Shown: one piece after another, positions 1 through 64,000 of the stretch
Layout of the letters: each line of letters opens with the position of its first letter
Numbering within the stretch: the stretch's first letter is position 1
Source of the DNA: Escherichia phage B9-1
Sequence record: OQ420740.1
Strand: one strand, 5' to 3'
DNA length: 64,000 nucleotides
The notes under the pieces: model-generated
What the model was told of the DNA's origin: nothing
What the model saw: the letters and a program-made list of their open reading frames with translations, nothing else
Databases searched by the model: none
Position numbers and translations under genes: made by a program

Positions 1-2
1 TG

Positions 3-347
3 AGTAAAGACACCATCAAAAAGGCTAAAGATAATTGGGACGCAGCATACGCCGCAGGCCTAGTTTCTGAAAACCTTTTCCACTTGACCTCTACAGATGC
101 TTTCACTATTGAAAAGACGTGGATTCAAGAAGAGTTTGATGTTGTAGTAATTGGTACTGAGCAGGTCATCAAGGCTGGCTCTTGGGTTGCTAAAGTTAAA
201 TACAATAATCCTGAATTATGGGAAGCTAAGAAGGCTGGCATTGTTGGTGGCCTAAGCATTCAGGCAACAGGTAATGTTGATGAAGAGACGGGCGAAATTA
301 CCAATGTAAATTTCGGGATCAGTGTTGTAGAAGAGGGCAATGAATAA
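3..347 (+). CDS. 5-prime-truncated CDS, C-terminal part of a head morphogenesis protein (identity unresolved)
   Basis: Frame open from window edge (nt 3) to TAA 345-347; stop overlaps next ATG (TAATG); lies directly upstream of scaffold-like gene. Confidence 0.45.
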   Translation, partial: SKDTIKKAKDNWDAAYAAGLVSENLFHLTSTDAFTIEKTWIQEEFDVVVIGTEQVIKAGSWVAKVKYNNPELWEAKKAGIVGGLSIQATGNVDEETGEITNVNFGISVVEEGNE

Positions 348-1324
348 TGTCTGAAAAAACAATCACTATTAAAGAGAAGGGGATTGCCCTGTGCCATAAG
401 GCGCAAGGCTATAGCGCTAACAACAGACCTGTATCTCTTTTGATGAAGAGTGATCTTCAGCCTGAGCAGTTAACAGACGATATTGTTAAGGCACTTCGCC
501 AAGTTACTGTGGAGCTGAGTTTTGAAGAATACCTGCGTCGTTTCTTCGATATGTGGTATGACGATGCCAAAGCACTCGCACACATGCTTGGTTTTGAGAT
601 TGAAGAGGAGGCTTGGGCTAAAGAGCATCCTGATTGGGAATGGGCGCAAGCTGACGCAGAGTCTTGTATTGCATGGCTGGAAGAGCGTTGTGATAACGTG
701 ACCATTCATAAAGCTGCAAAAGAAGGCAAGCAGCTTAGTGTGGTAGATCAGTACAGTCTGTTAAAAACACAACAGATTTTTGAACAAGTAACCGCTGATC
801 TCTTCGATAAAGAAGGGAACCTGATCAAGGCGGTACAGGAACCTGCTGAGGTGGATAAAACTACCGAGGTGGATGATGTTGCAAAATCCGCAAATACCGA
901 GGAGAATCCGGTGGACGTAACCAAAACTAAAGAGTATCTGGATCTGCTGAAGCAAGTAGAAGAGCTGAAAGCAACCCAGAGTAAAGCTGAAGAAATCATC
1001 AAGGCCCAGATTGAAGTTGAAAAAGCTAAAATGCTGGCTAAGGCTCAAGCTTTAAGCTTTGTTAGTGAAGAAGATCATGCAACACTGGTTGACTTCATGC
1101 TGGAAAAAGCTAACGAACCTATCGTAGCTATGCTAGAGAAAGCTCAAGCCAAAATTAAAGAGCTTGAAGCAGAAGTGCATAAAACTAAAGAAGAGTTTGC
1201 CACCACTGAACATGGTAATGATGGCGAACCTGTTGTGGATGATATTGCAAAATCCGCAGAAGAAGTTCTTGCTGAAAACGTTGCAAAAGCACTTGCTCGT
1301 GCACGTGCAGAATCTGCCAAATAA
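347..1324 (+). CDS. head scaffolding protein (candidate)
   Basis: 325 aa, strongly E/K/A-rich helical-type composition, repeated motif VDD(V/I)AKSA near aa 180 and 298; translationally coupled; sits just upstream of capsid genes. Confidence 0.55.
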   Translation: MSEKTITIKEKGIALCHKAQGYSANNRPVSLLMKSDLQPEQLTDDIVKALRQVTVELSFEEYLRRFFDMWYDDAKALAHMLGFEIEEEAWAKEHPDWEWAQADAESCIAWLEERCDNVTIHKAAKEGKQLSVVDQYSLLKTQQIFEQVTADLFDKEGNLIKAVQEPAEVDKTTEVDDVAKSANTEENPVDVTKTKEYLDLLKQVEELKATQSKAEEIIKAQIEVEKAKMLAKAQALSFVSEEDHATLVDFMLEKANEPIVAMLEKAQAKIKELEAEVHKTKEEFATTEHGNDGEPVVDDIAKSAEEVLAENVAKALARARAESAK

Positions 1325-1344
1325 GACATTAACGGGGGAAATAA

Positions 1345-1734
1345 ATGATTACCACTCAATATTCTGATATCGTGCTCGGCAAAGTTGATTCTAGCGATGC
1401 TGGCTACAATTTTAAAGAGATGGAAATTACACTGACAGAGCATCACCACGCTGGCACGGTTGTGACCAAAGATGGTAGCATTGCCAATCAGGACGGTTCA
1501 GACGCTTACGGCGTTCTGGTGGATCGTGCTTTAATTCCAGACTCCTCTGGTAAAGTGCATATCGCTGAACCTCTTGGCACAAAGAAATATAAACTGGTTG
1601 TTGCTGTGCGTGGTGTTACTTTTGCCAAGGATAAATTGCTGGCAACTGGTGGCGCTAAAGCAGCACAGGCTGTGTTAGACAAGCTTGAGGCTCTGGGTAA
1701 CAAGGTTCAAGTCCAGACCCTTGGTGATGAGTAA
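1345..1734 (+). CDS. small capsid accessory / decoration-like protein (candidate)
   Basis: 129-aa ORF with RBS GGGGGAA before ATG, optimal codon usage, in the position lambda D occupies between scaffold and major capsid gene; fold not verified. Confidence 0.4.
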   Translation: MITTQYSDIVLGKVDSSDAGYNFKEMEITLTEHHHAGTVVTKDGSIANQDGSDAYGVLVDRALIPDSSGKVHIAEPLGTKKYKLVVAVRGVTFAKDKLLATGGAKAAQAVLDKLEALGNKVQVQTLGDE

Positions 1735-1781
1735 GCCCTAAATTGTTCGGGAAATATTTAAGTTTTACTTTGGAGAAATAA

Positions 1782-2789
1782 ATGATTACTCGTAAAGATG
1801 AATTTGGCATTGTTGATTTAGGTGCTACTCTGGAACTTGTTCCGCGCCAATTCCGACTGATTACTGGTATGGATCTGTTCGAAACCCGTCTCGGCACCTC
1901 AACGATTGCTCAGATCGAGCGTGTTGATGAAGTTGTAACCGACATTCCGGCACGCCGTCGTGGTGGTGAGCGTAACTACGTCGGTAGTGAACGTGCCCAG
2001 GTTAAAAACCTGAACATCCCGTTCTTCCCTCTGGACAAAGGCATCACTGCCGCAGATGTTCAGAACTTCCGTCGTTACTTCACCCCTGATGCTCCGAAAA
2101 CTGTTCAGGACGTAGTAACCCGCGTTGTTCGCCGTATCCGTGTTTCTCATGAAGCACTGCGTGAGAAAGCACTGTTCCAGGCTATTCTGGGTAAATCCTA
2201 TGCACCTGGTGACACCACCTGTCAGTATGACTACTACACTCTGTGGGGTGTTGAACAGAAATCTGTTGAGATTGACCCTGCAAAAGCAGATCAGGATCCT
2301 ATGGAGGTTCTGGAAGAGGCTCGTCTGCACATCGCGCTGCAAGCTGGTGATAACGCAGCTGGCTATCGCATTGTAGCTCTGTGCTCACCGGAGTTCTTCA
2401 GTGCTATTACCCATCACCCACTGGTAGAACTGGCATACACCTATTACGGCTCTGCTCAGGAACCTCTGCGTCGCCGTCTGGGTGCTGGCGGTCAAGACAG
2501 CGTATACCGCGTGTTTGAACATAAAGGTATCACCTTTATCGAAGATATCTCTGGCAATATTCCTAAGAAAGAAGCTCGCATCCTGCCGATGGGTATTGAT
2601 CAGATGTTCCAGCTGCACTTTGCTCCGGCAGATGATGTTAACGAAGCAAACACCCCTGCACAGGAACTGTACATGTGGTATAAACACTCTGCATACCTGC
2701 GTGAAGAGAAGATTGAATCTGAAACTTCAATGCTGGCAGTTAACACCCGCCCAGAGCTGGTTGTTAAAGCAACTCTGAAAGGTGACTAA
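1782..2789 (+). CDS. major capsid protein (candidate)
   Basis: 335 aa, strong RBS (GGAGAAATAAATG), strongest optimal-codon bias in window (CTG/CGT/GGT/AAA/GAA), follows scaffold, followed by strong terminator. Confidence 0.6.
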   Translation: MITRKDEFGIVDLGATLELVPRQFRLITGMDLFETRLGTSTIAQIERVDEVVTDIPARRRGGERNYVGSERAQVKNLNIPFFPLDKGITAADVQNFRRYFTPDAPKTVQDVVTRVVRRIRVSHEALREKALFQAILGKSYAPGDTTCQYDYYTLWGVEQKSVEIDPAKADQDPMEVLEEARLHIALQAGDNAAGYRIVALCSPEFFSAITHHPLVELAYTYYGSAQEPLRRRLGAGGQDSVYRVFEHKGITFIEDISGNIPKKEARILPMGIDQMFQLHFAPADDVNEANTPAQELYMWYKHSAYLREEKIESETSMLAVNTRPELVVKATLKGD

Positions 2790-2813
2790 TCACTAAGGTG
2801 ATTCATCCCATAT

Positions 2814-2848
2814 GGGGAGGGGGTTCTCCCCTCCCCTTTTTATTTATT
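2814..2848 (+). terminator. rho-independent terminator after capsid gene
   Basis: Perfect 9-bp stem GGGGAGGGG / CCCCTCCCC, loop GTTCT, then TTTTTATTTATT. Confidence 0.75.
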
Positions 2849-2869
2849 AGGGTTTAACAGGAGTGTCCC

Positions 2870-3724
2870 GTGAAGAGAGCCGTATATCCAGTCGAGTATG
2901 ATCCTCTATTAAGAGTTTTCAACAATCAGTTAAGTTTTTATCAATTTTTAGCACAATACAATCCAGAAATCAATGTTGGTTTATCAGCCCTGCTGCCACC
3001 AACAGAATTCGTTATTGGCAGTGTTCACTATCCGTGCAGAACGATTGTAGACTTCTTCGAGAAGATTGCAAAACACACAGGCCTGCCAATTGATACTGGT
3101 ATCTCAACTATCCGTATGGGTGTTATTCTTCTGTTCTTCACAGAGAACCTTGATGAAAGCACTTTAACACTGCAAAGCGGTGATGTCAATATCACACTCA
3201 CCCCGTCAGTGTTTAAAGAGGTAGATGCCGCTTTCAAAGTTTCAGTGGCAGAAGGTCATCTGTGGGACCCTGAAGGGATGCCCAAAAAAGTGACCATAAA
3301 CGATGAGCAATGCGATGTTGCTTATGCAGAAGATACCCAGACTTTCACCATTGAGTGGCCTAAGAAACGTTCCCAGGTTGTAAATCTTGGGCTGACTTCT
3401 ACAGTGGCCCCAGAACCTGAACCAGAGCCGGAGCCACCTGTAGGCCCTACTGAACCTGGTGGTGGCAGTGAGGAATCACCAGGTCCGACCGCACCGGAGG
3501 GTACGGAAGGTACTGAGCAGGATCCTGAACAGGCACAAGAATCAAGATCTTCTCACGGCGATGTTGATGCCATACTGCAGCAAGCCGCAGCTCTTAACAA
3601 CGAAGATGACAAGAGTGGTTCGAAAGATGCACTCCAAACCTTCGCTAAAGAGCACGGTGTTACCTTAAGTAAGGCAAAAACTTTCCAAAATATGATGAAA
3701 GATTTTGAGGCTGCACTGGCATAA
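2870..3724 (+). CDS. hypothetical virion protein with acidic Pro-rich linker
   Basis: 284-aa ORF, GTG start after GGAG; contains low-complexity linker APEPEPEPEPPVGPTEPGGGSEESPGPTAPEGTEGTEQDPEQ; lies between capsid gene and head-tail joining genes. Confidence 0.55.
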   Translation: MKRAVYPVEYDPLLRVFNNQLSFYQFLAQYNPEINVGLSALLPPTEFVIGSVHYPCRTIVDFFEKIAKHTGLPIDTGISTIRMGVILLFFTENLDESTLTLQSGDVNITLTPSVFKEVDAAFKVSVAEGHLWDPEGMPKKVTINDEQCDVAYAEDTQTFTIEWPKKRSQVVNLGLTSTVAPEPEPEPEPPVGPTEPGGGSEESPGPTAPEGTEGTEQDPEQAQESRSSHGDVDAILQQAAALNNEDDKSGSKDALQTFAKEHGVTLSKAKTFQNMMKDFEAALA

Positions 3725-3734
3725 TTTTGTTAAG

Positions 3735-3768
3735 GCCCCTTCCAAATCAGGAATGGGGCTTTATTTTT
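3735..3768 (+). terminator. intrinsic terminator-like hairpin
   Basis: Stem GCCCCTTCC / GGAA(t)GGGGC, loop AAATCA, followed by TTTATTTTT; overlaps the first 19 codons of the ORF-track start at 3727. Confidence 0.5.
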
Positions 3769-3783
3769 ACGAGGTATTTTCAA

Positions 3784-4404
3784 ATGGCATGGTATGAAGA
3801 TGAAGAGATTATCCCGTCACCGCCTAACCATGATGGTGTAGTCGATACCCCAGAAGAACCACCAAAAGAAGATCCTGTGCCTCCGGAACCTGATCCAGAC
3901 CAACCTCTTATCGATATTATGAGGTTATTGCTTGGCAATGTTGATGAGGAAACACTCCCTGATGAGGTAATTAAAACATTCCTTGACATGGAGAAGCTGA
4001 AACTAAACTATCCTGCAGACCCCGATAAGCTACCCCTGCTTAAGTACAATGTGCTTGTGCAGCTTGTGCGGTGGCTGATGATGCAGGAAGTTTCCAGCGG
4101 TAATGCAAGTATAACTTCTCGTCTGGAAAAAATAGGTGATGAGACCATAGAGATTCGTGGTGGATCTTCCTACGCTCAGTGGAAAGATTTTCTTGATTGG
4201 TTGCTGGCACACCCAGATTATGTAGACTCTGAGCTAGATGCTTATAGCAGAATGATTATCATCGGTGGTGTTCGTGTAGACGAGGGAATTCGGGTTAAAT
4301 TTAATGAAAACAGTAACGGCCCGTTCGATGTTCAAGGGATTACACCTATCAGTGGTCTAAATAATCAACCTCCTCGCCACCCAAGACGCAAACGCAGTTT
4401 TTAA
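3784..4404 (+). CDS. hypothetical head-tail joining protein
   Basis: In-frame ATG at 3784 downstream of the terminator hairpin (ORF-track start 3727 lies inside the hairpin); acidic Pro-rich N-terminus; position between capsid and tail genes. Confidence 0.5.
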   Translation: MAWYEDEEIIPSPPNHDGVVDTPEEPPKEDPVPPEPDPDQPLIDIMRLLLGNVDEETLPDEVIKTFLDMEKLKLNYPADPDKLPLLKYNVLVQLVRWLMMQEVSSGNASITSRLEKIGDETIEIRGGSSYAQWKDFLDWLLAHPDYVDSELDAYSRMIIIGGVRVDEGIRVKFNENSNGPFDVQGITPISGLNNQPPRHPRRKRSF

Positions 4405-4410
4405 AAATTG

Positions 4411-4439
4411 TTGCTTTTGATGTATCTTTGTGGTAAAAT
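4411..4439 (+). promoter_or_regulatory. sigma70-like promoter (-35 TTGCTT, 17-bp spacer, extended -10 TGGTAAAAT)
   Basis: TTGCTT at 4411-4416, TAAAAT at 4434-4439 preceded by TGG; same motif recurs at 7936, 23049 and 28560. Confidence 0.5.
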
Positions 4440-4457
4440 ACATTAGTGAGGAATATA

Positions 4458-4916
4458 ATGCTAAAGGTTAAATGTCAAACAAGGTTCAACCTAAAGCGTT
4501 TAGATCGCTTTTATAAAGACCTTGTGAAACTTGAAAGCAAAACAATAACCTACGGCTTTTATGATGAACCTCACCCGTCAGGCTTAAATATGGCAACATT
4601 GGCAGCTATTCACAACTTCGGTTGGAACGGGCTGCCTGTTCGCAATTTCATGGAGACGGCCTTTGCATTTCACAGCACGCAACTACAGACCTTGACAGAA
4701 AAATTGTTGAGAGCTATGGCTAGAGGATCAAGTGCAGAGGCTGTTCTTAGGCAGATGGGGGACACAGGGGCCAAAGCTATCCAGTTTGTTATTGAGGCTG
4801 GTCAGTTTAGTAACCCTACTGTTAGTGAGCAGTGGGCACAAGAGAAGGGCTTCAACGAGGCTATGCGGCATTACGATGTGCTGCTTGAATCTGCAACCTT
4901 TAAAATTGGACAGTAA
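4458..4916 (+). CDS. HK97 gp10-like head-tail connector / tail completion protein (candidate)
   Basis: ATG 4458 after GAGGA; segment TITYGFYDEPHPSGLNMATLAAIHNFGW resembles the gp10-family signature as recalled; position in head-tail joining cluster. Confidence 0.45.
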   Translation: MLKVKCQTRFNLKRLDRFYKDLVKLESKTITYGFYDEPHPSGLNMATLAAIHNFGWNGLPVRNFMETAFAFHSTQLQTLTEKLLRAMARGSSAEAVLRQMGDTGAKAIQFVIEAGQFSNPTVSEQWAQEKGFNEAMRHYDVLLESATFKIGQ

Positions 4917-4934
4917 AAATAAGGGGGTGGTTGA

Positions 4935-5360
4935 GTGGCAGCAGGTTATAAGCTGATAGGAAAGAACAGGCTAATACCTCGTAAAACATTCAAAGGTCGC
5001 CACAGAGTGTATAACAAAACAGTTGGCAGTCCTTTTGCTAACGAGGGGTTAGAACTTGAGTATGAAGAGTTTGATGTCTTAGAGTGTGTTGTGCAGCCGT
5101 TGACAGGAAGAGCAGCTAAAGATTACTCCTCCCAGATAAATCCTGAGGGTGACAGACAGTACGAGGCTTTTACAGTTTACTCCTCAACCAAGTTGTATAG
5201 TCCAGACGAAGGAACATATGCAATGGCTGATCAAATTCAACTGCCTGACATCCGTGGTGACCTGAAGTGGTTTACCGTTTTAAAATGCGATTCTTATGTC
5301 ACGTCTGGTGGTGGAAGATACAGATTTTTTGTGGTAGAAGAGCCTGAAGGAGAAAACTGA
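4935..5360 (+). CDS. hypothetical head-tail joining protein
   Basis: 141-aa ORF, GTG start after AAGGGGG; stop overlaps next start (TGATG). Confidence 0.5.
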   Translation: MAAGYKLIGKNRLIPRKTFKGRHRVYNKTVGSPFANEGLELEYEEFDVLECVVQPLTGRAAKDYSSQINPEGDRQYEAFTVYSSTKLYSPDEGTYAMADQIQLPDIRGDLKWFTVLKCDSYVTSGGGRYRFFVVEEPEGEN

Positions 5361-5911
5361 TGGAAGCTTTCGAAAAAGTTTTTTCTGATCTTGAAACAAC
5401 CATCGCTAAGCTTGTCAAGGTTGCCACAGGAAGAACTGTAGTTCTGGCAGAAAGCTCTACCATACCGAAGCCGGAAGGTGAGTTTGTACTTTTGCAAACC
5501 CTGGCGATCAATCCCACCACTTGGGAAGATAATGAGTTTCAAGATGCGGAGGGTAATGCTTACGTCACCCACAGTTACACTGTCACTTATCTGTTAACAG
5601 CTTATCGCGGCAGGGCATATGCTGCACTTAGCAGAGTATTGCAAGCAATAAACCTTCCAATGTTTTATGACAAGTATTTCCCTCTGGGGTCGTGCTTTGC
5701 CTACTCTAACAATTCGACAATTTCACCTCAAAGGGTGCCGTTGAATAAGCAGACGTATGAAAATAGAGCCACCGTAATGCTGACATTTAACGTAAGGTTT
5801 GTTGAGACAGACATTGGGGCTTTTGAGGATCTTCAGGGAATTAAGGCTGAAATAACCACACACTTCCCTTCACCCAATTCTGGTAAAGCGGTTACAGACA
5901 GTGGTCAGTAA
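5360..5911 (+). CDS. hypothetical virion protein
   Basis: 183-aa ORF translationally coupled to upstream ORF; immediately precedes sheath gene. Confidence 0.5.
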   Translation: MEAFEKVFSDLETTIAKLVKVATGRTVVLAESSTIPKPEGEFVLLQTLAINPTTWEDNEFQDAEGNAYVTHSYTVTYLLTAYRGRAYAALSRVLQAINLPMFYDKYFPLGSCFAYSNNSTISPQRVPLNKQTYENRATVMLTFNVRFVETDIGAFEDLQGIKAEITTHFPSPNSGKAVTDSGQ

Positions 5912-5926
5912 TCGTTATAATTGTGT

Positions 5927-5943
5927 AGTGTAATGATTACACT
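5927..5943. promoter_or_regulatory. perfect inverted repeat AGTGTAAT-g-ATTACACT upstream of sheath gene
   Basis: 8-bp arms with 1-nt spacer in the 72-nt gap before the sheath ATG; possible operator or mRNA hairpin. Confidence 0.3.
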
Positions 5944-5983
5944 GCGTGTTTGATATCCGTGCACAGATATTAAGAGGAAACAA

Positions 5984-7360
5984 ATGCCATATTTAGATAA
6001 AGTGGTAGATGTTACAGTTAACCTCGGAACCCAACCTATTGACACTGTAGGTTTCGAAACTCCCCTGTTCATCGCTATCCACAACAACTTTACTGAGCGA
6101 GCTCGCGTATATGCGGAGCTGGATCAGATGGTGGAAGATGGTTTCGCACAAGGCTCTGCAGCGTATGAGTTTGCAGCAAAAGCTTTTGGTGGTGTATTCC
6201 CTCCACAATATGTTATGATCGGCAGACAGGCCAAAGAAAAAACCACTGTAGACTTTAAAGGTATTGCTGCCGCAGCCGATACCGATGTCGTAATGACTAT
6301 TGCAAAAGGTGGCTACAATACCTCTCTGATAGTGCCTATCTCTGGTGGAACAGGTGCAACTCAGATTGCAGAGTCAATGAAGACTAAAATCGAAGCAGAT
6401 GATAATTTGGACGGTATCACTGTAGAGGCTGAAGAAGGTGTTATCACCATCACTGGTAACTGCACTGTTGGTTATCATACTGGTAACTATACAATCAAGA
6501 ATATTGCCAATTCTGAAAAACCTTCTACAGTAGTTGATAAGATCAATGCTGAGCGGGACAATTGGTACTTCCTGTGCCATGAAGACCACACCGACATTGA
6601 AGCATGTGCTAAGTGGGCTCAGGCCAACTACAAGCTGCACGTCTACTCTACTGCAGAAGATGTGACTGGCAAAGATAGTAACATCGCTACCAAACTGAAA
6701 GCTGCACAATATGACAGTGTTGGCATGTACGATCCTCGTGCAGATAAGGACTTCCCGGAGGGTGGTATCATAGGTGCTATGGCATCCAACGATCCGTCCT
6801 ACGGTGACAGCTTGCACTTAAAACAGATGCCAGGTGTGATTGCACCATCTCTGACTTTAACTCAGCGTATGGCTATTTGGGAAAACCACGTTAACTTCTA
6901 CAGAATGATTAACGGTGTTGGCGCTTTCTGGGAAGGTAAGTGTGCTTCAGGTCAGTATGCAGACGCTATTCGTTTTGCACACTGGATCAAGTTCAGATCT
7001 GAAGAATCCATGTTTGGGTACATGCATCGCCGCTCCAATATGGGTTTAAGCATGAAGATGTCTGATGATGATCTTCCGGTTATCAAGTCTGTTCTGATGA
7101 ACAACCCGATCAATACTGGCATTAAGAATGGCGCGATCCTGACAGGTTTTGACGAAGACAACAATGTGTTCTACGACCCGATCATCACAGTTCCTAAACG
7201 TGCAGAGATCCCAACCAATCAGTTGGCTGCTCGTGTTCTGGAAGGTGTGAAAGTAGAACTGGTGTATAACAACGCCCTGCACTTCGTTCGTATCCGGATC
7301 AACGTCCTTCTGGACAAAGTTGGTTCTAAATCCACCAATGCTGTTGCAATGACTGAATAA
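5984..7360 (+). CDS. tail sheath protein (candidate)
   Basis: 458 aa, strong RBS AAGAGGAAACAAATG, optimal codon usage; order 458 aa + 157 aa + chaperone + tape measure is the canonical sheath-tube-chaperone-TMP order of contractile tails. Confidence 0.55.
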   Translation: MPYLDKVVDVTVNLGTQPIDTVGFETPLFIAIHNNFTERARVYAELDQMVEDGFAQGSAAYEFAAKAFGGVFPPQYVMIGRQAKEKTTVDFKGIAAAADTDVVMTIAKGGYNTSLIVPISGGTGATQIAESMKTKIEADDNLDGITVEAEEGVITITGNCTVGYHTGNYTIKNIANSEKPSTVVDKINAERDNWYFLCHEDHTDIEACAKWAQANYKLHVYSTAEDVTGKDSNIATKLKAAQYDSVGMYDPRADKDFPEGGIIGAMASNDPSYGDSLHLKQMPGVIAPSLTLTQRMAIWENHVNFYRMINGVGAFWEGKCASGQYADAIRFAHWIKFRSEESMFGYMHRRSNMGLSMKMSDDDLPVIKSVLMNNPINTGIKNGAILTGFDEDNNVFYDPIITVPKRAEIPTNQLAARVLEGVKVELVYNNALHFVRIRINVLLDKVGSKSTNAVAMTE

Positions 7361-7370
7361 GGAAGACTAG

Positions 7371-7844
7371 ATGGAAACTCAAATTTTAACTCCTTATGCT
7401 TATGACCCTAAAAAGGTCAAACTGTACCTGATGCAGCAGCGTGTCACTGGCTTCGCTGCTGACACCAAGATCGTTGTTTCAAGAAACGAAGACAACATCT
7501 ACCCTCATGTTGGTGTGGATGGCGAAATGTCTGCGGCCCTGTCTCGTAACCAATCCGGTGTTATGACTGTGTCTTTGCAGAACACTTCTGTATGGAACGC
7601 TTACCTTTCTGACTGGCAGAAACAGGCATCTATTACTGGTCTGGTATTCTTCCCGGTTCTGCTGGAAGGTAGCCAGGGTCCTGGTATTGCTACAATCGGT
7701 TGGATCCAAAAACAGCCTGACCTCACTTACGGAACTGAAGTAGGTCAGCTGGACTGGGATATCGGTATTCTGGATGCATGGCTCAACCGTGACAACATCA
7801 CTGGTGCCCTCACTGGCCTCGCAGGTCTTGCAGGTATTATCTAA
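7371..7844 (+). CDS. tail tube protein (candidate)
   Basis: 157 aa, RBS AAGGAAGA, directly after sheath candidate and before chaperone/TMP; followed by terminator. Confidence 0.55.
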   Translation: METQILTPYAYDPKKVKLYLMQQRVTGFAADTKIVVSRNEDNIYPHVGVDGEMSAALSRNQSGVMTVSLQNTSVWNAYLSDWQKQASITGLVFFPVLLEGSQGPGIATIGWIQKQPDLTYGTEVGQLDWDIGILDAWLNRDNITGALTGLAGLAGII

Positions 7845-7861
7845 GGGCACACTTTAGTATA

Positions 7862-7896
7862 AGCCTCACCTTCGGGTGGGGCTTTTTTGCTTTTAT
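7862..7896 (+). terminator. rho-independent terminator after tube gene
   Basis: Stem CCTCACC / GGTGGGG (one G-T wobble), loop TTCG, then TTTTTTGCTTTTAT. Confidence 0.7.
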
Positions 7897-7935
7897 GGTT
7901 TTGACAAACTCTTTTGGATTGCTTGAAAGGTTAAA

Positions 7936-7964
7936 TTGACAATGCACCATAATCATGGTAAAAT
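7936..7964 (+). promoter_or_regulatory. sigma70-like promoter (TTGACA, 17 bp, TGGTAAAAT)
   Basis: Consensus -35 TTGACA at 7936-7941, 17-nt spacer, TAAAAT at 7959-7964 with upstream TGG; about 45 nt before chaperone gene. Confidence 0.6.
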
Positions 7965-8007
7965 ACACAAATATGGTGCACAACATGACTAATAAGGATG
8001 CTATAAA

Positions 8008-8481
8008 ATGGCTATAAACTTTAGACCTACAACAGAGATTGATTTAGCAGGGCACAACTTTGTGATCACCCACTGGGGACCGATGAAAGCAATGAAAAAC
8101 ATGCCTAAAATCGGTAAGATTGTGGCTGTCCCGCTAGGTGCTGTCGGTGGATCTATTCTCTCAGGTGGTCAAAATATGGCAGAGGTCCTTCCTACAGCCT
8201 TGGCTTACCTGTTCCAAGAACTCGATGATAACTCTATTGAAGAGTTATTTAAAATCTTGTTCGAAGATATTACCGTGGATGGTGTGGATAAGCTTAACCC
8301 TGATGTTGTGTTTGCAGGGCATTTGCTGGAGATGATTAAGCTGGCAGGTAAGGTTCTGGAGGTTAACTACGGCTGTTTTTTCACACAAGACGGTTTAGGA
8401 AGCCTTCTGGAGATGTTACAGCAGATGGGTATGATCCAGCAGGTGAACAATCTGGATCAGACTCCGGAAGAGCAGGAATAA
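8008..8481 (+). CDS. tail assembly chaperone (G-like)
   Basis: 157-aa acidic ORF between tube and tape measure genes; contains slippery heptamer T TTT TTC at 8376-8382. Confidence 0.6.
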   Translation: MAINFRPTTEIDLAGHNFVITHWGPMKAMKNMPKIGKIVAVPLGAVGGSILSGGQNMAEVLPTALAYLFQELDDNSIEELFKILFEDITVDGVDKLNPDVVFAGHLLEMIKLAGKVLEVNYGCFFTQDGLGSLLEMLQQMGMIQQVNNLDQTPEEQE

Positions 8482-8741
8482 GCAAGGTTGTTGTGAGGGC
8501 CAGTGAGTGGGCAGCCAAGAACAGTTCACTTAACTGGTTCGACTTTCTTTGGTGCAGGGTGCTCAAGAATTTCAAAGGGGAAAATTTTGAATCGCTAAAT
8601 CTTGCAGATATGGCGTATTTCCTGAAACTCTGTGAGTATCTTGATATCGAAGAATTCCTAGATACCGTCCAAAACAGGGAAATGGAGCGGGAGCAGAAGG
8701 CTGCCGCAGCTGCTGCGAAAGCTAAGCGCAGGAGAGGATAA
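8008..8741 (+). CDS. tail assembly chaperone frameshift product (G-T-like), predicted -1 slip at TTTTTTC 8376-8382
   Basis: The -1 frame is open with no stop from the slip site through 8741 and ends in a basic tail (AAAAAAKAKRRRG); matches the conserved G/GT arrangement upstream of tape measure genes. Confidence 0.45.
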
Positions 8742-8745
8742 TCTA

Positions 8746-8784
8746 AGGGCCGGATTCCTTTTCTGGGATCTGGCCCTTTTTATT
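8746..8784 (+). terminator. terminator-like / attenuator hairpin before tape measure gene
   Basis: Imperfect stem GGGCCGGAT...ATCTGGCCC followed by TTTTTATT, 12 nt before TMP ATG. Confidence 0.35.
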
Positions 8785-8795
8785 ATGAGGAAAGC

Positions 8796-11132
8796 ATGGC
8801 TACAAACAAAATAGTTGCCACAACAGTCAACAAGATTGGCTTTGAGATAGAGAACTCCTCCTACAAAAAAGCTGTAGAGAAAATTCGCAGTATTGGGAGG
8901 GAGTTCAGGAAACTGGGCGAGGATTTTAACTCAGCCAACCCAATGAGTAGATGGCAGGCAGTGGCTGTTAAAACCCAGCAAACAATGCAGCGGGTTGCCA
9001 GGCAGCAATCTCAGGCAAATGCTAAACTGCACAGGGAGAGCGTAACACAAGCCAAGAAAGAGGCTGCAGTAAGGGCTGCAATAGAACGTAGGGAGAACGC
9101 GAGACGTAAACAAGCTGTGGGTAATCTTACCGCTAAAAATCCAGAAATGGCTAGGATGCGTAAGTTCTACCAGCAGCAAGCTAAAGAGGCCAAAAAGGCT
9201 GCCAAATCTGCACCAGTGTCTTACGGCGGGTATAAGGCACCTAAGGCAAGAGTTTTGGCTAATGCCAAATCTTTCAAATATATCCCCGGTAACCCTAACA
9301 TGGGTGGTGTGGCTTCCGACCCTAATCTTGTGAAAGCTCAGACAGCGGCTATGAACCGTTACCATAGGCAGCTAAGAAGGGACAGTAAAGCTGGTATGGA
9401 TAATAGGCTTATGTCGGATCGTGAGGCAAGAAGAACCCACCTCTACAACTCTGCGATAAGACTTTCTGCCAAGTATGGGGCTGGATTCCGTGGAAGCTTG
9501 CCAGGATACTCAGAGTTAGAGTCCAGGTTTGCTCGCGGAGAGATGAAAAAGTCAACCTTTAACGCCCACCTGTCAGCTCTGCAGTCTGGGTTTAAAAGCG
9601 CCACCAGCCAAACGCTTACACTAGGCGATGCCCTGAGAGACTTACGTAGATCTGTTATTAATGCAACAGCTGCGTATACAGCTTTTTCTGGATTTGCTGC
9701 GGTGAACAGATCCGGTCACATGATGGAGGGGGCAAGTGCTGCTCTTACTGCTGTTACTGGAGATCCAAACAAAGCCAACAGTGAAGTTGCGTTTGTCCAG
9801 CAGGAGGCTATGCGTCTTGGTTTTGATCTCAAATCTGGTCTTCAGGGTTATTCTCAGATGGCGGTGAACGCCAAAAATCAGATGACAAACCAAGAGGTCC
9901 ATGAGCTATTCTCTGCATACTCACAGTATGCTGCTGCTTATGGTGCCGATGAGGTAAAATACCAGCGCGGTATTATGGCAATCCAGCAAATGCTTGGTAA
10001 AGGACAGGTAATGTCCGAAGAACTTAAGCAACAACTTGCTGAAGCGTTACCTGGGGCATATGAACCTTTTATCAAGGCCACCAAAGAGGCTTTTGGTCTT
10101 TCTGAACTCTCCATGGATCAGTTCATGGACATGATGAAGAAAGGCGAGGTTAAAACAGCCAAGATCATGAAGTATGTAGCTAAGTACATGAACGAGGCAT
10201 CTGCAGCTGGTTATGAAAGAATGCAGAAGTCTAACGTGCTGGCAGAAAACAGGCTGAAAACCTTCATCGAACTGTCTCGTCAGAAACTGTTCACCCGTTG
10301 GGCTGACGAACTAACAGAGTTCTATTATACACTGATCCGCACTGGTGAGACTTTGCAATTTGTGTGGGATGCCTCTGGTGATTTTGTTAGCGGGTTTGTG
10401 AGAGGTCTTAACTGGGTAGTTGGTGAACTGAACAACACTATAGTCAAGATCCGCATGTTTTTCCTTGAATGGGGGATTAAATGGGGATTCATAACAGCTA
10501 AGACGAAGGAATATTCTGAAGAGCTTCATGACACCTTTAGCTATGCTAAATGGGCAGGGTTTGCTGCTGCCATCATGCTGGTCGTCAACGCACTGACAAA
10601 AGGTTTTGTCATGGCATCCATGCTTGTAAAAACCTTTAAATTCCTTAGTTCTCTAAGAGGTGCAGCTGGAGCAGCAGGTGCAGCCACTGCAGAAGGATCT
10701 GGTGGCGGCGGCGCGGCAGGAAAAGGTGGAGGTGGCCTCAAAACACCTGGTGGTAAAGTTGGCATACTTGGCAAGCTGGGTATTATCGGCACAATATTAA
10801 GTGCCGGAGAGTTATTTAATGACCGTTTCAACCCGCTGAGTGAAAGAAATCAGCAACTGGATACTATCAGCGATATGATTCGCAAAGATATTATATCTGG
10901 AGGTAACGGGTTTGTTGATCCTTTGGACACCTTACCGGGCGGTACTCTTCCGTTGCCGGGTGGCCCTGGTTTTGCTTCTCAATTAAGAACTATGGAAATG
11001 CTCCCTTTAGAGATTAGTGATGGTAAAATCACGATTTCAATAGATGAGGGTGAGTTTAGCAAAATACTTGATGCAAAACTTGAGTGGGAGAACAACAAAG
11101 ATATTAACTTTATGTCAACAGATCTTTGGTAA
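8796..11132 (+). CDS. tail tape measure protein
   Basis: 778 aa after chaperone pair; long helical Q/A/K/R-rich N-terminal half, Gly-rich hydrophobic segment (GAAGAAGAATAEGSGGGGAAGKGGGG), low-expression codon usage. Confidence 0.75.
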   Translation: MATNKIVATTVNKIGFEIENSSYKKAVEKIRSIGREFRKLGEDFNSANPMSRWQAVAVKTQQTMQRVARQQSQANAKLHRESVTQAKKEAAVRAAIERRENARRKQAVGNLTAKNPEMARMRKFYQQQAKEAKKAAKSAPVSYGGYKAPKARVLANAKSFKYIPGNPNMGGVASDPNLVKAQTAAMNRYHRQLRRDSKAGMDNRLMSDREARRTHLYNSAIRLSAKYGAGFRGSLPGYSELESRFARGEMKKSTFNAHLSALQSGFKSATSQTLTLGDALRDLRRSVINATAAYTAFSGFAAVNRSGHMMEGASAALTAVTGDPNKANSEVAFVQQEAMRLGFDLKSGLQGYSQMAVNAKNQMTNQEVHELFSAYSQYAAAYGADEVKYQRGIMAIQQMLGKGQVMSEELKQQLAEALPGAYEPFIKATKEAFGLSELSMDQFMDMMKKGEVKTAKIMKYVAKYMNEASAAGYERMQKSNVLAENRLKTFIELSRQKLFTRWADELTEFYYTLIRTGETLQFVWDASGDFVSGFVRGLNWVVGELNNTIVKIRMFFLEWGIKWGFITAKTKEYSEELHDTFSYAKWAGFAAAIMLVVNALTKGFVMASMLVKTFKFLSSLRGAAGAAGAATAEGSGGGGAAGKGGGGLKTPGGKVGILGKLGIIGTILSAGELFNDRFNPLSERNQQLDTISDMIRKDIISGGNGFVDPLDTLPGGTLPLPGGPGFASQLRTMEMLPLEISDGKITISIDEGEFSKILDAKLEWENNKDINFMSTDLW

Positions 11133-11145
11133 CAAACAGCACATA

Positions 11146-11169
11146 GGGGGCTCCGGCCCCCTTTATTTT
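11146..11169 (+). terminator. rho-independent terminator after tape measure gene
   Basis: Stem GGGGGC / GCCCCC, loop TCCG, then TTTATTTTAT. Confidence 0.7.
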
Positions 11170-11176
11170 ATCGGTG

Positions 11177-11205
11177 TTGTAAAAACGGCTATTTTATGAT
11201 ACAAT
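11177..11205 (+). promoter_or_regulatory. sigma70-like promoter (TTGTAA, 17 bp, TACAAT)
   Basis: -35 at 11177-11182, -10 at 11200-11205; puts transcript start near 11212, so the ORF-track ATG 11212 is unlikely to be translated. Confidence 0.5.
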
Positions 11206-11238
11206 ATCTAGATGGTATCGGAGTGTCCTGGAGAGGTT

Positions 11239-12123
11239 ATGCCAAGCAATATAGTTGATGAAAAAGACCTGTACAAGCCTCAAGAGGTTAAATCTCCAAA
11301 GGCTGAAAAGGCAGAGCAGCAAACTGAAAGCGATGTAAAGTACACTATGTTTGTCAGTGGTCTTAACTACGGTGGTCGTAATACGGAGATGAAGGGTAAA
11401 AACTTTACTAACGATCTTGCCATTATCTTCGATCAGGTTGAGAACTACTCTTTCAAACATTCTGTTGATAAAACTAGTTTTGCAGTGGAAGATAAATCTA
11501 CCCTGTCAGACCACGCTGTAATTAAAGATGGTGTATTTTCTTTTACTGGTAGGGTAAATACATCTCCACATATAATTTATGAGCAAAACTACATTGATAG
11601 AAACACTGACTCTAAAAACCCTGCAGCATCTATGCGACCAGGCACTGCATTGGAGGCTTTGACTGAGATTATCAATAAGCGACAGTTGGTTTCTTTGGTT
11701 ACCGAGGAGAGACTTCTTGAGAACTACATCATAACCAGTCTTTCTGCCAACAAGTCTGTTGGTGAAGGCGCTGCAATGGTGTTTGATGTAGAGCTTACAG
11801 AGTTCCGCACATTCTACTTGAATAAGGTTGTTAATGCAACTGTATACAGCAATCCTAAGAAAGTAGGCAAGACCCAGCAAAAGGGCGCTGTCAACGATTG
11901 TAAGAATGGCAGTAACGTGGGTAACAAAAGGGACACAGGAGCATTTGCAGACACTGCATCCACAAATGCCGCAGAAGAATGGCAGCCATACAAATCTATG
12001 ATGTGGACGGATGAAAACGGTGTTACTCAATCTGCTGCGGATTGGTATTATCAGGAATATGGAAGACCTTCTACCATAGTCCCATCTGAGCAGGGAAACT
12101 ACAACAAAGTTAACGGAAAATAA
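11239..12123 (+). CDS. hypothetical baseplate / distal tail protein
   Basis: ATG 11239 five nt after GGAG (11230-11233); first gene after tape measure, where tail hub-associated proteins are usually encoded. Confidence 0.5.
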   Translation: MPSNIVDEKDLYKPQEVKSPKAEKAEQQTESDVKYTMFVSGLNYGGRNTEMKGKNFTNDLAIIFDQVENYSFKHSVDKTSFAVEDKSTLSDHAVIKDGVFSFTGRVNTSPHIIYEQNYIDRNTDSKNPAASMRPGTALEALTEIINKRQLVSLVTEERLLENYIITSLSANKSVGEGAAMVFDVELTEFRTFYLNKVVNATVYSNPKKVGKTQQKGAVNDCKNGSNVGNKRDTGAFADTASTNAAEEWQPYKSMMWTDENGVTQSAADWYYQEYGRPSTIVPSEQGNYNKVNGK

Positions 12124-12134
12124 GGGGGCGTGCA

Positions 12135-12515
12135 ATGGAGCTTAAAGATTGGTGCATAATCACCTTTGTGTGGGACATTGACGGCTTTCCTGATCAAACC
12201 ATGCGTGTTGTTTTAGACAATGAAACGTATGAAATGCGTATGCAATGGAATGAGAGGGATGAGTCTTGGTGGTTATCCCTTGGTCCGGTAGGTGACAGCC
12301 CTTTAGTAATCAGAAAAGTAACAGCTTGTCAAGATATCTTAGACGGACTGCATTACAGAGACGATTTACCGAAAGGTAGATTGATGGCGCTGTCGTTTAA
12401 AGATGATCAATATTGGGGCAGGGTTGGAAGATACAACCTTGGAGCAAGATCCGAGCTACAGCTTGTATACGGCACCCCAGTTGATCTTTACAAGGAACAG
12501 CAAGGGTTAGAATAA
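12135..12515 (+). CDS. hypothetical tail protein
   Basis: 126-aa ORF with RBS AAGGGGG, stop overlaps next start (TAATG). Confidence 0.5.
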   Translation: MELKDWCIITFVWDIDGFPDQTMRVVLDNETYEMRMQWNERDESWWLSLGPVGDSPLVIRKVTACQDILDGLHYRDDLPKGRLMALSFKDDQYWGRVGRYNLGARSELQLVYGTPVDLYKEQQGLE

Positions 12516-13513
12516 TGGCAGAGTACAGACGTAGAACATGGCGATTATTATTTGGTCGTCCTGTAGAGCATGGCGGTAAATCAAAAACCAATATCCCAAA
12601 ATCTGTTGAAAAGAAAGGAGAGAGTGATTCCGGAGTTTATGAGATTAGCTCGGACACTGGTGCTGCCAATATAGAGTTTGACATACAAAAGGACAATACC
12701 AAAGAGCCAAACAAAGGCTATGTGACAGTTTACAACCTGTCTGACGATACAGTTAACTATCTGGATATGCATCAAGCTGATGCTCTTGCAGTTATGTTTG
12801 AGGCTGGCTATGATAATGAGAACCAGTTGATATTCTCAGGAACTGTAGAGTTTGTTGAGGACAGATGGGAAGGTCCGACCAGAAAAACTAAGTTCATCTT
12901 TGGGGATGGCACTGAGAACATCATTAAGTGCCAAAGCACAAGGTCTTATCAGAAAGGTACACCTCTGAACTCTGTGCTTAATGACCTGCTGAAGGATATG
13001 AACTTGCCAAAAGGCAGGGTTGTTGGTTTTGGAAACCAGACTTTACAATACTCTATGGCTTTCTCTGGGAACACTGCAGAGAACCTCCGCAGGTTTGCAA
13101 GGCTGACAAACTCAACATTCAGCGTTCAGGACGGTGCTCTATATTGGACCAAGGTTGGAAAAAGGTTCAAGGACTCTGTATTTGAAATAAGTGCAGAGTC
13201 TGGGATGCACGGATCACCCACACCTAAAAACCCAGAACCTGCTAAAAAACGAAAAGCTAAAGCTGCTGCGAAAGGTGGCACAAGTAAGAAAAAGAAAAAC
13301 CCGAGAGAGGATGTTGGTCTTACTGTAACCACATGTCTTAACGGGGCTATCCTCCCAGAGTCCACCATTTATCTTAAAAGCAGGCAATACACAGGCTTCT
13401 ATAAGGTGATCACAGTCCATCATAAGGGCACCATAGAAGGCGGTGATTACACTACAGAGCTTGGCCTTGGGGAAACAATAGGTGGAGTTGTTGACAAAAC
13501 TGAGGAGGTATAA
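12515..13513 (+). CDS. baseplate hub-like protein (candidate)
   Basis: 332 aa, lysine-rich internal segment (PAKKRKAKAAAKGGTSKKKKNP), precedes spike-like gene with TAATG coupling; hub call is from position only. Confidence 0.35.
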   Translation: MAEYRRRTWRLLFGRPVEHGGKSKTNIPKSVEKKGESDSGVYEISSDTGAANIEFDIQKDNTKEPNKGYVTVYNLSDDTVNYLDMHQADALAVMFEAGYDNENQLIFSGTVEFVEDRWEGPTRKTKFIFGDGTENIIKCQSTRSYQKGTPLNSVLNDLLKDMNLPKGRVVGFGNQTLQYSMAFSGNTAENLRRFARLTNSTFSVQDGALYWTKVGKRFKDSVFEISAESGMHGSPTPKNPEPAKKRKAKAAAKGGTSKKKKNPREDVGLTVTTCLNGAILPESTIYLKSRQYTGFYKVITVHHKGTIEGGDYTTELGLGETIGGVVDKTEEV

Positions 13514-14190
13514 TGGCAATAAATAGGAAAGATGCTGCTGTAAGATCCTTTATAGAAAAAATAATGAGGGACTACCACACCAGTATCAGGGCCAGAGTTG
13601 TCAGTGTAGATTACAGTATCCCTTCTGCAGCCGTGCAGCCGATAGCTGAAACCACGTTTGATGACGGAGATGTTGAGAGATACCCTCTTATCTATGATGT
13701 TCCAATCCAGGTGATGTCTGCAAACAGTGGGAAGGCAAGGTTAACACTACCAATTAAGGCTGGGGATGTTGTAGGGTTGCAGTTTTCAGAGAGAAATGAA
13801 AACAATAACGATGATCAACAAACTCACGGCCTATTTCCAGGGTGGGCAATAACCTCTGTTCATTCAGACTCGAATGCTTTGCAGATCGATCCTGATAATG
13901 TAGAGTTATGGAATGATAGGGTTTATTTTAAGCTAACACCCTCTGGTGATTTTGAGCTTCAAACACCTGGTGGGACATTACGGTGCGACAGTAGCGGGGA
14001 GTTTTCTTTCACCAACGGGGCTGCCAATTTACGAGCTGCTGTGGATGGAAATATCAGAATGAATGGTGCCACAATAGACCCATCAGGTAGAATTATAACG
14101 GCTGCTGGTGTGGATTTGGACTCATTCTATGCAGAATATAAAGGTCATACCCACTCTTGCCCTGATGGCGAGACAAGTGGACCGCACTAA
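13513..14190 (+). CDS. baseplate central spike, gpV-like (candidate)
   Basis: 225 aa; OB-fold-like segment (LTLPIKAGDVVGLQF) and C-terminal GHTHSCPDGETSGP resembling the His-rich metal-binding apex of P2 gpV-type spikes. Confidence 0.5.
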   Translation: MAINRKDAAVRSFIEKIMRDYHTSIRARVVSVDYSIPSAAVQPIAETTFDDGDVERYPLIYDVPIQVMSANSGKARLTLPIKAGDVVGLQFSERNENNNDDQQTHGLFPGWAITSVHSDSNALQIDPDNVELWNDRVYFKLTPSGDFELQTPGGTLRCDSSGEFSFTNGAANLRAAVDGNIRMNGATIDPSGRIITAAGVDLDSFYAEYKGHTHSCPDGETSGPH

Positions 14191-14202
14191 TAGAGGGCTT
14201 GA

Positions 14203-14919
14203 ATGGCTACGCTTTATAGTGATATATTGATGGACCCACAGACAGGTGATTTGGCGATAGACAAAGGTCTTGAGTTGATAGATTCAAACCAAGTAAGTCT
14301 GCGCCAGCGCCTGTGGATGAGGTTTAATACATGGAAGGGGAGCTGGTACTTTGATGAGTTGTTTGGCTTCCCTTATATGGACTTTCTCAGTAAGAAGGTC
14401 ATGAAGACTGTTCTTGATAACAAGATTATGGAAGTGGCAAGACAAGAGCCAGATGTGCTAAACATCATAAACTTCCAGTCCACTATGGATCGAAGATCGA
14501 GGACATACCAAGCGTTCTTTGAGGTTGTTACCAAGGAGAACGAGATTGTAAGGCTGGCTTTCGTAGGTCTTGATCAGTTTACCTACCCACAGCCTGATGA
14601 CGGGGCAACCTCTCTTTGTGATGATGAAGGTTGGATTAAGTGGGCTAATAAACTGTACTACCTGATCAACTTCAGATTGCCTAGAACTGGAGATGCTACG
14701 TGGTGGAACCAGTATGCTGGTCCTGAGATGGAAAACCCGATCCCTGTAGGTTCTCTGTTGACTCAGGATAAAGATCTGCTGATGACTGATGCAGAACAAA
14801 CCATTAACCGCAATACCTGGACGCTTGCTCCAGATGAGCGCGAATATTCTGGTGTTATTGCTACCTCTAATGATGAGGCTATTGCCAACCAGTCTGGTCG
14901 TGCTATTGATGTTAACTAA
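14203..14919 (+). CDS. baseplate wedge protein, gpW/gp25-like (candidate)
   Basis: 238 aa directly after spike gene; N-terminal segment (GDLAIDKG...SLRQRLWMRFNTWKGSWYFDELFGFPY) resembles W/gp25-type baseplate proteins as recalled. Confidence 0.35.
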   Translation: MATLYSDILMDPQTGDLAIDKGLELIDSNQVSLRQRLWMRFNTWKGSWYFDELFGFPYMDFLSKKVMKTVLDNKIMEVARQEPDVLNIINFQSTMDRRSRTYQAFFEVVTKENEIVRLAFVGLDQFTYPQPDDGATSLCDDEGWIKWANKLYYLINFRLPRTGDATWWNQYAGPEMENPIPVGSLLTQDKDLLMTDAEQTINRNTWTLAPDEREYSGVIATSNDEAIANQSGRAIDVN

Positions 14920-14928
14920 GGAGAAATC

Positions 14929-15597
14929 ATGGCTGTAGCTTATCCTACAATACCAATCCCAGATCTTGAAGATGCAGAAACAGTCTTGAGTGATGACTTC
15001 TTGGTTGTCAACCAGACTGACGGGACAAGAAAGGCTAAGATTGATGATGTTGTCAATGATCTTAGCATTACTAAAATAGTTTATTTCACAGAGGGCGGTT
15101 ATCTTAAGAGCAAGAAGGATTTTGCTTATGATCCGGAAACTAAGCGCTACTACACATGGAATGGAGATTATCCTAAAATAATCCTCCCGGATTCTACTGT
15201 AGAGGGTGCCGGAGGTGTGTCTGCAAAAGCATGGTCTGTTTTTGGAGAGCTTGCTGCAACTTCTTCAGGTAGGATAGTTGATTACGGCTCTATTGGTGGT
15301 CAACTTGACATGGATCTTGACGTTGCAGACACGTTTAAAGTTCGGCTCACTTCAAACACCACAATCTCTTTTGAAAATCAAACAGAAGGGCTCGACGGAG
15401 TGGCAAGAACTATAACTGTATGCATAACGCAGACCTCGGGTGGTAACAAAGTTTATTGGCCTGACAATGTTAAATGGGCCTACGGAAGAGATCCTATCCT
15501 AACATTTACAGCTGGTGCAACAGACATTTTCAAGTTGGAAACATATGATAATGGACTAACTTGGTACGGGGCACTGATCATCGCAGGAGCTATCTAA
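14929..15597 (+). CDS. tail fibre-related protein sharing an N-terminal domain with the 1479-aa fibre
   Basis: N-terminal about 100 aa align by eye with N-terminus of ORF 18232 (DDFLVVNQTDGTRKAKIDDVV vs DDYLVVQQPDLTRRVKIGDVV; FTEGGYLKSKKDFAYDPE vs FKEGGKLNGPMDFAYFEE). Confidence 0.5.
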   Translation: MAVAYPTIPIPDLEDAETVLSDDFLVVNQTDGTRKAKIDDVVNDLSITKIVYFTEGGYLKSKKDFAYDPETKRYYTWNGDYPKIILPDSTVEGAGGVSAKAWSVFGELAATSSGRIVDYGSIGGQLDMDLDVADTFKVRLTSNTTISFENQTEGLDGVARTITVCITQTSGGNKVYWPDNVKWAYGRDPILTFTAGATDIFKLETYDNGLTWYGALIIAGAI

Positions 15598-15598
15598 G

Positions 15599-18196
15599 AT
15601 GCGTATTCAACACAACATTGATAACGTATTTCAGATGATCGAGGGGCACAGGAAGTGCCTCGATAACAACACAGGTATTACCAATCTCCCTACACAGAAC
15701 AAACTGGTAAACCAGGATGGACTTATAGCGTCAGGTTGGTCAGGAAGTAAGATAAACAATGATTGGGCAATGCATGAGTCCCAAGCTGTGTTGATTCTGG
15801 GATACATTGAGGCATACAGGGCATCAAAAAGCGATTTTTATCTAGACAGGGCCAAAGAGGCTTGGGAAGCCTACAACAGTCATCTTCTGGGCGTATATGC
15901 AGTAGAAAGTAAAATGCAAAGATTGTCCCACTACCCGTTATCCACAGATGGGGTTCCATCGCATGGTGGGTTTAAAGATGTGGTTGTGTCTTTTAACAAA
16001 GGTAGAGGAAAAATCCCAGCAGGATCCCCGACATGGGGAGAATACTTGGACAAGGCTTTTCAGGCGTATAACGGTGTTTTAGGAAGAAACACTGTAGACT
16101 CTGATGTTTACGGCGGCACAGATGCTAATCCTAATTGGACAACTTCCGGATTAAGTTGGTGGGTTGAGTGGTATATAGCATGGGATGGTAACCGCTATTG
16201 GGCCAACGGTAGCATAGCCGACAGTGGTCATACGTCTGCAGAGTTCGGCACAATCCAACTGCAAGATAAGGGTGTTACAGGCAACCATAAGGTCACCTAT
16301 TGTGTGAGATTGCCTCAAGAGCAGGGAGGATCGGTGATACCTGCTGGATCCCCTGTAATTGTAAATCCTATAAATGTGGTTGCAGACAATCAAGCCCCAG
16401 AGTTAGACGGGGAAGAGATGTGGTGTGACGCTTGCTATCAACTCTATACCTTGACAGGTGAGGAAAAGTATTACACCGCGTTTAAGCAGTCTTACAACAA
16501 GCTGCTTAATTTCAGTGATATAAATGCCTACGACAAACTGTTTAGAAAAACCACGTTAATTAAGGCACCGTTCACGGATGGTACTTGTCTCGTCGCAGGA
16601 ACAGTTCCTGTCATGAGTAGGGACAGTGACGGGTATATCAATTTTAGAATGAACGCTCGCCAGCCTTGCGAAATAATCCAAAAAGGGACTACATACAAAA
16701 TAGGCAGAGATGCTGAAATTGTTATGAATTTCGGAGGGGAAGGGGTTCTGTTCCAGCCACATTTCATCCTTAATGATGGCAACAATAACAAAAAACAGTA
16801 CAGAATAGGTGTCCCTTTCGGAGGAGCAGAGGTAACAGAAACAGTTGCCAAGGTTACTGATTTTGTAGAGGTGGTTGGTAAAGACGGTAACCCATATCTC
16901 TTGCCAAAAGAGGAAAACATTGCCGTAAGCGGTGGCGCTAGTGTTAGTATGCAGTATGATACCGACATTTACAACCACTCTGACAACTTCACCCGTTGCA
17001 ATATAGTAAAAGGCAAAGTAACTTTCAATTTTGGAAGAGAGATTTCTTTAAACTCAGTAACTTATCGATCAGATGATGAGATGGTAAGGGTCAAATTTCT
17101 TGACAAAGACCGTTGGTTATGGTATGCTGATCTATATGCCACTAATGGACAATGGATAACAGAAACTCTTACTCTGGGAGATTTTAAACTAGACCCTACA
17201 CAACCTCATCACACCGAAGAGGAGATTAAACCTTTCTTTGCTAACACCAAAGGGATCACCTCCGTAGATTTCAGTCTGAGCGACAGGCAGATAGGCAATG
17301 GCTTGTTTGATCTGTATTGCGTCAACACACTGCCGCAATTTTATATTGCTGATAGGGATGCTTACCTGATCTGGTTTAGTGTATGGATGGCAAGCAATAC
17401 AGAATCAACCGCTAAGGTTGGCGATTGTTATGTCAGAAACTACAAGCAAGGTGCATACAGGCACACGCCGGGTGTGTTCCCTGCCGGAAAGGTGATAGAT
17501 AAGGAAAATTATCTCTTAGAGGAAAGGCCAAGTTGGCCCTATCCTGGTATGCAATACCCAGCAGTCTACTGCATGGGTGCAGAAAACATAGACCGCCATA
17601 GATTGTCAAATACAATAGGCTTTCTGTATGACTCTCAAGTCTGGTATAACAATACATTTAAGACAGAGGGTCCAGTTGCCTCACGTTATGTATGGCAGAG
17701 AGGTAATGAAGGGTTGACTGGTTGGTGGGAGATGGTAGATAACTCTAAACTCCAGTCAAGATCTTTTGTTGCTGCGTGCCGCACAATATATGAGCTAAAG
17801 AAACATAAAGAGCCTGTTGATGAAAGACTATTCCTGTTCTGCCAGAAATGGGCATGGTTCCTCAACAGATTCCAGTCATCCCATTCAGGAAATTTGCCTA
17901 CAGACTTTAACACCTCTGGTGGATACTCTTATCAAGATAGAGGAGATAGGATGTGGGTGGTAGGTGAATGGCTTGCAGGTTGCTGCTGGCTAGGTCTGTG
18001 CGGGTATTCAGAAACAATACCTCAAATAGATATTGTTGTAGAAGCCTGTATGAAGCTACTGCAAAAGCACCACTTTATTAATGGGGATAATGTTTTAAAT
18101 GGCTGCTGGGCAGTTTCTGATCCGGTAGGCTATCACTCTGGCGAAATCCTTCGCGGTCTTGGCCTTTATGCTCAATACCGTGGATTGTACCTTTAA
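15599..18196 (+). CDS. large tail-associated protein, candidate polysaccharide-degrading enzyme
   Basis: 865 aa, Trp/Tyr-rich; segments such as AVLILGYIEAYRASKSDFYLDRAKEAW and CDACYQLYTLTGEEKYYTAFKQSY resemble helical-hairpin motifs of (alpha/alpha)6 glycosidase folds; coupled to the upstream adaptor-like ORF. Confidence 0.4.
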   Translation: MRIQHNIDNVFQMIEGHRKCLDNNTGITNLPTQNKLVNQDGLIASGWSGSKINNDWAMHESQAVLILGYIEAYRASKSDFYLDRAKEAWEAYNSHLLGVYAVESKMQRLSHYPLSTDGVPSHGGFKDVVVSFNKGRGKIPAGSPTWGEYLDKAFQAYNGVLGRNTVDSDVYGGTDANPNWTTSGLSWWVEWYIAWDGNRYWANGSIADSGHTSAEFGTIQLQDKGVTGNHKVTYCVRLPQEQGGSVIPAGSPVIVNPINVVADNQAPELDGEEMWCDACYQLYTLTGEEKYYTAFKQSYNKLLNFSDINAYDKLFRKTTLIKAPFTDGTCLVAGTVPVMSRDSDGYINFRMNARQPCEIIQKGTTYKIGRDAEIVMNFGGEGVLFQPHFILNDGNNNKKQYRIGVPFGGAEVTETVAKVTDFVEVVGKDGNPYLLPKEENIAVSGGASVSMQYDTDIYNHSDNFTRCNIVKGKVTFNFGREISLNSVTYRSDDEMVRVKFLDKDRWLWYADLYATNGQWITETLTLGDFKLDPTQPHHTEEEIKPFFANTKGITSVDFSLSDRQIGNGLFDLYCVNTLPQFYIADRDAYLIWFSVWMASNTESTAKVGDCYVRNYKQGAYRHTPGVFPAGKVIDKENYLLEERPSWPYPGMQYPAVYCMGAENIDRHRLSNTIGFLYDSQVWYNNTFKTEGPVASRYVWQRGNEGLTGWWEMVDNSKLQSRSFVAACRTIYELKKHKEPVDERLFLFCQKWAWFLNRFQSSHSGNLPTDFNTSGGYSYQDRGDRMWVVGEWLAGCCWLGLCGYSETIPQIDIVVEACMKLLQKHHFINGDNVLNGCWAVSDPVGYHSGEILRGLGLYAQYRGLYL

Positions 18197-18200
18197 CATA

Positions 18201-18220
18201 GGGGGCTGTTTGCCCCCTTT
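18201..18220 (+). terminator. weak terminator / attenuator hairpin
   Basis: Stem GGGGGC / GCCCCC, loop TGTTT, short T run (TTT) only. Confidence 0.3.
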
Positions 18221-18231
18221 CAGGAGAAAGA

Positions 18232-21200
18232 ATGGCTGATATTAAAGTTGTCAGAATTGAATCTCTTCCTGCCACTACCGCAGTGACAGAGGATGATTAC
18301 CTGGTTGTTCAACAACCAGACCTGACCCGTCGTGTGAAAATTGGCGATGTTGTCCATGTGGATGGGACTGTTTCTCATGTAATCTCCTTTAAGGAAGGTG
18401 GTAAGTTAAACGGCCCAATGGATTTTGCCTACTTCGAAGAGGAAGATCTATACCTGCGTTGGAAAGGCGAATTTCCACACACTGTTCCTGCACTGTCTTC
18501 ACCATATTCTGATGGTGGGATTACCGATGCTGCATGGATGGTATATACAGACCCGTCCTTAAGGGAGGAGCTGGAGTCTACCATTGGTGCGTCTATGATT
18601 ATGACAGCCGAAGGGCAGTCTGTCCAGGATGTAATGGATGTTACTGTTCAGACAGCCAACGATGCTAAAGCACTTGCACAGCGGGTAGATTTTGGTACAG
18701 TACATACTGTGGGCGATGTTGTTCACCTTGTCAACTTTGTTGGCCCTGCAGTTATTGAAGAGGGACGAACCACTAACTATCCTTCCGTAGCAGCTGGTGA
18801 AAAATTTCTGAATGGTGTGGTATCTCGTCGTGATACTACAACTGTTGATGGTATTTTCCGTGGCGCTACTTCCGGAGCCATGTATACCATTGCAGTAACA
18901 AACGGTGTGGTAACAACAAAAAGAATAGCCCTTCGTGATGAATTTAAACGCCTGGAGGCAAATAATCCAACAAGAACAGTTATCCGTGCTGGGGATGATG
19001 TAAACACAGCAGGGTACTTGCAGCTTGATGCAACAGGCCGTTGGGGTATGTGGAACCAACAGACAGCTTCGTGGCAACCTCTTGCTATAGAGCAGGGCGG
19101 CACAGGAGCTAGAGATGCCGCAGGTGCACGCATTAACCTAGGTGCTTTCTATAAGCAACGTGCAGCCCTTGAGGCAAATTTCAATATCAATAACCTGACT
19201 GGTAATCAGGATGGTGTATACTACCAGCCTATGACTGCTAATGCAACTGAGGCAAATGGTTACCCTGCGGGTTCTGGTGCGGGTCACCTAATTGTTTGGC
19301 AGAACAATGCTAACGGCGGCACAGGCTGTCGTCAGGAATACTACCCATTCTCTAACGTAGATGTTTGGTATTTGAGAACCTATCAGGCCAACACAAACCA
19401 GTGGACTGCATGGCAGCCGATGGTCAGACCTCGTAACGATGAGACCTTTAGATCGCACATCGGTCTTGGGTCTAGGAATTCTCCTACCTTCGGGCACCTT
19501 TACTTATCTCAAAGTTCTGCTGATGTCAAGTCGGCATCTGGCATTGTTAACGGGGACAAGTACAGTGCTGACGGTGTCCTTGAGCATGGGTATAGGATCT
19601 ATTCCGAGGTAAGAAACGACAATAAGGCGTGGTTAACAATCCACCTGCACAAAGGTGCAAAAGGATCTGAAACTCATAGATATTTAGGTTTCCGCGAAGA
19701 CGGCGTATTAGACTGCCCTAAATACATGCAGGTTGGGGATCTTACTGGTCAGCTGACAAACTGGGGACTCGGAGAATGGATCCGTAGTTCAGGAGCAGAA
19801 AGAGGGTTCTGGGGATCCAAGAAAGCCGCCAAGATGGTCATCTGGGATGGCGGGATGGATGAATCCGGTAATGGTACTCTAGAATGGGGTGTTTATAACA
19901 ACCGGAAGGCCAAGTGGGAACCTTTACCTCAAGCCGCAGGTGGTACTGGGGCTACAACTCTAGCAGATGCTCAGAATCTGTTCAAAGTTCCTATAGCAGC
20001 AGGTGTAAAAGACTTCTTAACACTGCCAAGAACCGCAGGAATGGAAGATGGGAAATACTACCCGATCATCGTCAGAACAGATCCGTACTATGCTCCAGCA
20101 ACTGGCACTGATATTACCATAGTTACCAGATCGTCATCTGGAAATGACCCTATGAACTGTGCTACCTTACAGTGTCACTATAGAACTGGAGGATGGACAG
20201 ACAGAGGAGGCTCTTTCTACGGGGTAGTAAATTTCTACCAGAATGAAAAAGCAATTCTTGGGATGGTTGCTCCAACAAGGGGTAAACAAGAGTATGTTGC
20301 TTTCTATGTGGAGGCTCGTGCTTTCCCTGTCAGCATATACGCAAGTAGAAATGTTGTCGAAGTGTTTACCAGAGAGCAAGATTATCAGGTCGGCTCTGTA
20401 ACAAACAATCAGGACGGTGTTAAGTTCGTTTCACCTCTCCAGTCGGCAGACTTGAATCTTGCTATTCTTGGAGATAACAATACAAACACCAGACCTATTG
20501 TTGACTTCAAAGGCACCTCTGGGTTCTACACTGGCGGCGGCACACAGTGGCACTATATAGGCACTGCTGAGCGCTATGCAGTGATGAGCAAAATGAACAT
20601 GCCAAAAGTCGAGCTATGGGCAGACGGTCTTGACTATTTGTGCTACGGCAGTCCTAGAAAGGCGTTATTCTCTAATGCAGGATTCCAGTGTGCATCAGAC
20701 GGGACAGAAGACCTGACTAACGGTACGTTTACCTCTAAATGCGGTAATGGTGCTGGCCTCAAAGGACAGGCAGAGTTCAGATCTACTCCAGAAGCTGGTC
20801 AAGTTATTGTTCGTGATGTTGTAGGTTCTGCTCACAGATTCTACAATTTCAACAAAGATGGTACTTTCTCAGCACCGGGTGGTTTTGTATGTCATACTGG
20901 TGCAGATTGGAACAATCAGTTCGGGAATAATAATCCGTCCAAAATACTGGCTGGCAATGTCAACGGACCTGAAGGTTCAATGGTTGTTGGCGGGTTGTCT
21001 GTGGCATTTTCTGGAAACTATGCTTTCCAGATGGCAGGCCGTTTAGATCAGCTGTACACCCGTTCCATAGAGCAGGGTAACCACAGAGCGTGGAACAAAG
21101 TTATTCAGCACCGTGGTCAAGGGTTGGGTACTAGTGACCTTAACGATTACAAAGCGGATCGCGAAGGTATTTACCATCAAGAGGCAAATGCCAACGCCAC

Positions 21201-22671
21201 AGCGGAAAGACACTATCCACCAGGGCAGCAGATGGCTGGTACGCTGATCGTGCTTAGAAACTCTGCCAACGAGGGTACTGGGTGTGTCCAGATATATAAA
21301 ATGTATCTTGGTGGGACGTGGGAAAGGTATTATAATAACACTGGCAGTGGGATGAACTGGAGCCCTTGGAAGAGAACTAGCTTCCCAGAAAGTACAACTG
21401 CCCCAGTTATGCCAGATCTGTGGCTACCTTTAACCTCTAACCTGAAACCTGTGTTAGGTGAGGGGGAGATGATCTTCTCCAGACCTTCTACCGCAACCTA
21501 TTTCACTAAGCGTGGTGTTATGGCTGTTGCACAAGCAAACCAACCACGTTTCGAAAGAGATGGGCTGCTTATTGAAGGGCAAAGGACAAACCTAATGCTT
21601 AATAGTGAGGACCCAAGTAAGTGGGGGGCAAGTCAACAGATCACTGTTGGTAGCACTGTAACAAACACTAATGGAACAAAAGGTGCAAGATTTACAGTAA
21701 ACACCATATCCGGTGTAGAAACAACAGCGTTAAACCTAGCTACGGTTCCAGCCACCAGGGGTGCCGATGTAACAGGTGCTGAGAAATTCTGTACTGGGTC
21801 TATTATTGCAAGGGGCGGTAAAGCTCACCAAAGACTGCGTGTAAGATTCGACATGTACGACGGGTCCACCACAGTATTTCAAGGTGATGCTTATGTCAAC
21901 CTGTCAACACTTGAAGTTAAAACAACAGGTGTCGCAGCTGGGAGAATTAAAGTAAAAGCTGAGAGATGGCAAACAGCCGGACCTGCTTGGATAAGAGTTG
22001 TTGCTACGTTTGAGGCAGTGGACTCTGACATGAATATTGGGTGCCAGTTCCAGATTGCCCCACCGGATGGTTCTCAACATGCCGTAGGGGATTGGGTTGA
22101 CGTCGCAATACCTCAGTTTGAGTTAGGATCTTGTGAGTCCTCGTTTATCCCTACAGGGTCTTCACCAGTGACTAGGGCAGCAGACCTTTGTAAATTCCCA
22201 ATGACTGATAATTTAGCACCTAGACCGTTCACCATCGCCGCTACGGTGGATGCCAACTGGAGAGGTTGGGGAAAAGCTCCTAACGCAGCTCCTAGAGTTA
22301 TTGATACAGAGGGCCACCAATCAGGTGCTGCATTTATCATGGGATTTGGCTCTGCAGCAAATATTGCAGAAGATGGTTATCCATATTGTGATATTGGCGG
22401 TTCAAACAGACGTGTCTATGAGATGGCTAAAACACGTAAATTGAAAATTGGGTTCAGGATAAAAGATGACGGTAAAACCTGCTCTTTTGCTAACGGATTG
22501 GTGAGTACGGAAACGCAATCTTCTTGGGAATTCCTGGCAGGAGGCGCTCTCATCCGTCTCGGAGGTCAAACGGCGACAGGTGAAAGACATTTGTTTGGTC
22601 ATATTAAAGATGTAAGAGTTTGGAACTCTGCATTGACCGACACCCAGCTTATGATGGAGAGTGTTGAATAA
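18232..22671 (+). CDS. long tail fibre protein with internal repeats and LamG-like C-terminal domain
   Basis: 1479 aa; N-terminal domain shared with ORF 14929; two copies of a 60-aa repeat (19237-19425, 21181-21377); two QGGTGA motifs; C-terminus ...HLFGHIKDVRVWNSALTDTQL resembles the LamG/concanavalin-like signature. Confidence 0.6.
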   Translation: MADIKVVRIESLPATTAVTEDDYLVVQQPDLTRRVKIGDVVHVDGTVSHVISFKEGGKLNGPMDFAYFEEEDLYLRWKGEFPHTVPALSSPYSDGGITDAAWMVYTDPSLREELESTIGASMIMTAEGQSVQDVMDVTVQTANDAKALAQRVDFGTVHTVGDVVHLVNFVGPAVIEEGRTTNYPSVAAGEKFLNGVVSRRDTTTVDGIFRGATSGAMYTIAVTNGVVTTKRIALRDEFKRLEANNPTRTVIRAGDDVNTAGYLQLDATGRWGMWNQQTASWQPLAIEQGGTGARDAAGARINLGAFYKQRAALEANFNINNLTGNQDGVYYQPMTANATEANGYPAGSGAGHLIVWQNNANGGTGCRQEYYPFSNVDVWYLRTYQANTNQWTAWQPMVRPRNDETFRSHIGLGSRNSPTFGHLYLSQSSADVKSASGIVNGDKYSADGVLEHGYRIYSEVRNDNKAWLTIHLHKGAKGSETHRYLGFREDGVLDCPKYMQVGDLTGQLTNWGLGEWIRSSGAERGFWGSKKAAKMVIWDGGMDESGNGTLEWGVYNNRKAKWEPLPQAAGGTGATTLADAQNLFKVPIAAGVKDFLTLPRTAGMEDGKYYPIIVRTDPYYAPATGTDITIVTRSSSGNDPMNCATLQCHYRTGGWTDRGGSFYGVVNFYQNEKAILGMVAPTRGKQEYVAFYVEARAFPVSIYASRNVVEVFTREQDYQVGSVTNNQDGVKFVSPLQSADLNLAILGDNNTNTRPIVDFKGTSGFYTGGGTQWHYIGTAERYAVMSKMNMPKVELWADGLDYLCYGSPRKALFSNAGFQCASDGTEDLTNGTFTSKCGNGAGLKGQAEFRSTPEAGQVIVRDVVGSAHRFYNFNKDGTFSAPGGFVCHTGADWNNQFGNNNPSKILAGNVNGPEGSMVVGGLSVAFSGNYAFQMAGRLDQLYTRSIEQGNHRAWNKVIQHRGQGLGTSDLNDYKADREGIYHQEANANATAERHYPPGQQMAGTLIVLRNSANEGTGCVQIYKMYLGGTWERYYNNTGSGMNWSPWKRTSFPESTTAPVMPDLWLPLTSNLKPVLGEGEMIFSRPSTATYFTKRGVMAVAQANQPRFERDGLLIEGQRTNLMLNSEDPSKWGASQQITVGSTVTNTNGTKGARFTVNTISGVETTALNLATVPATRGADVTGAEKFCTGSIIARGGKAHQRLRVRFDMYDGSTTVFQGDAYVNLSTLEVKTTGVAAGRIKVKAERWQTAGPAWIRVVATFEAVDSDMNIGCQFQIAPPDGSQHAVGDWVDVAIPQFELGSCESSFIPTGSSPVTRAADLCKFPMTDNLAPRPFTIAATVDANWRGWGKAPNAAPRVIDTEGHQSGAAFIMGFGSAANIAEDGYPYCDIGGSNRRVYEMAKTRKLKIGFRIKDDGKTCSFANGLVSTETQSSWEFLAGGALIRLGGQTATGERHLFGHIKDVRVWNSALTDTQLMMESVE

Positions 22672-23003
22672 TGAATACTTTTACCCTTGGGTTTACTGGT
22701 AGGGAGGATTTTAACGGTTTCATGGACGAAATCGGCTTTTACGAGAATGAGGTGTTGCAAAACACCCTTCTTGTAGAGGTTGTCGGGTTCATTTACACAG
22801 AAACTGAAGACACTTATGAGGCCGAGGATGAGTTTGGCAACATGGTTGTCTACCCAGTTTGCGAGAAAAGTAAATTGTTTTATGTCAACGTTCTGGCTCT
22901 GGACGAAGATGCAGAAAATATCATCTCTAAAAGCGGAAAAATTGTAGATCCGATAAGGTTGAACATGTTCGACCCATCAGTATCTACCTTGGAAGCACTT
23001 TAA
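22671..23003 (+). CDS. hypothetical small acidic protein, possible fibre chaperone
   Basis: 110-aa ORF overlapping fibre stop (TAATGA), followed by terminator. Confidence 0.4.
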   Translation: MNTFTLGFTGREDFNGFMDEIGFYENEVLQNTLLVEVVGFIYTETEDTYEAEDEFGNMVVYPVCEKSKLFYVNVLALDEDAENIISKSGKIVDPIRLNMFDPSVSTLEAL

Positions 23004-23016
23004 AGTATAAAGTATT

Positions 23017-23047
23017 GCCCTCGCTTCGGCGAGGGCTTTTTGTTTGT
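23017..23047 (+). terminator. rho-independent terminator
   Basis: Stem GCCCTCGC / GCGAGGGC, loop TTCG, then TTTTTGTTTGT. Confidence 0.75.
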
Positions 23048-23048
23048 A

Positions 23049-23077
23049 TTGCGTATTAACTTAAAATCTGGTAAAAT
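23049..23077 (+). promoter_or_regulatory. sigma70-like promoter (TTGCGT, 17 bp, TGGTAAAAT)
   Basis: -35 at 23049-23054, -10 TAAAAT at 23072-23077 preceded by TGG; about 30 nt upstream of ORF 23109. Confidence 0.55.
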
Positions 23078-23108
23078 AACTATCATAATTGTTTAACCTG
23101 GAGGCATA

Positions 23109-23699
23109 ATGTTTTTATGGGAAAGACCTAGATATCTTCCAGATATTAGATTGGAGTTGCTGGCAGATATTGTTACGTTTAAAAGCCCGTTTACAGGTAA
23201 GACGCAAAAAGTAACCTATGCCACGCCCAACTGGAAAGGAACTTTGACGGTTTCCAATATAAGTGAGTCCCAGCTATTGGAGCTTAAAAGTTTTGTTGAT
23301 CAGGTTTACAAAGATGGAAACATTTTTCTTATCAAGGCTTATGGTCATTCAGTTACTTCCAATGAGCCAATCGCTCTAGGACCAACTGGTAATGACGATT
23401 TTTTGAAGACGGTTGGTTGGGAACCGAACAGAGATATAGTCAGGGCTGGGGATAAAATATCTGTCAATGATGAGTTGAAAGTTGTGACATCCTCAGTGCG
23501 AAGTGATGGTGTGGGGGCAGCTGTTATAAACATATCACCAAGACTTAGAAAACCTATTGCCGCAGGGGATACTATGAAGATAATAACTCAATCTCCGAAG
23601 GGTAGATTTCATATCAGGGATCTCTATAAGATTAAGCAAAAGGTTGATGCTATGCAGAAAGGTGATAATATAGTTATCAACTTTTTTGAGGATTTCTAA
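23109..23699 (+). CDS. distal tail protein (first gene of lambda/GTA-like tip cassette, candidate)
   Basis: 196-aa ORF with RBS GGAGG; first of a 196/183/141/1279-aa set whose sizes and order resemble GTA g12-g15 and lambda M-L-K-J. Confidence 0.4.
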   Translation: MFLWERPRYLPDIRLELLADIVTFKSPFTGKTQKVTYATPNWKGTLTVSNISESQLLELKSFVDQVYKDGNIFLIKAYGHSVTSNEPIALGPTGNDDFLKTVGWEPNRDIVRAGDKISVNDELKVVTSSVRSDGVGAAVINISPRLRKPIAAGDTMKIITQSPKGRFHIRDLYKIKQKVDAMQKGDNIVINFFEDF

Positions 23700-23700
23700 G

Positions 23701-24252
23701 ATGATAAGAGCGCCATTAGATAATTTATTTCTTGAAAAGCTAGAGCTTGATAGTGTTGAGATCTTAATTGCCGCAAAGCTAGAGCTGCCAACAGGAACTG
23801 TCAGGGTGTGCTCAGGCACTGGTGTTGTGGTGATTGAGGGGCAGCATTTTATAGGGATAGGTGGATCAGCAACATTGACTGCTGTATCTGAGAAAGATGC
23901 CACCAACTTTGGGTCTGTGGTAGCAACATTGAACGGGTTTGATCCCAAGTATGTAGGTGATCTGCTGAAGACGGAGTATTCGGGTTGTCGTGCCACGTTG
24001 TATATCACGGCTATGGAGAATGGTTTACCTGTTACAACCAATGGCTTGTTTGACGGCCTTATAACAGACATGGCTATTCAGACAGGGGAGAATAGTGCTT
24101 TGTCCATATCCATATCTTCCATCTTCAACAGCTGGTTAAGAGGTTTTCCTTATCGATACACAGAGGAGAGCCATAGCTCAAGAAACGATAATGACAGATT
24201 TTTTAAATATGTGGATCAGGTGGCAAGCCGCCCGATCATTTGGGAGGTTTAA
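23701..24252 (+). CDS. distal tail protein (gpL / DUF2163-like position)
   Basis: ATG 23701 right after upstream stop; 183 aa; Gly-rich beta-type composition; call is from position only. Confidence 0.35.
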   Translation: MIRAPLDNLFLEKLELDSVEILIAAKLELPTGTVRVCSGTGVVVIEGQHFIGIGGSATLTAVSEKDATNFGSVVATLNGFDPKYVGDLLKTEYSGCRATLYITAMENGLPVTTNGLFDGLITDMAIQTGENSALSISISSIFNSWLRGFPYRYTEESHSSRNDNDRFFKYVDQVASRPIIWEV

Positions 24253-24677
24253 TGAGCACACACCCTCGTTTAGTGGACTGGCAAGAAAGATTGTGGAAAG
24301 TGTTTGACGAAGAAGCCACCGTCCCGTTTGAATGGGGATTCCACGATTGCTGCACTTTTGCGGCTAAGTGTGTTGATGCCCAATACGGAACAGATTTTCT
24401 TTCTAACTTTGAAGGAACGTATAAAACAGAGTTGGAAAGCAAAAGATGGTGCATGCTTCGTTTCAAAACCACACATCTGCCTACTATTTTTGATCTCTTT
24501 TTGACTCGACTGGATACTCCTAAACAGGTTCAGCGTGGTGATATTGTTATTTTCGAAGGTCTGAACGGGCTCACCGCTGGTGTGTTCTGGAACAACCAGA
24601 TTTGGGCGAAAGGTGATAAAGGGATCTTTATGTTCGACATGAAAGATTCTATCGTTGTTGATGTCTGGAGGTATTAA
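24252..24677 (+). CDS. small NlpC/P60-like tail protein (gpK / GTA g14-like, candidate)
   Basis: ATG 24252 overlaps upstream stop (TAATG); contains WGFHDCCTF (candidate catalytic Cys in a D-C context) and GDIVIFEG; about 141 aa as for phage NlpC-family tail peptidases. Confidence 0.35.
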   Translation: MSTHPRLVDWQERLWKVFDEEATVPFEWGFHDCCTFAAKCVDAQYGTDFLSNFEGTYKTELESKRWCMLRFKTTHLPTIFDLFLTRLDTPKQVQRGDIVIFEGLNGLTAGVFWNNQIWAKGDKGIFMFDMKDSIVVDVWRY

Positions 24678-27600
24678 TGCCAATTGCAATGATTGATAAC
24701 ATCGTTGCTTCTGCAAGATCTTCGAGCTATGACTGGAACGCATCCAAGGCAGCTCTGGCTGACAGCCTGAACACTGTTACCACCAGAACCCTTGATAAGA
24801 TTTTCGAAGGCAACAAATCTTACAGAAGTCAACAAGATAGACAAAAACTTCTCAGATCTTCTGCTGCACCTTGCTCTGTAGTATATGGGAAGACACGCAC
24901 ATCTGGATTGCTTGCGTTTTTAGAGCAGGACAGGGACAGAACCCTTCATTGTGCTATTGTTCTTGCCAATCATCCCTTGGAAGGTATAGAAGATATACTT
25001 ATCGACGGTAATCCTATTTCCTCGTATGGGGATTTGGTATCGTGGGAGTTGCATAATGACAGGAAAACCTCTGATCCTTTCATGGGCACACACTGCCCTT
25101 CGTGGTCACCAGACATGATAGGTAGAGGGATCAGTTGGCTACGTGCCAGCTTTAAGTTTGACCCTAACAAGTTTCCTTTTGGGTTGCCAAACGTTACACT
25201 CGTCAAGGTTGGTAAAAAATGTTATGATCCTCGTATCAGTAAAGAGGTGTATACCAACAACGCTGCCTTGGTGATTCTGGACTATCTAAGAACGTACCTT
25301 AAATGTCCTGACGAAACCATCAACTGGGAGTCCTTCAAGGAAGCTGCCAACATATGCGACGAGGCTGTAAAAAACGCGGACGGAACCAGTGAGCGCCGTT
25401 ACACCATTAATGGTGAGTTCGACATGGACGAAGCACCAGCAAGTATTATGGCAGAAATGCTGAAGGCTTGTGGTGCAGACCTTAGCTATGTAGCTGGCAA
25501 ATACGGTCTGCTGGTAGGTGCATACTATGGCCCGGCAACAATGACACTGAGTGAGGACTGTGTTTGCGGTGAGGTTAAGATCTATCCTGAAGCCTCCTTC
25601 GACAAAAGATCAAACACAATAACTGGGAGATTCACCAGTCCAACCAAAGGGTATTCTGAAACAGACTTCCCATCGGTGTTCGTACCTGAATGGGTAGAGA
25701 AGGACGGAGAAAGAAAGATAATTGATATAGATTATCGTTTTGTTACCAGTCCTTATCAGGCTCAGCGTGTTTCCGCAATATTCTTAAGACGTGCCAGAGC
25801 TGGCAGGATTATTGAAGTAACCTGCAATATGAGGGGTTTTAAATTTAAGCCTGGGCGTTACGTTACGATGGACCTCCCAAGTATTGGTATAGTGGGCCAA
25901 GAAATGAGGGTTCTTGAATGGGAGTTCACCAAAAAGGGCGGTGTCAAGGTAAAACTCCGTCAAGATGCTAAAGAGTGGAATGATGCCACAGGGCAACTTC
26001 CGGATTCTGGAGATGTGGATATTCCGATATCCCCGTCCGGTGTAGCTCAACCGCAAAACTTCAGATACTCTGTTCTTCAAGCTGGGGAAGTAACTCATGG
26101 TGTTTTGGCTTGGGACAACGTTGGAACTTATGCTCAAAATATTGTGCAGGTAAGAAAGAACGGAGAGATTATTTGGACAGCACAAACAGTCGAGCAGTTT
26201 GTCCGCGTAGAAGGATTGACCAAAGGGTCATACACAGCAACCGTGGTTGCAACATCTTATAAGGGTGGTGTATCTCCAGAAGCCTACTGCGAGTTCAACA
26301 TTCAAGCACCTGAAGCTCCTGTTTCTGTAGAAGTTAAGCAGGGATACTTTGCTATCACCTTGATTCCGCACAGCAGGGACTTAGCAAGTGTAAGCACCCA
26401 GTATGATTTTTGGACATCTGGTATGACAAGGTTGCCGGACACAAGTGATGCAACCGTTACTTCAAAAGCCACCCGTATGGGTGTTGGTTCAACTTGGACA
26501 TCTGAAGGTCTGCAGAACGATAAGATTTATTATTGGTATATTCGAACCACAAACGCTTTTGGTAGTTCTCAGTTTGTAGAATGCGCTGCACGCTGCTACA
26601 CCTCTATTGAAGATTTGATGCCTCAGATAGATGCTGAATTTAAAAAGACAGAAACTTATAAAGAGTTGATGAGCACTTTAGATTCCTCTATCGAGGAGGT
26701 TGAAAATCGTGTCACAGAGCTTAACAAGTACATGGACGGAAGGGTAGATGAGGCATTCCAACAACTTGGAGATAGGATAGGTGCGGTAGTTACAGAGACA
26801 ACTCAGAAGTTTGAGGATGTCAATGGAAATATCACAGCTCTGGATAGGAAACTTGTTGCTGCACAGAACAAGTTCACCAACGATCTGAACACTGAAAGTG
26901 GAAGACTGGCATCCCTGATCGAGACAACCAATAAAGCAACCACTGATCTTCTGAACAAAAAGACAGAGGCTTTAGACGAGAAATTGGTTGCAGCCAAAGG
27001 GGAGTTGGTAGAACAAATAAGTGGTGTGGAGAGCGGATACCTTGCCGGAGATAAAACTCTAGATGGCAAGATCAATACCCAGAGAACGGAACTTGATGCA
27101 AGCATCTTAAGCACCAACCAGGCGACAGTGGATCTTCTCAACAGGACATCTGAAACTCTGGATCAAAAGATCAGTCAGACAAACGCGACGGTATCTAAGA
27201 ACTATACCACCCTTGATGGTAAGATAACTACCGCAAAAACTGATCTCAATACCTTGATTGCCAATACCAACAAGGCCACCACAGATTTGTTGAATCAGAA
27301 AACCTCTGCACTGTCGGAGCAGATAACTTCTGCACGTGGGGAAATTTCTACCAACAAACAGGCGATTAAGGATTTAGATGGGAAGCTGACCTCCACAAAA
27401 ACAGCACTGGACGCTACAATCTCCGATACCAACAAAGCAACCGTGGATCTTATTAACGGCACAGCGTCAGCTATTCGTCAAGAACTTGCTGTTGCTAAGC
27501 AGGAGATCATTGATGATGTCGGTGATGTGTCAGAGCTTAGAGCTGCAGTAGCTACAACATCTAAGGCTGTGACAGACTTAGAGGGCAAAGTAAATGCTCA

Positions 27601-28516
27601 ATGGGGCACAAAAATACAGGTAGACTCCGCAGGGAATAAGTATGTGGCAGGTATCCAGTTAGGCATGGAAGGCTCTGGAGGCCAAGTTCAGTCATATTTC
27701 ATGGTTAGCGCAAACAACTTTGCGGTATACAACCCAGGCAATGGAACAGCAACCCTTGCTTTCGCAATCAAGAACAACCAAGCGTTCTTGAAAGACGCTT
27801 TTATAGAGAACGGCACGATCTCTTCTGCCAAGATCGCGCAAGAAATTTCGTCAAACAACTACGATGGCAATGGGTACCACAAATACGGTTGGTATATTAA
27901 CAAGAACGGGCACGCCCAGTTTATGGATGTGTGGGTGAAAGGTAACATCAACGCTAGTGCAGGTAACTTCACAGGGGCAGTTAACGCCACCAGTGGTACC
28001 TTCCGTGGGGATGTTTATGCCAACAATGGTAGCTTTAGAGGGACCATAGATGCAACAGGAGGTACATTCCGTGGACGTGTAGAAGCTTCCGTTATCCGTG
28101 CTAACCAGTTCGAAGGTGCGATTGTTGCACACAGGACTTACGGAGATTGTGCTCCAGTATATAACTCGCAGCAAAGGGTTTGCCGTTGGAGGTGGAGATA
28201 TGTGGACAACGTGCAAGGCCAAGGTAAAAACGTAACATTCTTCTTTAAACTGAACGGTACACTTGCTAATTCTCAATTAAACGCGTGGATAGCAGGTCAT
28301 CAGCTGCTTGCTGGCAAGAAGTATTTTAATAACAACGATGGCATGTGTGCAGTTGGGATAACAGGTCTAGGTGAACAAACTATAGACATTATTATCGAGA
28401 TTTACACACCCTGGTCAACAGGGAACGTGACAGGAGTTACAATATCTTGTCCTACAGTCGTTGTAAGTCGTTCTAACTCAAGTTTCCAGGGACCTTGGAA
28501 CGAGTCTCACGACTAA
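24677..28516 (+). CDS. central tail fibre / host-specificity protein, lambda J-like (candidate)
   Basis: 1279 aa; four tandem 45-aa repeats in a helical stalk (about 26830-27600); C-terminal segment QWGTKIQVDSAGNKYVAGIQLG...FMVSANNFAVYNPGNG resembles the conserved region of J-type host-specificity proteins as recalled. Confidence 0.5.
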   Translation: MPIAMIDNIVASARSSSYDWNASKAALADSLNTVTTRTLDKIFEGNKSYRSQQDRQKLLRSSAAPCSVVYGKTRTSGLLAFLEQDRDRTLHCAIVLANHPLEGIEDILIDGNPISSYGDLVSWELHNDRKTSDPFMGTHCPSWSPDMIGRGISWLRASFKFDPNKFPFGLPNVTLVKVGKKCYDPRISKEVYTNNAALVILDYLRTYLKCPDETINWESFKEAANICDEAVKNADGTSERRYTINGEFDMDEAPASIMAEMLKACGADLSYVAGKYGLLVGAYYGPATMTLSEDCVCGEVKIYPEASFDKRSNTITGRFTSPTKGYSETDFPSVFVPEWVEKDGERKIIDIDYRFVTSPYQAQRVSAIFLRRARAGRIIEVTCNMRGFKFKPGRYVTMDLPSIGIVGQEMRVLEWEFTKKGGVKVKLRQDAKEWNDATGQLPDSGDVDIPISPSGVAQPQNFRYSVLQAGEVTHGVLAWDNVGTYAQNIVQVRKNGEIIWTAQTVEQFVRVEGLTKGSYTATVVATSYKGGVSPEAYCEFNIQAPEAPVSVEVKQGYFAITLIPHSRDLASVSTQYDFWTSGMTRLPDTSDATVTSKATRMGVGSTWTSEGLQNDKIYYWYIRTTNAFGSSQFVECAARCYTSIEDLMPQIDAEFKKTETYKELMSTLDSSIEEVENRVTELNKYMDGRVDEAFQQLGDRIGAVVTETTQKFEDVNGNITALDRKLVAAQNKFTNDLNTESGRLASLIETTNKATTDLLNKKTEALDEKLVAAKGELVEQISGVESGYLAGDKTLDGKINTQRTELDASILSTNQATVDLLNRTSETLDQKISQTNATVSKNYTTLDGKITTAKTDLNTLIANTNKATTDLLNQKTSALSEQITSARGEISTNKQAIKDLDGKLTSTKTALDATISDTNKATVDLINGTASAIRQELAVAKQEIIDDVGDVSELRAAVATTSKAVTDLEGKVNAQWGTKIQVDSAGNKYVAGIQLGMEGSGGQVQSYFMVSANNFAVYNPGNGTATLAFAIKNNQAFLKDAFIENGTISSAKIAQEISSNNYDGNGYHKYGWYINKNGHAQFMDVWVKGNINASAGNFTGAVNATSGTFRGDVYANNGSFRGTIDATGGTFRGRVEASVIRANQFEGAIVAHRTYGDCAPVYNSQQRVCRWRWRYVDNVQGQGKNVTFFFKLNGTLANSQLNAWIAGHQLLAGKKYFNNNDGMCAVGITGLGEQTIDIIIEIYTPWSTGNVTGVTISCPTVVVSRSNSSFQGPWNESHD

Positions 28517-28525
28517 CCTTTAAAG

Positions 28526-28550
28526 CCCCGCTTCGGCGGGGTTTATTTTT
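28526..28550 (+). terminator. rho-independent terminator
   Basis: Stem CCCCGC / GCGGGG, loop TTCG, then TTTATTTTT. Confidence 0.75.
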
Positions 28551-28559
28551 ATGCTCAGA

Positions 28560-28588
28560 TTGACTATTGTTACAAAATTTGGTAAAAT
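28560..28588 (+). promoter_or_regulatory. sigma70-like promoter (TTGACT, 17 bp, TGGTAAAAT)
   Basis: -35 at 28560-28565, -10 at 28583-28588; followed by GGAGGAG RBS and GTG start at 28622. Confidence 0.55.
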
Positions 28589-28621
28589 ACCTTGTAGAGA
28601 TTTTCATACCGGAGGAGTGAC

Positions 28622-30112
28622 GTGGCTAAGTATGGATTGACAGAGGCTGGTTTCGTTATACCAACTCTAAATGACCTAATCGTTGAAACTAAGCAAAGCC
28701 TGATCCGTGCTTTTGGCGAAAACTTCAACGTACAAAGTAACTCCGTTGCAGATAAGCTGACCACTATCTTCAACGAGCGAGAGTATCAACTTATTCTTAT
28801 GGCAGCATCTGTATACGCATCGCAGACGCTGTATGGGGCAGAAGGTATTTACCTTGATGAACTTCTTGGAAGGCAAGGTATTTATCGAAGAGGCCGTTCT
28901 AAATCATCAGGTACTTGCCAGTTGACAATTAACACAACTGTGCCGTACAATATGATTTATGATTCCAAAACCTACACGCTGGACAGTGGCAACTTTGTTC
29001 TTAGCAACGATGTGCAGGTGGCGGGAAATCTTATTGCTCACAGAATAAACGCTCCAGACCTAAGAATTGGGAAATACAACTTTCAAATTACCAACCAGAC
29101 AGATGGAAGTATCAAAACAAAAAGTCTGGTTTTAACAGATAAGGCTCTGGACTCTTCTGATTTGCCAAGCTTTTACGGCGAGATTAAGCAATTCATTGTC
29201 GATAATACAACCCTGCTGAATGATGATTTAATTCAGATAGATATGTTGACAGGGACGTTGTGGATAGGGTACAATTCGAATCTTGATCAAGTTGGACTTA
29301 ATAGCAGGGTAGATTTCAGAGTATCCCCGATTGTAGGGGAAAGAACTATCACCCTAGATGTTATCGCTAACGAGGCTGGTGAGCTGTCAAGAGAGGCAGA
29401 AACCGTGACAACAATGTCACCTACTCCCAGTGGATTTATCAAGCTTACCAACCGAGAAAGATTCAATGAGGGCAGGGATGTTGAGAAAGACTCTGAGTAT
29501 CGCCTAAGAGCTTCCAGCACTAAGCAGTTAACATCTAAAGCTACCCGCCCTGCAATTCTTAGCGCTGTAAGCGAGGTGAAAGGTGTTGAGAAAGTAAGAG
29601 TGTTCTCCAACAACACCGATAAAACGGATGCGAAAGGTATACCACCTTATAAGTTTCAAGTGGTGGTGTTTGGTGGTGCAACAGAGGATATCTGTCAGGC
29701 GCTGTATCAAACCATAGCTTGCACAAACAGAACTTATGGGAATATCTTCTACGATATTACCACATCGGACGGTCAGACTGAAAGGATTTATTACTCCAAG
29801 GCAAATACCTACCGCCTAGATGTAAGAATTACCTACTCAGGTGCTGCGCTTTCCACAACCGAAAAAGATGCCATTGTAGAGGCTCTTTTGCAGGTTGTTA
29901 ACGGACTGGATGTTGCAGATACGTTGTACAATATTCAATTGGTTGGTGCTGCATCGGCTGCTGTGTCAATAGGCAGATTTAACAGACTTGTAATTCAAGT
30001 CAAACCTGTGGGGGCCTCTGATGAAGCTTACACCACAAACGATATTGTTGCAAACATGACTGAGGTGTTTGATCTAGACGAAAGTAATATAACTTTCCAA
30101 CAAACTATTTAA
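28622..30112 (+). CDS. baseplate J-like wedge protein (candidate)
   Basis: 496 aa, GTG start; N-terminal MAKYGLTEAGFVIPTLNDL and later AEGIYLDELLGRQGIYRRGRSKSSG resemble the Baseplate_J family pattern; followed by gpI-like and fibre genes as in P2/Mu. Confidence 0.45.
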   Translation: MAKYGLTEAGFVIPTLNDLIVETKQSLIRAFGENFNVQSNSVADKLTTIFNEREYQLILMAASVYASQTLYGAEGIYLDELLGRQGIYRRGRSKSSGTCQLTINTTVPYNMIYDSKTYTLDSGNFVLSNDVQVAGNLIAHRINAPDLRIGKYNFQITNQTDGSIKTKSLVLTDKALDSSDLPSFYGEIKQFIVDNTTLLNDDLIQIDMLTGTLWIGYNSNLDQVGLNSRVDFRVSPIVGERTITLDVIANEAGELSREAETVTTMSPTPSGFIKLTNRERFNEGRDVEKDSEYRLRASSTKQLTSKATRPAILSAVSEVKGVEKVRVFSNNTDKTDAKGIPPYKFQVVVFGGATEDICQALYQTIACTNRTYGNIFYDITTSDGQTERIYYSKANTYRLDVRITYSGAALSTTEKDAIVEALLQVVNGLDVADTLYNIQLVGAASAAVSIGRFNRLVIQVKPVGASDEAYTTNDIVANMTEVFDLDESNITFQQTI

Positions 30113-30123
30113 GGCGGTGAGAT

Positions 30124-30810
30124 ATGGCAGAGATTAAGTCGGATGTCAACCACATCCACACTCTGCCAGATTTTGTTCAGGGAGGTCTTGATTACCTCCC
30201 TGGGGATTTTCTGGCTGAGAAGGTTAATTTAGTCACATTCTTAACCGTGTACCTTAAAAGGTTGGAGAATGTTGATAAAATGCTGGTAGGCTTGGCTGAA
30301 GGAAGACTGCTTAACAATGCCAGCGGGAGATACCTTGACGAAGTTGGTAATCAACTTGGTATTCTTAGGAATGGTCTTTCAGACGCGGATTTTCGTGCTA
30401 CGCTGATTATTCAGCAGGCAGCATCATCAAGAGGTGGTACTCGCGAAGATGTCATCTCCACCTTACGACAGTTGTTCGGAAGAGATAATTTCGATACGTG
30501 GAAAGGTGACAATTTCAGGTTTGACATAAACATTAGAAAAACTTGCTTTGACATATTGCAGTCTATCGACCAGATCTTAGATATGCTGCCATTGCCTTGT
30601 CATTTGCGTCTTACGGAGTCGCAAGGGCAAGCTTTTGGTTTTGAAGGAGACTCTACAGCTCTCGGCTTCGGATCAGTGTGGGAAGAAAACCAGTTCGGGG
30701 TTGGTGGGCTGGCTACTTTGCTATATGTTCCTGACGTAAGACCTGATTGGGATACCACAACTATTTATTGTGAAAGTATTACAGTAAACGCAACTAGACA
30801 GGAGGGTTAA
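30124..30810 (+). CDS. baseplate/tail protein, gpI (DUF2313)-like (candidate)
   Basis: 228 aa after J-like gene; motif YLDEVGNQLGILRNG resembles the conserved L-D-x-W/V-G-x-x-L-G core of P2 gpI-type proteins. Confidence 0.35.
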   Translation: MAEIKSDVNHIHTLPDFVQGGLDYLPGDFLAEKVNLVTFLTVYLKRLENVDKMLVGLAEGRLLNNASGRYLDEVGNQLGILRNGLSDADFRATLIIQQAASSRGGTREDVISTLRQLFGRDNFDTWKGDNFRFDINIRKTCFDILQSIDQILDMLPLPCHLRLTESQGQAFGFEGDSTALGFGSVWEENQFGVGGLATLLYVPDVRPDWDTTTIYCESITVNATRQEG

Positions 30811-32882
30811 TGGCAACAGCTGTTTTTAAACCTTACCGTGATTACTCTACGATGGCTGCACGGTTTCATTACCGCACAGTTCAGGATACTGCAGTTCCGG
30901 GTAGGGATTATGATCATGTTGAGGGTGATGTAACTATCCCGGTTGGGGCAACCAGTATTGAGATCCCTGTAGAAATTGTTGACAAATTGCCAAACAGGTT
31001 GCCAAGAAGCTTCTTTATGGAGTTTTCATCAAACTCCCAAGGGGTTATGATTGGAACACAAAGAGCGAAATGTACAATAGTTTCAGATGAGAATCTTGAC
31101 AGAATATCTTGGGATACCGTTGAGGAGAGAATGTTTCACCCAAGATACTGGGTTACAACCACGCAGCAGACTGAAAGCACCTGTATTGTTGCGGATAATA
31201 ACTGCTGTATTAACCGTTTAGTGTCAAGAACATATGGAGGCATGGCTGGGTGCATTTGGGAAACAGTTGACAAGTATGACCATTTCGGCATTGGATTTGA
31301 TGATCACTACGAGATGAGAAACACCAAGCTTTGGTTCAGAATGTCAATAACCAATGCCAGCAACTTCTCCACCCCTGAAAAGATGATTATGACTGTAGAC
31401 CTTGTTGATGGTACAATCATCTATGTTCCTTTAGCTCAATATGCTGTCAGCATCTCAGAGGATAAGAATGTTGCAGAAATTCATATTGATTTCGAGGACT
31501 GCGTCGGGATGGACCAGAACAACAACATGATGGGTGTTGATCCTCGGCAGGTGAGAAGGATTTTAATACCGCTTATGCCTAAAGATTGGGTAAGTAATAG
31601 CACAGACCCAAGAACGGAAAATGTAGAGTGTGAGCTGCGTCTAGATCTGCTTCAGCCGGACACAGGCTGGAAAATGATGCAACTTAACAATATCCAGGTG
31701 AAAGAGCACGACGTCGGGATCTGCACAGCATATGACGATATGTGGAACGTATCCCCTTTAAGGGTGTTGAGCAATATCAAGCGTCTGGGCTATACCGGAA
31801 CCATAAATCATTATGTTGGTATGAGTCATTATTATGACTACACATGGTCAGGAACCCAATGGTCTATAAACAAAACAGGAGCTCTAAACGCTGCAGCTTA
31901 TAAATGGCATGATGATTTTATGTACAATGCCAAACGACATGACTTCGACGTTATGCAGTCTGTAAGCTTTGAGCTTTATAGCGATGCCTGCCCGTTGGAA
32001 TGGACCCAGAGAGACTGGAACGATAACTATGCTAAAACAGGCTATACGCCTTGTAGTTACCTCCTGTCTCCAACCATTGAAGAGGGTATGAATTTCCTTA
32101 CTGCAGTATTTAAGAATTTTGCATCAGCCGCTATGAGAAACAACCTGCCAGTGATTATGCAGATTGGTGAACCGTGGTGGTGGTTCAATACCGATACTCG
32201 TAAGCCTTGTATTTATGACTACCCTACAAAGCAGGCGTTTTATGATGAGACTGGTGAATATGCACTAGACATTGGGACTATTGACGATCCTAAAACTGGC
32301 GGTGTTTATGACAAGTATGTAGCATTTTGTCGTGGTAAGCTTGGCGCTCGTATTGTAGCCATTTCAAAGGCAATAAAAGCACACGCTGCATCGGCTCAGA
32401 TGACAGCTTTACTGTTTTTCCCCACTATTATGGAAACCGAGCTTACGCAAAAACTGAACCTTGCTGACCAATATAAAAAGGAAGCAGGTGCTCTTGATTT
32501 CTTCTGCACTGAGTGCTACGATTGGGTGATGCAGGGAGGTATTGAAAAGGCAAAAGAGTCTGTAAACATACCTATCGTTAAGTTAGGTTGGAAACCGTCT
32601 GAAATACAATACCTTGCAGGGTTCGTTCCTAGCAAAGAGCTTGCTCCGGTATATGGCTACGACCCAACCAGGAATTACCAAGAATTTTTATGGAGATGTA
32701 TTTGCGGAAACATGGCAACTATAGAGTATAGATACCCTGAGGTAAAACAGTATGTGTGGGCATACCCGCAAGTAATGTCTGACAGCATCACTGTTACCGC
32801 CAGAGATTCTACCGTTCTGCACATGGGGCAGGTTGCTCTAAAAGGGTATGTAGAAGATGTTGTTCCGCCAGACTTCTCATAA
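30810..32882 (+). CDS. tail-associated protein with N-terminal Calx-beta-like domain and large enzymatic-looking domain
   Basis: 690 aa; aa 14-58 (AARFHYRTVQDTAVPGRDYDHVEGDVTIPVGATSIEIPVEIVD) matches the Calx-beta pattern; remainder Trp/Tyr/Asp-rich. Confidence 0.45.
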   Translation: MATAVFKPYRDYSTMAARFHYRTVQDTAVPGRDYDHVEGDVTIPVGATSIEIPVEIVDKLPNRLPRSFFMEFSSNSQGVMIGTQRAKCTIVSDENLDRISWDTVEERMFHPRYWVTTTQQTESTCIVADNNCCINRLVSRTYGGMAGCIWETVDKYDHFGIGFDDHYEMRNTKLWFRMSITNASNFSTPEKMIMTVDLVDGTIIYVPLAQYAVSISEDKNVAEIHIDFEDCVGMDQNNNMMGVDPRQVRRILIPLMPKDWVSNSTDPRTENVECELRLDLLQPDTGWKMMQLNNIQVKEHDVGICTAYDDMWNVSPLRVLSNIKRLGYTGTINHYVGMSHYYDYTWSGTQWSINKTGALNAAAYKWHDDFMYNAKRHDFDVMQSVSFELYSDACPLEWTQRDWNDNYAKTGYTPCSYLLSPTIEEGMNFLTAVFKNFASAAMRNNLPVIMQIGEPWWWFNTDTRKPCIYDYPTKQAFYDETGEYALDIGTIDDPKTGGVYDKYVAFCRGKLGARIVAISKAIKAHAASAQMTALLFFPTIMETELTQKLNLADQYKKEAGALDFFCTECYDWVMQGGIEKAKESVNIPIVKLGWKPSEIQYLAGFVPSKELAPVYGYDPTRNYQEFLWRCICGNMATIEYRYPEVKQYVWAYPQVMSDSITVTARDSTVLHMGQVALKGYVEDVVPPDFS

Positions 32883-32894
32883 TCAGGAGATAAA

Positions 32895-33935
32895 ATGTCA
32901 AAACCTAGTTTTCCATTAGAGATTTGGGCAGAGGAGGATCAGGTTCTGCCTAACACCCACAGACAGAACAGGCTACGCCCGATTGATGATTTGTGGAGAA
33001 AAGGTTGGGATCTTGGTCAAAAGCCGTCATGTGAAGAACTTAACTATATTTTCAATATGCTCGGGACTTGGGCAAAATATATTGCTGACGAGCAGATCCC
33101 AGCCCAAGAAGGCCGTTATCTGGTACGTGATAATAACCTAAGTGATCTTTTGAACATTCCTGTTGCCCGTAGAAACCTTGGGATTATTACTAAGGAAGAG
33201 GCAGACACCAGGTATGTAAAAGTTACAGGCGATACAATGACAGGCCCCTTAGGTTTGCAGCGTATCAACTTTAAAGCTGCTGAGACAGATAAGGCTTGGA
33301 TAGAGACAACTATTGGCCCAGATAAGACAACTCTCGACTTTGGGTTAAGTGATAACACTGGGGCGTTTGATGATGGTGGCACATCTACAGTAGATGCGTT
33401 TCGTTGGAGATTCCAGCCAACTCAGCCAGATATTAATCCAGAGTTCACTTTGATGTACCTGAACGCGATCACGGCTAACCGTGCGCTGTTGAAAGTGGTA
33501 GGTAATGTTGAAGTTGTCGATAACATGCGGTGTAACAACCTTACCATTAGCAGCACAGCAACATTCACCAACTGTAATGTGGCTAGTCAGTTGACAGCTG
33601 GGTCCGTTTATGTTAATGGCGGCGCAAGTTGTGACAGTATGGTTGTAAGAAGCCAGCATTGTGTTGTCGGTAACAGAAATGTGGTGCGCTCTGTGAATGG
33701 AGTGACGGCTAACGGTAACGGCGATGTAACGATCACCATCCCGCAGACAGGGGTACAGGATATCAGAATCGGTGCAAGACTTGTTGATGGTGTTTCTGAA
33801 TCTCCAGTTCGCAACGGCTACGTTGTCACAGGTTGGCATTTTGGTGATAAAAAAGAGATGCGTGGTTCAACCTACTGGGCAGGACCTTTACAAAAACTTG
33901 TAAACGGTCAATGGATCACTGTTAATTATGCGTAG
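32895..33935 (+). CDS. tail fibre protein, paralogue A (P2 gpH-like C-terminus)
   Basis: 346 aa; paralogous to ORF 34948 in N-terminal region; C-terminus LQKLVNGQWITVNYA resembles the conserved fibre C-terminus (P2 gpH ...IQKYINGTWYNVAQV as recalled). Confidence 0.55.
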   Translation: MSKPSFPLEIWAEEDQVLPNTHRQNRLRPIDDLWRKGWDLGQKPSCEELNYIFNMLGTWAKYIADEQIPAQEGRYLVRDNNLSDLLNIPVARRNLGIITKEEADTRYVKVTGDTMTGPLGLQRINFKAAETDKAWIETTIGPDKTTLDFGLSDNTGAFDDGGTSTVDAFRWRFQPTQPDINPEFTLMYLNAITANRALLKVVGNVEVVDNMRCNNLTISSTATFTNCNVASQLTAGSVYVNGGASCDSMVVRSQHCVVGNRNVVRSVNGVTANGNGDVTITIPQTGVQDIRIGARLVDGVSESPVRNGYVVTGWHFGDKKEMRGSTYWAGPLQKLVNGQWITVNYA

Positions 33936-33949
33936 ATCGGAGGACTAGC

Positions 33950-34534
33950 ATGAAAATACTTCAAGAGTTTAAACTTTACCAACCGGGATCTGGCGAATAC
34001 CACACCAACAAGGAGACCAAGGAGCTGACTCCTCAGGAGGTTGAGGATTACACAGCATACACTGGATATTTTTTACGTAATGATGATGGCGATTGGTATG
34101 TGCAATCACGAACACTGCGACAAGAAAATCCAGGCTGTATCTTCTTACTTGTTGACGAGAAGGGTATTCTTAAGACATCTACAGAAGAACCTGATGCCTT
34201 GTGGCCTGCTCCGGGTCTTCGTGTGGTTATCGCCAAAAAAGAAGAGGTACCAGAAAACATTATGCTCCACCACGACGCTTTGCGTTTAGTTGGTGATGAA
34301 TTTGTCACAGACAATGAATTCTTTGTTCAACAGGCAGAGGGTGTCATAGAGACAGAACTTGCTTGGGCTACTGCTAGAATTGGTGCCTATCAAGACATGA
34401 TTGACCTTGAATACGATCTTACTGATGACCAAAAACGCAACATCAGAGATTTGAAAATGTACAGGGTAAAACTTCTTGAAATAGATACATCTAAAGCCCC
34501 TGACATTTTCTTCCCGGAACGACCTACCCTCTAA
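33950..34534 (+). CDS. tail fibre assembly protein (Tfa-like chaperone)
   Basis: 194 aa directly after fibre paralogue A; C-terminal LAWATARIGAYQDMIDLEYDLTDDQKRNIRDLKMYRVKLLEID...FFPERP resembles the Tfa family conserved region. Confidence 0.5.
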   Translation: MKILQEFKLYQPGSGEYHTNKETKELTPQEVEDYTAYTGYFLRNDDGDWYVQSRTLRQENPGCIFLLVDEKGILKTSTEEPDALWPAPGLRVVIAKKEEVPENIMLHHDALRLVGDEFVTDNEFFVQQAEGVIETELAWATARIGAYQDMIDLEYDLTDDQKRNIRDLKMYRVKLLEIDTSKAPDIFFPERPTL

Positions 34535-34545
34535 GAGGAGGTGTT

Positions 34546-34860
34546 GTGGAGTTGGATTTGGCGGCATTGTACGGTATCTGCATGGGTACCGTTGTCCCGA
34601 TCTGTGTATGGGCTTTCAACCAGTGGCACACCAAATGGAAAGGCATTTCCAAGAGGTTGGATGAGCTGGAGAAAGACCTCATTTTAGTGAAAAATAGCAT
34701 GGTTACAAAAGATAGACTTGATTCCATTATTGAAACCCGGTTAAGTAAGCTAGAGGCTGATATCAACGACCTTAAGCAAGATGTCAGGACAGATGTCTCC
34801 GGTATCAGAGCTGATGTGCAAAAGATTTTACACATGCTTGTAGAGCATAGTAAAAGGTAA
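34546..34860 (+). CDS. small membrane protein with N-terminal hydrophobic segment and charged helical domain
   Basis: GTG start after GAGGAGG; aa 5-27 hydrophobic (LAALYGICMGTVVPICVWAF), remainder charged helical-type; 104 aa; followed by terminator. Confidence 0.45.
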   Translation: MELDLAALYGICMGTVVPICVWAFNQWHTKWKGISKRLDELEKDLILVKNSMVTKDRLDSIIETRLSKLEADINDLKQDVRTDVSGIRADVQKILHMLVEHSKR

Positions 34861-34870
34861 ACAAAGGCCA

Positions 34871-34900
34871 GAACGGCAAGGATGCCGTTCTTGCATTTTG
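34871..34900 (+). terminator. rho-independent terminator
   Basis: Stem GAACGGCA / TGCCGTTC, loop AGGA, then TTGCATTTTGTT. Confidence 0.5.
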
Positions 34901-34919
34901 TTCTCTAAAGTGTTAAAAT
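34891..34919 (+). promoter_or_regulatory. sigma70-like promoter (TTGCAT, 17 bp, TAAAAT) overlapping terminator tail
   Basis: -35 at 34891-34896, -10 at 34914-34919; upstream of fibre paralogue B. Confidence 0.4.
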
Positions 34920-34947
34920 AGTCCTTAAGGAATTTTCTCAGGAGAAC

Positions 34948-35994
34948 GTGATGACTAAACCAGTTATCCCTCTTGATATTTGGGCCAATCAGGATGTTGT
35001 GCTTGAAAATACGGGAGAATTGAATAAGTCCCAACCAAAAAAAGAAGAGAGATTGAAAGGTTGGGATATGACACAAAGAGTGGCATGTGAAGTTGTTAAC
35101 TTTGAACTTCACATGCTTTCTGCGTGGTTAAAGCATTTAACAGAAGATGTTGTCCCAGGATGGGATAATAGATTCTTAAGGGTCACTAATAATCTGGCAG
35201 ACGTTCCAGACAAAGCTGCTGCACGTCAAGTTCTCAATGTATACTCGCCTGAAGAAATGGATGACCTTTATGTTGACAAGACTGGAGACACAATGATCCA
35301 GACTCAAACTTTAGGTCTTCAAAGAATTGAGTTTGCATCTGCGTCAACAGACAATGCGGCGATATACACCACCATAACTCCAGACAAGACGATGATGGAT
35401 TTCTGGATTATGGACAACATCGGTGGCGCTGACGGCACAGACCTTGATGATCCTTCTCACCAAATAGACGGTTTCCGTTGGAGATTTCAACCTTCTGGTG
35501 GGCAGCCTGTGTTTTCGGCTATGAAGCTCAATGCTATAACTGCCAACCGTGCAAGACTGGCTATCCAAGGAAATCTTGAATGCAATGATGCAAAAAGCTC
35601 CTCTGCAAATGCCAATGCGGTAACGATACCAAGAGCCACTGTTAATGGACAACAATCCTGCGGCAGCGCTCAAATAGGTGGAAGAGTAGATTGTAACGAT
35701 AAAACCGCCAGGGGTCAATATGCAACAGTTGGTGGGAGAAACGTGGTCCGCAGGGTAAATGGTAGTAGCGCAGATAGCAGTGGTAACCTTACTATCCCTA
35801 TGCCTAGTAGGGGTGTTGAAGATGTAAGGATAGCAAACCGTTTCAGAACCACCTACAGAGAATCAAGAGTATACCCTGGGCATGTAATGTGCTCCGGCAA
35901 TTACGCCTATAAACACCCGTATCAAGGTGACTATTGGACTGGTGCTATTCAAAAATTTGTAAACGGTCAATGGATCACGATATCTTATGCTTAA
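34948..35994 (+). CDS. tail fibre protein, paralogue B
   Basis: 348 aa; N-terminus MMTKPVIPLDIWANQDVVLENTGELN parallels MSKPSFPLEIWAEEDQVLPNTHRQN of paralogue A; C-terminus IQKFVNGQWITISYA. Confidence 0.55.
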   Translation: MMTKPVIPLDIWANQDVVLENTGELNKSQPKKEERLKGWDMTQRVACEVVNFELHMLSAWLKHLTEDVVPGWDNRFLRVTNNLADVPDKAAARQVLNVYSPEEMDDLYVDKTGDTMIQTQTLGLQRIEFASASTDNAAIYTTITPDKTMMDFWIMDNIGGADGTDLDDPSHQIDGFRWRFQPSGGQPVFSAMKLNAITANRARLAIQGNLECNDAKSSSANANAVTIPRATVNGQQSCGSAQIGGRVDCNDKTARGQYATVGGRNVVRRVNGSSADSSGNLTIPMPSRGVEDVRIANRFRTTYRESRVYPGHVMCSGNYAYKHPYQGDYWTGAIQKFVNGQWITISYA

Positions 35995-36003
35995 AGAGGG
36001 TAA

Positions 36004-36270
36004 ATGAAATTAACTCAGTTTTTATGGGGGTTGGTTGCGGCATCTGATGACCCTACGAAAGTGTCCCAATCTAAGCTATGGTCAAACATAGGCATGGCAG
36101 TGATGACTGGGGTGTTTATTCATATGGGGTACAATGATACGCTTCCTGAATGGTATGCGTGGATATACGCACCTTCGGTAGCTTGCCCCCAGCTTATTAG
36201 CAAATTCATCTCGCTCCGGTGGGGTTGCCAGCACCCTGACCACGTTAAAAACGAAGAGCAAAAAGCTTAA
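36004..36270 (+). CDS. small hydrophobic protein (holin-like topology, speculative)
   Basis: 88 aa; two hydrophobic stretches (LWSNIGMAVMTGVFIHMGY; WYAWIYAPSVACPQLISKFISL) and a charged C-terminus (HPDHVKNEEQKA). Confidence 0.4.
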   Translation: MKLTQFLWGLVAASDDPTKVSQSKLWSNIGMAVMTGVFIHMGYNDTLPEWYAWIYAPSVACPQLISKFISLRWGCQHPDHVKNEEQKA

Positions 36271-36279
36271 GGAGAAATC

Positions 36280-38025
36280 ATGGCGCAAGACATGACAAGC
36301 TTTGAGCAGGCGGTAGATCAAGTAATTGTTGATTCTGAACGTTTGCACTTGGTTGTCAACGGCAACGCTGTGGATGAAGTTGTCGTAGAGGATGGGACCA
36401 CTATCCCTACGGTACGAAAAGCCATGCTTGACAACCTTTATTTTAAAACGCCACCGATCCCTTGGGCGTATGGTGCATCCACAACAGTTTTTAACCAGTT
36501 GTATGAGTTTAAAGGGGATACAGGCACTCAGTGGTGGTACGCCCCCGCAGCATCAAAATCTAACCCGGTTAGGATGCCAGCAGATCCTTCACAATCTCCG
36601 AACTGGAGATTATACACCGATTCTGCAGTAATGGCAAAATACTACGCAAAACTTAACAGCCCAAGGTTCGAAGGTGACCCGAGAGTACCTACACCTCCGA
36701 TGGATGATAAGTCAGAGTCTATAGCAAACACAGAGTTTGTTGTTGACTATGTGGATAGCATATTTAAAGCCATGGAGGGGATGAAAGTTACTGTAGGATC
36801 TTTGGTGGTAAAAGGTCTTACAGAACTTGCCAACACCATAGTTGGGGGCACCCTTACCTTACACGGACCTGTTAATGGAGCAGATTCTACTGCACGCTTC
36901 AGGAACCTAATCCTTACGGCAAATACTTCTACACTAACTTTTGCGTGGAGCGATCCTAAGCATGCAGACTGGAGAAGCACAGAGCTGCAACCTCATGAAG
37001 TATCAACTCACAGAGTTATAGCTGACACTATAACTTCTGGGAAACCAGTGGCTAATAACAACGATGTGCATTTTGATGGTCTAGGTAATAACTTTTTTGA
37101 CTACGTGTACATTCGTGGTAATGCCATGAAGGCAGCCACCGAACCGACATTGCAGGTTGATGGGACCACTAGGGTTAAGAACCTTGAGGTGACAGGCACC
37201 GTTACAGGGATAACCTACTCTGTAGATGGCACCATGATCTACCCTAGCTATATTGAAAGCACGGGAGATGCACTGATCAATGGAGATTTAGAGGTTGGTG
37301 GATCTATAGTCATTCGTGGCACAGCATCTGTCCAGAACATATCTTTAAATACTCTGAGGGTGAATGAGCGTGCCACTTTTGAAGGAGAGGGGCTTACAGC
37401 CAACAAAGGTGTAATTACCGAGCTGACAACCACCACTCTAACTGCAACAACTGCAAACTCTGAAAACTGCAACGTTACCAGAAACTTGCAGGTAAATGGA
37501 GATGTTAGTTTAAACGCAGCAGGGACGGGCACTACCTACCTTCACAACCTTGAAATATCAGGTACAGTGACTGGGTGGCTGCCAGACTTCTCTAATGTCA
37601 ACTTTGTCTGTAATGGCATTAACTCCAGTGGCAAGATAACCACCTCTCAAGAAATTGAAGCTGGTAAAACTATTACTGCCCCTGCTTTCCATGCAGGGAA
37701 GGTGGAGTTTGACTTAGAGGAGGCTGACGCATCTAGTGGGACATGGACACCTAACGGGCAGGCCAATATGTATGTTGTCCACGCGAAAGGGGATTTTACA
37801 ATAGGGCAATGGCCTGGAACATCGGCTGAAGATAAACCTTACCCGTTCACTGCAATCATCTATGTCATTCAAGATGCTGTAGGCCACAACGTGACTTTAC
37901 ACGATAAATATGCCATACTGTCGGCTACTCCTGTTATTAACAACAAAGCCAACAGTGTCACCTTGCTACAATTGACATATTGTGGTGTTGGTGATATTGT
38001 GGATGTGGTTATTGCACAACGTTAA
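36280..38025 (+). CDS. tail fibre protein (581 aa)
   Basis: RBS AAGGAGAAATCATG; Thr/Gly/Asn/Val-rich beta-type composition with short repeated motifs (LTATTANSEN, GTVTGITYSVDG, ISGTVTGWLPD); within fibre cluster. Confidence 0.5.
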   Translation: MAQDMTSFEQAVDQVIVDSERLHLVVNGNAVDEVVVEDGTTIPTVRKAMLDNLYFKTPPIPWAYGASTTVFNQLYEFKGDTGTQWWYAPAASKSNPVRMPADPSQSPNWRLYTDSAVMAKYYAKLNSPRFEGDPRVPTPPMDDKSESIANTEFVVDYVDSIFKAMEGMKVTVGSLVVKGLTELANTIVGGTLTLHGPVNGADSTARFRNLILTANTSTLTFAWSDPKHADWRSTELQPHEVSTHRVIADTITSGKPVANNNDVHFDGLGNNFFDYVYIRGNAMKAATEPTLQVDGTTRVKNLEVTGTVTGITYSVDGTMIYPSYIESTGDALINGDLEVGGSIVIRGTASVQNISLNTLRVNERATFEGEGLTANKGVITELTTTTLTATTANSENCNVTRNLQVNGDVSLNAAGTGTTYLHNLEISGTVTGWLPDFSNVNFVCNGINSSGKITTSQEIEAGKTITAPAFHAGKVEFDLEEADASSGTWTPNGQANMYVVHAKGDFTIGQWPGTSAEDKPYPFTAIIYVIQDAVGHNVTLHDKYAILSATPVINNKANSVTLLQLTYCGVGDIVDVVIAQR

Positions 38026-38034
38026 TATATCTGA

Positions 38035-38059
38035 CCGCTCCTGACGGGGCGGTTTTCTT
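38035..38059 (+). terminator. terminator-like hairpin
   Basis: Stem CCGCTCC / GGGGCGG (one G-T wobble), loop TGAC, then TTTTCTT. Confidence 0.45.
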
Positions 38060-38073
38060 ATCTGGAGAACACA

Positions 38074-41000
38074 ATGCTTCCAATCCCTTTGCTAAAACTT
38101 GGTCGTCATTTCCTCGATAAGAGGGGTGGAGTTAAGGAACTTGCTGTTCTGTCATACCCAATAGACAACAGTGACGGTACAAGCACTACAGTAGCTTATG
38201 TAAATAGCTTAGCTATACTTTTTGACGACGGTCAGCTTAATATTACTGGCTATAACAAGTTCGGGGAGTGTCGCACTGGGGATCGTAACCCTATAAACTA
38301 CCCGAGCGAGACGGCCTGGAATGTCGATCATGTGTGGAGAGCAGACCGTGCGTTTGTGATCCGGACTTTTGATAACCAGTTTTTCTACATCGGCTGCACT
38401 GCAGGTCTTATCGGATCCACTGCGGCAGGTGGTAACGATGTTTGCGTAAACGAGTGGACACCTCTTCCGGAACAGATTGTTCAAGGATTGCACCTTGACA
38501 CCCACCCAGAGCGCCTTATCGAGGTAATGGGTGGTATTAACAACACTGTTTGGGTTATGGCAGAGGCTGAGGGTGACGGCATTTTACACCTGTACGGGTC
38601 TGGTAACAACACCTACGGATCTTTACATGTAGATAAGAACCAGCATGCAACTCCTGTAAAGATTGGTGAAACATCAGAAAATCCTGAAACAGGCCCTTGG
38701 AAAAACCCAAGTATCAACTGCGAGGTGCATGACAACTCTGTTATTTTCGGTGGTCCTAGAGGTTTCTGGATTGCTGGGTACGACTTTCTGAGAAACAATA
38801 GTAGAAACACTCTCGTTTGGCCTCCTGCTCAGATTACCCGTGACGATTTGAGAGGAATTCCTGCAGATGAGGAGTGGAAAGGGTTCATGTGCGGTCCGAA
38901 TGGGGCAGTGGTTGCAACACAAAGAATGCACAGACCTGATGACCAACAACTTGTTAACGTATTTTATGGTCAAAACGTTTGGGGAGATGATACCTGGCGT
39001 GCTTTGAATATAACCTACACCCATGAGGTGATAATGGCTCGTGGGTACGGCACAAGTGGCATTTTCTTCAACAATGGTACTAAGCAGTATCGTGGCTTCT
39101 CTCGAAACCTGTGCAACGATATTGGCGCACAATCTGCAAACAATAATCCCCGTGCCGATTTTGTTCATTACCAGGCCCTTGCTACGGCCAAATATGTTGA
39201 GCAACGTTTGCCAGTTAGCTGGACAGAGAGTGTTTATTTCCAAGGCATCCATAGAGAAGGTTTTTTAGGGACCTTTACTGTTGTTAATGGTAAACTTTGG
39301 TGGTCAGGTATCCCAAGGGGAAGTTTTGCAGGCTCTAATAACCTGTTTGGCGGTAGACTTAATAGTCAAGGGTTCACAGAGGTTCCTGAGAATTGGTATA
39401 AAAATGTCCCAGTAGATAGTTGGGGTGTTGATGATATTTTTGACGTTAACGGTGTTAGCAGCGTTAGCAATATTTACATTGGTGACACGGTCAAGATGAA
39501 ATTGAAGCCTCAGCCAGAGGGGGCTACGTTCATTATTGACAAGATTGAGCTGGTAAATGCTGCGGGTACGGTTGTTACAGATGCAAATTACCAATTCTCC
39601 ACCAACTGGAACCACGGCGGGGCCAACGAAGTTGTTGTTACTCAGTATAACAGGAATGTTAACAGACGTGGCCTGTACTCTGTAAAAATAACCTATCATG
39701 ACAAGCATGGCACAGGAAGAACTCACACGACAAGGACTTTGAACTGGAACACCATAGTTCCTGCGTATCCTTCTGACGGTAAGTGGCATACCGTTGGTAG
39801 AAACAAGCAGTTCCATGTTAACGATACTGTATACTTCGGGCTGAATGGGACTCAGCCTGCGGTAGAAGGAGATACATCGTATATGGTCCGACTCCACAGA
39901 ATGGATGCTGGATCAGTCACCTATGATGTTACCCAAGAGATTTATGATCAGAGACGAAATACCTACAACAACTTAGTGCAGACACAGGCCGTATGGGAGT
40001 TCAACCCTAACGGCAGAGGCGGTAAAATGTTGCAGGTTAACGAGCAAAACGGAACGTCGTTGACTGTCCACGAACACCCAGACCCTTGGCCTGATCCTGG
40101 AAAACCTCACCCAGGTGCTCGTACACTGAAAATTGTCAGCCATGATGCAGGATATTTCGGAATACGCTGGGAAGCCACAGTAAGATATGCAGACGGGACA
40201 ACAAACAACATAGGGATTACACTTGGAGGCACCAGTGAAGATAGCTCTCTGAAAATTGCCTACACCCCTAGGGGCATCTCTATTGATAATATGGATGTTG
40301 TTCGCAATGGTTACGGCGATGTGAATGTCAAAGTTACTCTTGGCGAACATCTTGGTGGGGAAAGGATCATCATGTATGCCTTTGATCATGACCCGCGAAC
40401 CAATGGAACTTATGCAAATCAGGCATGGAGTTACCTGATAAATGCACCTGAGCCGAATACTAAAGAGTTCTACTACGGTATGAAGCGAGATGTATGCAAG
40501 AAAACAGGAACACATGACTGGATTGCTATCTGCGTTAAAGATGAGCGCACAGCTTGGGATGAGCCTGTTAATAGATGGTTCATAGGTATTCCTACCAGAA
40601 GCGATAAGTATATCGCAGAATACATTGTGTGCATGGGCGGTACCAACCTAAATATGTGTTGGAACGAAGATGCAAACAAATACTCTGATTATGACTATAT
40701 GAGAGATTACTCTTGTAATCAGTGGTTTAACCAATCAACAGGGTATCCTCCACGACAGGCGAGAGTAAACCCTGCAATCTTTACAGATACGCAGGTTTTC
40801 TTGACAAAACAGGCCAACGAGGTTCAGACCTTCAAGAACAAATACGACCCTAACAAGTGGTTTTATAACTGTTATGGCGCATTTTTCTGGGGTCCTGGCG
40901 AACTGCCTAATGGAGGATCTTGCTTCGAGGCTGCAACTTACGCCAGTGACAGGTTCATGGGGCAGGTTAAGAAGTACAAGATAATCCCAGGGCCTGAAAC

Positions 41001-43710
41001 TTTAGGCAACGCTGTTGACCCATATATCATCATGACAGCACTAAGATCGAACATGGACGGAACATCCATATCTATGCAAGTTCCAGTAACAAACGGGTAC
41101 AAACGTGTTGTGATGATCATTAAGTGCGACTTAATAGGTAAGCAAGTTCTTGCAGAAAACGGAACCTCAACACATCTATTCGAGACTGCTCTGCATTATC
41201 AGTTTGCTGATTCACCTTTTGCAGGGGATAAGAGAATATCTGATACAGACAACACTCGATGCAAGAAATTTATGCTTGGTGGTGGATGGTGGTGGTATGA
41301 ATTTGATTTAACAGACAAATTCACTGACACGTCTAAAGTGGTGACAGGGCTTCGTCTAGATCTTGGCGAAAACATGCACAAAAGTGTTTGTGATGGCACC
41401 TACGGTGACCCAACAATCTACTTAAAGTATGTCTCTTTTGAGCATCCGGAAGATGTTGTTTACGGTCCAAAACTGAGATTGTTTGGCAGTTGGATTGCAA
41501 AAGACAGGGTAGGCATGGGTAAAAAGGTAAGAGGGTTCTTGGTTGATGCAGGAACAGAAGACATGCTGGTTAATGCAGTGTGGCCTGAATTACCTGGGAC
41601 TCAGTGGGATAACTCAGCCAAGTCCATAAACTGGTTCAACATTCACAGAGCTATGTGGACAACTAACTGCTACCTGTGGAAAGAGTTGAATGACGGCGCT
41701 TTCGGGTTTACAGGTGGCAGAAGAATGGCAATCATTTGCTGGACAACGCTGCAAAGATGTTATGACCATGACTACGAGATTGGGGGTAGGGCATGGAAAA
41801 ATATTAGGGATAGAATCATAACTAACTTCGCAGACCCTAATGGTGGTGGAGCGTATGGCTTCGACTGCAGCAGGCTCATCCATTTGAACGGGTCCTCTGC
41901 ATATAAGAAAGAGGGTTACTCTGGATCTATGATTGAGTGGGGCCTGGTGAAAGATGCTCGCGTATTGATGGGTCAACAACTTGCTGCTGCAATAGGACCT
42001 AACGCAGTGCAGTCTGTTAAACCAGCGTGGTTCGATATCCCAATATGGTCATCTGGAACACCAGGAACTGCGGCAATCAACCCTACCACTGGGGATCTGG
42101 AAATCTCTTGGGAGGACTTGAAGCAGGTTGGTGGCTGGGATAAGACAGGCTACCAGGTACAATGGTGGAGATCTGACGGATCGTTAGCGGCTGATGAGTT
42201 TGTTAAGGACAATTTCTACACTATGTCCTCTGCAAAAGCACAGCAATTGTTTGGTCAGGCAACTCCGTCAACGATCACCATGTCCATGTGCTGTAAAGAC
42301 AACAGGACTGGAGCCCTGGGACCAAGGGTTGCTAAAGTTTTCTCAGGTATTAAATGGAATCTCCCTGTTCAAAGTGTTTCATGGAAGCAAATAGGTGATA
42401 ACAAGCTGCTGGTTACTCCTGCCTGTCAGTTCAACGCAACTCTTAACGTTGATCCTGCTGTTGCGGCAAACTCAGCTAAAGCTTCTGACTTCTCTGTGTC
42501 TAACACTGCTATGGCAGATGTGAGGAAGATTGATACACTGAATGCCAGAATTACCTGTAAAAACACTTATGGCACATTCCAGATCATCAACAACTTCACA
42601 GATGCTGATTCTAAGGTAGTGAGGACAGCAAGCCAGACTATGCAGTTGGGAACTCTGGCATACTCTGCCTTGATCACTGAACAATCTCCTACCCTTCAGG
42701 GTGGGGGTGTTGGTAAGTTGATCACAACACCTGTGTGGAAGCCAAATGAGTGGGTTGTGTTTGATTTGACTGTAGACTTCTCCAGTGACAATAACTGGAC
42801 ATGGGTAAGGAATTGCTTGTCACAGTTGATGGGTGGTCCAAGCTCTGTTAGTGATAGCCACGACTCTACTGACCCGAGCGTGTTCCAGGTGGGTAAAACT
42901 CACCCAGAAACTGGGGCACAGTTGCCTGACAGGAAGTATGCTTTGGTTTGCATCTCTTACGGAAAAGCAGATGTCACCTTCTCAGGGACGCACACTTATA
43001 ACGGAACTTACAACTTCTCAAGGAAGTATAGTCTCAAGGCTGGTAACATTATAGATGAAGTTGGTGCGTTGTATAACCCAGGTAACGGCATAGGGATTGT
43101 GGGTGGTAAACTGCAGATGCAGGAACCTTCTATTACCCCTTCCAATGTGTCTGGGATTAGAAAGACTTGGGAAAGCAGTAATACCAACATTGCAACAGTG
43201 GATGCTACCACAGGGCTGGTAACATTTAAAGCCCCTGGTAATGTCACTATAAAGTTTGTAGTTACTGATGATGCAGGGCGCAAAACGTCTTCAACATCTT
43301 TTACTGTCAAACAGATGACACCACAGTGGAGAATGTGGATAGGTACAGCAACAAACGGGGCATACCCTAATCCGGCAGGTACTTCTGGTATGAAGACTTT
43401 CTCTACAAGCAAACCGATGGAGTACGGCAGCGGTCCTAAGGTAGGGCAGATGGTGTACTTTGGTGCGTATATTCCTGAAATTATAGGGCTTCCGAGAAGT
43501 CAGCTTCAGTTGCTGTTTGGGGCTGGTGTTGACGATCTTGCCACTTTCGGGTATAGCGACAACATCGAGGCTGCAAGGAGTTCAGGATGGGTAGGGTTCA
43601 GAATGGAGTCTGGAAAGGAAGGCAGGATTCTAGGGACAGCCTCTATAGGTGTTATGTTCCCTGGTGACCAGCAGTATCGTCTGGAAGCCTACGCGACTTT
43701 CTCTCTTTAA
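38074..43710 (+). CDS. giant virion-associated protein with RCC1-like repeats and C-terminal Ig-like (Big_2-type) domain
   Basis: 1878-aa uninterrupted ORF; N-terminal 400 aa carry recurring G-x-N-x-x-G motifs (YNKFGECRTGD, LYGSGNNTYGSLHV, VFYGQNVWGDDT, GSNNLFGGRLNSQGF); segment at 43141-43312 (IATVDATTGLVTFKAPGNVTIKFVVTDDAGRKTSSTSFTV) matches Big_2 pattern. Confidence 0.55.
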   Translation: MLPIPLLKLGRHFLDKRGGVKELAVLSYPIDNSDGTSTTVAYVNSLAILFDDGQLNITGYNKFGECRTGDRNPINYPSETAWNVDHVWRADRAFVIRTFDNQFFYIGCTAGLIGSTAAGGNDVCVNEWTPLPEQIVQGLHLDTHPERLIEVMGGINNTVWVMAEAEGDGILHLYGSGNNTYGSLHVDKNQHATPVKIGETSENPETGPWKNPSINCEVHDNSVIFGGPRGFWIAGYDFLRNNSRNTLVWPPAQITRDDLRGIPADEEWKGFMCGPNGAVVATQRMHRPDDQQLVNVFYGQNVWGDDTWRALNITYTHEVIMARGYGTSGIFFNNGTKQYRGFSRNLCNDIGAQSANNNPRADFVHYQALATAKYVEQRLPVSWTESVYFQGIHREGFLGTFTVVNGKLWWSGIPRGSFAGSNNLFGGRLNSQGFTEVPENWYKNVPVDSWGVDDIFDVNGVSSVSNIYIGDTVKMKLKPQPEGATFIIDKIELVNAAGTVVTDANYQFSTNWNHGGANEVVVTQYNRNVNRRGLYSVKITYHDKHGTGRTHTTRTLNWNTIVPAYPSDGKWHTVGRNKQFHVNDTVYFGLNGTQPAVEGDTSYMVRLHRMDAGSVTYDVTQEIYDQRRNTYNNLVQTQAVWEFNPNGRGGKMLQVNEQNGTSLTVHEHPDPWPDPGKPHPGARTLKIVSHDAGYFGIRWEATVRYADGTTNNIGITLGGTSEDSSLKIAYTPRGISIDNMDVVRNGYGDVNVKVTLGEHLGGERIIMYAFDHDPRTNGTYANQAWSYLINAPEPNTKEFYYGMKRDVCKKTGTHDWIAICVKDERTAWDEPVNRWFIGIPTRSDKYIAEYIVCMGGTNLNMCWNEDANKYSDYDYMRDYSCNQWFNQSTGYPPRQARVNPAIFTDTQVFLTKQANEVQTFKNKYDPNKWFYNCYGAFFWGPGELPNGGSCFEAATYASDRFMGQVKKYKIIPGPETLGNAVDPYIIMTALRSNMDGTSISMQVPVTNGYKRVVMIIKCDLIGKQVLAENGTSTHLFETALHYQFADSPFAGDKRISDTDNTRCKKFMLGGGWWWYEFDLTDKFTDTSKVVTGLRLDLGENMHKSVCDGTYGDPTIYLKYVSFEHPEDVVYGPKLRLFGSWIAKDRVGMGKKVRGFLVDAGTEDMLVNAVWPELPGTQWDNSAKSINWFNIHRAMWTTNCYLWKELNDGAFGFTGGRRMAIICWTTLQRCYDHDYEIGGRAWKNIRDRIITNFADPNGGGAYGFDCSRLIHLNGSSAYKKEGYSGSMIEWGLVKDARVLMGQQLAAAIGPNAVQSVKPAWFDIPIWSSGTPGTAAINPTTGDLEISWEDLKQVGGWDKTGYQVQWWRSDGSLAADEFVKDNFYTMSSAKAQQLFGQATPSTITMSMCCKDNRTGALGPRVAKVFSGIKWNLPVQSVSWKQIGDNKLLVTPACQFNATLNVDPAVAANSAKASDFSVSNTAMADVRKIDTLNARITCKNTYGTFQIINNFTDADSKVVRTASQTMQLGTLAYSALITEQSPTLQGGGVGKLITTPVWKPNEWVVFDLTVDFSSDNNWTWVRNCLSQLMGGPSSVSDSHDSTDPSVFQVGKTHPETGAQLPDRKYALVCISYGKADVTFSGTHTYNGTYNFSRKYSLKAGNIIDEVGALYNPGNGIGIVGGKLQMQEPSITPSNVSGIRKTWESSNTNIATVDATTGLVTFKAPGNVTIKFVVTDDAGRKTSSTSFTVKQMTPQWRMWIGTATNGAYPNPAGTSGMKTFSTSKPMEYGSGPKVGQMVYFGAYIPEIIGLPRSQLQLLFGAGVDDLATFGYSDNIEAARSSGWVGFRMESGKEGRILGTASIGVMFPGDQQYRLEAYATFSL

Positions 43711-43722
43711 CAAGTAGTAGAT

Positions 43723-43753
43723 AAAAAAGGGGCCAAATGGCCCCTTTCTTTTT
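43723..43753. terminator. bidirectional rho-independent terminator at strand switch
   Basis: Stem GGGGCC / GGCCCC, loop AAAT, flanked by AAAAAA upstream and TTTCTTTTT downstream; converging plus and minus blocks meet here. Confidence 0.75.
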
Positions 43754-43757
43754 ATAG

Positions 43758-43958
43758 TTAGTAATACTCCCAACATGCCCCATCTTCAGACGGCTTGACG
43801 CGCTTACCTTTATGGTCAACATAGGTATAGCCACAACCTTCACAAATAACAGGTGCTGCATAGCCTTCCTTCCACTGATCCTCAGTGATCAGACCTTCCA
43901 AATCTTTGCAGTCAAAGCCAAACAACTCTTCAGAGCAATCTTTACAAAAATCAGCCAT
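43758..43958 (-). CDS. small zinc-ribbon-like protein
   Basis: 66 aa with Cys pairs (CKDCSEE...CKD and CEGCGY); last gene of minus block before terminator. Confidence 0.45.
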   Translation of the reverse strand: MADFCKDCSEELFGFDCKDLEGLITEDQWKEGYAAPVICEGCGYTYVDHKGKRVKPSEDGACWEYY

Positions 43959-43961
43959 TTC

Positions 43962-44444
43962 TCAGTCCTCGCATTTAACAAATTTTTCTACAGATCCACC
44001 AAGCACAGCTTGTTGTTTGATGGCACTTTCTTCTTCATAGTGGATAGACTTATGTGCCGTACCTCCGAACTTACCTGTGTGGAAGGTGTGCACCCAAATC
44101 TCTTTGGGAAGGGATTTATTCTCTTCTTCCACCAATTCCCACATACCCCACAAGTGATCTGTGATATCTTTGATGAAATACCCCTCGCCGAGGTTTGTAT
44201 TCACACTATAGGCCGATTCGTGATCTCCACAAATATAACGGAAGGCAGTGTACTCCTTCCCAGGTGTGAAGTGGGTATCCATCAGTATAGCTGTTAGAGA
44301 ATTAGGGTCTCGAAAGCCCAAGAACTTTAGTTTAACAATTTCGACGTTCACACTTGCAAGATTATCCATGACAATCTCCTCTGCTTGGTTGATGAGATAA
44401 TCATATATAAATCTGGTGTTGATGTCAAGCTTAATTTTAAGCAA
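43962..44444 (-). CDS. hypothetical protein
   Basis: 160-aa ORF in minus-strand early-type block; no recognisable motif. Confidence 0.5.
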   Translation of the reverse strand: MLKIKLDINTRFIYDYLINQAEEIVMDNLASVNVEIVKLKFLGFRDPNSLTAILMDTHFTPGKEYTAFRYICGDHESAYSVNTNLGEGYFIKDITDHLWGMWELVEEENKSLPKEIWVHTFHTGKFGGTAHKSIHYEEESAIKQQAVLGGSVEKFVKCED

Positions 44445-44532
44445 TTTGAGAGGGTATTTTATTTAGAAGGGTAATCACACAGAGGCAGGTAGTTTATGAA
44501 GGCATAGGCCTCGTTTGAGGCCTTAAAATAGG

Positions 44533-44916
44533 TTACGACGATACCTTGACAGATTTATCTGATAAAGCTGGGAAACCTAAAGCAGCACCAAGACCGCCAT
44601 ACGCTATCCACCACTGGAGTTCATCGTGGCACCATTTTCCAATCAAGAAGGTGCTGTAGTAGCGGGTCAGTATCTTGGCATATGCTTTAGGATCTGCATT
44701 CTCCGGTATGATAATGCTTGGTGGGCGTTTGTTATGACCACAGCAGCAGTTTAAGGTCTTCAATCCTGCCGCCCATAGGCTCATGATAGGTTTAGCCATG
44801 CACTTATCAAGGCACACACGTTTTTTGCCGTCACGGAGCTTTTTAGGCACATCAACGATAACATTTGGATGCTTGGCACCTTTCACTTTCCAATTATAAG
44901 ATTTACACTTGCACAT
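44533..44916 (-). CDS. cysteine-rich hypothetical protein
   Basis: 127 aa with clustered Cys (MCKCKSY, CLDKC, LNCCCGH) and hydrophobic C-terminus; RBS GGAGAC before ATG. Confidence 0.45.
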   Translation of the reverse strand: MCKCKSYNWKVKGAKHPNVIVDVPKKLRDGKKRVCLDKCMAKPIMSLWAAGLKTLNCCCGHNKRPPSIIIPENADPKAYAKILTRYYSTFLIGKWCHDELQWWIAYGGLGAALGFPALSDKSVKVSS

Positions 44917-44946
44917 TTAGTCAGTCTCCATCTAGAAAGCCATATT

Positions 44947-45117
44947 TTACTTAAAGTCTTTGTCACCTATTACGATTGCACGAATCCACTCATTGTGATG
45001 CTCAATGGATGTAAGGTGTAACATAATGCAGTGATTGTCATTACCAAACACGGCTCGATAAGCCTTAGCAGCACCATGATATAACTTCCACATCACGTAA
45101 TGGTATCTTCGTTTCAT
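44947..45117 (-). CDS. small hypothetical ORF (56 aa), absent from ORF track
   Basis: ATG overlaps stop of upstream HAD-like gene (ATGA at 45114-45117); fills an otherwise 197-nt gap; hand translation MKRRYHYVMWKLYHGAAKAYRAVFGNDNHC... to TAA at 44947-44949. Confidence 0.3.
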   Translation of the reverse strand: MKRRYHYVMWKLYHGAAKAYRAVFGNDNHCIMLHLTSIEHHNEWIRAIVIGDKDFK

Positions 45118-45593
45118 GGTTCTTTCTCCGGTTCAGGATCTGGATAATCTTCAATAATAAAGGGCCATCCGTTACGCTTAGCGTCAGACTTATACTCAAT
45201 CTCCTTCATTGCAAACTCTAACTGATTCTTAGCCGGAATGCAAGCTGGAGAATCATCAACCCAGATGTCTGGGTAGATATCAAACTGCGCCAGATAAGCG
45301 GCCTTCTGAACGCCTTCAGTATAAAACACTCCAACATCTAACTCCTTGCGCCAGTATTCGATGTCCACGTTGTCTTGAGTGATGAATCGGAAAGTCACAA
45401 GATAGACTGTCCACCCTTCCTTCTTCAGGTCCTTAATAAGGCGGGAGAAGATGAAAGGGCTCGCATTAAACGTTCCATCAAAGTCGATAGCAATGATGTG
45501 GGTGCCGTGACGAGTCTCATATGGATTGCTCGTGGTGAGATTGCTGTAGTTGAAAGGTACTTCTTCTCCGCAGTAGCTGTAGTCCATATTCAC
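45114..45593 (-). CDS. HAD-superfamily phosphatase-like protein
   Basis: 159 aa; motif I IAIDFDGTF (D-x-D-G-T) and later WVDD acidic motif typical of HAD phosphatases or nucleotidases. Confidence 0.5.
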   Translation of the reverse strand: MNMDYSYCGEEVPFNYSNLTTSNPYETRHGTHIIAIDFDGTFNASPFIFSRLIKDLKKEGWTVYLVTFRFITQDNVDIEYWRKELDVGVFYTEGVQKAAYLAQFDIYPDIWVDDSPACIPAKNQLEFAMKEIEYKSDAKRNGWPFIIEDYPDPEPEKEP

Positions 45594-45865
45594 ACCTTCT
45601 CGTTGATAAATTTACGGGCGGTTTGGTGAGTTGTTTCTGCTGTCTTCAGAATGATATTAATTTTATTGTCAAGATCATTCATCTCAGCAGTTAATTCAGG
45701 AATCTCTCCAGCATGCATGGTGAAATCATACATAGACATACCCAGGATCTCATTGATTCGGCGGTTGCATTCTGCAGCACGTTGGTTCATTTTCCAAGCT
45801 AACACTAGAGCCTCTTGCGTAGCCTCTAGTGCAAAGTCTAATACGTCAGCTTCTTCTTTCGTCAT
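45590..45865 (-). CDS. hypothetical protein
   Basis: 91-aa ORF, start overlaps downstream gene; helical-type composition. Confidence 0.45.
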   Translation of the reverse strand: MTKEEADVLDFALEATQEALVLAWKMNQRAAECNRRINEILGMSMYDFTMHAGEIPELTAEMNDLDNKINIILKTAETTHQTARKFINEKV

Positions 45866-45921
45866 CTCAGTCTCTCTTGTTGTATTGTTGATAGGTGTAT
45901 GAATGCTTTATAACTCACCTT

Positions 45922-46488
45922 TTATTCAAACTGCAATAGCAAATCCACTACCGCGCTAGGTCTGTCAACAAACTCACCGGGTCCACATGCCCACAGAGGG
46001 TATCCGTCTACATACCGCCAAATCCAACCTGCAGTGTGGAGTTCTAGCAGGGCAGTACCGTCCTTACTGTCAACCACTCTTTCCCACAGTGTTGGGCAGC
46101 GAAGCTTGAGGATCGGATCCCCTCCCTTATACCCATCCATGTAGATACCCATTGCAAAGTTCAGCATCATCTTTTTGTGCACTGACCTCTTACTGAGGGT
46201 GCTCATCACTTCCTCTTTGTGGATGTTTGTAAGCTTCTCCTTGGCTACCTGCAGATCGTTGCAGCCATTGTTCAGAAGATCTTCCAGACACTTGACCCGA
46301 AGGTCGTGAATATCTTTGTCGTGCACCGTTGGTACAGGGTCGTAGCGATATAGCACTGTTGATACAAGGTTGCTCGGGTGTGGGTCTGACAGCAACCCAT
46401 AACCCCAATACTCCTCTGTATCTGAAAGGACAAGACACCCAATGTCTCTGTCAAGCTTTCCTGTGTTGTAAGCCACATTGACCGCCAT
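45922..46488 (-). CDS. hypothetical protein
   Basis: 188-aa ORF in minus block; no recognisable motif. Confidence 0.5.
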   Translation of the reverse strand: MAVNVAYNTGKLDRDIGCLVLSDTEEYWGYGLLSDPHPSNLVSTVLYRYDPVPTVHDKDIHDLRVKCLEDLLNNGCNDLQVAKEKLTNIHKEEVMSTLSKRSVHKKMMLNFAMGIYMDGYKGGDPILKLRCPTLWERVVDSKDGTALLELHTAGWIWRYVDGYPLWACGPGEFVDRPSAVVDLLLQFE

Positions 46489-46490
46489 AA

Positions 46491-46736
46491 TTATAGCTCC
46501 ACTAGCAAAGTGCTCTCAAAATGCCTCTCATGCAGACCACTATAAGGAACCACTTCCACAACACCGTCGCGGATGTATGGAGTCATCATGGTGACATAAT
46601 CACCGAACGGGTTGGCATTATCACTAACCACGACCACATGCTGCCCCTCCTTGGCAGAGTGCCAGATAGATCTGCACTTCATCATGTGTTCGAGAGCGCC
46701 AGGTAAAATCTTGTTACGTTCTTTACGGGTCTTCAT
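46491..46736 (-). CDS. hypothetical protein
   Basis: 81-aa ORF, tightly packed with neighbours. Confidence 0.45.
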   Translation of the reverse strand: MKTRKERNKILPGALEHMMKCRSIWHSAKEGQHVVVVSDNANPFGDYVTMMTPYIRDGVVEVVPYSGLHERHFESTLLVEL

Positions 46737-47182
46737 AACAGATATAGCTCCTTATGAAAGTGGGCTTTCAATTTCTCACCGAGAAACTTCTTGATACCTT
46801 CCTCTAAAGTGTTTTCGATGTAGTCCAGCTTAACTGCTTCGATAGACATATCATAGATCGCCAGCTCTAAGCTGTCAAGTCCCATCATAGCATGAACCAT
46901 AAGATTTTCATCTTCAGATACATTCAGGGGACTTCCTATAACATCTGGAGGCAGAATAGTTTCCCAATTATTCTGGGCGGTAGATCTCCCGCCATCCACC
47001 TTACGTCTCAGCTCGAATGTATTCTTAGTGTAGAACACTTCATAAGAAACGATACGACTGTCACTCTCATAATAGACGAAGTTCAAGTAGGAGCCCAGCC
47101 GTAGTCGGCAAACTTCTACCCCAAACCATTGTTTCTTATAAGAATTCAGGCTAATGCTGTCGCATTCACGTTTGCTCAACAC
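46733..47182 (-). CDS. hypothetical protein
   Basis: 149-aa ORF; stop overlaps next gene start. Confidence 0.5.
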   Translation of the reverse strand: MLSKRECDSISLNSYKKQWFGVEVCRLRLGSYLNFVYYESDSRIVSYEVFYTKNTFELRRKVDGGRSTAQNNWETILPPDVIGSPLNVSEDENLMVHAMMGLDSLELAIYDMSIEAVKLDYIENTLEEGIKKFLGEKLKAHFHKELYLL

Positions 47183-47198
47183 GGCTCTCTCCTTCTTG

Positions 47199-47432
47199 TT
47201 AATCTTCGTAAATAATGATTTCTGCTTTAGGTTTTCGTGCTTTCAGGTCCAGCTCTATCCAGTGCACCATCGCTGTTTCAAGAAAAACAGCCTGGATGCA
47301 TCCGTCTTCAGCGTGCCCTACCAGCATAACAAGATCTTCACATTCATCATCTGCATCACGGACATACAAGATCTCTCCAGATTCAAAGTCTTTCACAACC
47401 TGATTGCTGGATAATTTACGAATTTTTGCCAT
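47199..47432 (-). CDS. small protein, diverged member of tandem paralogue family
   Basis: 77 aa; pattern MAKIRKLSSNQ...FESGEILYVRDADDECEDLVMLV parallels the 87-aa paralogues upstream. Confidence 0.45.
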   Translation of the reverse strand: MAKIRKLSSNQVVKDFESGEILYVRDADDECEDLVMLVGHAEDGCIQAVFLETAMVHWIELDLKARKPKAEIIIYED

Positions 47433-47433
47433 A

Positions 47434-47697
47434 TCAGAAACCCTCTAAAAAGCTCTTGTAGAAAATAATCTCAGTATCCACACCAGTCACGATCTTGTCG
47501 TTCCTGATTTCATCTGTAAGATAGGTGTCAAAACGCAGCACCTGTGTGGTATTGTCACACATCCACTCGGCTGTTACCATGGCAAAAATCTTAGCATCTT
47601 CATTATCTGGTGTAAATGTCACCACCTCACCGCATTTAAACTTTTCGATAGGTTGCGTGTTAGCTTTTGGTTCTGCAATGGTGATTTTCGTGGTCAT
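47434..47697 (-). CDS. small protein, tandem paralogue 3
   Basis: 87 aa; shares length and motifs with 47697..47960 and 47960..48223. Confidence 0.5.
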   Translation of the reverse strand: MTTKITIAEPKANTQPIEKFKCGEVVTFTPDNEDAKIFAMVTAEWMCDNTTQVLRFDTYLTDEIRNDKIVTGVDTEIIFYKSFLEGF

Positions 47698-47960
47698 TAT
47701 TCTCCTCCTTCTTTTGAATAGCTTGTCTCTCCAAGGATGGTAATTTTGGTGTCAAGCTCTGTAACTTTCATGTTTGGTGGCAGATCGTACAACTCATTAT
47801 TTTCTAAATCGAACCCCCATACACAATGTTCCCCTGTTTTGACAATCATAACTATGTTTTGAATGCCGTCTCCGTCACAACTTACCACGGTCCCACATGG
47901 AAAACTGTCTGCACGCTTTTTGTTCTTCACTTTAGAATTGAATACAATGCTAGTAGCCAT
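47697..47960 (-). CDS. small protein, tandem paralogue 2
   Basis: 87 aa (MATSIVFNSKVKNKKRADSFPCGTVV...ITILGE); start/stop overlap with neighbours. Confidence 0.5.
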   Translation of the reverse strand: MATSIVFNSKVKNKKRADSFPCGTVVSCDGDGIQNIVMIVKTGEHCVWGFDLENNELYDLPPNMKVTELDTKITILGETSYSKEGGE

Positions 47961-48223
47961 TATTGTTCCTCCACCATAACTTCGCCAAGAATTTCTATGC
48001 AGGCATCCATTTCTGTAACAACCAAGGTGTGAGGTAGTTCTGCAAACACCTTTCTGAACAGGTCAAATACCCCAACATATATGTTTGCAGGATGTGATCT
48101 CACAACAAGTGCTGTATTCACATCTCCAAGTTCATCAACAAACATCACCACAGTACCTGGAGCTACTGAAGACAGATACTTCTTAGTTTTACGGTTGGAT
48201 GCAAATTTTAACTCTGTTGCCAT
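47960..48223 (-). CDS. small protein, tandem paralogue 1
   Basis: 87 aa (MATELKFASNRKTKKYLSSVAPGTVV...IEILGE); RBS AGGAGG before ATG. Confidence 0.5.
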   Translation of the reverse strand: MATELKFASNRKTKKYLSSVAPGTVVMFVDELGDVNTALVVRSHPANIYVGVFDLFRKVFAELPHTLVVTEMDACIEILGEVMVEEQ

Positions 48224-48238
48224 AAATAATCTCCTCCT

Positions 48239-49720
48239 TTATTTAACGTACTCGATTAATTCCACAGTTCTCCCAAAGCTAGGGATATAATTTTTATTAT
48301 ACCCTTCGGTGAGAACCCATAAAGTATCGTACTTTTTCCACTTGTTGTCAACAGCCTTTTGTTCAAAGTTATGCTCAAAGTATAGGTCGGTAAGGACGAT
48401 GACATCTTTTGCATTTGGTATGTTAGCATCCAGATACTCGAACACGCAGGCGGCTGTTGTGCCCCATGTTGAGTGGACCTCATAGTTGATCATCTCATCG
48501 ATGTTACCGCGAGTGTATACTTTAACCTCTCCAACCTCGGTTGACCAACAGAACATCGTAACCTTAAACTCTTTATACAAATTGCACAACCCGGTGATCT
48601 CATTGAACATTTTCTTTAAAGTTCTTTGTGAGATCGATCCAGAAACGTCTAAAGCCACCACAATATCTATAGTGTTTTCCGGATTACGACCAGGAACAAT
48701 AACGTGCTGATTCTTGTTTATAGCTCCAACTTTTCGCATTGTGGTGGTCAAAGACCCAGATCGGCGACCCGGTTTTCTGTAGGTTAACTCAGCCTTCCTT
48801 TTAGATAACATACGTTGCTTAATAATATCTATATAATTGATTACAGGCTTGCCTCTGTTTTTGACAAACTCGCGCACCGCCTCGGGGCAACGACCTCCTG
48901 AAGCTTGCATTGCTGCTTCCAACATGTCACCAGAGTCCTGCATGGCCTGATCTTTATCCGATTGACTGATTACTGGTTGCGGCTGATCATACCCCATAGC
49001 CTTTCCAAGATCATCACTAGTGCCACCGTTCCCGCTCATGTGATCATCGGTTTGTCGTTTATCTCCTTGGGAGTTCTCTCCTTTACCGTTCTTACTTTTA
49101 CCGCTATTCTGATCTCTTTGTTTATCAAGAACTGCATAGACGTTCTCAGCAATCCATCCATGAAACTTCATGTCGCAGTAGCAACTAGCTAAGAAGCCAA
49201 AAGGCTTACCTTTTACGAACTCAGTGCTTTTCCCCTTCGGGAAGAAAACACAAGGAGGCTTGCTAAAGTCAACCACAAGACCTGTGTTGATAACGTGATC
49301 ACAAGCAATATTGAACAGTTCCGGCTCAAAGCTTTTACCACGGACCAGATGATCACAGATAATATGCCCCACCTCATGTGACAGAAGAAAGGCCACCTCT
49401 TTCACAGATTTTGGGGAATAGAAAACCTCAGCCATCTCAAACTGCTTGTCAGTCAGAGATGCTTTAAGAATGGTTTTACGCTCATCTGCCAACCCCATAA
49501 TGAACTCAGGGCTGTAGTAGATGCGTTTATGGTCTGTTGCCATAGTGGAGCACCATGTGTGGTTTTCTACGAACTGCAACCCTGACAACAGTGTGCCATA
49601 AAACGGCAGCTTTTCAAGAAGGTACATGCGAGCGGCCTGCAGCATTCGCAAGGCATCATCTTTTTGTGCGGTAATGATTTCTGAACTTCTGCTATCCATT
49701 AAAACTCCAGAAGGGGCCAT
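48239..49720 (-). CDS. metallopeptidase-like (HExxH) plus von Willebrand factor A domain protein
   Basis: 493 aa; N-terminal region has LSHEVGHIICDH (HExxH); C-terminal region has MIDAS-type DVSGSIS in IDIVVALDVSGSISQ; this architecture typically partners with MoxR-type AAA+ ATPases. Confidence 0.6.
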   Translation of the reverse strand: MAPSGVLMDSRSSEIITAQKDDALRMLQAARMYLLEKLPFYGTLLSGLQFVENHTWCSTMATDHKRIYYSPEFIMGLADERKTILKASLTDKQFEMAEVFYSPKSVKEVAFLLSHEVGHIICDHLVRGKSFEPELFNIACDHVINTGLVVDFSKPPCVFFPKGKSTEFVKGKPFGFLASCYCDMKFHGWIAENVYAVLDKQRDQNSGKSKNGKGENSQGDKRQTDDHMSGNGGTSDDLGKAMGYDQPQPVISQSDKDQAMQDSGDMLEAAMQASGGRCPEAVREFVKNRGKPVINYIDIIKQRMLSKRKAELTYRKPGRRSGSLTTTMRKVGAINKNQHVIVPGRNPENTIDIVVALDVSGSISQRTLKKMFNEITGLCNLYKEFKVTMFCWSTEVGEVKVYTRGNIDEMINYEVHSTWGTTAACVFEYLDANIPNAKDVIVLTDLYFEHNFEQKAVDNKWKKYDTLWVLTEGYNKNYIPSFGRTVELIEYVK

Positions 49721-49732
49721 TGGCCCCTGTCA

Positions 49733-50722
49733 TTATTTAACGTGCTTGAAAATACCAGCCAACTCGGTCATTGTCATGCGAGTGGTCTTCATAAGGTCTG
49801 TCATAGCCTTCTCCATGATTGGAGATACTACCATGAAGTTACCTTTGGTGAAACCTTTGTTCCAGTCGGTAACTAATAGGGGTTTAAGTCCGGCACCGAG
49901 ACGTTCACCAGTTAAAGCACAACATTTTCGAATGTATGTGCTCTTAAACTGGCTGAATGACAGATCAACTTTCATACCTGCATCGTAGAACGTCTGGCAA
50001 TAGAAAGTGTAAGCTTTGGCAATCTCAACATCGTCAGGCAGTGCAGGAACCTCTTCTGTAAGCTCTTCTTCGACCCCTTGAGGCTCTTTTTCCTCTTCGT
50101 AAGCCTGTTGCGTCATCTCTTCAATCTCCTCTACTACAGGCTCGTTTACAATGTCAGAAATGTGCTTGTTGGCTCCACGATTAGCCATGAAGTTTTTAAA
50201 ATCCTGCATTGGTGACATATCTTCCTCCCATTCTTCGTCAAAGAGTGCTAGTTTATCCTCTTCCGTTCCATATTGCAAGATGAAATCTTCAAAAGTGTAA
50301 TCACCTTTCAATTTCTCCATACGCTCTTCGCTCAGGTGGAGCATCATCTGCTGGACAATTTTTCGATCAGTTTTGTCTTTAATCAAGACTGCGGTCTTTT
50401 TATCTACCAGGCAGTCCTTTAGGGAGTTGCATCTCAATCCCACCACACAACAATTATCAACCGCATAAGGACCTTCATCATCTATCCGCTCCAGAGATGG
50501 GTAGAAAGGATTTCCCAGTCCGTTTTCATCTGTGTGCATGTCGAAAGGTATAAGGGTATAGTCGCATACTCCCTCTCCTAAAAGTTTTTTACCAAATAGG
50601 AGATATTCTTCCCATGACAGGTTGAACTCTATATCCCGTTTCCGTGCGTTATTCTGTTTGCGTCTGTATTTTTTGAGCAAGCGCTCTAACTCTTCTGGTG
50701 TATAATATTTTTCAAGATTCAT
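49733..50722 (-). CDS. HNH-like nuclease domain protein
   Basis: ATG at 50722 chosen because the ORF-track TTG at 50782 is the -35 of the minus promoter; segment FDMHTDENG...PSLERIDDEGPYAVDNCCVVGLRCNSLK resembles phage HNH endonuclease cores. Confidence 0.45.
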   Translation of the reverse strand: MNLEKYYTPEELERLLKKYRRKQNNARKRDIEFNLSWEEYLLFGKKLLGEGVCDYTLIPFDMHTDENGLGNPFYPSLERIDDEGPYAVDNCCVVGLRCNSLKDCLVDKKTAVLIKDKTDRKIVQQMMLHLSEERMEKLKGDYTFEDFILQYGTEEDKLALFDEEWEEDMSPMQDFKNFMANRGANKHISDIVNEPVVEEIEEMTQQAYEEEKEPQGVEEELTEEVPALPDDVEIAKAYTFYCQTFYDAGMKVDLSFSQFKSTYIRKCCALTGERLGAGLKPLLVTDWNKGFTKGNFMVVSPIMEKAMTDLMKTTRMTMTELAGIFKHVK

Positions 50723-50753
50723 GAGTTGTCTCTTGTTCTCTGTGGGTGGAGAA

Positions 50754-50782
50754 ATCTTACCAAGTGCCTGAGAAGATGTCAA
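50754..50782 (-). promoter_or_regulatory. sigma70-like promoter for minus-strand block (TTGACA, 17 bp, TAAGAT)
   Basis: On minus strand: TTGACA (50782-50777), 17-nt spacer, TAAGAT (50759-50754); about 35 nt upstream of ATG at 50722. Confidence 0.5.
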
Positions 50783-50795
50783 CCTGAAAAACGTG

Positions 50796-50824
50796 TTGAC
50801 TTTACTCTAAATCCACGATATAGT
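50796..50824 (+). promoter_or_regulatory. sigma70-like promoter for plus-strand early block (TTGACT, 17 bp, TATAGT)
   Basis: -35 at 50796-50801, -10 at 50819-50824; RBS AGGAG and ATG 50865 downstream; back-to-back with minus promoter. Confidence 0.55.
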
Positions 50825-50864
50825 GCACCCATTCAAAAGAAAACTAACATAGGAGCACTTACTC

Positions 50865-51764
50865 ATGACAAATCTTAACAGTTTTAGCACCAGGTGGAAA
50901 CAAGATATCACAACCAATCTCTCAGCAGGTGATATCCTTTCTGCAATTTACGAGGCTTTGGATGATAAAGCTACTTCAAAATCGGTTTGTACTAATCCGC
51001 TAATCCCTGTAGTGATGAAGGTAATTGAGCGGAGGTTGGTATCTGGGTCCGATAAGTGGACATACCTTGATAATGGAGGGCATACTTACTCCAACGGATA
51101 TGTTGATATAAAAGTGGAATACGCAGTATCATACCGCCGGAGCGGTTCTGTAACTTTCAACTTCTCTGGAGGTTTCCGATCTCTGGCAACTTCACCTTTT
51201 GTTTCCTCAGAGGAGAAGTATGAGCTGCCATTTCTTTGGATGATGGCTAACGCGACAGGAAAAACCCCCGTTAGCATCCGAGTAAAATACAACTACAACG
51301 GATCTAGTAAGATCTATGCCGAGAGTGTCTCAGCAAGTTTTTATTTTGTGATGGGGGATGGAATCCTCAAACATATAAAGATGTGCGATATGCATGATGT
51401 TATAAATGAAGTGACTGATAAGAATGTCCTAGTGAAAGACCTCAATAATTTTTATACACCTGGAGACTATTACGTCAACCGCCCACTGTGCATCTTTAAT
51501 GCCGCACACCCTTTAGGTGAGTATTTGATCGCCAATAGCGATATTGCCAATAATCGCTTCGAGGTAGCAAGAGTACAGAATGAGGTGTTGACATCTTGCA
51601 AGAGCGGTGATAAGTTTACCGAAGAAGAGATGGGTGTTTTAGAGATGATGGGATATAAGTGTAGCCTTTGGGTAGATGAGGTGTTTAATGACGGCATCTA
51701 TGGACAGGATATTTACCCACTAAAGAAGTATACTGATTCCAGTTTAATTTACGCGGGGATTTGA
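50865..51764 (+). CDS. hypothetical protein
   Basis: 299-aa ORF, first gene after plus promoter; no recognisable motif. Confidence 0.5.
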   Translation: MTNLNSFSTRWKQDITTNLSAGDILSAIYEALDDKATSKSVCTNPLIPVVMKVIERRLVSGSDKWTYLDNGGHTYSNGYVDIKVEYAVSYRRSGSVTFNFSGGFRSLATSPFVSSEEKYELPFLWMMANATGKTPVSIRVKYNYNGSSKIYAESVSASFYFVMGDGILKHIKMCDMHDVINEVTDKNVLVKDLNNFYTPGDYYVNRPLCIFNAAHPLGEYLIANSDIANNRFEVARVQNEVLTSCKSGDKFTEEEMGVLEMMGYKCSLWVDEVFNDGIYGQDIYPLKKYTDSSLIYAGI

Positions 51765-52039
51765 CTATGATGAAGTCATGTGGTAGTGTATATTATGTTG
51801 GTGAGAATGTTCAGGCAGATAGTGTGTGGAAATCCATTAAGTCCACCACCGATGATGCCTTCTTGAGCGGATCATGTTTCCCCAATCCTGGGGACATTCT
51901 CCCTTACCCTGGGGATTTTGTTGTCAATAAGATGGACGGTTACACCGTGTGCCTGATGGTTGAAAAAATCTTTTTAGACACTAGACACAATCACCGTCTT
52001 GTGTTAAAATTTCAAGAATGTAAAATGACAGTTGCCTAA
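51761..52039 (+). CDS. hypothetical protein
   Basis: 92-aa ORF overlapping upstream stop. Confidence 0.45.
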   Translation: MTMMKSCGSVYYVGENVQADSVWKSIKSTTDDAFLSGSCFPNPGDILPYPGDFVVNKMDGYTVCLMVEKIFLDTRHNHRLVLKFQECKMTVA

Positions 52040-52051
52040 GGAGGCCTACCA

Positions 52052-52408
52052 ATGTCTAAAGTTACTTATCGTGCAGCTATTTACTGCAATGAGCAACCAA
52101 TCAATAGTGATGGTCACTGCTTTTTTAAAGAAAATCAGTTGGGCTGTATTGCCCTCCCTGATGAAGGGGAAGGTTATATGATTGCATTGACAGGGTTTGA
52201 GCCTGAAGCCTTGGAAGCCAATCTGGACTACCTGGTAGAGAAGGGTGCTGCAGACTTGGTTGCCAATGGCCTCTCCATAAGCCTTGAAGAAGTGGAGCGC
52301 TTCATGGGCAATTACCGTGTAGTGCGTGAGTTTACTGTCGAGGTGGAAACTCCAGAGTGGGGTGGTACTGAAACTAATGCTGAAGAAAAAGAAGAGGAGG
52401 CAGAATAA
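52052..52408 (+). CDS. small acidic protein
   Basis: 118 aa, strongly acidic C-terminus (ETNAEEKEEEAE); RBS AAGGAGG. Confidence 0.5.
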   Translation: MSKVTYRAAIYCNEQPINSDGHCFFKENQLGCIALPDEGEGYMIALTGFEPEALEANLDYLVEKGAADLVANGLSISLEEVERFMGNYRVVREFTVEVETPEWGGTETNAEEKEEEAE

Positions 52409-52665
52409 TGAAAGTGCAAATCTTAACTAATGCCGAGAAGATGTTTATCGAAGATACGCCTTTTGAAACTGGTGAGCTACAGTTTGTATATTTTGTTGAC
52501 TTAGATAAGGTTTTTCCTGCGCTGAATCTGGGTTTGGAGAAAGTACCTTATAAAACTCTATGCCAGGTTGTCCGTGCCTTAGCGGCAGATGGAGAGTTCC
52601 ACACCTTTGAAGATATCCAGACCTATGGGTATCTTGAACTGCAACGAGAAGAAGAGGTAGACTGA
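52408..52665 (+). CDS. small acidic protein
   Basis: 85 aa, acidic (ends LQREEEVD); ATGA-type coupling to upstream ORF. Confidence 0.5.
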   Translation: MKVQILTNAEKMFIEDTPFETGELQFVYFVDLDKVFPALNLGLEKVPYKTLCQVVRALAADGEFHTFEDIQTYGYLELQREEEVD

Positions 52666-52667
52666 TA

Positions 52668-53048
52668 ATGGCCCAGTGGAAGACAACAGTTGACCTTCAT
52701 GATCAGTGGTTAGGACGCATAACTGAAGACGGGAAACTGGTAGAGTGGGACAACAAACATGTTAGCGAGTTGGCAAGTATTGTGGCTGGCAAGTTACGCT
52801 CCAAGTTCCCTGAACAGCTGGATCCTGATAGTTCAAAGTTCGATCCTGAGTTGGAGGATGTTGTATACTACTTCGATACCGTTGATGACTACGACGCGTG
52901 GTTTGCAGCACGGGAGCTTTACCCACAAGGCTCTGCTATGCGCAAGATGGAAGAAGATTATCCTCCGTGTGAGCAATTCAATAGTGCAATGACTTGCCTC
53001 TATGATTGGGCAGATAAGAACCTTGTCTGGATTCGGACTGCATTTTAG
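52668..53048 (+). CDS. hypothetical protein
   Basis: 126-aa ORF; no recognisable motif. Confidence 0.5.
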   Translation: MAQWKTTVDLHDQWLGRITEDGKLVEWDNKHVSELASIVAGKLRSKFPEQLDPDSSKFDPELEDVVYYFDTVDDYDAWFAARELYPQGSAMRKMEEDYPPCEQFNSAMTCLYDWADKNLVWIRTAF

Positions 53049-53092
53049 TGGGTAGGGATGGCGGCAAGGATGCTGCTTAAGGAGCAGTAGAG

Positions 53093-53362
53093 ATGTTATA
53101 CCAGCAGTACGAACTTCGTGCAGAAAAAGAATTAAATTTTGACAAAGATATTCACAGATATTATTATGGGAAAGTTAGAGGGCAAGCAAGAAAGTGTACT
53201 CCAACACTCTTTTATGCCAGCAGACGACTAGCGCCAGAAGAGGCAACAGCAGAAAGGGTTGCATATGGCTGGAGAGTTGCGTATGATATTGACAGATCCG
53301 ATGTGATGTCTGTTTTGGAAAACTTTGAAAACACTTACACACAAGTAGAGGACTTTTACTAA
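53093..53362 (+). CDS. hypothetical protein
   Basis: 89-aa ORF; stop overlaps ATPase start. Confidence 0.45.
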   Translation: MLYQQYELRAEKELNFDKDIHRYYYGKVRGQARKCTPTLFYASRRLAPEEATAERVAYGWRVAYDIDRSDVMSVLENFENTYTQVEDFY

Positions 53363-54546
53363 TGTCAAGAAACGTATTCGAAAGTGGTCAAATCACTGTC
53401 CGCGAGTTGCCAGCTATTATTCAATTTGCCCAGCGTCATAACCGATCTGTCCTGATTTTAGGACCGATGGGCGTGGGGAAGAGCCAGGTGATGAAGCAGA
53501 TTGCTGATAGTATGTTCGGTGAGCGAGATGACAACCTTGTTGACGTGCGACTGTCAGATAAAGACCCTGCTGACTTATCTGGGCTACCTATCCCTGTAGA
53601 GTCGGATGGGACTACACGTACAGTGTTTGCAATTCCAGAATTTTGGCCTGCAGATCCGGACTGGAGCGGAATTATCTTTCTAGACGAGCTTACTCATGCA
53701 GATAACTACCTGCAGAAGGTTGCAATGCAAATTATGCTCGACCACAAGTGCGGCACCTATGCATTTCCTAAGGGCTCTGTTTTTGTAGCTGCAGGTAACC
53801 GTGCTACAGACGGTGCTGTTCTTTCGGCGCTCGAAGCTCCTCTAGCTAACCGCTTTATCATTGTAGAAGTTACAAGCAGTGCAGAGGTGTTTATTGAGGA
53901 CTATGCATTCCTTAATGGGGTGCACTCCTCTGTAATTGGATATCTGAAAAGAGTCCCATCAGCCATTGATAATTATGAGGCCATGGCTGAGATTAATTGT
54001 CCATCTTTTGCCACACCGCGATCTTGGGTTGCTGCATCTGACATCTTGCACGATTTTGACAGCGGTATTATTTCTGACGCTATGGCCCGTGTCCTTCTAC
54101 AAGGTGCCATTGGTCACACTGCAGCGGTAGAAATTTGGACCTACCACACCAAGAAACGAAACTTGCCAGAAATCGGTCGGATTATGGCAGGAGGCTGCAA
54201 AGAATATGTAGGTCCTAAGCAGCCAGACATCTTGTGGATTCTGGGGTCTGAAGGTTGTATCGCTATTCGTAATATGATGGAAAATGCAAGTATCTCCGAC
54301 GAAGATCTCGTCAGCTGTGTGGCAAACTTCCTTGATTTCCTTTGGGAAAATTTCAAGGATGAGAACCGAGACTTTGTATTCTCAGTCTTTATGGCGATGA
54401 TGAAACCTAACGCCTTAGGAAATGCCTTACTTATTGGTAAAGGCAGGGACAAGATCGTTGCTCAGCTGATCAAAGCATACCCAAACCTGATGAAGATTGT
54501 AAAAGAGTTTGGTGAAGAGTTTAGCGCCATTTTAGCTAAAGCTTGA
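53362..54546 (+). CDS. AAA+ ATPase, MoxR/CbbQ/CobS-like
   Basis: 394 aa; Walker A GPMGVGKS (aa 34-41), Walker B IIFLDELTHAD; size and motif spacing typical of MoxR-type ATPases that pair with vWA proteins. Confidence 0.65.
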   Translation: MSRNVFESGQITVRELPAIIQFAQRHNRSVLILGPMGVGKSQVMKQIADSMFGERDDNLVDVRLSDKDPADLSGLPIPVESDGTTRTVFAIPEFWPADPDWSGIIFLDELTHADNYLQKVAMQIMLDHKCGTYAFPKGSVFVAAGNRATDGAVLSALEAPLANRFIIVEVTSSAEVFIEDYAFLNGVHSSVIGYLKRVPSAIDNYEAMAEINCPSFATPRSWVAASDILHDFDSGIISDAMARVLLQGAIGHTAAVEIWTYHTKKRNLPEIGRIMAGGCKEYVGPKQPDILWILGSEGCIAIRNMMENASISDEDLVSCVANFLDFLWENFKDENRDFVFSVFMAMMKPNALGNALLIGKGRDKIVAQLIKAYPNLMKIVKEFGEEFSAILAKA

Positions 54547-54555
54547 GGAGGTTGT

Positions 54556-54936
54556 ATGGCTAAAGTAGGTAAGCGGGGAAACTACTTGGTGGTATTGACC
54601 GAGGAGCCGGAGAAGGAGTACGAATGCAGCTCCGCTTGTGTGATCGATATCCGAGAAAAAGATGTGGATGAAATCTGGTTTAAAATACTGGACGCTTGCG
54701 ACAGCAGTGACTATTTCTTCATCTATGTCAACGATAAAGCGGGGTTCTTCCATGACGATGGGGAATTACCGTATGAAATCTATGAACTTGTAGAGGCTTG
54801 CCATCGTGGAGATGCGGAGTTGTTTGGTCTACGGCTGAAAAGCGGTAAATTCTTCTATCAAGATGAATGCATGAATCTTCACAACTTCGTAGAGGGGACT
54901 TGCAACGATGGAGAGATTTTGGCACACTACGATTAA
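54556..54936 (+). CDS. hypothetical protein
   Basis: 126-aa ORF with RBS GAGGAGG; followed by terminator. Confidence 0.5.
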   Translation: MAKVGKRGNYLVVLTEEPEKEYECSSACVIDIREKDVDEIWFKILDACDSSDYFFIYVNDKAGFFHDDGELPYEIYELVEACHRGDAELFGLRLKSGKFFYQDECMNLHNFVEGTCNDGEILAHYD

Positions 54937-54949
54937 TTTCTAAGACACA

Positions 54950-54977
54950 CCCCGCTTCGGCGGGGATTTTCTATTTG
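54950..54977 (+). terminator. rho-independent terminator
   Basis: Stem CCCCGC / GCGGGG, loop TTCG, then ATTTTCTATTT. Confidence 0.7.
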
Positions 54978-54985
54978 GAGCTATT

Positions 54986-55486
54986 GTGAAAATTAAAATC
55001 TTTGCTATTATTTTGAGCGCATTTTTATCGCTGCCTGTTGTTGCAGCACCAAAACAAAAAGTATATCACACTTGCAAGCCGTCGGATACTAAGGAAAACA
55101 TTCTAGCATGCAATATCTACAGGGAGGCTAGAGGGGATGGCACGATGGGTATGCTGGCATCCGGATTTGCCACACTAAACAGGAAATCTCACCCCAAATA
55201 CCCAGACACTATAAGAAAGATTGTCTACCAACCTAACCAGTTTTCGTGGACAAACCACGGCAAAACTTTTAAGGTGACAGAAAAAGATTCATGGGATCAC
55301 GCTAAAAGTCTTGCAAAGATGCTTCTAAAGGTCTATAATAACAACCATGTTGCATACATGGCTATGGATATAACAGGCGGAGCAACACACTACCATACAA
55401 CAAAAGTACGACCGAAATGGGCAAAAAAGATGCAGAGGACAGCTCAATTCGGGAGCCATATCTACTACAAGGAGCGCAATAAATGA
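54986..55486 (+). CDS. secreted cell-wall hydrolase, SleB/Hydrolase_2-like (candidate endolysin)
   Basis: GTG start after GGAG; N-terminal signal-peptide-like segment (MKIKIFAIILSAFLSLPVVAAP); motif CNIYREARGDG...ATLNRKSHPKYP...QPNQFSW matches the SleB-type pattern. Confidence 0.55.
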   Translation: MKIKIFAIILSAFLSLPVVAAPKQKVYHTCKPSDTKENILACNIYREARGDGTMGMLASGFATLNRKSHPKYPDTIRKIVYQPNQFSWTNHGKTFKVTEKDSWDHAKSLAKMLLKVYNNNHVAYMAMDITGGATHYHTTKVRPKWAKKMQRTAQFGSHIYYKERNK

Positions 55487-57465
55487 TTGTAAACAGCAAT
55501 GAAACTAAAGCGGTGCTAACTGGGAATATGGAGGTAACCAGGGGATCAATTTCTCTGAACAAAGAGACTTTTGGGCTAATCATCAAAGGGATTTATGAAG
55601 ATAAGGTACTGGCAAGCTGCCGTGAACCGATCTTCAATGCTGTGGACTCACATGTTGAGTCTGGACGAGGTGATGTACCGATCATCATTCACTCTCCTAC
55701 AGACCTTGAACCATACTTCTTTGTGCAGGACGTTGGATTAGGCATGTCAGAAGAGATGGTCCGTAACACTTTCATGAACCTAGGTGAGTCGACCAAGCGC
55801 AACAGCAACGCTCTGGTAGGCAATAAAGGTGTTGGTTCAAAGGCCCCGTTCAGCATGGTGGACACTTTCGATGTAATCAGTGTGCACAACGGTGTGGAAA
55901 GCACATACCTATTGTTCTTGGACCAGGGTATCCCAAATGTCACCAAGATCCGTGAGCGGAAGACTGAAGAGCACAACGGGGTAAAAGTTCAGTTTCATGT
56001 TAAGAAAGAGCATGTTCTGAAATATCGCACCGCTATTGCATCATGCCTGCGCTATGCAAAATTTCCGTTCACTGTCACCGACCCGATGACGAGCAAGATG
56101 CTGGAGGGAGACAAAGTAGAGGCGCAGTATTATTATGAAAAAGATGGTTGGAAGATGACCATCCTGAAGGGTTATACCAGCTCTGACGAGAGTCGTGTGG
56201 TAATGGGTCACCAACCTTACCGTTCTAAGTTCCTGGAGACACTAATAGATTATCCTGCAATTTGTGTAGAGATCCCTATCGGAGATTGCAATATTAACCC
56301 AGGGCGTGAATGGACCATAGAAGGTCACGACGATGGTGGATTCCAAGAGCGTTTGGAAGCTTTTGTCAAAGAAGGCATTCGCCTTCGTGGAGCAGAAGTT
56401 GTTGCAGAACTGGAGACAGCAAAAACATCCTCAGAAGCACGCGAGATGATGAAGAACAGTGGAGTGTTCGGGCACATCTTCGGTAAGAATTTTATGTATG
56501 ACCGCTGGGAAGAAACAGGGCTAGGAAATTTGGGGGACTGCGAGATCTTCGCTGGCGGCTTAAATAAAGGCCGCATAGGTTACGCCTGCTACGGAAAGGT
56601 AGAATTCTTACGGGGAGTTTATTTAGTATTTAACGACGGAGACGGCAAATATAACCGGAATAAGTGTAACTACTTAAGCGAGATTACCGGACGCAACGTT
56701 TTCTATTGCCGTAACACGGATCTGGTGAAAGAGTTTAAAGAGGCGGCACACCATCCGTTTTTTGCAGATACGGTCAAATTGTTATCGGAGCTTCCACGCC
56801 GACCTACGAAGAAAGGTGAAACCAAAACCCGTTACGAACCAGGCTATTGGGTTAAAAAACTTGAGAAGGATGGTTACTTCCGGCGTGAGCGTATTACTAA
56901 GGCAGAGTTCAGGAAGATTAAGCACTGCATACCGTATGAGGGGGATATCCAACGCGGAAGTTGTTGGCTAGGGCAGATGAGCAACATCTACCAGCAAGAT
57001 TATGACCGTGTGCGTTCGGCACTCCAGATTCCTGAAGGGGAAGATCTGTACCTGGTGTCGGAATCTCGTCTGCTTTGGACTGATCCTGATTGCCAATATG
57101 TTACAGAGAAGAATGTGGAACATTTGTTGAAAGAGGATGCTTGGAAATTCTTACTAACTCGCGCAGCAAATGAAACTTCATATGACAGCCTGTACAGACA
57201 GTTAGGTAAAATTATCCCCATGCAGGATTTTGGAAGTTATCGGCCACATTTCCACAAGTGGGAAGGTAGCACCACGTGGAAGTACGGTGAGCTAAATCAT
57301 CGTGCCAAAATCTTAATCGCCAACCGGGTTAAGTGCGGGAAGGCCTATATTGCAAGATTGGAAAAGAAATATCCACTTTTGAAGCATGTAGGCTTGAAAT
57401 ATTGGGACACTCCTGCTATGATTGAATACCGTGAACTGATTGATACAAAGAATAACATCAAATAA
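55483..57465 (+). CDS. rIIA: rIIA-like protein (GHKL/Bergerat-fold ATPase domain at N-terminus)
   Basis: 660 aa; N-box-like REPIFNAVDSH, G1 box VQDVGLGMS, G2 box GNKGVGSKAPFS in the first 130 aa; immediately followed by an rIIB-like gene. Confidence 0.65.
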   Translation: MIVNSNETKAVLTGNMEVTRGSISLNKETFGLIIKGIYEDKVLASCREPIFNAVDSHVESGRGDVPIIIHSPTDLEPYFFVQDVGLGMSEEMVRNTFMNLGESTKRNSNALVGNKGVGSKAPFSMVDTFDVISVHNGVESTYLLFLDQGIPNVTKIRERKTEEHNGVKVQFHVKKEHVLKYRTAIASCLRYAKFPFTVTDPMTSKMLEGDKVEAQYYYEKDGWKMTILKGYTSSDESRVVMGHQPYRSKFLETLIDYPAICVEIPIGDCNINPGREWTIEGHDDGGFQERLEAFVKEGIRLRGAEVVAELETAKTSSEAREMMKNSGVFGHIFGKNFMYDRWEETGLGNLGDCEIFAGGLNKGRIGYACYGKVEFLRGVYLVFNDGDGKYNRNKCNYLSEITGRNVFYCRNTDLVKEFKEAAHHPFFADTVKLLSELPRRPTKKGETKTRYEPGYWVKKLEKDGYFRRERITKAEFRKIKHCIPYEGDIQRGSCWLGQMSNIYQQDYDRVRSALQIPEGEDLYLVSESRLLWTDPDCQYVTEKNVEHLLKEDAWKFLLTRAANETSYDSLYRQLGKIIPMQDFGSYRPHFHKWEGSTTWKYGELNHRAKILIANRVKCGKAYIARLEKKYPLLKHVGLKYWDTPAMIEYRELIDTKNNIK

Positions 57466-57475
57466 GGAGACCAAG

Positions 57476-58681
57476 ATGATTTTCATCTACGAACATTTCA
57501 AAACTCGTAAAGAAGCACGTGACCGCCGTGCAGAACTTGAGAAGAAGGGTTTCACATGCGCTATTGAGAAAGGTAACACAACCTGGACACTGGCAGTAGG
57601 TGCCCCAGAGTTGTTCGATCCTGACCGTGACAGCGTCTGCTACACCCGTGAGGATTTTGAAACCCGTGAAGAGGCCCGTTTATTTCGATATGGGCTGGAA
57701 GATAACGGTAAGTACGCCATGATCTTAGATTTAGGAGAAGGTTCCGTTAAACGTTGGGGTGTGGTATATCCACTGTGTGTTGTTCACGGTGTAGGGTTCA
57801 CTGGGGTAGCAATCAAGTCAGAAGAACCTTTAGTAGAAGTAAAAGACCCGGTGCTGGAGGTGGTGAGCAGTGTGTCTCAGCAACAGACCCGAAGCATCGA
57901 GCCTTTGGTGGTTATTTGCGGGGAACTCCTCCAGATCACCTGCAACGAAGGTATTTTTGAAATTCGCCGCAGTGAAAGTGAGGAAGTTTACCAGAAAGTC
58001 TTCGACCATATCTCTGTTCAGGAATATGACGAGGCAATTGGTGAAATCCTTGTCTGGCTGGAACGCAAGAATGAGTTCACCACACTTGCAGACAACCTGA
58101 TCATGAAAGATGGTAAGCTCTACTACTACGGTGTAGAGATGCGATCCACCATTGCAAAGAAAATTGAGAAAGATTATGCAGACGGAACACTGGATGACCG
58201 CTATGTGAAATTCCTCGTTCGCCTGCTACGCAATCCTTCTGCAAAATCTGTAAACATGCTCTACGATTTTATGCAGGCAAACGACATTCAGATTGCAGAA
58301 GATGGTCGAATCATTTGCTACAAAGGGGTTCAGTTTAACGGCGACAAGTGGGTGGATTGGCACAGTGGTAAAGTCCCACAATACCAGGGGGCTTTTGTAT
58401 CCATGCCTCGTAACTTTGTAGAGGATGATCCGGAAGCTGCATGCTCTTATGGCCTGCACTGTGCCAGCAAAGAGTATGCAAAGAGCTACGGAACTGTGAT
58501 GACGGTTATGGTTGACCCTGCCGATGTAGTTAGTGTACCTTACCAACACAACAGCGCCAAGTGCCGTGCATGCCGCTACGAAATCGTAGTAGCTCCAGAA
58601 TCGCGCAAAGATGGCGACCCAATTGAGTACGTGGTTGACCGCGACGGTAATACTATCGACATTATCTACGAGGAGGCGTAA
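57476..58681 (+). CDS. rIIB: rIIB-like protein
   Basis: ATG 57476 five nt after AAGGAGA (ORF-track TTG 57440 lies inside rIIA); C-terminal motifs LYDFMQANDIQIAEDG, ACSYGLHCASKEY and AKCRACRYEIVV parallel conserved T4 rIIB motifs as recalled. Confidence 0.6.
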   Translation: MIFIYEHFKTRKEARDRRAELEKKGFTCAIEKGNTTWTLAVGAPELFDPDRDSVCYTREDFETREEARLFRYGLEDNGKYAMILDLGEGSVKRWGVVYPLCVVHGVGFTGVAIKSEEPLVEVKDPVLEVVSSVSQQQTRSIEPLVVICGELLQITCNEGIFEIRRSESEEVYQKVFDHISVQEYDEAIGEILVWLERKNEFTTLADNLIMKDGKLYYYGVEMRSTIAKKIEKDYADGTLDDRYVKFLVRLLRNPSAKSVNMLYDFMQANDIQIAEDGRIICYKGVQFNGDKWVDWHSGKVPQYQGAFVSMPRNFVEDDPEAACSYGLHCASKEYAKSYGTVMTVMVDPADVVSVPYQHNSAKCRACRYEIVVAPESRKDGDPIEYVVDRDGNTIDIIYEEA

Positions 58682-60051
58682 TGGAAAAAGGGCAGTACGA
58701 TGTAGGCACAGATGCTGCCCTTGTTGCAATCATGAGCGGTGAGAATGTCTTCGTAAGTGGACCTGGTGGAACCGGGAAGACATATCTTATCAACATGATC
58801 CAGTCCATGTATGGAGACTCTTGCATAACGGTTGCCCCGACAGGGGTAGCCGCTTTAAACGTTAATGGAGCAACAGCGCACCGAACTTTCGATCTTGCCG
58901 CAGGTGTGAGCATGGAGTCAGACTGGACAGCAATAAGGGCAAAAACAGCAAAGCCTCTGAAAAGCAAGGCATTTACCATCCTGATTATCGATGAAATCTC
59001 TATGATCCGTGCTGACAAGTTCATAGAGATGGATAGAAAACTCCGCTTTCTTCGGAAAAATGACAAACCTTTCGGAGGCATTCAGGTGTTATTGTTTGGA
59101 GATTTCTACCAAGCACCTCCAGTTGTCTCTTCTATGGAGAAAGAAGCCTACTTCAACTTCTACCACACAGACCTGTGTTGCTATACAGAATCTTGGGAGG
59201 ATCTTAATCTTCACAACATAGCCTTAGTAGACCAGTTCCGTCAGGAATCTGTTCGCTTCGCCACAATGTTGAACTGTGTTCGTGAAGGTCGTCGCATAAA
59301 AGAGGTTGTAGCAGAGCTTAACACTCGTTGCTATCATGGTGGTGTCCCAACAGATGCCTTGACCATCTGTGCCACCAATAAGCAAGCAGAGGAGGTGAAC
59401 AGACGTTTCTATGATGCCATCAAGGCCCCAGAGAAGACCTACATTGGTAAAATGAAAGGTAAGTTCCCTTCCACACTACCTGTGGAGCAGGAAATGAGGC
59501 TGAAGATAGGGATGAAGGTTATGATAACCTCAAACGATGTTGACCCTACTCACAAAGTTCCGTATTATGTTAACGGGACACGTGCCACAGTGGTAAAATT
59601 CAAGACCAAATCCGTAGTAGTTGAGCTAGAAGACGGAACACAGGTTGAAATTGAGCCAAGATTGTGGGAGAATAACGAGTACAAACCTTCCCAGAGGTAC
59701 AATATTGCCGAAAGGAAGATGGAGAAGTTCATAGAGAGGGTTGTGATCGGGTCTTATGAGCAACTTCCTTTGAAATCTGGGTACGCAGTAACATCGCATA
59801 AAAGTCAAGGACTTACGTTAGATTGTTACAACCTAGACCTCGGAAAGAACGGAGCTTTCTCTCCCGGAATGACGTATGTTGCCTTGAGTCGGGTTAAGAC
59901 GATACAAGGAATAAACTTGTTGCGTCCATTAAGAGAGGTGGATATTATTGTTGACCCGAGAGTCGTAGAGTTTTATAATACAACTTTCCCTGGCTTAGAC
60001 GAGAAAGTCAGGAAAGATTTTGAAACTAGAGCAGAAAAGGGGGACGTATGA
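58681..60051 (+). CDS. Dda-like SF1B DNA helicase
   Basis: 456 aa; Walker A GPGGTGKT, Walker B ILIIDEISM, C-terminal helicase motif VTSHKSQGLTLD and VALSRV; coupled to rIIB stop (TAATG). Confidence 0.75.
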   Translation: MEKGQYDVGTDAALVAIMSGENVFVSGPGGTGKTYLINMIQSMYGDSCITVAPTGVAALNVNGATAHRTFDLAAGVSMESDWTAIRAKTAKPLKSKAFTILIIDEISMIRADKFIEMDRKLRFLRKNDKPFGGIQVLLFGDFYQAPPVVSSMEKEAYFNFYHTDLCCYTESWEDLNLHNIALVDQFRQESVRFATMLNCVREGRRIKEVVAELNTRCYHGGVPTDALTICATNKQAEEVNRRFYDAIKAPEKTYIGKMKGKFPSTLPVEQEMRLKIGMKVMITSNDVDPTHKVPYYVNGTRATVVKFKTKSVVVELEDGTQVEIEPRLWENNEYKPSQRYNIAERKMEKFIERVVIGSYEQLPLKSGYAVTSHKSQGLTLDCYNLDLGKNGAFSPGMTYVALSRVKTIQGINLLRPLREVDIIVDPRVVEFYNTTFPGLDEKVRKDFETRAEKGDV

Positions 60052-60389
60052 GTTTGTGGAGAAATATCGTTAACTACGTGTGTGGCAATCCGACTCCTGA
60101 AGAGAAGGATGTTGTGATTCACGATTTTACTAAAAGATCTCGTGAAAAAGATCTACTGCTAACAAAGGTGACTGATAAAGATCCTGCAGTAGGGGACTGG
60201 GCAGGTTTTGCGTTTACATCGGACAAATACACCTTTAACAAAGGTGACTACCTTGTTGTGGATTTTAACGAAGATATTGAGGGTGCTGAACCTTACTATC
60301 AAACCCTTATTGTTGCAGGGTGTGTTGATCTCTCTGCAGGCATGCACAGTTTGATTCTTTTTGAGCTTGACTCTGAAGACCTTGAGTAG
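60048..60389 (+). CDS. hypothetical protein
   Basis: 113-aa ORF overlapping helicase stop (ATGA). Confidence 0.5.
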   Translation: MSLWRNIVNYVCGNPTPEEKDVVIHDFTKRSREKDLLLTKVTDKDPAVGDWAGFAFTSDKYTFNKGDYLVVDFNEDIEGAEPYYQTLIVAGCVDLSAGMHSLILFELDSEDLE

Positions 60390-60406
60390 TAAGATGTGAG
60401 TATAAA

Positions 60407-60424
60407 GGGGAGGCACTCCTCCCC
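60407..60424. other. GC-rich hairpin without downstream T-tract
   Basis: GGGGAGG-CACT-CCTCCCC; followed by ACAAAAAC on plus strand; a T-run lies on the minus-strand side. Confidence 0.3.
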
Positions 60425-60450
60425 ACAAAAACTAAGGAGAGCACCAAACG

Positions 60451-61794
60451 ATGAGTAAAACCAAATTAGAACTTACCTGGATAGGTAAGAACGAGCGCAA
60501 AAAGCTAGAGCCTCACATTTTGCGAGAAGATTCGAGCAAGTCTTATCACGCCAGTAAAAAGGTGACCGAAAACGATATTTTTGATAATAAACTGATTTTT
60601 GGAGATAACTTACTGGCATTGAAGGCACTAGAGCAAGAGTATGCAGGCAAAGTGAAGTGTGTTTACATAGACCCGCCATTTAATACCGGAAGGGATTTTG
60701 AGCACTACGATGATAGCCTGGAGCACTCCATTTGGCTGGGCTTAATGCGGGACAGATTAGAAATAATTCGTAATCTGCTAAGCGATGATGGAGTGATATT
60801 CGTTCACTTAGATGACTGCGAAATGGCTTATTTAAAAGTCTTGATGGACGAGATTTTTGGTCGTGCAAATCAGTTAAATACCATATCGATGACTACAAAT
60901 TGCCCTTCAGGCTTTAAGGCAACAGGAACTACAGTTTTCTCCACAGCAAACTTTTTGCTTGTATATGCAAAAGATCGTACCAAGAAACCACTTAACAAAA
61001 TCTATATACCTAAAGAGTATGATACGGGATATAACAAATATCTATTAAACCCAGATGACCATTATAAAAGTTGGACGTGGTGCGGTATTGCCGATGCGTT
61101 TGCAAAGGCCAATGGCTATAAAGATACAAAAGAAGCCAAGAAAAAACTGCCTGATACATTTGATGATGAATTAGCACAATTTGCAATTGATAATGCAGAA
61201 CGTGTATTTCAATCCGTTGCAATTGGCGGTGGTGCCAAAATAAAGAGAAAAGAAACTATCGAGAAGTCAAAGAAAGATAGGGATAAGGTTTATGTACATC
61301 CAAATGAGGATGTCGAAGGCTTTTATATCGCAAATGGTAGGCAAATGGTCTTTTATTCCAATAGGCTTTTGGAAATTGACGGTGAGATGCAGCCTGCTGA
61401 ACTAATAACTGATGTTTGGACTGACATTAGTTGGAATGGAATAGCAAATGAAGGGGGCGTTAGTTTCAAAAATGGAAAAAAACCTGAAGCGCTTTTGAAG
61501 CGGATTTTAAAAATGTGTACGCGAGAAGGAGATTTAGTATTGGATTCATTCGGCGGTTCGGGGACTACTGCTGCTGTAGCTCACAAGATGAAAAGACGTT
61601 GGATCTCTGTTGAGCTAGGAGATCATTGTCATACCCATATTATTCCACGCTTGCAAAAAGTGATCGATGGTGAAGATCAAAGTGGTATTTCTAAATCTGT
61701 AAACTGGCAAGGTGGTGGGGGCTTTCGTTATTACAAACTTGCCCAGAACTTAGTTGTGAAAGATAAGCTTGACTCAGAAGAAGATTTAGAGTAA
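60451..61794 (+). CDS. DNA N6-adenine (or N4-cytosine) methyltransferase, beta-class amino-MTase
   Basis: 447 aa; motif IV VYIDPPFNTG (DPPF) precedes AdoMet-binding motif I LDSFGGSGTTA; no adjacent restriction gene seen, so likely orphan. Confidence 0.7.
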   Translation: MSKTKLELTWIGKNERKKLEPHILREDSSKSYHASKKVTENDIFDNKLIFGDNLLALKALEQEYAGKVKCVYIDPPFNTGRDFEHYDDSLEHSIWLGLMRDRLEIIRNLLSDDGVIFVHLDDCEMAYLKVLMDEIFGRANQLNTISMTTNCPSGFKATGTTVFSTANFLLVYAKDRTKKPLNKIYIPKEYDTGYNKYLLNPDDHYKSWTWCGIADAFAKANGYKDTKEAKKKLPDTFDDELAQFAIDNAERVFQSVAIGGGAKIKRKETIEKSKKDRDKVYVHPNEDVEGFYIANGRQMVFYSNRLLEIDGEMQPAELITDVWTDISWNGIANEGGVSFKNGKKPEALLKRILKMCTREGDLVLDSFGGSGTTAAVAHKMKRRWISVELGDHCHTHIIPRLQKVIDGEDQSGISKSVNWQGGGGFRYYKLAQNLVVKDKLDSEEDLE

Positions 61795-61850
61795 TATTTA
61801 AAATATCGAAGGAGAGGTCTACTCTTAACACAAGATAAGGAGAACACCGA

Positions 61851-62156
61851 ATGATGAAGCGTTATAAACCATATACTTTTGAAATCGATTTCGAACTTGA
61901 CAATATGCTCACTGTAGAGGCTCAGGCAGTTGTCCAGTTGCCAGATCCAGAGTGCCGTGATTCTGATGTTGATTATTATGGATTTAGACAGATTACTGAT
62001 GTGCATGTTTACCACAACGGAGAAGAGGTGGATTTTCACCAACTGCCGAACGATATGCGCCACTCGATTTACAAACGGGCAGCACGTGAACTAGAGTCCT
62101 ATCTGGATGCAGCAACAACAGCGGCTGCATTTGCTGAAGAGACAGGAGGTTTCTGA
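61851..62156 (+). CDS. hypothetical protein
   Basis: 101-aa ORF with RBS AAGGAGA. Confidence 0.5.
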   Translation: MMKRYKPYTFEIDFELDNMLTVEAQAVVQLPDPECRDSDVDYYGFRQITDVHVYHNGEEVDFHQLPNDMRHSIYKRAARELESYLDAATTAAAFAEETGGF

Positions 62157-62551
62157 TGATTACAGATGTGAAGATTATCCAATACCACCTAACCAAATTA
62201 GAAGATGCTGAAAAAGAGCTTTCAGAAGTTCTGAACAGTGGGTATACTTTACTGACATGCTCCTGTTCAGACACATACATTGTGTGGACACTTGCTAAGA
62301 AGGAAGAACCAGCAGGAATCTTGGTGCCAAACCCTAAGATTATTAGTGAGGTGGACGACTACTCTCAGGATGGCCTACCAGAAGGCTGGGAAACATGGGA
62401 AGGTGGTGAAAACCCTGCACCAGGTAAGTGGGTAAAATACAAACTACGTAGCGGTGCACAGTATGCTGACTACTCTGATGACCTAGACTGGAGTCACTCT
62501 TCACCAGGATCATCTGCAAGTGCATATGATATTGTTGCTTTTCAGGAATAA
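62156..62551 (+). CDS. hypothetical protein
   Basis: 131-aa ORF, start overlaps upstream stop. Confidence 0.5.
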   Translation: MITDVKIIQYHLTKLEDAEKELSEVLNSGYTLLTCSCSDTYIVWTLAKKEEPAGILVPNPKIISEVDDYSQDGLPEGWETWEGGENPAPGKWVKYKLRSGAQYADYSDDLDWSHSSPGSSASAYDIVAFQE

Positions 62552-62563
62552 GGAGAGAGTGTT

Positions 62564-63046
62564 ATGTCAGATTTTATGTGGAAGGTAGGCTACGCTGCTC
62601 CCGAGATGTGCAAGGCCTGCTTTGTGAAAATAGGCCGCGAGGATATCGACAAAGTTATCTTTAAGTTTCGTGATGTGGCTGTAATCGGCAACCGAGTGCT
62701 TAAGCACTTAAAAAATCTGAAACTCACCAAAAAGAAATTCTTCGGGCTTTTTGAAGAGAAAGTTGATGCTTGGACCCATTGCATTCAGGAAGCTAAATCT
62801 CACTACAGTGCTATTGTTACTCCAGAACGGGTAGCCAAGATGGAAGGATTCATCAACAGCACGGAGTTTGAGTGCTTAAAAGCTGCCCTTGATAGTTATC
62901 CAAAGTGCCTCAAACATCTCGACAAGTATGTAGAAGAGGATGGGGAAATGTATCTCACTCTGGATGCATACTATGAGATGCAAGAAATTTTAAATTTAGA
63001 TTTGACATTGGTATCCACCGAGTATACAATAGGTATCCGGGTTTAA
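62564..63046 (+). CDS. hypothetical protein
   Basis: 160-aa ORF with RBS AAGGAGAGAG; followed by terminator. Confidence 0.5.
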   Translation: MSDFMWKVGYAAPEMCKACFVKIGREDIDKVIFKFRDVAVIGNRVLKHLKNLKLTKKKFFGLFEEKVDAWTHCIQEAKSHYSAIVTPERVAKMEGFINSTEFECLKAALDSYPKCLKHLDKYVEEDGEMYLTLDAYYEMQEILNLDLTLVSTEYTIGIRV

Positions 63047-63051
63047 CACTA

Positions 63052-63080
63052 GGCCCTGCCCGAAAGGGTGGGGCTTTTTG
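63052..63080 (+). terminator. rho-independent terminator
   Basis: Stem CCCTGCCC / GGGTGGGG (two G-T wobbles), loop GAAA, then CTTTTTGC. Confidence 0.6.
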
Positions 63081-63097
63081 CATTAGGAGACAGCAAA

Positions 63098-63862
63098 TTG
63101 AAATTTATCTACAAAGAACACTACCACAAAGGTGTTGTGTGGAGTCTATTTGACGGGTCTGGTGGTGCAGTTATTGACTGGGCAAAAGCTGGATATCTGT
63201 GCCTGTGCTTTAACGCAGAAGGTGCTGACCATGGCAGTTATGCAGAGGTGATAACCGATCATCCCAACATTCACTACGTGGATTATTGGATTGACCCGTG
63301 GTTCCCTCAAGAAACTTTTTGCATGTACCCAGCTCCAGACTTTATTCTTGCATTTCCTCCGTGCACGCATTTAGCAGTATCAGGTGCTGCACATTTTAAG
63401 AAAAAGCTGGCTAAGGACCCTCTGATTCAAATTAATGCTGTAAAAGATGCTCGGGTTGCAGAAGAGTTGGGAGAGATTTACGATTGCCCGTGGCATGTAG
63501 AGAATCCTGTGGGAGTTATGTCCACACTGTGGCGAAAACCTGATTACCGTTTTCATCCTTCAGATTATGGCGGGTATTTACCGGAGGATGATGTAAACCC
63601 CTGGTTTCCTGAATTTATAGCTCCACGGGATGCCTACCCAAAAATAACTTGCGGTTGGATAGGCAATGGATTTATAATCCCCGCCACAAAACCTGTCCCG
63701 CAAATAGTTGATGTGGTTAGTGGTTATTCCATGCAACACGCTAAGCTAGGTGGAAAGAGTGCAAGGACGAAGATGATTCGAAGCCTTACACCACGTGGCT
63801 GGGCAAGAGCTGTATTCTTAGCAAACGAGCCTGCAGTAAGGAGAAGAATTAATGGGCAGTAA
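63098..63862 (+). CDS. divergent DNA cytosine-5 methyltransferase-like protein
   Basis: In-frame TTG at 63098 seven nt after AGGAGA (ORF-track start 63068 lies in terminator stem); motif I-like LFDGSGG, catalytic-like FPPCTHLAVSG (Pro-Cys), ENV-like HVENPVGV. Confidence 0.4.
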   Translation: MKFIYKEHYHKGVVWSLFDGSGGAVIDWAKAGYLCLCFNAEGADHGSYAEVITDHPNIHYVDYWIDPWFPQETFCMYPAPDFILAFPPCTHLAVSGAAHFKKKLAKDPLIQINAVKDARVAEELGEIYDCPWHVENPVGVMSTLWRKPDYRFHPSDYGGYLPEDDVNPWFPEFIAPRDAYPKITCGWIGNGFIIPATKPVPQIVDVVSGYSMQHAKLGGKSARTKMIRSLTPRGWARAVFLANEPAVRRRINGQ

Positions 63863-64000
63863 ATTCATGGCATCTGCATACAACCGTTTCGGTGAGCCAA
63901 ACCCGAAAGCAACTAAGTATAAAAGTGGGGGAAGTGTGAAACGAGACTATCGTGATGAAAAAGAAGTTGAAACTGTAGAGACTGTTTTAGAAAATACTAA
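63851..64000 (+). CDS. 3-prime-truncated hypothetical CDS
   Basis: ATG 63851 after AGGAGAAG, overlapping upstream stop; frame open to window end. Confidence 0.4.

What the first reader, a model, noticed from the sequence alone, without database searches (positions are those of the whole stretch)
38074..43710. Giant 1878-aa protein combining RCC1-like repeats with an Ig-like domain
The N-terminal 400 aa show recurring motifs (YGSGNNTYGSLHV, FYGQNVWGDDTW, GSNNLFGGRLNSQGF) typical of RCC1/beta-propeller blades. Near the C-terminus a Big_2-like segment appears (43141-43312). Large Cys/Trp-rich central regions have no recognisable family. RCC1-like propellers are uncommon in phage tail proteins.
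Basis: partly seen in the sequence, partly recalled or inferred. Interest (0 to 1): 0.65.

Follow-up and report, generated by a model that had tools for sequence, protein, structure and literature searches.

The report
Known rV5 gp27 tail accessory protein

Summary
The ORF at 38074-43710 (+) is real and uninterrupted (1878 aa). The window is an rV5-like Vequintavirus. The gene is the ortholog of rV5 gp27 (also 1878 aa) and of BASEL bas49_0041/bas54_0041, annotated "lateral tail fiber protein with intimin domain". At least 107 phage records hold it.

Big_2 passes Pfam's threshold (aa 1682-1733). The RCC1-like call also holds, but only by profile evidence:
- A profile of aa 1-470 hits genuine seven-bladed RCC1 proteins (E down to 7e-18).
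- aa 5-442 aligns (hhalign 99.9%) with "tail proteins" of sister genera that pass Pfam RCC1.
- AlphaFold2 failed on this region, so the propeller fold is inferred, not shown.

The centre (aa 446-1588) has no sequence relatives outside the family. Models show Ig/FN3-like sandwiches, one CBM-like jelly-roll and a conserved Trp-rich helical core. The last ~130 aa occur as two alleles.

The ortholog tolerates transposon disruption on K-12, and ECP26 carries a nonsense codon. Yet dN/dS is about 0.06.

Best reading: a low-copy, N-terminally anchored accessory adhesin that extends host range. The gene is already known; the RCC1-like annotation is a modest addition. Interest is low to moderate.

The parts
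38033..38062 (+). Terminator-like hairpin plus T-tract between the upstream fibre gene (gp28-like, ends 38025) and this gene. It corresponds to rV5 predicted terminator t028.
   Evidence: Scan, sequence, rV5 Table S4. Function not tested.
38064..38069 (+). Shine-Dalgarno-like GGAGAA, 4 nt before the ATG.
   Evidence: Read from the sequence.
38074..43710 (+). CDS of 1878 aa; ortholog of rV5 gp27, bas49_0041 and bas54_0041 (phrog_15684).
   Evidence: dN/dS is 0.06-0.07.
38074..39408 (+). aa 1-445: divergent RCC1-like domain, probably a seven-bladed propeller. Blades at about aa 37-79, 89-132, 149-198, 225-267, (275-320 inferred), 328-365 and 398-427. It is the most conserved part of the protein and is shared with 'tail proteins' of sister genera.
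   Evidence: The fold is not confirmed.
39409..40272 (+). aa 446-733: beta-rich region, probably two or three sandwich domains, with no family match and low model confidence.
40273..40605 (+). aa 734-844: Ig/FN3-like beta-sandwich (pLDDT 60-79).
40606..40977 (+). aa 845-968: conserved, partly helical segment (for example YDYxRD, KQANEVQ). Orphan, with low model confidence.
40978..41445 (+). aa 969-1124: beta-jelly-roll sandwich resembling carbohydrate-binding modules and the accessory sandwiches of glycoside hydrolases (pLDDT 70-85).
41446..42027 (+). aa 1125-1318: Trp-rich (5.3%), highly conserved, predicted helical core with invariant E1162, D1163, NWFNxHRAMW, CWxxLxRCY, EIGG and SMIEWG. Function unknown; orphan.
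42028..42372 (+). aa 1319-1433: FN3-like beta-sandwich (weak Pfam fn3 hit, E=0.039; pLDDT 62-77).
42373..42837 (+). aa 1434-1588: the segment that diverges most between sub-families (14-21% identity to distant homologs), mostly beta.
42838..43308 (+). aa 1589-1745: two Ig-like domains, the second being Pfam Big_2 (aa 1682-1733). This is the best-modelled part (pLDDT 80-92).
43309..43707 (+). aa 1746-1878: C-terminal beta domain (phrog_215 C-terminus). It exists as two alleles in the genus and is the candidate distal ligand-binding tip.
43726..43757 (+). Terminator-like hairpin 16 nt after the stop codon, corresponding to the rV5 bidirectional t027/t026. It marks the end of the tail module; convergently oriented genes follow.

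Best explanation
The gene encodes the Vequintavirus ortholog of rV5 gp27. This is a very large, low-abundance, non-essential virion accessory protein encoded as the last gene of the tail-fibre module.

Shown:
- It is intact and under strong purifying selection.
- It has an N-terminal ~445-aa domain homologous to RCC1-like repeats, a long centre that is largely beta-sandwich with one CBM-like jelly-roll and a conserved Trp-rich helical core, a C-terminal Big_2 Ig-like domain, and a dimorphic ~130-aa end domain.
- Its ortholog can be disrupted without loss of infectivity on E. coli K-12.

Inferred:
- The conserved RCC1-like domain is the anchor that docks the protein on the baseplate or fibre network. 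This domain and the gene's position are kept in Phapecoctavirus and Seunavirus 'tail proteins', whose C-terminal parts differ.
- The sandwich domains form an extended, probably non-trimeric stalk.
- The Ig-like, CBM-like and allelic C-terminal domains make weak, reversible contacts with variable surface glycans.
- The protein therefore raises adsorption or extends host range on particular strains rather than acting as the essential receptor-binding protein.
For: Identity and synteny:
- Full-length match to phrog_15684.
- 107 phage records hold at least 80% of the gene at 80-98% DNA identity.
- It has the same position and length as rV5 gp27 (1878 aa, 208,334 Da), bas49_0041 and bas54_0041.

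Tail context:
- It follows baseplate wedge, short tail fibre, chaperone and fibre genes.
- The 604-aa SSE121 gp048 'tail protein', which carries the same N-terminal domain, occupies the same slot.

RCC1-like N-terminus.

N-terminal anchor and distal C-terminus:
- Identity to distant homologs is 70-84% over aa 1-450 and 14-47% over aa 1441-1878.
- Relatives keep the N-terminal domain but carry different C-terminal parts, such as Big_2 or DUF285.
- The C-terminal 133 aa is bimodal: 73 records at 95% identity or more, and about 38 at about 60%.
- MaxBurger is 95-99% identical through the middle but 62% at the tip.

Accessory role:
- bas54_0041 tolerates transposon insertions on K-12, and fibre genes show host-specific conditional essentiality (preprint 10.1101/2025.11.20.689424).
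- ECP26 has a nonsense codon.
- dN/dS is 0.02-0.14 in every region where it could be computed.

Low copy number:
- A terminator-like hairpin lies directly upstream.
- rV5 virion MS found only 3 peptides, 3.1% coverage.
Against: - Virion incorporation is weakly supported. The three rV5 peptides are non- or semi-tryptic with modest scores, and gp27 is not listed among detected tail proteins in the paper's text.
- Cryo-EM of Bas49 and Bas54 found only three of nine annotated fibres, and none was assigned to this protein.
- The propeller fold, the oligomeric state and the attachment site are not shown. AlphaFold2 models were poor (mean pLDDT 44.7 and 54.7).
- The most conserved central segment (aa 845-968 and 1125-1318) is more conserved than a passive stalk would need to be. 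That hints at a function this model does not explain.
- No ligand is known.
Confidence: 0.55

Rival explanations
1. The conserved central core (aa ~845-968 and 1125-1318, with the CBM-like jelly-roll inserted between them) is a novel glycan-degrading or glycan-modifying catalytic domain. The protein would then be a depolymerase-type fibre, like its neighbours in the locus.
For: - These segments are more conserved than the flanking sandwiches (0.56-0.69 against 0.28-0.47 identity to distant homologs).
- They carry invariant acidic and aromatic motifs: E1162-D1163, YDYxRD, WYEFD, NWFNxHRAMW.
- A CBM-like domain sits between them.
- Neighbouring fibre genes carry glycosidase or deacetylase domains (PMC8594841).
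Against: - No hit to any enzyme family in Pfam, NCBIfam, PHROGs or PDB sequences, even at E<=10.
- No outside homologs.
- AlphaFold2 did not fold this region (pLDDT 22-35).
Confidence: 0.2
2. The polarity is reversed. The RCC1-like propeller is the distal ligand-binding head, acting as a lectin or protein-binding platform, and the C-terminal Ig-like end attaches to the virion.
For: - Beta-propellers, including RCC1-like ones, are typical ligand-binding platforms (general knowledge).
- phrog_215, which matches the C-terminal module, is filed under 'head and packaging'.
Against: - The N-terminal domain is the conserved part across genera that infect different hosts, whereas the C-terminus is allelic and replaced between lineages. 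This is the usual signature of an N-terminal anchor and a C-terminal receptor end.
- The first ~25 residues (MLPIPLLKL...) are nearly invariant.
Confidence: 0.15
3. It is not a tail component. It is either a head or neck decoration (Hoc-like fibre) or a non-virion protein that happens to lie at the end of the late operon.
For: - Arrays of Ig-like domains are typical of Hoc-like decorations.
- There is a weak profile hit to a 'decoration protein gp29' (E=0.2).
- The MS evidence is weak.
- No cryo-EM density has been assigned to it.
Against: - The gene position at the end of the tail-fibre module is conserved across genera.
- Abundant decoration proteins give high MS coverage in rV5 (gp61, 85%), unlike gp27.
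- Some peptides were nevertheless detected.
Confidence: 0.08
4. The RCC1 resemblance is a chance or compositional match caused by Gly/Asn-rich beta-hairpins, and the N-terminal domain has some other fold.
For: - The query is far below Pfam's gathering scores (22.5 against 150 bits; RCC1 and RCC1_2 at E~0.08).
- Only 2-3 blades are detectable in the query itself.
- There is no direct PDB profile hit and no confident model.
Against: - The E-values are for a 1.84-billion-protein library (7e-18 for P0023), with every blade of the true RCC1 proteins matching the same query segment.
- Two independent libraries agree (Pfam PF25390 and phrog_4219).
- Relatives aligned over 380 columns pass Pfam RCC1 and hit the HERC1 and UVR8 propellers in the PDB.
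- The projected blade spacing of 50-76 aa fits seven blades.
Confidence: 0.07

Closest known systems
rV5 gp27 / BASEL bas49_0041 and bas54_0041 'lateral tail fiber protein with intimin domain' (phrog_15684)
   Same: It is the same gene: the same length (1875-1878 aa), the same position after the gp28-like fibre gene, and 80-98% DNA identity in over 100 Vequintavirus genomes.
   Different: Nothing substantive differs. This copy carries the commoner C-terminal allele and an N-terminal region about 80% identical in DNA to rV5. Public annotations mention only the Ig/intimin domain, not the RCC1-like domain.
Seunavirus and Phapecoctavirus 'tail protein' (SSE121 gp048, PVP-SE1 gp40, 4MG, GAP31; phrog_11922; about 590-890 aa)
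   Same: It shares the homologous N-terminal RCC1-like domain (hhalign 99.9% over 380 columns), Big_2 domains, and the same slot as last gene of the tail-fibre module.
   Different: Those proteins are a third to a half of the size. They lack the ~1150-aa orphan centre and have other C-terminal modules, such as DUF285/BspA-type repeats.
RCC1-like domain propellers (RCC1, UVR8, HERC1/2 RLDs, RPGR; Pfam PF00415, PF13540, PF25390)
   Same: The repeat signature is shared (hydrophobic strand followed by G-x-N-x-x-G-x-x-G), and a domain size of ~400-445 aa is compatible with seven blades. Profile-level homology is significant.
   Different: Most blades are very degenerate and the query is below Pfam's thresholds. 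There is no reason to expect GEF or Ran-related activity. The domain is extracellular and virion-associated, and the fold is unconfirmed.
Stand-alone RCC1 virion proteins of the Vequintavirinae phage W70 (W70_237 to W70_239, phrog_4219)
   Same: They are RCC1-repeat proteins found in virions of the same subfamily by MS (PMC11370258). Residues 42-197 of this protein hit phrog_4219 at E=7e-8.
   Different: Those are ~40-kDa single-domain proteins encoded elsewhere in the genome. The relationship is distant, and their role is also unknown.
Ig-like (Big_2) decorations on phage and bacterial surfaces (intimin D1-D2, lambda gpV C-terminal domain, T4 Hoc, Sap S-layer)
   Different: This is not an intimin. 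It lacks the beta-barrel, LysM and C-type lectin parts, and NCBIfam intimin scores 21.7 bits against a cutoff of 1400.

Membership tests
rV5 gp27 orthologous group (phrog_15684) | Full-length sequence match | tested here: met
   The protein matches phrog_15684 over aa 1-1877 of 1878 at 4464 bits. It is 97% identical to P0001.
rV5 gp27 orthologous group (phrog_15684) | Conserved position as the last gene of the tail-fibre module, followed by convergently oriented genes | tested here: met
   Gene order matches EmilHeitz, MaxBurger, ECP26 and rV5.
RCC1-like domain (Pfam PF25390 / PF00415 / PF13540) | Score above Pfam's gathering threshold | tested here: not met
   PF25390 scores 22.5 bits against 150. 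RCC1 and RCC1_2 give E~0.08. Nothing was reported when the whole protein was scanned.
RCC1-like domain (Pfam PF25390 / PF00415 / PF13540) | Significant profile similarity to bona fide RCC1-repeat proteins | tested here: met
   The N-terminal profile hits P0023, P0024, P0027, P0029 and P0032 at E=7e-18 to 5e-4 in a 1.84-billion-protein library. These are strong Pfam RCC1 proteins, and P0023 matches UVR8 and RCC1 in the PDB. phrog_4219 matches at E=7e-8.
RCC1-like domain (Pfam PF25390 / PF00415 / PF13540) | Seven tandem blades of about 50-60 aa | tested here: inconclusive
   Directly detectable blades are at aa 47-84 (22.8 bits), 153-199 (E=2e-4 in the self-comparison) and 331-357 (E=0.03). Six blade positions are supported by projecting blade hits from aligned relatives, and one is inferred from spacing.
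RCC1-like domain (Pfam PF25390 / PF00415 / PF13540) | Seven-bladed beta-propeller fold | tested here: inconclusive
Big_2 bacterial Ig-like domain (PF02368) | Score above Pfam's gathering threshold and an Ig-like beta-sandwich fold | tested here: met
Intimin/invasin adhesins | Full architecture (N-terminal beta-barrel anchor, Ig-like array, C-type lectin-like tip), as required by the NCBIfam intimin model | tested here: not met
   NF033627 scores 21.7 bits against a cutoff of 1400, and only aa 1696-1734 match. PDB matches are limited to a single Ig domain.
Classical trimeric phage tail fibre or tailspike | Trimerisation elements: coiled coil, triple beta-helix, or a C-terminal S74 intramolecular chaperone | tested here: not met
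   There are no such Pfam or PHROG hits. Fold searches return monomeric sandwich arrays only. The models are low-confidence in places, so this is not a proof of absence.
Classical trimeric phage tail fibre or tailspike | Presence in the virion at the baseplate periphery | not testable with these tools
   The literature offers only weak rV5 MS evidence (3 peptides) and no cryo-EM assignment in Bas49 or Bas54.
Carbohydrate-binding module (beta-jelly-roll CBMs) | Beta-jelly-roll fold similar to known CBMs | tested here: met
Carbohydrate-binding module (beta-jelly-roll CBMs) | Sequence membership of a CAZy or Pfam CBM family, and demonstrated glycan binding | tested here: not met
   There is no Pfam hit at E<=10. 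Binding cannot be tested here.

The most novel reading that the evidence does not exclude
The ~1150-aa centre has no relatives outside this family and is under strong purifying selection. It may contain a new catalytic or receptor-recognition fold (aa 845-968 plus 1125-1318, wrapped around a CBM-like insert). Separately, the RCC1-like propeller may be a previously unrecognised baseplate-docking module used across rV5-like myoviruses to mount exchangeable adhesins. Either would define a new class of monomeric accessory tail fibre.
Probability: 0.2. Interest if true: 0.55.

Novelty: already known. Interest (0 to 1): 0.3.

Why it matters
rV5-like phages are among the most frequently isolated broad-host-range coliphages and are used in phage cocktails. 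Which gene products build their multiple fibres is still largely unknown (PMC8594841). In Bas49 and Bas54, only three of the nine annotated fibres could be placed by cryo-EM (PMC12143355).

This analysis adds three practical things:
- a domain map for the largest of these proteins;
- a reasoned polarity, with a conserved RCC1-like anchor and a two-allele distal tip;
- a link to the shorter 'tail proteins' of Seunavirus and Phapecoctavirus.

Together these suggest where to cut the protein for expression, which tip to swap in host-range engineering, and what to look for in difference maps. It does not reveal a new kind of system.

Tried and rejected
Structure prediction and fold search
- AlphaFold2 on two overlapping halves with the 16-sequence family alignment gave mean pLDDT 44.7 and 54.7.
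- Foldseek on the whole chain gave only generic Ig/cadherin arrays at TM of about 0.1.

Sequence and profile searches that found nothing useful
- PDB sequence search with the N-terminal profile (A3) found nothing at E<=10. The full-family profile (A2) found only two chance-level matches, at E=0.2 and 0.39.
- Pfam on ten sub-segments at E<=10 found only a weak fn3 hit.
- NCBIfam found only sub-threshold matches: two weak intimin hits on the Ig domain and two chance-level motif hits.
- The large protein search with the central-core profile found no outside relatives.
- The same search with the C-terminal profile found only family fragments and generic Big_2 proteins.
- PF26918, precomputed for close homologs, always co-occurs with Big_2 and is absent from the local Pfam copy. 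I treated it as another Ig-like model and could not resolve it further.

Other checks
- Self-BLAST found no internal repeats.
- Promoter-like sites were no more frequent than in shuffled sequence (17 against 14.0 +/- 3.2), so I make no promoter claim.

Literature
- I found no paper describing an RCC1-like domain in gp27. The 'RCC1' hits in PMC10218006 were locus tags.
- The CB7 paper has no RCC1 text.
- The phi92 2012 paper is not held in the library, and phi92 did not appear among the DNA-level relatives of the Seunavirus gene.

Rejected ideas
- That the protein is an intimin (membership failed).
- That the ORF is an artefact of a missed frameshift (it is intact here and in EmilHeitz and MaxBurger).
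Full report
**1. Observation**

The ORF at 38074-43710 (+) is a single uninterrupted frame of 1878 codons. It has an ATG start and a GGAGAA ribosome-binding motif at 38064-38069. Trp is enriched: 3.0% overall and 5.3% in aa 1141-1440. Cys is only mildly raised.

**2. What the window and the gene are**

The gene matches phrog_15684 end to end, 1877 of 1878 positions. Megablast finds it in 120 phage records, 107 of them with at least 80% coverage at 80-98% identity. All are rV5-like Vequintavirus genomes, and the best are ECP26 at 97.7% and JEP1 at 97.3%.

It is the ortholog of three named genes:
- rV5 gp27, 1878 aa and 208,334 Da, listed as 'CHP; Big_2' in Table S3 of PMC3606486.
- bas49_0041 of the BASEL collection.
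- bas54_0041 of the BASEL collection. Both BASEL genes are annotated 'lateral tail fiber protein with intimin domain'.

It is the last gene of the tail module. Upstream are the baseplate wedge, a deacetylase/glycosidase fibre, two short-fibre paralogs with a chaperone, and a 581-aa fibre. Terminator-like hairpins flank it at 38033-38054 and 43726-43747. These correspond to rV5's predicted t028 and t027/t026.

**3. The RCC1 question**

A whole-protein Pfam scan showed only Ig-like hits. Scanned alone, aa 1-470 gives:
- PF25390 'RCC1-like domain' at E=8e-5 over aa 44-199, in all five family members tested. At 22.5 bits this is far below the 150-bit cutoff.
- phrog_4219 'regulator of chromosome condensation' at E=7e-8.

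An exhaustive hmmsearch of 1.84 billion representative proteins with the N-terminal profile returned 19 hits. They fall into two groups:
- Proteins of 588-891 aa that share aa 1-200 (E=1e-23 to 1e-29).
- Proteins matched 4-7 times each by the same query segment (E=7e-18 to 5e-4).

Pfam shows that the second group are genuine six- or seven-repeat RCC1 proteins (250-350 bits on PF25390). The first group pass Pfam RCC1 (22-31 bits against 21.7) and carry Big_2. P0023 matches UVR8 (7e-47) and RCC1 (1e-27) in the PDB. The RLD-only relative P0025 matches HERC1 and UVR8 (2e-6 to 1e-4).

hhalign aligns aa 5-442 of the family with the first ~400 aa of the intermediates at 99.9% probability, E=2e-35, over 380 columns.

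Blade-level evidence:
- A single-blade HMM built from true RCC1 proteins hits the query at aa 47-84 (22.8 bits) and weakly at aa 176-199.
- Profile self-comparison links aa 25-92 to aa 153-194 (E=2e-4) and to aa 331-357 (E=0.03).
- Projecting blade hits from aligned relatives gives blades at aa 37-79, 89-132, 149-198, 225-267, 328-365 and 398-427, with a gap at aa 275-320.

AlphaFold2 did not fold this region (pLDDT below 50 for aa 145-435). Homology to RCC1-like domains is therefore established, but the propeller fold is inferred.

**4. The rest of the protein**

Homologs in the 5.8-billion-protein set number only 15 clusters. They keep aa 1-1433 at 45-74% identity, diverge over aa 1434-1585, and share a C-terminal module at about 36%. 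Conservation is highest over aa 1-450.

The two overlapping AlphaFold2 models are poor overall (mean pLDDT 44.7 and 54.7). They agree on confident beta-sandwiches at about aa 734-844, 969-1124, 1319-1429 and 1589-1759. They also show predicted helical, low-confidence segments at aa 845-965 and 1125-1319.

Fold searches gave these results:
- Foldseek returns only strings of Ig/cadherin/S-layer sandwiches.
- The GH85 accessory-sandwich match and the CBM8 match recur with model 1, which shares only aa 680-1200 with model 2. This places the CBM-like fold at aa 969-1124.
- No catalytic domain was matched.

The centre has no relatives in Pfam, NCBIfam, PHROGs, PDB sequences or the large protein set. 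The helical segments carry many invariant Trp, Cys, Glu and Asp residues. What they do is unexplained.

**5. Evolutionary behaviour**

The N-terminal domain occurs in 212 phage records. Of these, 117 are Vequintavirus, and 95 are at under 60% identity in Phapecoctavirus, Seunavirus, and Cronobacter, Enterobacter and Klebsiella phages. They are usually annotated 'tail protein'.

In SSE121 the 604-aa homolog sits in exactly the same slot. The Vequintavirus protein is therefore a roughly threefold-expanded positional ortholog.

The last 133 aa are bimodal across 113 records: 73 at 95% identity or more, and about 38 at about 60%. MaxBurger is 95-99% identical through the middle but only 62% at the tip.

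dN/dS is 0.06-0.07 overall and at most 0.14 in every region where it could be computed. dS ranges from 0.09 to 1.55 between segments, which indicates mosaic recombination.

**6. Function-related evidence from the literature**

- rV5 virion MudPIT lists gp27 with 3 peptides, 9 spectra and 3.1% coverage. The peptides are non- or semi-tryptic with modest scores, and the main text does not name gp27 (PMC3606486). Virion incorporation is tentative.
- HIDEN-SEQ on Bas54 found that bas54_0041 tolerates disruptive insertions on E. coli K-12. It also found that different lateral fibre genes become conditionally essential on different clinical isolates (preprint 10.1101/2025.11.20.689424). I verified the orthology.
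- ECP26 carries a TAT->TAG nonsense change at codon 617. This is consistent with dispensability in culture, or it may be a sequencing error.
- Cryo-EM of Bas49 and Bas54 located only three of the nine annotated fibres (PMC12143355).
- Stand-alone RCC1 proteins (phrog_4219) are abundant virion proteins of the Vequintavirinae phage W70 (PMC11370258).

**7. Interpretation**

The best-supported reading is a low-copy, non-essential accessory adhesin. It would be anchored by the conserved RCC1-like domain, extended by sandwich domains, and ended by Ig-like domains and an exchangeable tip that contacts variable surface glycans.

The polarity, the attachment site, the oligomeric state and the ligand are all inferred. 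The main rival is an unrecognised enzymatic core in aa 845-1318.

**8. Novelty**

The gene is already known and widely deposited. The RCC1-like annotation of its N-terminus, the positional orthology with the short Seunavirus and Phapecoctavirus 'tail proteins', and the two-allele tip are modest additions. None of the annotations or papers I examined mentions them.

Noticed in passing
window 39922-39924 (codon 617), compared with L003 (ECP26, MK883717.1): The closest relative, ECP26, has TAG where the window has TAT. This splits its gene into annotated CDSs of 617 and 1228 aa. It is either a natural knockout of a dispensable gene or a sequencing error. A few other records (naswa, Alma, APECc02) also list two CDSs.
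   Followed up: partly
phage records MG0656xx (for example MG065662, MG065672, MG065677): About 15 records named 'Campylobacter phage', with host Campylobacter jejuni, carry this E. coli Vequintavirus gene at 80-93% identity and have rV5-like genome sizes. The host attribution looks doubtful.
   Followed up: no
window 47434-48223 (- strand): Three tandem 87-aa ORFs are paralogs at 20-26% identity with shared MxT...GxVV...VTExD motifs. Relatives annotate them as hypothetical proteins.
   Followed up: partly
window 32895-33935 and 34948-35994 (+): Two paralogous short tail fibre genes (both phrog_4465) flank a tail fibre chaperone gene (33950-34534). This matches the arrangement described for rV5 gp33 and gp30.
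   Followed up: no
window 38033-38062 (+): A terminator-like hairpin (9 pairs, 6 of them G-C, followed by TTTTCTTAT) sits inside the 48-nt gap between the upstream fibre gene and this gene. This suggests attenuated read-through and low expression of the giant protein.
   Followed up: partly
window 38074-43707, segment-wise: Synonymous divergence against the same relative varies more than tenfold between adjacent segments. Against EmilHeitz, for example, dS is 0.09 for aa 1434-1588 and 0.92 for aa 734-844. This indicates frequent recombination within the gene.
   Followed up: partly
window 43812-44297 (+): This 161-aa ORF has no PHROG match and overlaps genes that EmilHeitz and MaxBurger annotate on the opposite strand. 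It is probably not a gene.
   Followed up: partly
window about 44000-50000: GC skew and AT skew turn negative exactly where gene orientation flips after the tail module, consistent with a separate leftward transcription unit.
   Followed up: no
P0001, P0035, P0037 (close homologs): The precomputed Pfam accession PF26918.1 always accompanies Big_2 in these and in unrelated Big_2 proteins, but it is not in the local Pfam copy. Its identity could not be checked.
   Followed up: partly

Follow-up and report, generated by a model that had tools for sequence, protein, structure and literature searches.

A family of four small tandem proteins with a replaceable first slot in rV5-like phages

Tandem viral genes, small barrels and the rV5 annotation

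Vequintaviruses are often put forward for the therapy and biocontrol of E. coli O157 and UPEC, and the majority of their predicted early genes lack an annotation. We describe here an array of four small genes of one such phage, g1 to g4. Among viral genes multiplied in tandem are the gene accordions, of which poxvirus K3L is an example. In phage T4, tandem amplification of tifA is reported to overcome toxIN (PMC9391042). The likeness with the present array is that a small accessory viral gene has been multiplied in tandem. Accordion copies, however, are recent, nearly identical, unstable and selected for dosage, whereas g1–g4 are 13–37% identical to one another, are under purifying selection and have a number that is fixed per haplotype. 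Recent adaptive amplification of the accordion kind was considered and rejected on account of this divergence, and also because the polymorphism in gene number is a cassette replacement. The array is an old duplication, followed by divergence.

A second set of comparisons is suggested by the predicted fold, an SH3-like small barrel. The barrels of Tudor, KOW, ribosomal L2 C-terminal and LexA/CI C-terminal domains bear no significant sequence relationship to g1–g4, and neither the Tudor aromatic cage nor the glycine-rich KOW motif was seen when the g1–g4 alignments were read by eye. KOW and L2 domains bind RNA, while g1–g4 are acidic; SH3-like barrel domains are parts of larger proteins, while g1–g4 stand alone. 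The nearest BFVD neighbours are N4 gp21 and proteins of 70–90 aa from 172-1, ECBP2, LAMP, SU7 and Cronus, with TM scores of 0.52–0.68 to the models of g2 and g4. Their lengths are comparable, and many are encoded by enterobacterial phages, but identity with the modelled proteins is just 10–18% (Foldseek E 0.003–0.07). Having no known function themselves, they add no mechanism. Searches of known families (Pfam, NCBIfam, PHROG and PDB sequences) gave no match to any characterised inhibitor.

As for the phages themselves, rV5 ORF14, ORF15 and ORF16 correspond to phrog_10698, phrog_12861 and phrog_12046, all labelled 'unknown function', and all the annotated Vequintavirus records examined list g1–g4 and their orthologues as hypothetical proteins. 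The databases treat them as three unrelated families; the link between these, their single-copy ancestor and the polymorphism of the first slot are not recorded there. The 2013 paper on rV5 mentions neither paralogues nor duplication (PMC3606486).

The locus and the relationship of its four genes

The stretch analysed, hereafter the window, comprises 64,000 nucleotides of Escherichia phage B9-1 (OQ420740.1). It belongs to Vequintavirus and is 99.4% identical to phage ECP26. An earlier, sequence-only reading had placed in it four head-to-tail ORFs of 87, 87, 87 and 77 aa, in a divergently transcribed block of early type. All four were found there, on the minus strand, and the block matches rV5 transcription unit 11–26, headed by an Srd-like anti-sigma gene. 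The features, in the order in which they would be transcribed, are:

50754..50782, minus strand: sigma-70-type promoter-like site (TTGACA-17-TAAGAT, with TG), predicted by consensus scan, upstream of the operon
49733..50722, minus strand: Srd-like anti-sigma or sigma-70 decoy homologue, first gene of the operon (CDS boundaries as annotated in ECP26)
48239..49720, minus strand: DUF2201 metallopeptidase with VWA-like domain, upstream neighbour in the operon, anchoring the ancestral slot
47960..48223, minus strand: g1, ORF of 87 aa, first gene of the pair in the variable slot
47697..47960, minus strand: g2, ORF of 87 aa, second gene of the pair in the variable slot
47434..47697, minus strand: g3, ORF of 87 aa, highly conserved divergent paralogue
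47199..47432, minus strand: g4, ORF of 77 aa, most divergent paralogue
46733..47182, minus strand: 149-aa protein (phrog_6790), downstream neighbour and other anchor of the slot

The first gene matches phrog_4592 at 8e-13 and phrog_1400 at 5.8e-10, and rV5 gp11 has been described as an Srd homologue (PMC3606486). The metallopeptidase matches Pfam DUF2201_N at 1.7e-28 and DUF2201 at 4.1e-11. The promoter-like site lies at the position of P11, the sigma-70 promoter annotated before ORF11 in the rV5 record, where the next promoter stands before ORF20; the rV5 paper treats the block as a transcription unit with sigma-70-type promoters (PMC3606486). Within the array, promoter-like sites agree with the consensus at just 9 of 12 positions, a level that many other sites equal or exceed, and the scan found no terminator-like site there. 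We infer that, early in infection, a host-type promoter would drive the co-transcription of g1–g4 with the Srd-like gene. The junctions g1/g2 and g2/g3 are overlaps of one base (TAATG), and one base separates g3 from g4. Each start is preceded by a GGAGG-type Shine–Dalgarno sequence, AGGAGG located 8 nt 5′ of the ATG in g1, while those of g2 (GGAGG, within the end of g1), g3 and g4 lie inside the final codons of the gene before. Overlaps of one nucleotide and ribosome-binding sites placed in the preceding gene suggest that translation of the four genes is coupled.

One protein family comprises g1, g2, g3 and g4. The relationship is immediate for g1 and g2, which are 36% identical (BLASTP 6e-11, Smith–Waterman z = 18), while the pairwise comparisons of g3 and g4 are unconvincing, with 13–20% identity and z between 0.7 and 4.7. 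It becomes apparent through intermediates. A profile made of g1, g2 and relatives from outside the window, with neither g3 nor g4 included (profile A8), was searched against 1111 ORFs: it recovered g3 at E 7.5e-7 and g4 at 2.4e-4, the next match, at 0.068, being unrelated. With hhalign, g3 is retrieved at 92.8% probability (4e-7) and g4 at 66.6% (5.4e-5). P0034, a single-copy homologue from the sister clade, ties all four together, with z = 7.4, 8.4, 6.0 and 6.7 against g1, g2, g3 and g4 respectively, scores that were reached in 0–1 of 2000 shuffles. In PHROG, g1 and g2 fall into phrog_10698 (1.4e-41 and 4.8e-41), g3 into phrog_12861 and g4 into phrog_12046. The alignment of the four proteins is collinear over their full length, g4 being devoid of four N-terminal residues and of the C-terminal tail, and its invariant positions are just M1, one glycine and one isoleucine.

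The earlier view of these genes as true tandem paralogues is therefore borne out by the BLASTP match of g1 with g2, by the recovery of g3 and g4 with profile A8 and by P0034: the proteins are homologous across their whole length, directly or via intermediates. Its shared motif fares less well. The pattern stands in g1 and g2 but is degenerate in g3 and g4, and the CGTVV that was part of it is the form of g2, replaced by PGTVV in g1 and by CGEVV in g3. By these comparisons, g1–g4 are genuine, though old, duplicates of one small protein.

It could be argued that the likeness of g3 and g4 to g1 and g2 reflects chance, or convergence of short beta-rich ORFs, or else that we are looking at remnants of one decayed gene. 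Indeed, against g1 alone, g3 and g4 score at noise level (z 0.7–1.4), and shallow profiles gave g4 insufficient support (P 0.005 and 0.04), a difficulty that was resolved when outside relatives were added. Yet chance would not account for profiles that lack both g3 and g4 and still place them well above every other ORF, nor for their common link to P0034, nor for full-length collinearity. Remnants would hardly have kept, each of them, their own start and Shine–Dalgarno sequence, intact frames in the related genomes examined and a dN/dS far below 1. Fragments of a single pseudogene were rejected, as each gene spans the whole domain, with intact frames and dN/dS of 0.00–0.23. This alternative, in either form, is almost certainly wrong, and it is already largely refuted.

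Recovering P0033 and P0034 required an exhaustive HMM search, a word-indexed search with g2 having given three close clusters. Two giant repeat proteins hit by this HMM search, P0032 (2210 aa) and P0035 (2481 aa), were rejected because their scores summed short-motif matches. Av-05 gp176, which is the 0.068 match of profile A8, is no family member, since the match is a local stretch of 25 residues. Genes of 85–88 aa located just upstream of the metallopeptidase in other genera were suspected to be relocated homologues, then ruled out, as they show no similarity to the family (best E 2.3). Finally, the label DUF1883 (PF08980), attached in nr to the record of the relative P0068, was not reproduced: when P0068, P0034 and eight further members were searched in Pfam with hmmscan, no match to it appeared at E up to 10, and g1–g4 gave none at E up to 0.1.

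Origin, replacement and selection

Comparing copy number across related phages, an approach proposed in the sequence-only reading, revealed four states: 4, 3, 1 or 0. All four copies are present in the L003 lineage. The single copy of the sister clade sits in the same slot as the array, between the DUF2201 metallopeptidase and the 149-aa gene. In five contigs of the L012 clade, a metallopeptidase 62% identical to that of the window is followed by one family gene, the single one in the flanking sequence covered, then by a homologue of the 149-aa protein; in L022–L024 the homologue found directly after the single-copy gene is 47% identical. No family member is present in the four other Vequintavirinae genera checked (Av-05, SPLA5a, Seu621 and Hena1). 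In these genera the gene at the position of the 149-aa gene directly follows the metallopeptidase, its homology being confirmed for SPLA5a only, via its PHROG label. So far, the family has been found only in rV5-like phages. Gene order and sequence relationships indicate that it began as one gene between the DUF2201/VWA metallopeptidase and 149-aa genes, and that Vequintavirus and its nearest relatives descend from an ancestor in which tandem duplication had raised the number to four, the copies then diverging to 13–37% identity.

The states with four and three genes differ in the first slot, where a segment comprising almost all of g1 and g2 is exchanged as a block:

47709..48208, minus strand: replaceable cassette (almost all of g1 and g2), delimited by blastn against rV5

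When the window is aligned with rV5 by blastn, the flanks are 92–94% identical and end at 48209 and 47708, with nothing alignable in between. The counterpart of the cassette in other members of the genus is a segment of 230 bp with one gene of 85 aa (rV5 ORF14), and the boundaries of the swap are gene ends. Genomes of the rV5 type lack both g1 and g2. Among 117 Vequintavirus records, the pair g1 and g2 occupies the first slot in 43 and the single 85-aa gene in 74. Phage S127 BCL3 has a metallopeptidase 99.6% identical to that of the window, yet carries the other type of slot. The polymorphism between three and four genes is thus a cassette replacement, not a gain or loss of repeat units, and this substitution of one related gene for g1 and g2 is the sole sign of rapid turnover.

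The array had been described at the outset as a diversifying family. The qualification is not supported by the analysis of substitutions, because every copy is under purifying selection. In pairwise Nei–Gojobori (NG86) comparisons, dN/dS of g1–g4 is 0.00–0.14 against four members of the genus and 0.03–0.23 against L003, figures that hold where dS is unsaturated; no value near or above 1 was found between close relatives. The upper end of the range is that of g1, 55% identical to its L003 orthologue (dN/dS 0.23), and g4 lies between 0.06 and 0.14. At the other extreme, g3 is almost invariant. It is 100% identical in amino acids to rV5 ORF15, with 26 synonymous changes, no non-synonymous one and dS 0.78, and 97% identical to its L003 counterpart, with dN/dS 0.034. 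Together with g4 (92%), g3 is the best conserved protein of the block in the comparison with L003, in which the neighbours range from 36 to 90%. Divergence among the copies is ancient, not ongoing.

Predicted fold and possible functions

The proteins are acidic, with pI values of 4.2–5.0, that of g1 being 5.0. None of g1–g4 shows a catalytic motif or matches a Pfam or NCBIfam entry. Two copies, g2 and g4, were modelled with AlphaFold2: the g2 model (pLDDT 79, pTM 0.66) is all-beta, and that of g4 (pLDDT 83.6) is a five-strand barrel. Both are complete five- to six-strand beta-barrels that resemble SH3, Tudor and KOW domains, with matching strand orders and common BFVD neighbours, although the alignments used included other paralogues; as this is the case for the g4 model, the fold that it shares with g2 is not independently supported. 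Structure prediction followed by a fold search, as had been advised in the sequence-only reading, thus yielded complete barrels but no specific structural match, the scores being as low as those expected of any SH3-like barrel. The models suggest that the fold of the family may be an SH3-like small beta-barrel.

What would such proteins do? Our preferred explanation, to which we give an even chance, is that the array is a lineage-specific expansion of an acidic SH3-like barrel protein of about 85 aa, the copies acting as non-enzymatic binders by which host proteins would be modulated or blocked, in the service of takeover or counter-defence. For g3 and g4, the conserved pair, the target would be an invariant one. 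That of the first slot, whether this contains g1 and g2 or an ORF14-type gene brought in by recombination at gene boundaries, would differ from one host strain to another, a defence system for example. Against this explanation stands the generic character of the predicted fold, which says nothing on the target. Moreover, the near-invariance of g3 would fit a role in the phage's own machinery equally well as an anti-host role.

Tudor/KOW-like domains of UvrD/PcrA, Mfd, CarD and NusG bind RNA polymerase, which points to a narrower alternative: takeover proteins whose target would be a conserved core machine of the host such as RNA polymerase, and which would work alongside the Srd-like anti-sigma factor. 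The operon shared with the Srd-like gene and the strong conservation of g3 and g4, which fits an invariant host target, speak for it, as does the best match among PDB sequences, the KOW domain of Spt5. This match is not significant, however (E 0.085), and the structural scores are no better than for any SH3-like barrel; other Vequintavirinae genera checked keep the Srd-like gene without the family, and the genes are dispensable on K-12 according to the transposon data considered below. We deem this alternative unlikely.

These data concern phage Bas54, in which bas54_0053 is the orthologue of g3, bas54_0052 that of g4 and bas54_0054 the ORF14-type gene. The HIDEN-SEQ preprint calls the three non-essential on K-12, with transposon insertions at 12/12, 13/15 and 17/17 TA sites, which is in keeping with an accessory nature. 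On the UPEC isolate CFE311 none is significantly depleted (log2FC −1.32, +0.33 and +0.46; q ≥ 0.68) in the single comparison, with one isolate, given in sheet S7 of the preprint; there is thus no sign of a host-specific requirement in the one isolate checked, a point against the preferred explanation. The near-invariance of g3, combined with the dispensability of its Bas54 orthologue under laboratory conditions, argues for a function of importance in nature and not on K-12.

The same data bear on a broader reading, in which all four are dedicated anti-defence proteins, each directed against a different immune system, the array being a counter-defence island. The proteins are small, acidic, predicted to be early and dispensable in the laboratory; the first slot is exchanged between genomes that are otherwise 92–94% identical; and a different phage, of 142 kb, has an ORF14-like gene by itself as a cassette in another block. 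According to the preprint, two Bas54 genes, MoxR and bas54_0140, are needed against DS-28; the orthologue of the neighbouring metallopeptidase is significantly depleted on CFE311 (log2FC −2.20, q 0.009), where it is conditionally needed. Yet the Bas54 orthologues of g3, g4 and the variable-slot gene show no significant depletion on that isolate, and the absence of any amino-acid change in g3 across a dS of 0.78 is unusual for an arms race with variable defences. This reading has some plausibility, clearly less than that of protein binders in general.

Proximity raises another alternative, that of adaptors, substrates or regulators of the phage MoxR ATPase/VWA-metallopeptidase pair. The ancestral position of the family is directly downstream of the DUF2201/VWA gene, both in the window and in the sister clade, and both members of the pair show the conditional phenotypes just cited. 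The CFE311 phenotype of the metallopeptidase, however, is not common to the Bas54 orthologues of the array; four other genera keep MoxR and the metallopeptidase without any family member, and a P0044-type copy is located elsewhere, adjoining an NT5C-like gene. We consider such a role highly improbable.

To return to protein binders that act on the host, a more specific version, which we regard as doubtful, would make the array a two-part module belonging to a new family of SH3-like inhibitors. There, the task of g3 and g4 would be to inactivate a conserved factor of the host, while the swappable slot would set which strain-specific defence is overcome. If so, the 43-versus-74 polymorphism would be a host-range determinant kept by recombination at gene boundaries. 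More generally, if the proteins are inhibitors, the counter-defence or takeover repertoire of phages would gain a new family with a small fold; if they are not, this is simply a well-documented lineage-specific family of paralogues. The analysis merges three 'unknown' PHROG families into one, reconstructs an expansion from one to four copies and identifies a slot swapped by recombination. The alternation of g1 and g2 with ORF14 provides a natural experiment for host-specific effects.

The array and its paralogy

Four small ORFs, named g1 to g4 in the order of their transcription, stand head to tail on the minus strand within 47199-48223, where the sequence-only reading had placed them:

47960-48223, minus strand: g1, ORF of 87 aa
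47697-47960, minus strand: g2, ORF of 87 aa
47434-47697, minus strand: g3, ORF of 87 aa
47199-47432, minus strand: g4, ORF of 77 aa

The overlapping start and stop codons then noticed are present at g1/g2 and g2/g3 (TAATG), but g3 and g4 lie one base apart. A Shine-Dalgarno sequence of the GGAGG type precedes every ATG by 7-9 nt, and those of g2, g3 and g4 are encoded within the last codons of the preceding gene, which partly accounts for the Glu/Gly-rich C-terminal tails (VEEQ, KEGGE, LEGF). As read from the sequence, such tight packing suggests that the genes are co-transcribed and translationally coupled.

The four genes are indeed paralogous and, as had been claimed, strongly diverged. The kinship of g1 and g2 is plain (36% identity, BLASTP 6e-11, Smith-Waterman z = 18, phrog_10698 for both). 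Identity of g3 (phrog_12861) and g4 (phrog_12046) to the other copies is just 13-20%, with marginal pairwise scores (z 0.7-4.7). Among 773 pooled ORFs, the top non-self matches of g3 and g4, and of g2 after g1, were nevertheless one another. An exhaustive HMM search retrieved two outside relatives, P0033 and P0034, the latter matching g1, g2, g3 and g4 with z = 7.4, 8.4, 6.0 and 6.7, scores reached by 0-1 of 2000 shuffles. A profile made from g1, g2 and outside relatives, without g3 and g4, found g3 (7.5e-7) and g4 (2.4e-4) among 1111 ORFs, and hhalign gave near full-length alignments (g3, 92.8% and 4e-7; g4, 66.6% and 5.4e-5). The next profile match (0.068) was short and spurious. Taken together, reciprocal matches, similarity to P0034 and profile scores settle the paralogy; a 29-sequence family alignment is collinear. 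The window's other ORFs yielded no further family member. Fragments of a pseudogene were rejected, since each ORF covers the domain in full and all reading frames stay open across the related genomes examined.

AlphaFold2 models are all-beta for both g2 (pLDDT 79, pTM 0.66) and g4 (pLDDT 83.6, pTM 0.71), with strand orders that correspond as modelled. Both match in BFVD their own kin and a common set of uncharacterised phage proteins of 70-90 aa, N4 gp21 and proteins of 172-1, LAMP, SU7 and Cronus among them. All family members are acidic (pI 4.2-5.0), while the 20 N-terminal residues of g1 and g2 are basic. Sequence searches of Pfam, NCBIfam and PDB gave no significant match for the family, and the Pfam search did not bear out the name 'DUF1883' carried by one nr record.

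Distribution and history

Over 3.4 kb the region shares 99.4% identity with Escherichia phage vB_EcoM-ECP26, and at 90% identity or more it matches 118 phage records, which identifies the window as a Vequintavirus (rV5-like myovirus). Sixteen of the records at this level are labelled 'Campylobacter phage' (MG0656xx, host C. jejuni); mislabelling or contamination is the probable explanation.

The family has a very narrow distribution: 11 matches came from 1.84 billion cluster representatives in the exhaustive search, and the genuine ones that could be placed are all on rV5-like phage contigs. Two further matches, giant repeat proteins, were spurious. Copy number, which the earlier reading wished to see compared, differs among relatives (4, 3, 1 or 0).

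Family copies in related phages
Contig L003: 4 copies (88/85/87/77 aa), order unchanged; upstream metallopeptidase (DUF2201/VWA) 81% identical to the window's
L012 clade (five independent contigs, 47-141 kb): 1 copy of 82-83 aa, between the metallopeptidase (62% identical) and a homologue of p149, the 149-aa gene downstream of g4
Avunavirus, Seunavirus, Mydovirus, Henunavirus: 0 copies; a 125-144-aa gene directly after the metallopeptidase
Contig L018 (~142 kb): 1 copy, like ORF14 of phage rV5, in another genome block, between NT5C-like and Cys-rich genes; a 418-aa protein nearby shares 62-63% identity with its Vequintavirus homologues

The first slot of the array is itself polymorphic within the genus. 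The pair g1+g2 occupies it in 43 of 117 records, and a single 85-aa gene, ORF14 in rV5, in the other 74; the resulting three-gene form is that of the type phage rV5 and of Bas54. ORF14 shares ~40% identity with g1 and g2, and 63% with P0033. Between the window and rV5 the flanks are 92-94% identical, and their alignment ends on one side inside the five opening codons of g1/ORF14, on the other ~11 nt before the start of g3; the exchange is hence a clean cassette replacement at gene boundaries. Slot type does not track the flanks: S127 BCL3, whose metallopeptidase shares 99.6% identity with that of the window, has the ORF14 type. In a neighbour-joining tree, g1, g2 and ORF14/P0033 cluster, the P0034 clade stands apart, and the branches of g3 and g4 are long.

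The simplest history would begin with a single ancestral gene between metallopeptidase and p149, tandemly duplicated to four copies prior to the split of Vequintavirus and L003, and occasionally moved since as a single-gene cassette. That the genes are one family with a predicted SH3-like barrel, expanded from one to four and subject to cassette exchange, is very probable. The array is a genuine lineage-specific family of paralogues, and its proteins were already on record as hypothetical (so annotated in ECP26 and in Bas49 of the BASEL collection). What this analysis adds is the merger of three PHROG families into one, a single-copy ancestor for the array, the polymorphism of its first slot, and the finding that g3 is extremely constrained.

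In L012 (4119-5258), from an uncultured rV5-like phage, and likewise in L013, a TnpB / IS605 OrfB-like gene (Cas12f1-like_TNB, 379 aa) interrupts the divergent promoter region, between fucosyltransferase-like and Srd-like genes.

Selective constraint

The family had been called diversifying; in the selective sense this is unsupported, because no copy approaches a dN/dS of 1. Omega is 0.00-0.14 for each gene within the genus, and against the divergent L003 dN/dS is 0.23 for g1, 0.034 for g3 and 0.058 for g4 (for g2, dN is 0.27 and dS saturated). With 97% and 92% identity to L003, g3 and g4 are better conserved than any other protein compared in this region, the neighbours lying at 36-90%; g1 (55%) and g2 (64-70%) diverge as is typical for the block. 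The g3 protein is 100% identical to its rV5 counterpart, ORF15, across 26 synonymous differences. In several genus comparisons synonymous divergence of g3 and g4 exceeds that of the flanks while the proteins barely change (for example, compared with rV5, dS 0.78 and flanks 0.15-0.36; compared with phita32, 1.3 and flanks 0.15-0.33), suggesting that this segment is of older or mosaic origin.

Within the genus, p81 (81 aa, 46491-46736; ~87-88% identity, dS 0.53-0.61) diverges more at the nucleotide level than any other gene of the block; it matches phrog_4868 and, weakly, phrog_12865.

Operon setting and possible roles

Structural genes fill the plus strand up to ~43.7 kb, followed by a minus-strand block (44.5-50.8 kb) and a plus-strand block from 50.9 kb on. 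In rV5, ORF11-26 are placed in one transcription unit. Sigma-70-type promoters are annotated ahead of ORF11, which encodes an Srd-like anti-sigma homologue, and ahead of ORF20; a bidirectional terminator is described after the tail-fibre genes, between genes 26 and 27 (PMC3606486). As the next annotated promoter precedes ORF20, ORF11-19 share the first, P11. The window has predicted counterparts:

50782-50754, minus strand: predicted promoter-like site matching P11
43726-43747: predicted palindromic terminator, a perfect GC-rich hairpin flanked by runs of T and A

The hairpin, which separates the last tail-fibre gene from the minus-strand block, matches the rV5 terminator. Early expression of the array may be inferred.

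Functional data on orthologues come from the HIDEN-SEQ preprint on Bas54 only (10.1101/2025.11.20.689424), where all four genes below are classed as non-essential on K-12.

Bas54 screen: TA sites hit on K-12, and effect on CFE311
bas54_0052 (g4): 12/12; log2FC -1.32, q 0.68
bas54_0053 (g3): 13/15; log2FC +0.33, q 1.0
bas54_0054 (ORF14 type): 17/17; log2FC +0.46, q 1.0
bas54_0055 (metallopeptidase): 81/86; log2FC -2.20, q 0.009, significantly depleted

Redundancy among paralogues could mask single-gene effects in this screen. In supplementary file 9 bas54_0051-0055 occur a second time with the same numbers as in sheet S7 (K-12 vs CFE311), so the deposited file may contain one sheet twice, under CFE303 and under CFE311.

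From their size and charge, their class of fold, the absence of catalytic features, their place in the operon and their dispensability we propose, tentatively and with nearly an even chance of being right, that g1-g4 would be non-enzymatic binders of host proteins. Takeover of RNA polymerase or other core machinery is quite improbable. The Bas54 MoxR ATPase gene (bas54_0063) is reported as required against the predicted defence system DS-28 (10.1101/2025.11.20.689424); with no significant depletion of the array orthologues on CFE311, a purely anti-defence role is unlikely. Metallopeptidase and MoxR genes lie in divergent operons (48239-49720; 53362-54546), the window's 394-aa MoxR counterpart being assigned by position, with a weak Pfam match to AAA_14; that the array is accessory to this MoxR/VWA pair is very improbable indeed.

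Among the neighbours, the metallopeptidase gene of the window, like that of most relatives, is intact (493 aa). The rV5 type record (L015 1257-2718) has it as two overlapping ORFs, ORF12/ORF13, which tblastn joins as two pieces; a frameshift or sequencing error in rV5 is the probable cause. The PHROG-derived labels 'HNH endonuclease', on the metallopeptidase and the Srd-like protein (49733-50782), and 'tail protein', on p149 (46733-47182) of the early block, look like misannotations propagated into RefSeq records.

Follow-up and report, generated by a model that had tools for sequence, protein, structure and literature searches.

Two methyltransferase-like genes lie in the replication module of Escherichia phage B9-1 (OQ420740.1), raising the question of whether both encode working enzymes and from what they might protect the phage. 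The window, the whole stretch of 64,000 nucleotides analyzed here, is from an rV5-like coliphage (Vequintavirus), with phages ECP2303 and S127 BCL3 at 98% nucleotide identity. The two genes, here termed ORF A and ORF B, have as neighbors a Dda/RecD-like helicase gene, small ORFs (101-160 aa), and a primase/helicase gene of the replication module, whose start is overlapped by the 3' end of ORF B.

60451..61794, + strand: ORF A (447 aa), an orphan beta-class amino-methyltransferase resembling a type III Mod truncated at its C-terminus
61851-62156, 62156-62551, and 62564-63046, + strand: three small conserved ORFs between the two methyltransferase genes
63098..63862, + strand: ORF B (254 aa from TTG), a C5-cytosine methyltransferase of compact, Dcm-like type

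The reading we favor, with a probability of about 0.78, is that both genes encode orphan DNA methyltransferases, acting on the DNA of the phage itself as it replicates. The original prediction of two such genes is supported. Profile searches placed ORF A in PF01555 and the PADLOC MTase_III group; ORF B itself was below Pfam detection and belongs to a phage C5-methyltransferase family. At this level the finding is ordinary: orphan methyltransferases are a textbook means of phage counter-defence, and public records already annotate both genes as methyltransferases. The three small ORFs of 61851..63046 gave no match in a Pfam search, correspond to PHROGs phrog_4240, 11995, and 12900 (function unknown), and occur in phages with or without ORF A. 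No E. coli match to 61795-63900 was found, even by sensitive blastn.

The translation of ORF A contained both motifs expected of an amino-methyltransferase.

60670-60681, + strand: ORF A motif IV, DPPF (aa 74-77)
61549-61569, + strand: ORF A motif I, FGGSGTT (aa 367-373)

DPPF is N-terminal to FGGSGTT with the recognition region between them, which is the beta-class order, as had been predicted. PF01555 (N6_N4_Mtase), a family within which N4-cytosine enzymes also fall, matched ORF A with a score of 150.4 bits (cut-off 26.7; E 9.8e-44), with 327 residues aligned to 216 profile positions, indicating a large insert. The DPPF motif and the homology to type III Mods suggest that the target would be N6-adenine rather than N4-cytosine.

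The PADLOC MTase_III profile PDLC03636 matched ORF A with an E value of 6.2e-203 over positions 2-445 of 575, whereas the E. coli Mod homologue spans positions 1-572. ORF A and the Mod of E. coli P0271 (WP_213054361) are identical at 420 of 443 residues (95%) without gaps. ORF A is thus a 3'-truncated Mod, matching the first ~443 residues of the 567-aa E. coli protein and ending without the last ~125 residues of bacterial Mods (447 aa versus 567-600 aa). The similarity is also evident at the nucleotide level.

60451..61780, + strand: stretch with 94% identity to the first 1321-1330 nt of a chromosomal E. coli type III mod gene (megablast)

Megablast matches to ORF A were found in 25 of 5426 complete E. 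coli genomes, 24 of them over at least 80% of the query and all of them chromosomal, and in 24-25 of the 5426 a 912-aa Res gene adjoins the 567-aa Mod gene. In both E. coli and Acinetobacter, the ORF A homologue is followed by a ResIII/REase_III gene. PADLOC identified type III Mod and Res at the E. coli locus, alongside a DrmD-like SNF2 helicase, AbiD, and AbiU. A neighboring E. coli gene is labeled 'mads1' by PGAP, and the MADS system so suggested was rejected, the published MADS methylase mad2 (site TCAGN4TCC) being a different enzyme. Matches among PDB sequences included the Mods of H. pylori (2.3e-29) and EcoP15I (6.5e-23), with 4zcf (EcoP15I) among them. The original prediction had not remarked on this most telling feature of the region, namely that ORF A reproduces the gene of a host type III Mod almost unchanged, in truncated form.

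ORF A shares with the type III Mods of EcoP15I, EcoP1I, H. pylori, and E. coli P0271 the beta-class order and a central target-recognition region. It differs from them in having no res gene, in lacking the last ~125 residues, and in being present or absent as a cassette in a phage replication module. The prediction that it is an orphan held: no restriction-enzyme gene adjoins either methyltransferase gene in the window, and no Res-like gene is found in the annotated genome of the relative Bas51. Hundreds of bacterial homologues are longer (570-600 aa, 58-77% identity), which argues for transfer from bacterium to phage, and the GC content of ORF A is 39.2% versus 44.5% for the window.

Comparison within the genus revealed ORF A to be an accessory cassette, with exactly this gene missing from ~31 of 116 Vequintavirus records; EduardKellenberger (Bas59) and LL12 are natural examples of phages without it. 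The sequences at its borders are as follows.

60358..60450, + strand: upstream junction of ORF A (sequence and consensus scan), with the 3' end of a 113-aa ORF (tail ...LDSEDLE, then stop)
60367-60395, + strand: promoter-like site before ORF A (consensus match only)
60407-60424, + strand: hairpin before ORF A (sequence scan)
60434-60439, + strand: ORF A ribosome-binding site, AAGGAG (sequence scan)
61760..61850, + strand: diverged duplicate of the upstream junction (alignment A5)

In phages without ORF A, a junction of the 60358..60450 type runs directly into the 101-aa ORF. The duplicate supplies the last codons of ORF A (LDSEEDLE), its stop codon, and the ribosome-binding site of the next ORF. 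The 101-aa downstream ORF was also considered as a remnant of the Mod C-terminus, which comparison ruled out. In Bas51-type phages the 3' junction of ORF A differs (alignment A6), and dS between the host mod and each of two phage ORF A variants is 0.18-0.24, compared to 0.30 between the variants. With the host gene nearer to each phage variant than the variants are to each other, and with differing 3' junctions, ORF A may reflect an exchange of type III mod genes between E. coli and rV5-like phages that is still going on and may have happened repeatedly.

The proposed function follows the origin of the gene. In this view ORF A descends from a host type III Mod, shortened by ~125 residues at its C-terminal end and without a Res partner. 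Its target-recognition region and that of the E. coli Mod are ~95% identical, so that the site methylated by ORF A is most likely that of the E. coli type III system. Phage DNA would thereby be pre-protected on infection of the ~0.5% of E. coli strains having that system. The lactococcal phage phi50 reportedly acquired a functional LlaI methylase domain from plasmid pTR2030, as Hill et al. are said to have described in 1991. As with ORF A, this is a virulent phage with a partial copy, at high nucleotide identity, of a host restriction-modification methylase. The phi50 domain would be an escape route from its particular restriction system, and by analogy we propose the same for ORF A; the phi50 domain differs in being a type IIA methylase from another host, whereas ORF A is a type III Mod whose protective role is putative. 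ORF A offers a clean, datable case in which a virulent phage has a shortened version of the methylase from one particular host restriction system. Since plus and minus phage variants occur naturally and the host strains are identified (APEC E16002 and SMN152SH1, for example, have P0271 with Res), protection by ORF A can be tested directly.

Self-modification as anti-restriction, as originally proposed, stood in part. Self-modification does occur in the genus, as seen in the m6A of the close relative Bas51, but broad protection is not in keeping with the BASEL study, in which the type II and III restriction systems tested, which are unrelated ones, were exceptionally effective against Vequintavirinae. 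Any protection would therefore be site-specific only.

Native nanopore sequencing of Bas51 detected m6A at 1405 of 1406 GATC adenines and 509 of 516 GTAC adenines, with 349 further calls listed as 'other'. The ORF A orthologue was considered as the Bas51 'N6 adenine methyltransferase' responsible for GATC m6A and the triggering of retrons Asa1/Squ1, and was rejected, because the only protein consistent with the mutated positions D69, D79, and T83 is bas51_0176 (177 aa, outside this window). When that GATC enzyme was inactivated, m6A at GTAC persisted (509 versus 511 calls on 258 sites). With that enzyme set aside, just two candidate adenine methyltransferases are left in Bas51, one of them the ORF A orthologue, and K-12 is not known to have a GTAC methylase. 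Both points favor ORF A as the GTm6AC enzyme, in which case it would behave like a type II palindrome methylase and not like a classical type III Mod. Known type III Mods, on the other hand, recognize asymmetric sites and methylate one strand, and an asymmetric ORF A motif could hide among the 349 other calls. Assignment of GTAC to ORF A by elimination failed, since a third candidate, bas51_0200, could also be the source. It is a small gamma-class enzyme (EPSAGRG...NPPF) whose bacterial homologues adjoin small unannotated ORFs in a type II pair-like arrangement, although this is only suggestive. We consider it somewhat unlikely, at perhaps one chance in four, that ORF A makes the GTAC mark.

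The missing C-terminus could matter for dimerization or activity of ORF A. Type III enzymes act as Mod2Res complexes, so that a protein without the C-terminal ~125 residues of bacterial Mods might serve mainly as a decoy, poisoning the type III complex through mixed dimers with the host Mod or titration of Res. That no m6A motif in Bas51 is assigned to ORF A would fit such a role, but the DPPF and FGGSGTT motifs are preserved intact, without variation among three aligned phage copies, dN/dS of 0.04-0.09 indicates strong purifying selection across the whole retained length, and the length of the fold following motif I matches that of small active beta-class enzymes such as M.MboIIA. Methylation is also the simpler route to protection, and we regard a mainly decoy function as improbable. 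By either means, pre-methylation of sites or poisoning of Mod2Res, ORF A may specifically disarm one host system; pre-methylation by an active enzyme is the route we favor.

Turning to ORF B, its likely start and its motifs are given below.

63002-63030, + strand: promoter-like TTGACA-17-TACAAT before ORF B (consensus match only)
63051-63081, + strand: terminator-like hairpin and T-run before ORF B (consensus match only)
63085-63089, + strand: ORF B ribosome-binding site, AGGAG (consensus match only)
63149-63166, + strand: motif I, FDGSGG
63356-63367, + strand: motif IV, PPCT (Cys89)
63500-63508, + strand: motif VI, ENP (Glu135)
63779-63796, + strand: motif IX, RSLTPR

The TTG at 63098, preceded by AGGAG, is the likely start, and related records annotate the gene at 765 nt in agreement with it. 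The GTG at 63068 beginning the mechanical ORF was rejected as a start, the codon being inside the terminator-like hairpin (63051-63076). The translation contains LFDGSGG, AFPPCTHLAVSG, and VENPVG; the description of FPPC-THL in place of the PCQ box, from a start at 63098, was thus literally correct.

No Pfam match to ORF B itself was obtained at E 0.1 or below, while PF00145 matched 21 of 38 relatives (50-97% identity, alignment A1) at E<10; the highest score was 28.5 bits (cut-off 22), and the matches covered motifs I-IV only. A family profile gave no match to PDB sequences, and hhalign of the family with E. coli Dcm aligned motif IV only, not significantly. ORF B belongs to a large family of phage C5-methyltransferases that are compact, at ~230 aa. 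Across 80 diverse members of this family, PPCT is at least 90% conserved, making it the family consensus, and the catalytic Cys89 and Glu135 are invariant. The best structural matches of ORF B are DNMT3A/B. Like M.HhaI, E. coli Dcm, and DNMT3A/B (PF00145), it has the Rossmann-type C5-methyltransferase fold, motif I FxGxG, motif IV Pro-Cys, motif VI Glu-Asn-x, and motif IX R-x-L-T-P-R, but it is ~100 residues shorter than canonical enzymes, with a very small target-recognition region, and has PCT for PCQ and ENP for ENV. DNMT3A/B also lack PCQ and carry PCN. ORF B has neither the QxRxR of motif VIII nor a motif X (GN[AS]V) of its own, and terminates ~20 residues past motif IX; the family has PK(I/K)T at the expected place of motif VIII. 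With a DNMT3-like fold and motif X not present as a separate element, the family may have the smallest architecture of any natural C5-methyltransferase. This proposal, taken jointly with mod exchange between E. coli and rV5-like phages and the disarming of one host system by ORF A, is tentative, and we would put it on the doubtful side.

The Dcm of KarlJaspers (Bas06) is 54% identical to ORF B (E 9e-87). The K42/KarlJaspers enzyme has in common with ORF B its family, length class, PPCT Cys, ENP Glu, PK-T residues, and DNMT3A-like predicted fold; it differs in coming from Drexlerviridae rather than Vequintavirinae, and its K176 is Ile in ORF B. K42 Dcm raises 5mC in vivo, as measured by LC-MS, and the catalytic mutant does not; the CCWGG site proposed for it is an assumption from E. 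coli Dcm (bioRxiv 10.1101/2023.08.16.553469). Literature searches found no 5mC methylome or restriction-digest data for Vequintavirus, and methylation is absent from the text of the rV5 genome paper. By its sequence, ORF B most likely makes 5-methylcytosine at a short site by way of Cys (PPCT) and Glu (ENP). The suggestion that replacement of PCQ by PCT marks an inactive paralogue or another chemistry, such as CmoX-like carboxymethylation from Cx-SAM, is unsupported and very improbable, given the PPCT family consensus, the formation of 5mC by the 54%-identical PPCT relative, a dN/dS of 0.01-0.04 that signifies strong purifying selection and excludes decay, and the CmoX criteria of SPPC, Arg replacing the motif X Asn, and usually a phage CmoA/CmoY (PMC12783734), when ORF B has FPPC and the Bas51 genome annotation includes no CmoA, CmoY, or ligase. 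PCT in the C5 catalytic box is rather the hallmark of a functional family.

Such enzymes are also liabilities. The K42/KarlJaspers Dcm-like enzyme triggers retron Ec86 (bioRxiv 10.1101/2023.08.16.553469), and retrons respond to ORF B family members as well as to the small Dam-like enzyme that rV5-like phages encode, which matters in the choice of therapeutic rV5-like phages.

The first of two methyltransferase-like genes in the window, ORF A, encodes a type III Mod that came from the host and has been truncated. It had been described as a beta-class amino-methyltransferase in the original prediction, a reading borne out by its two motifs, in that order, and by a PF01555 match in a profile search (E 9.8e-44); the assignment reached here is more specific.

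ORF A: 60451-61794, + strand, 447 aa, DPPF at residues 74-77 and FGGSGTT at residues 367-373.

The solved structures nearest to ORF A were type III Mod subunits, those of H. pylori (E 2e-29) and EcoP15I (E 7e-23), and PADLOC placed the protein in MTase_III family PDLC03636 (E 6e-203), with only positions 2-445 of the 575-position profile covered. A search of ~5.8 billion proteins revealed thousands of bacterial homologues, 8000 of which were scored at E<=1e-10; the best 120 of these came from several phyla, were mostly 560-600 aa in length, and shared 58-77% identity with ORF A. In the same search, ORF A aligned without gaps to P0271, a 567-aa E. coli type III Mod, with 420 of 443 residues identical. 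The P0271 gene is followed by one encoding its Res partner, a 912-aa ResIII helicase-nuclease (PADLOC REase_III, E 9e-191). Given the homologues, the profile coverage, and the Res neighbor, the bacterial counterpart of ORF A belongs to a type III system as its Mod; only the first ~440 codons are present in the phage. At the DNA level, matches to ORF A came from 25 of 5426 complete E. coli chromosomes; in 24, ~94% nucleotide identity extends from nt 1 of the 1344-nt gene to nt 1321-1330. These matches begin precisely at the start codon, and no E. coli match to the rest of the region (61795-63900) was found, sensitive blastn included.

The E. coli island surrounding Mod and Res was as follows.

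NZ_CP126944.1 906987-926307 (comparison sequence L016): AlpA-type regulator, mad1-like HTH gene, DrmD-like SNF2 helicase, AbiD, AbiU.

An Acinetobacter homologue of ORF A (72% identity; L010) lies in the same SNF2, Mod, Res core as in E. coli. In both hosts, the Mod/Res pair comes after the DrmD-like SNF2 helicase and mad1-like HTH genes, and the inserts between them vary, being AbiD and AbiU in E. coli and an AAA_21 ATPase and DUF4276 in Acinetobacter. The locus may be a composite defense island or a larger system.

Within the phages, ORF A forms an accessory cassette that is under selection. Precisely this gene is absent from ~31 of 116 Vequintavirus records. In Bas59, a relative lacking ORF A, the upstream hairpin and RBS junction continues directly into a 101-aa ORF, and the window has a second, diverged copy of that junction 3' of ORF A. 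The last codons of ORF A come from this duplicate, LDSEEDLE and stop copying the LDSEDLE and stop that end the upstream ORF. The diverged direct duplication of ORF-end, hairpin, and RBS (60358-60450 and 61760-61850) marks the manner of cassette insertion. In Bas51-type phages, the 3' junction differs: homology to the E. coli mod extends ~25 nt further and the stop codon was made by a 12-nt deletion. The GC content of ORF A, 39.2%, is the neighborhood minimum, compared to 44.5% for the window. Its dN/dS was 0.04-0.09, whether phage copies were compared with each other or with host copies, and the catalytic motifs were invariant in three aligned phage copies. The dS between the host gene and each phage variant (0.18-0.24) was lower than that between variants (0.30), which would leave open repeated exchange of the gene between host and phages.

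The 101-aa ORF (61851-62156) weakly matched small PHROG families labeled as DNA methyltransferases (E 3e-6 and 4e-3). It does not resemble the missing Mod C-terminus, and phages lacking ORF A keep it too.

The host Mod shares ~95% identity with ORF A in the recognition region. Most simply, then, ORF A would methylate the same site and so protect phage DNA from that one type III system. A methylome is available for Bas51 (WalterGehring), a close relative; its orthologues of ORF A and of ORF B, the second methyltransferase-like gene, share 96% and 98% identity with the window's own. Native nanopore m6A calls were 1405 GATC, 509 GTAC, and 576 other in wild-type Bas51, and 35, 511, and 349, respectively, in its T83P mutant (PMC12548924 source data). 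The genome has 703 GATC and 258 GTAC sites, and the calls come close to twice these numbers, so methylation of either motif is essentially complete on the two strands. Vequintaviruses carry two further adenine methyltransferase genes, outside the window, which with ORF A and ORF B brings the number of methyltransferase genes per genome to four.

bas51_0176: L006 39092-39625, - strand, 177 aa, TNPPY; responsible for GATC m6A and trigger of retrons Asa1/Squ1.
bas51_0200: L008 5070-5888, - strand, 272 aa, gamma-class, EPSAGRG...NPPF, no Pfam match.

The ORF A orthologue was ruled out as the enzyme mutated in T83P, as D69, D79, and T83 fit only bas51_0176. The GTAC m6A could come from the ORF A orthologue or from the third candidate, bas51_0200. 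Classical type III Mods recognize asymmetric sites, whereas GTAC is palindromic, and small unannotated ORFs adjoin bas51_0200 homologues in bacteria; ORF A is for these reasons a possible but unlikely GTAC methylase. The motif of ORF A may be hidden within the "other" m6A class. GTAC is strongly depleted in the window (123 observed, 208 expected) and in Bas51 (258 and 441), though essentially all of it is m6A-methylated in Bas51; CTAG and CCWGG are also depleted.

ORF B: 63098-63862, + strand, compact Dcm-like C5-cytosine methyltransferase, 254 aa from TTG.

The TTG start is preceded by AGGAG at 63085-63089 and is annotated in related records, and the mechanical start, GTG 63068, falls within a hairpin that resembles a terminator (63051-63076, then a T-run). 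ORF B carries LFDGSGG, AFPPCTHLAVSG, and VENPVG, and the original prediction described it accurately. Neither Pfam nor NCBIfam matched ORF B; phrog_757 did (E 6e-87). The family comprises 4176 clusters at 90% identity and 2017 representatives at 50%, with homologues, almost all of 210-260 aa, in 1505 phage records, including Drexlerviridae, Dhillonvirus, Webervirus, Vequintavirinae, and others. PF00145 matched over motifs I-IV in 21 of 38 close relatives, the best exceeding the gathering score. Among 80 diverse members, Cys89 and Glu135 were invariant and Phe86, Pro87, Thr90, Asn136, Pro137, Lys182, and Thr184 were at least 90% conserved, so that PPCT is the normal motif IV of the family. Unlike canonical C5-methyltransferases, family proteins lack the QxRxR motif VIII, have a very small recognition region, and end soon after motif IX (RSLTPR).

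An experimentally studied relative speaks to chemistry. The trigger of retron Ec86 is the 711-bp dcm gene of phage K42, which is 95% identical at genome level to KarlJaspers/Bas06; its expression raised 5mC in msDNA by LC-MS, and a C82A/E128A/K175A/K176A mutant gave no rise (preprint 10.1101/2023.08.16.553469). The CCWGG specificity ascribed to it was taken over from E. coli Dcm without mapping (10.1101/2023.08.16.553469). ORF B and KarlJaspers bas06_0055 share 54% identity (E 9e-87), and the mutated residues align with Cys89, Glu135, Lys182, and Ile183 of ORF B. A carboxymethyl-transferase like CmoX is unlikely because ORF B carries FPPC rather than the SPPC signature (PMC12783734), no CmoA/CmoY partner is annotated in the Bas51 genome, and its K42 relative makes 5mC. 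The suggestion that ORF B is inactive or of altered chemistry is likewise not supported, PPCT being the family norm, dN/dS among Vequintavirus copies being 0.01-0.04, and the 54%-identical relative making 5mC. ORF B looks like a functional compact C5-methyltransferase, and on present evidence its activity is not lost and its chemistry is not unusual.

The original prediction therefore stands as to two methyltransferase genes, but not as to an inactive or unusual ORF B, and ORF A is more specifically a truncated host type III Mod. Self-modification as anti-restriction held in part: it is real in the genus, as the Bas51 m6A shows, but Vequintavirinae were exceptionally susceptible to those type II and III systems that the BASEL study tested, without evidence of effective evasion. 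Any benefit of ORF A and ORF B would, given this susceptibility, be confined to systems whose sites they cover. The type III system matching ORF A occurs in ~0.5% of sequenced E. coli, and such enzymes carry a cost, as related phage methyltransferases trigger retrons. Public records already annotate both genes as methyltransferases; the host-capture detail of ORF A is a modest, incremental addition.

The surrounding genes are all on the + strand, in the following order.

rIIA, rIIB, Dda/RecD-like helicase, 113-aa ORF, ORF A, three small ORFs, ORF B, primase/helicase, DNA polymerase.

This order makes ORF A and ORF B members of the replication module of a virulent myovirus. The rIIA- and rIIB-like genes lie close upstream (55483-58681); the former product matched a GHKL ATPase domain, and the N-terminus of the latter weakly matched a SPOR domain. 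The 4-kb region is 98% identical in nucleotides to Escherichia phages ECP2303 and S127 BCL3, and 92-97% to ~115 other rV5-like Vequintavirus phages. Sixteen GenBank "Campylobacter phage" records (MG0656xx, host C. jejuni) share 92-93% identity with rV5-like coliphages over the region, and their host label looks doubtful. Upstream of ORF B, 63002-63089 holds a promoter-like TTGACA-17-TACAAT (11 of 12 consensus matches), followed within ~20 nt by a strong terminator-like hairpin with T-run and then the ORF B RBS; the arrangement may serve as a leader or attenuator, or may do no more than terminate the upstream operon.
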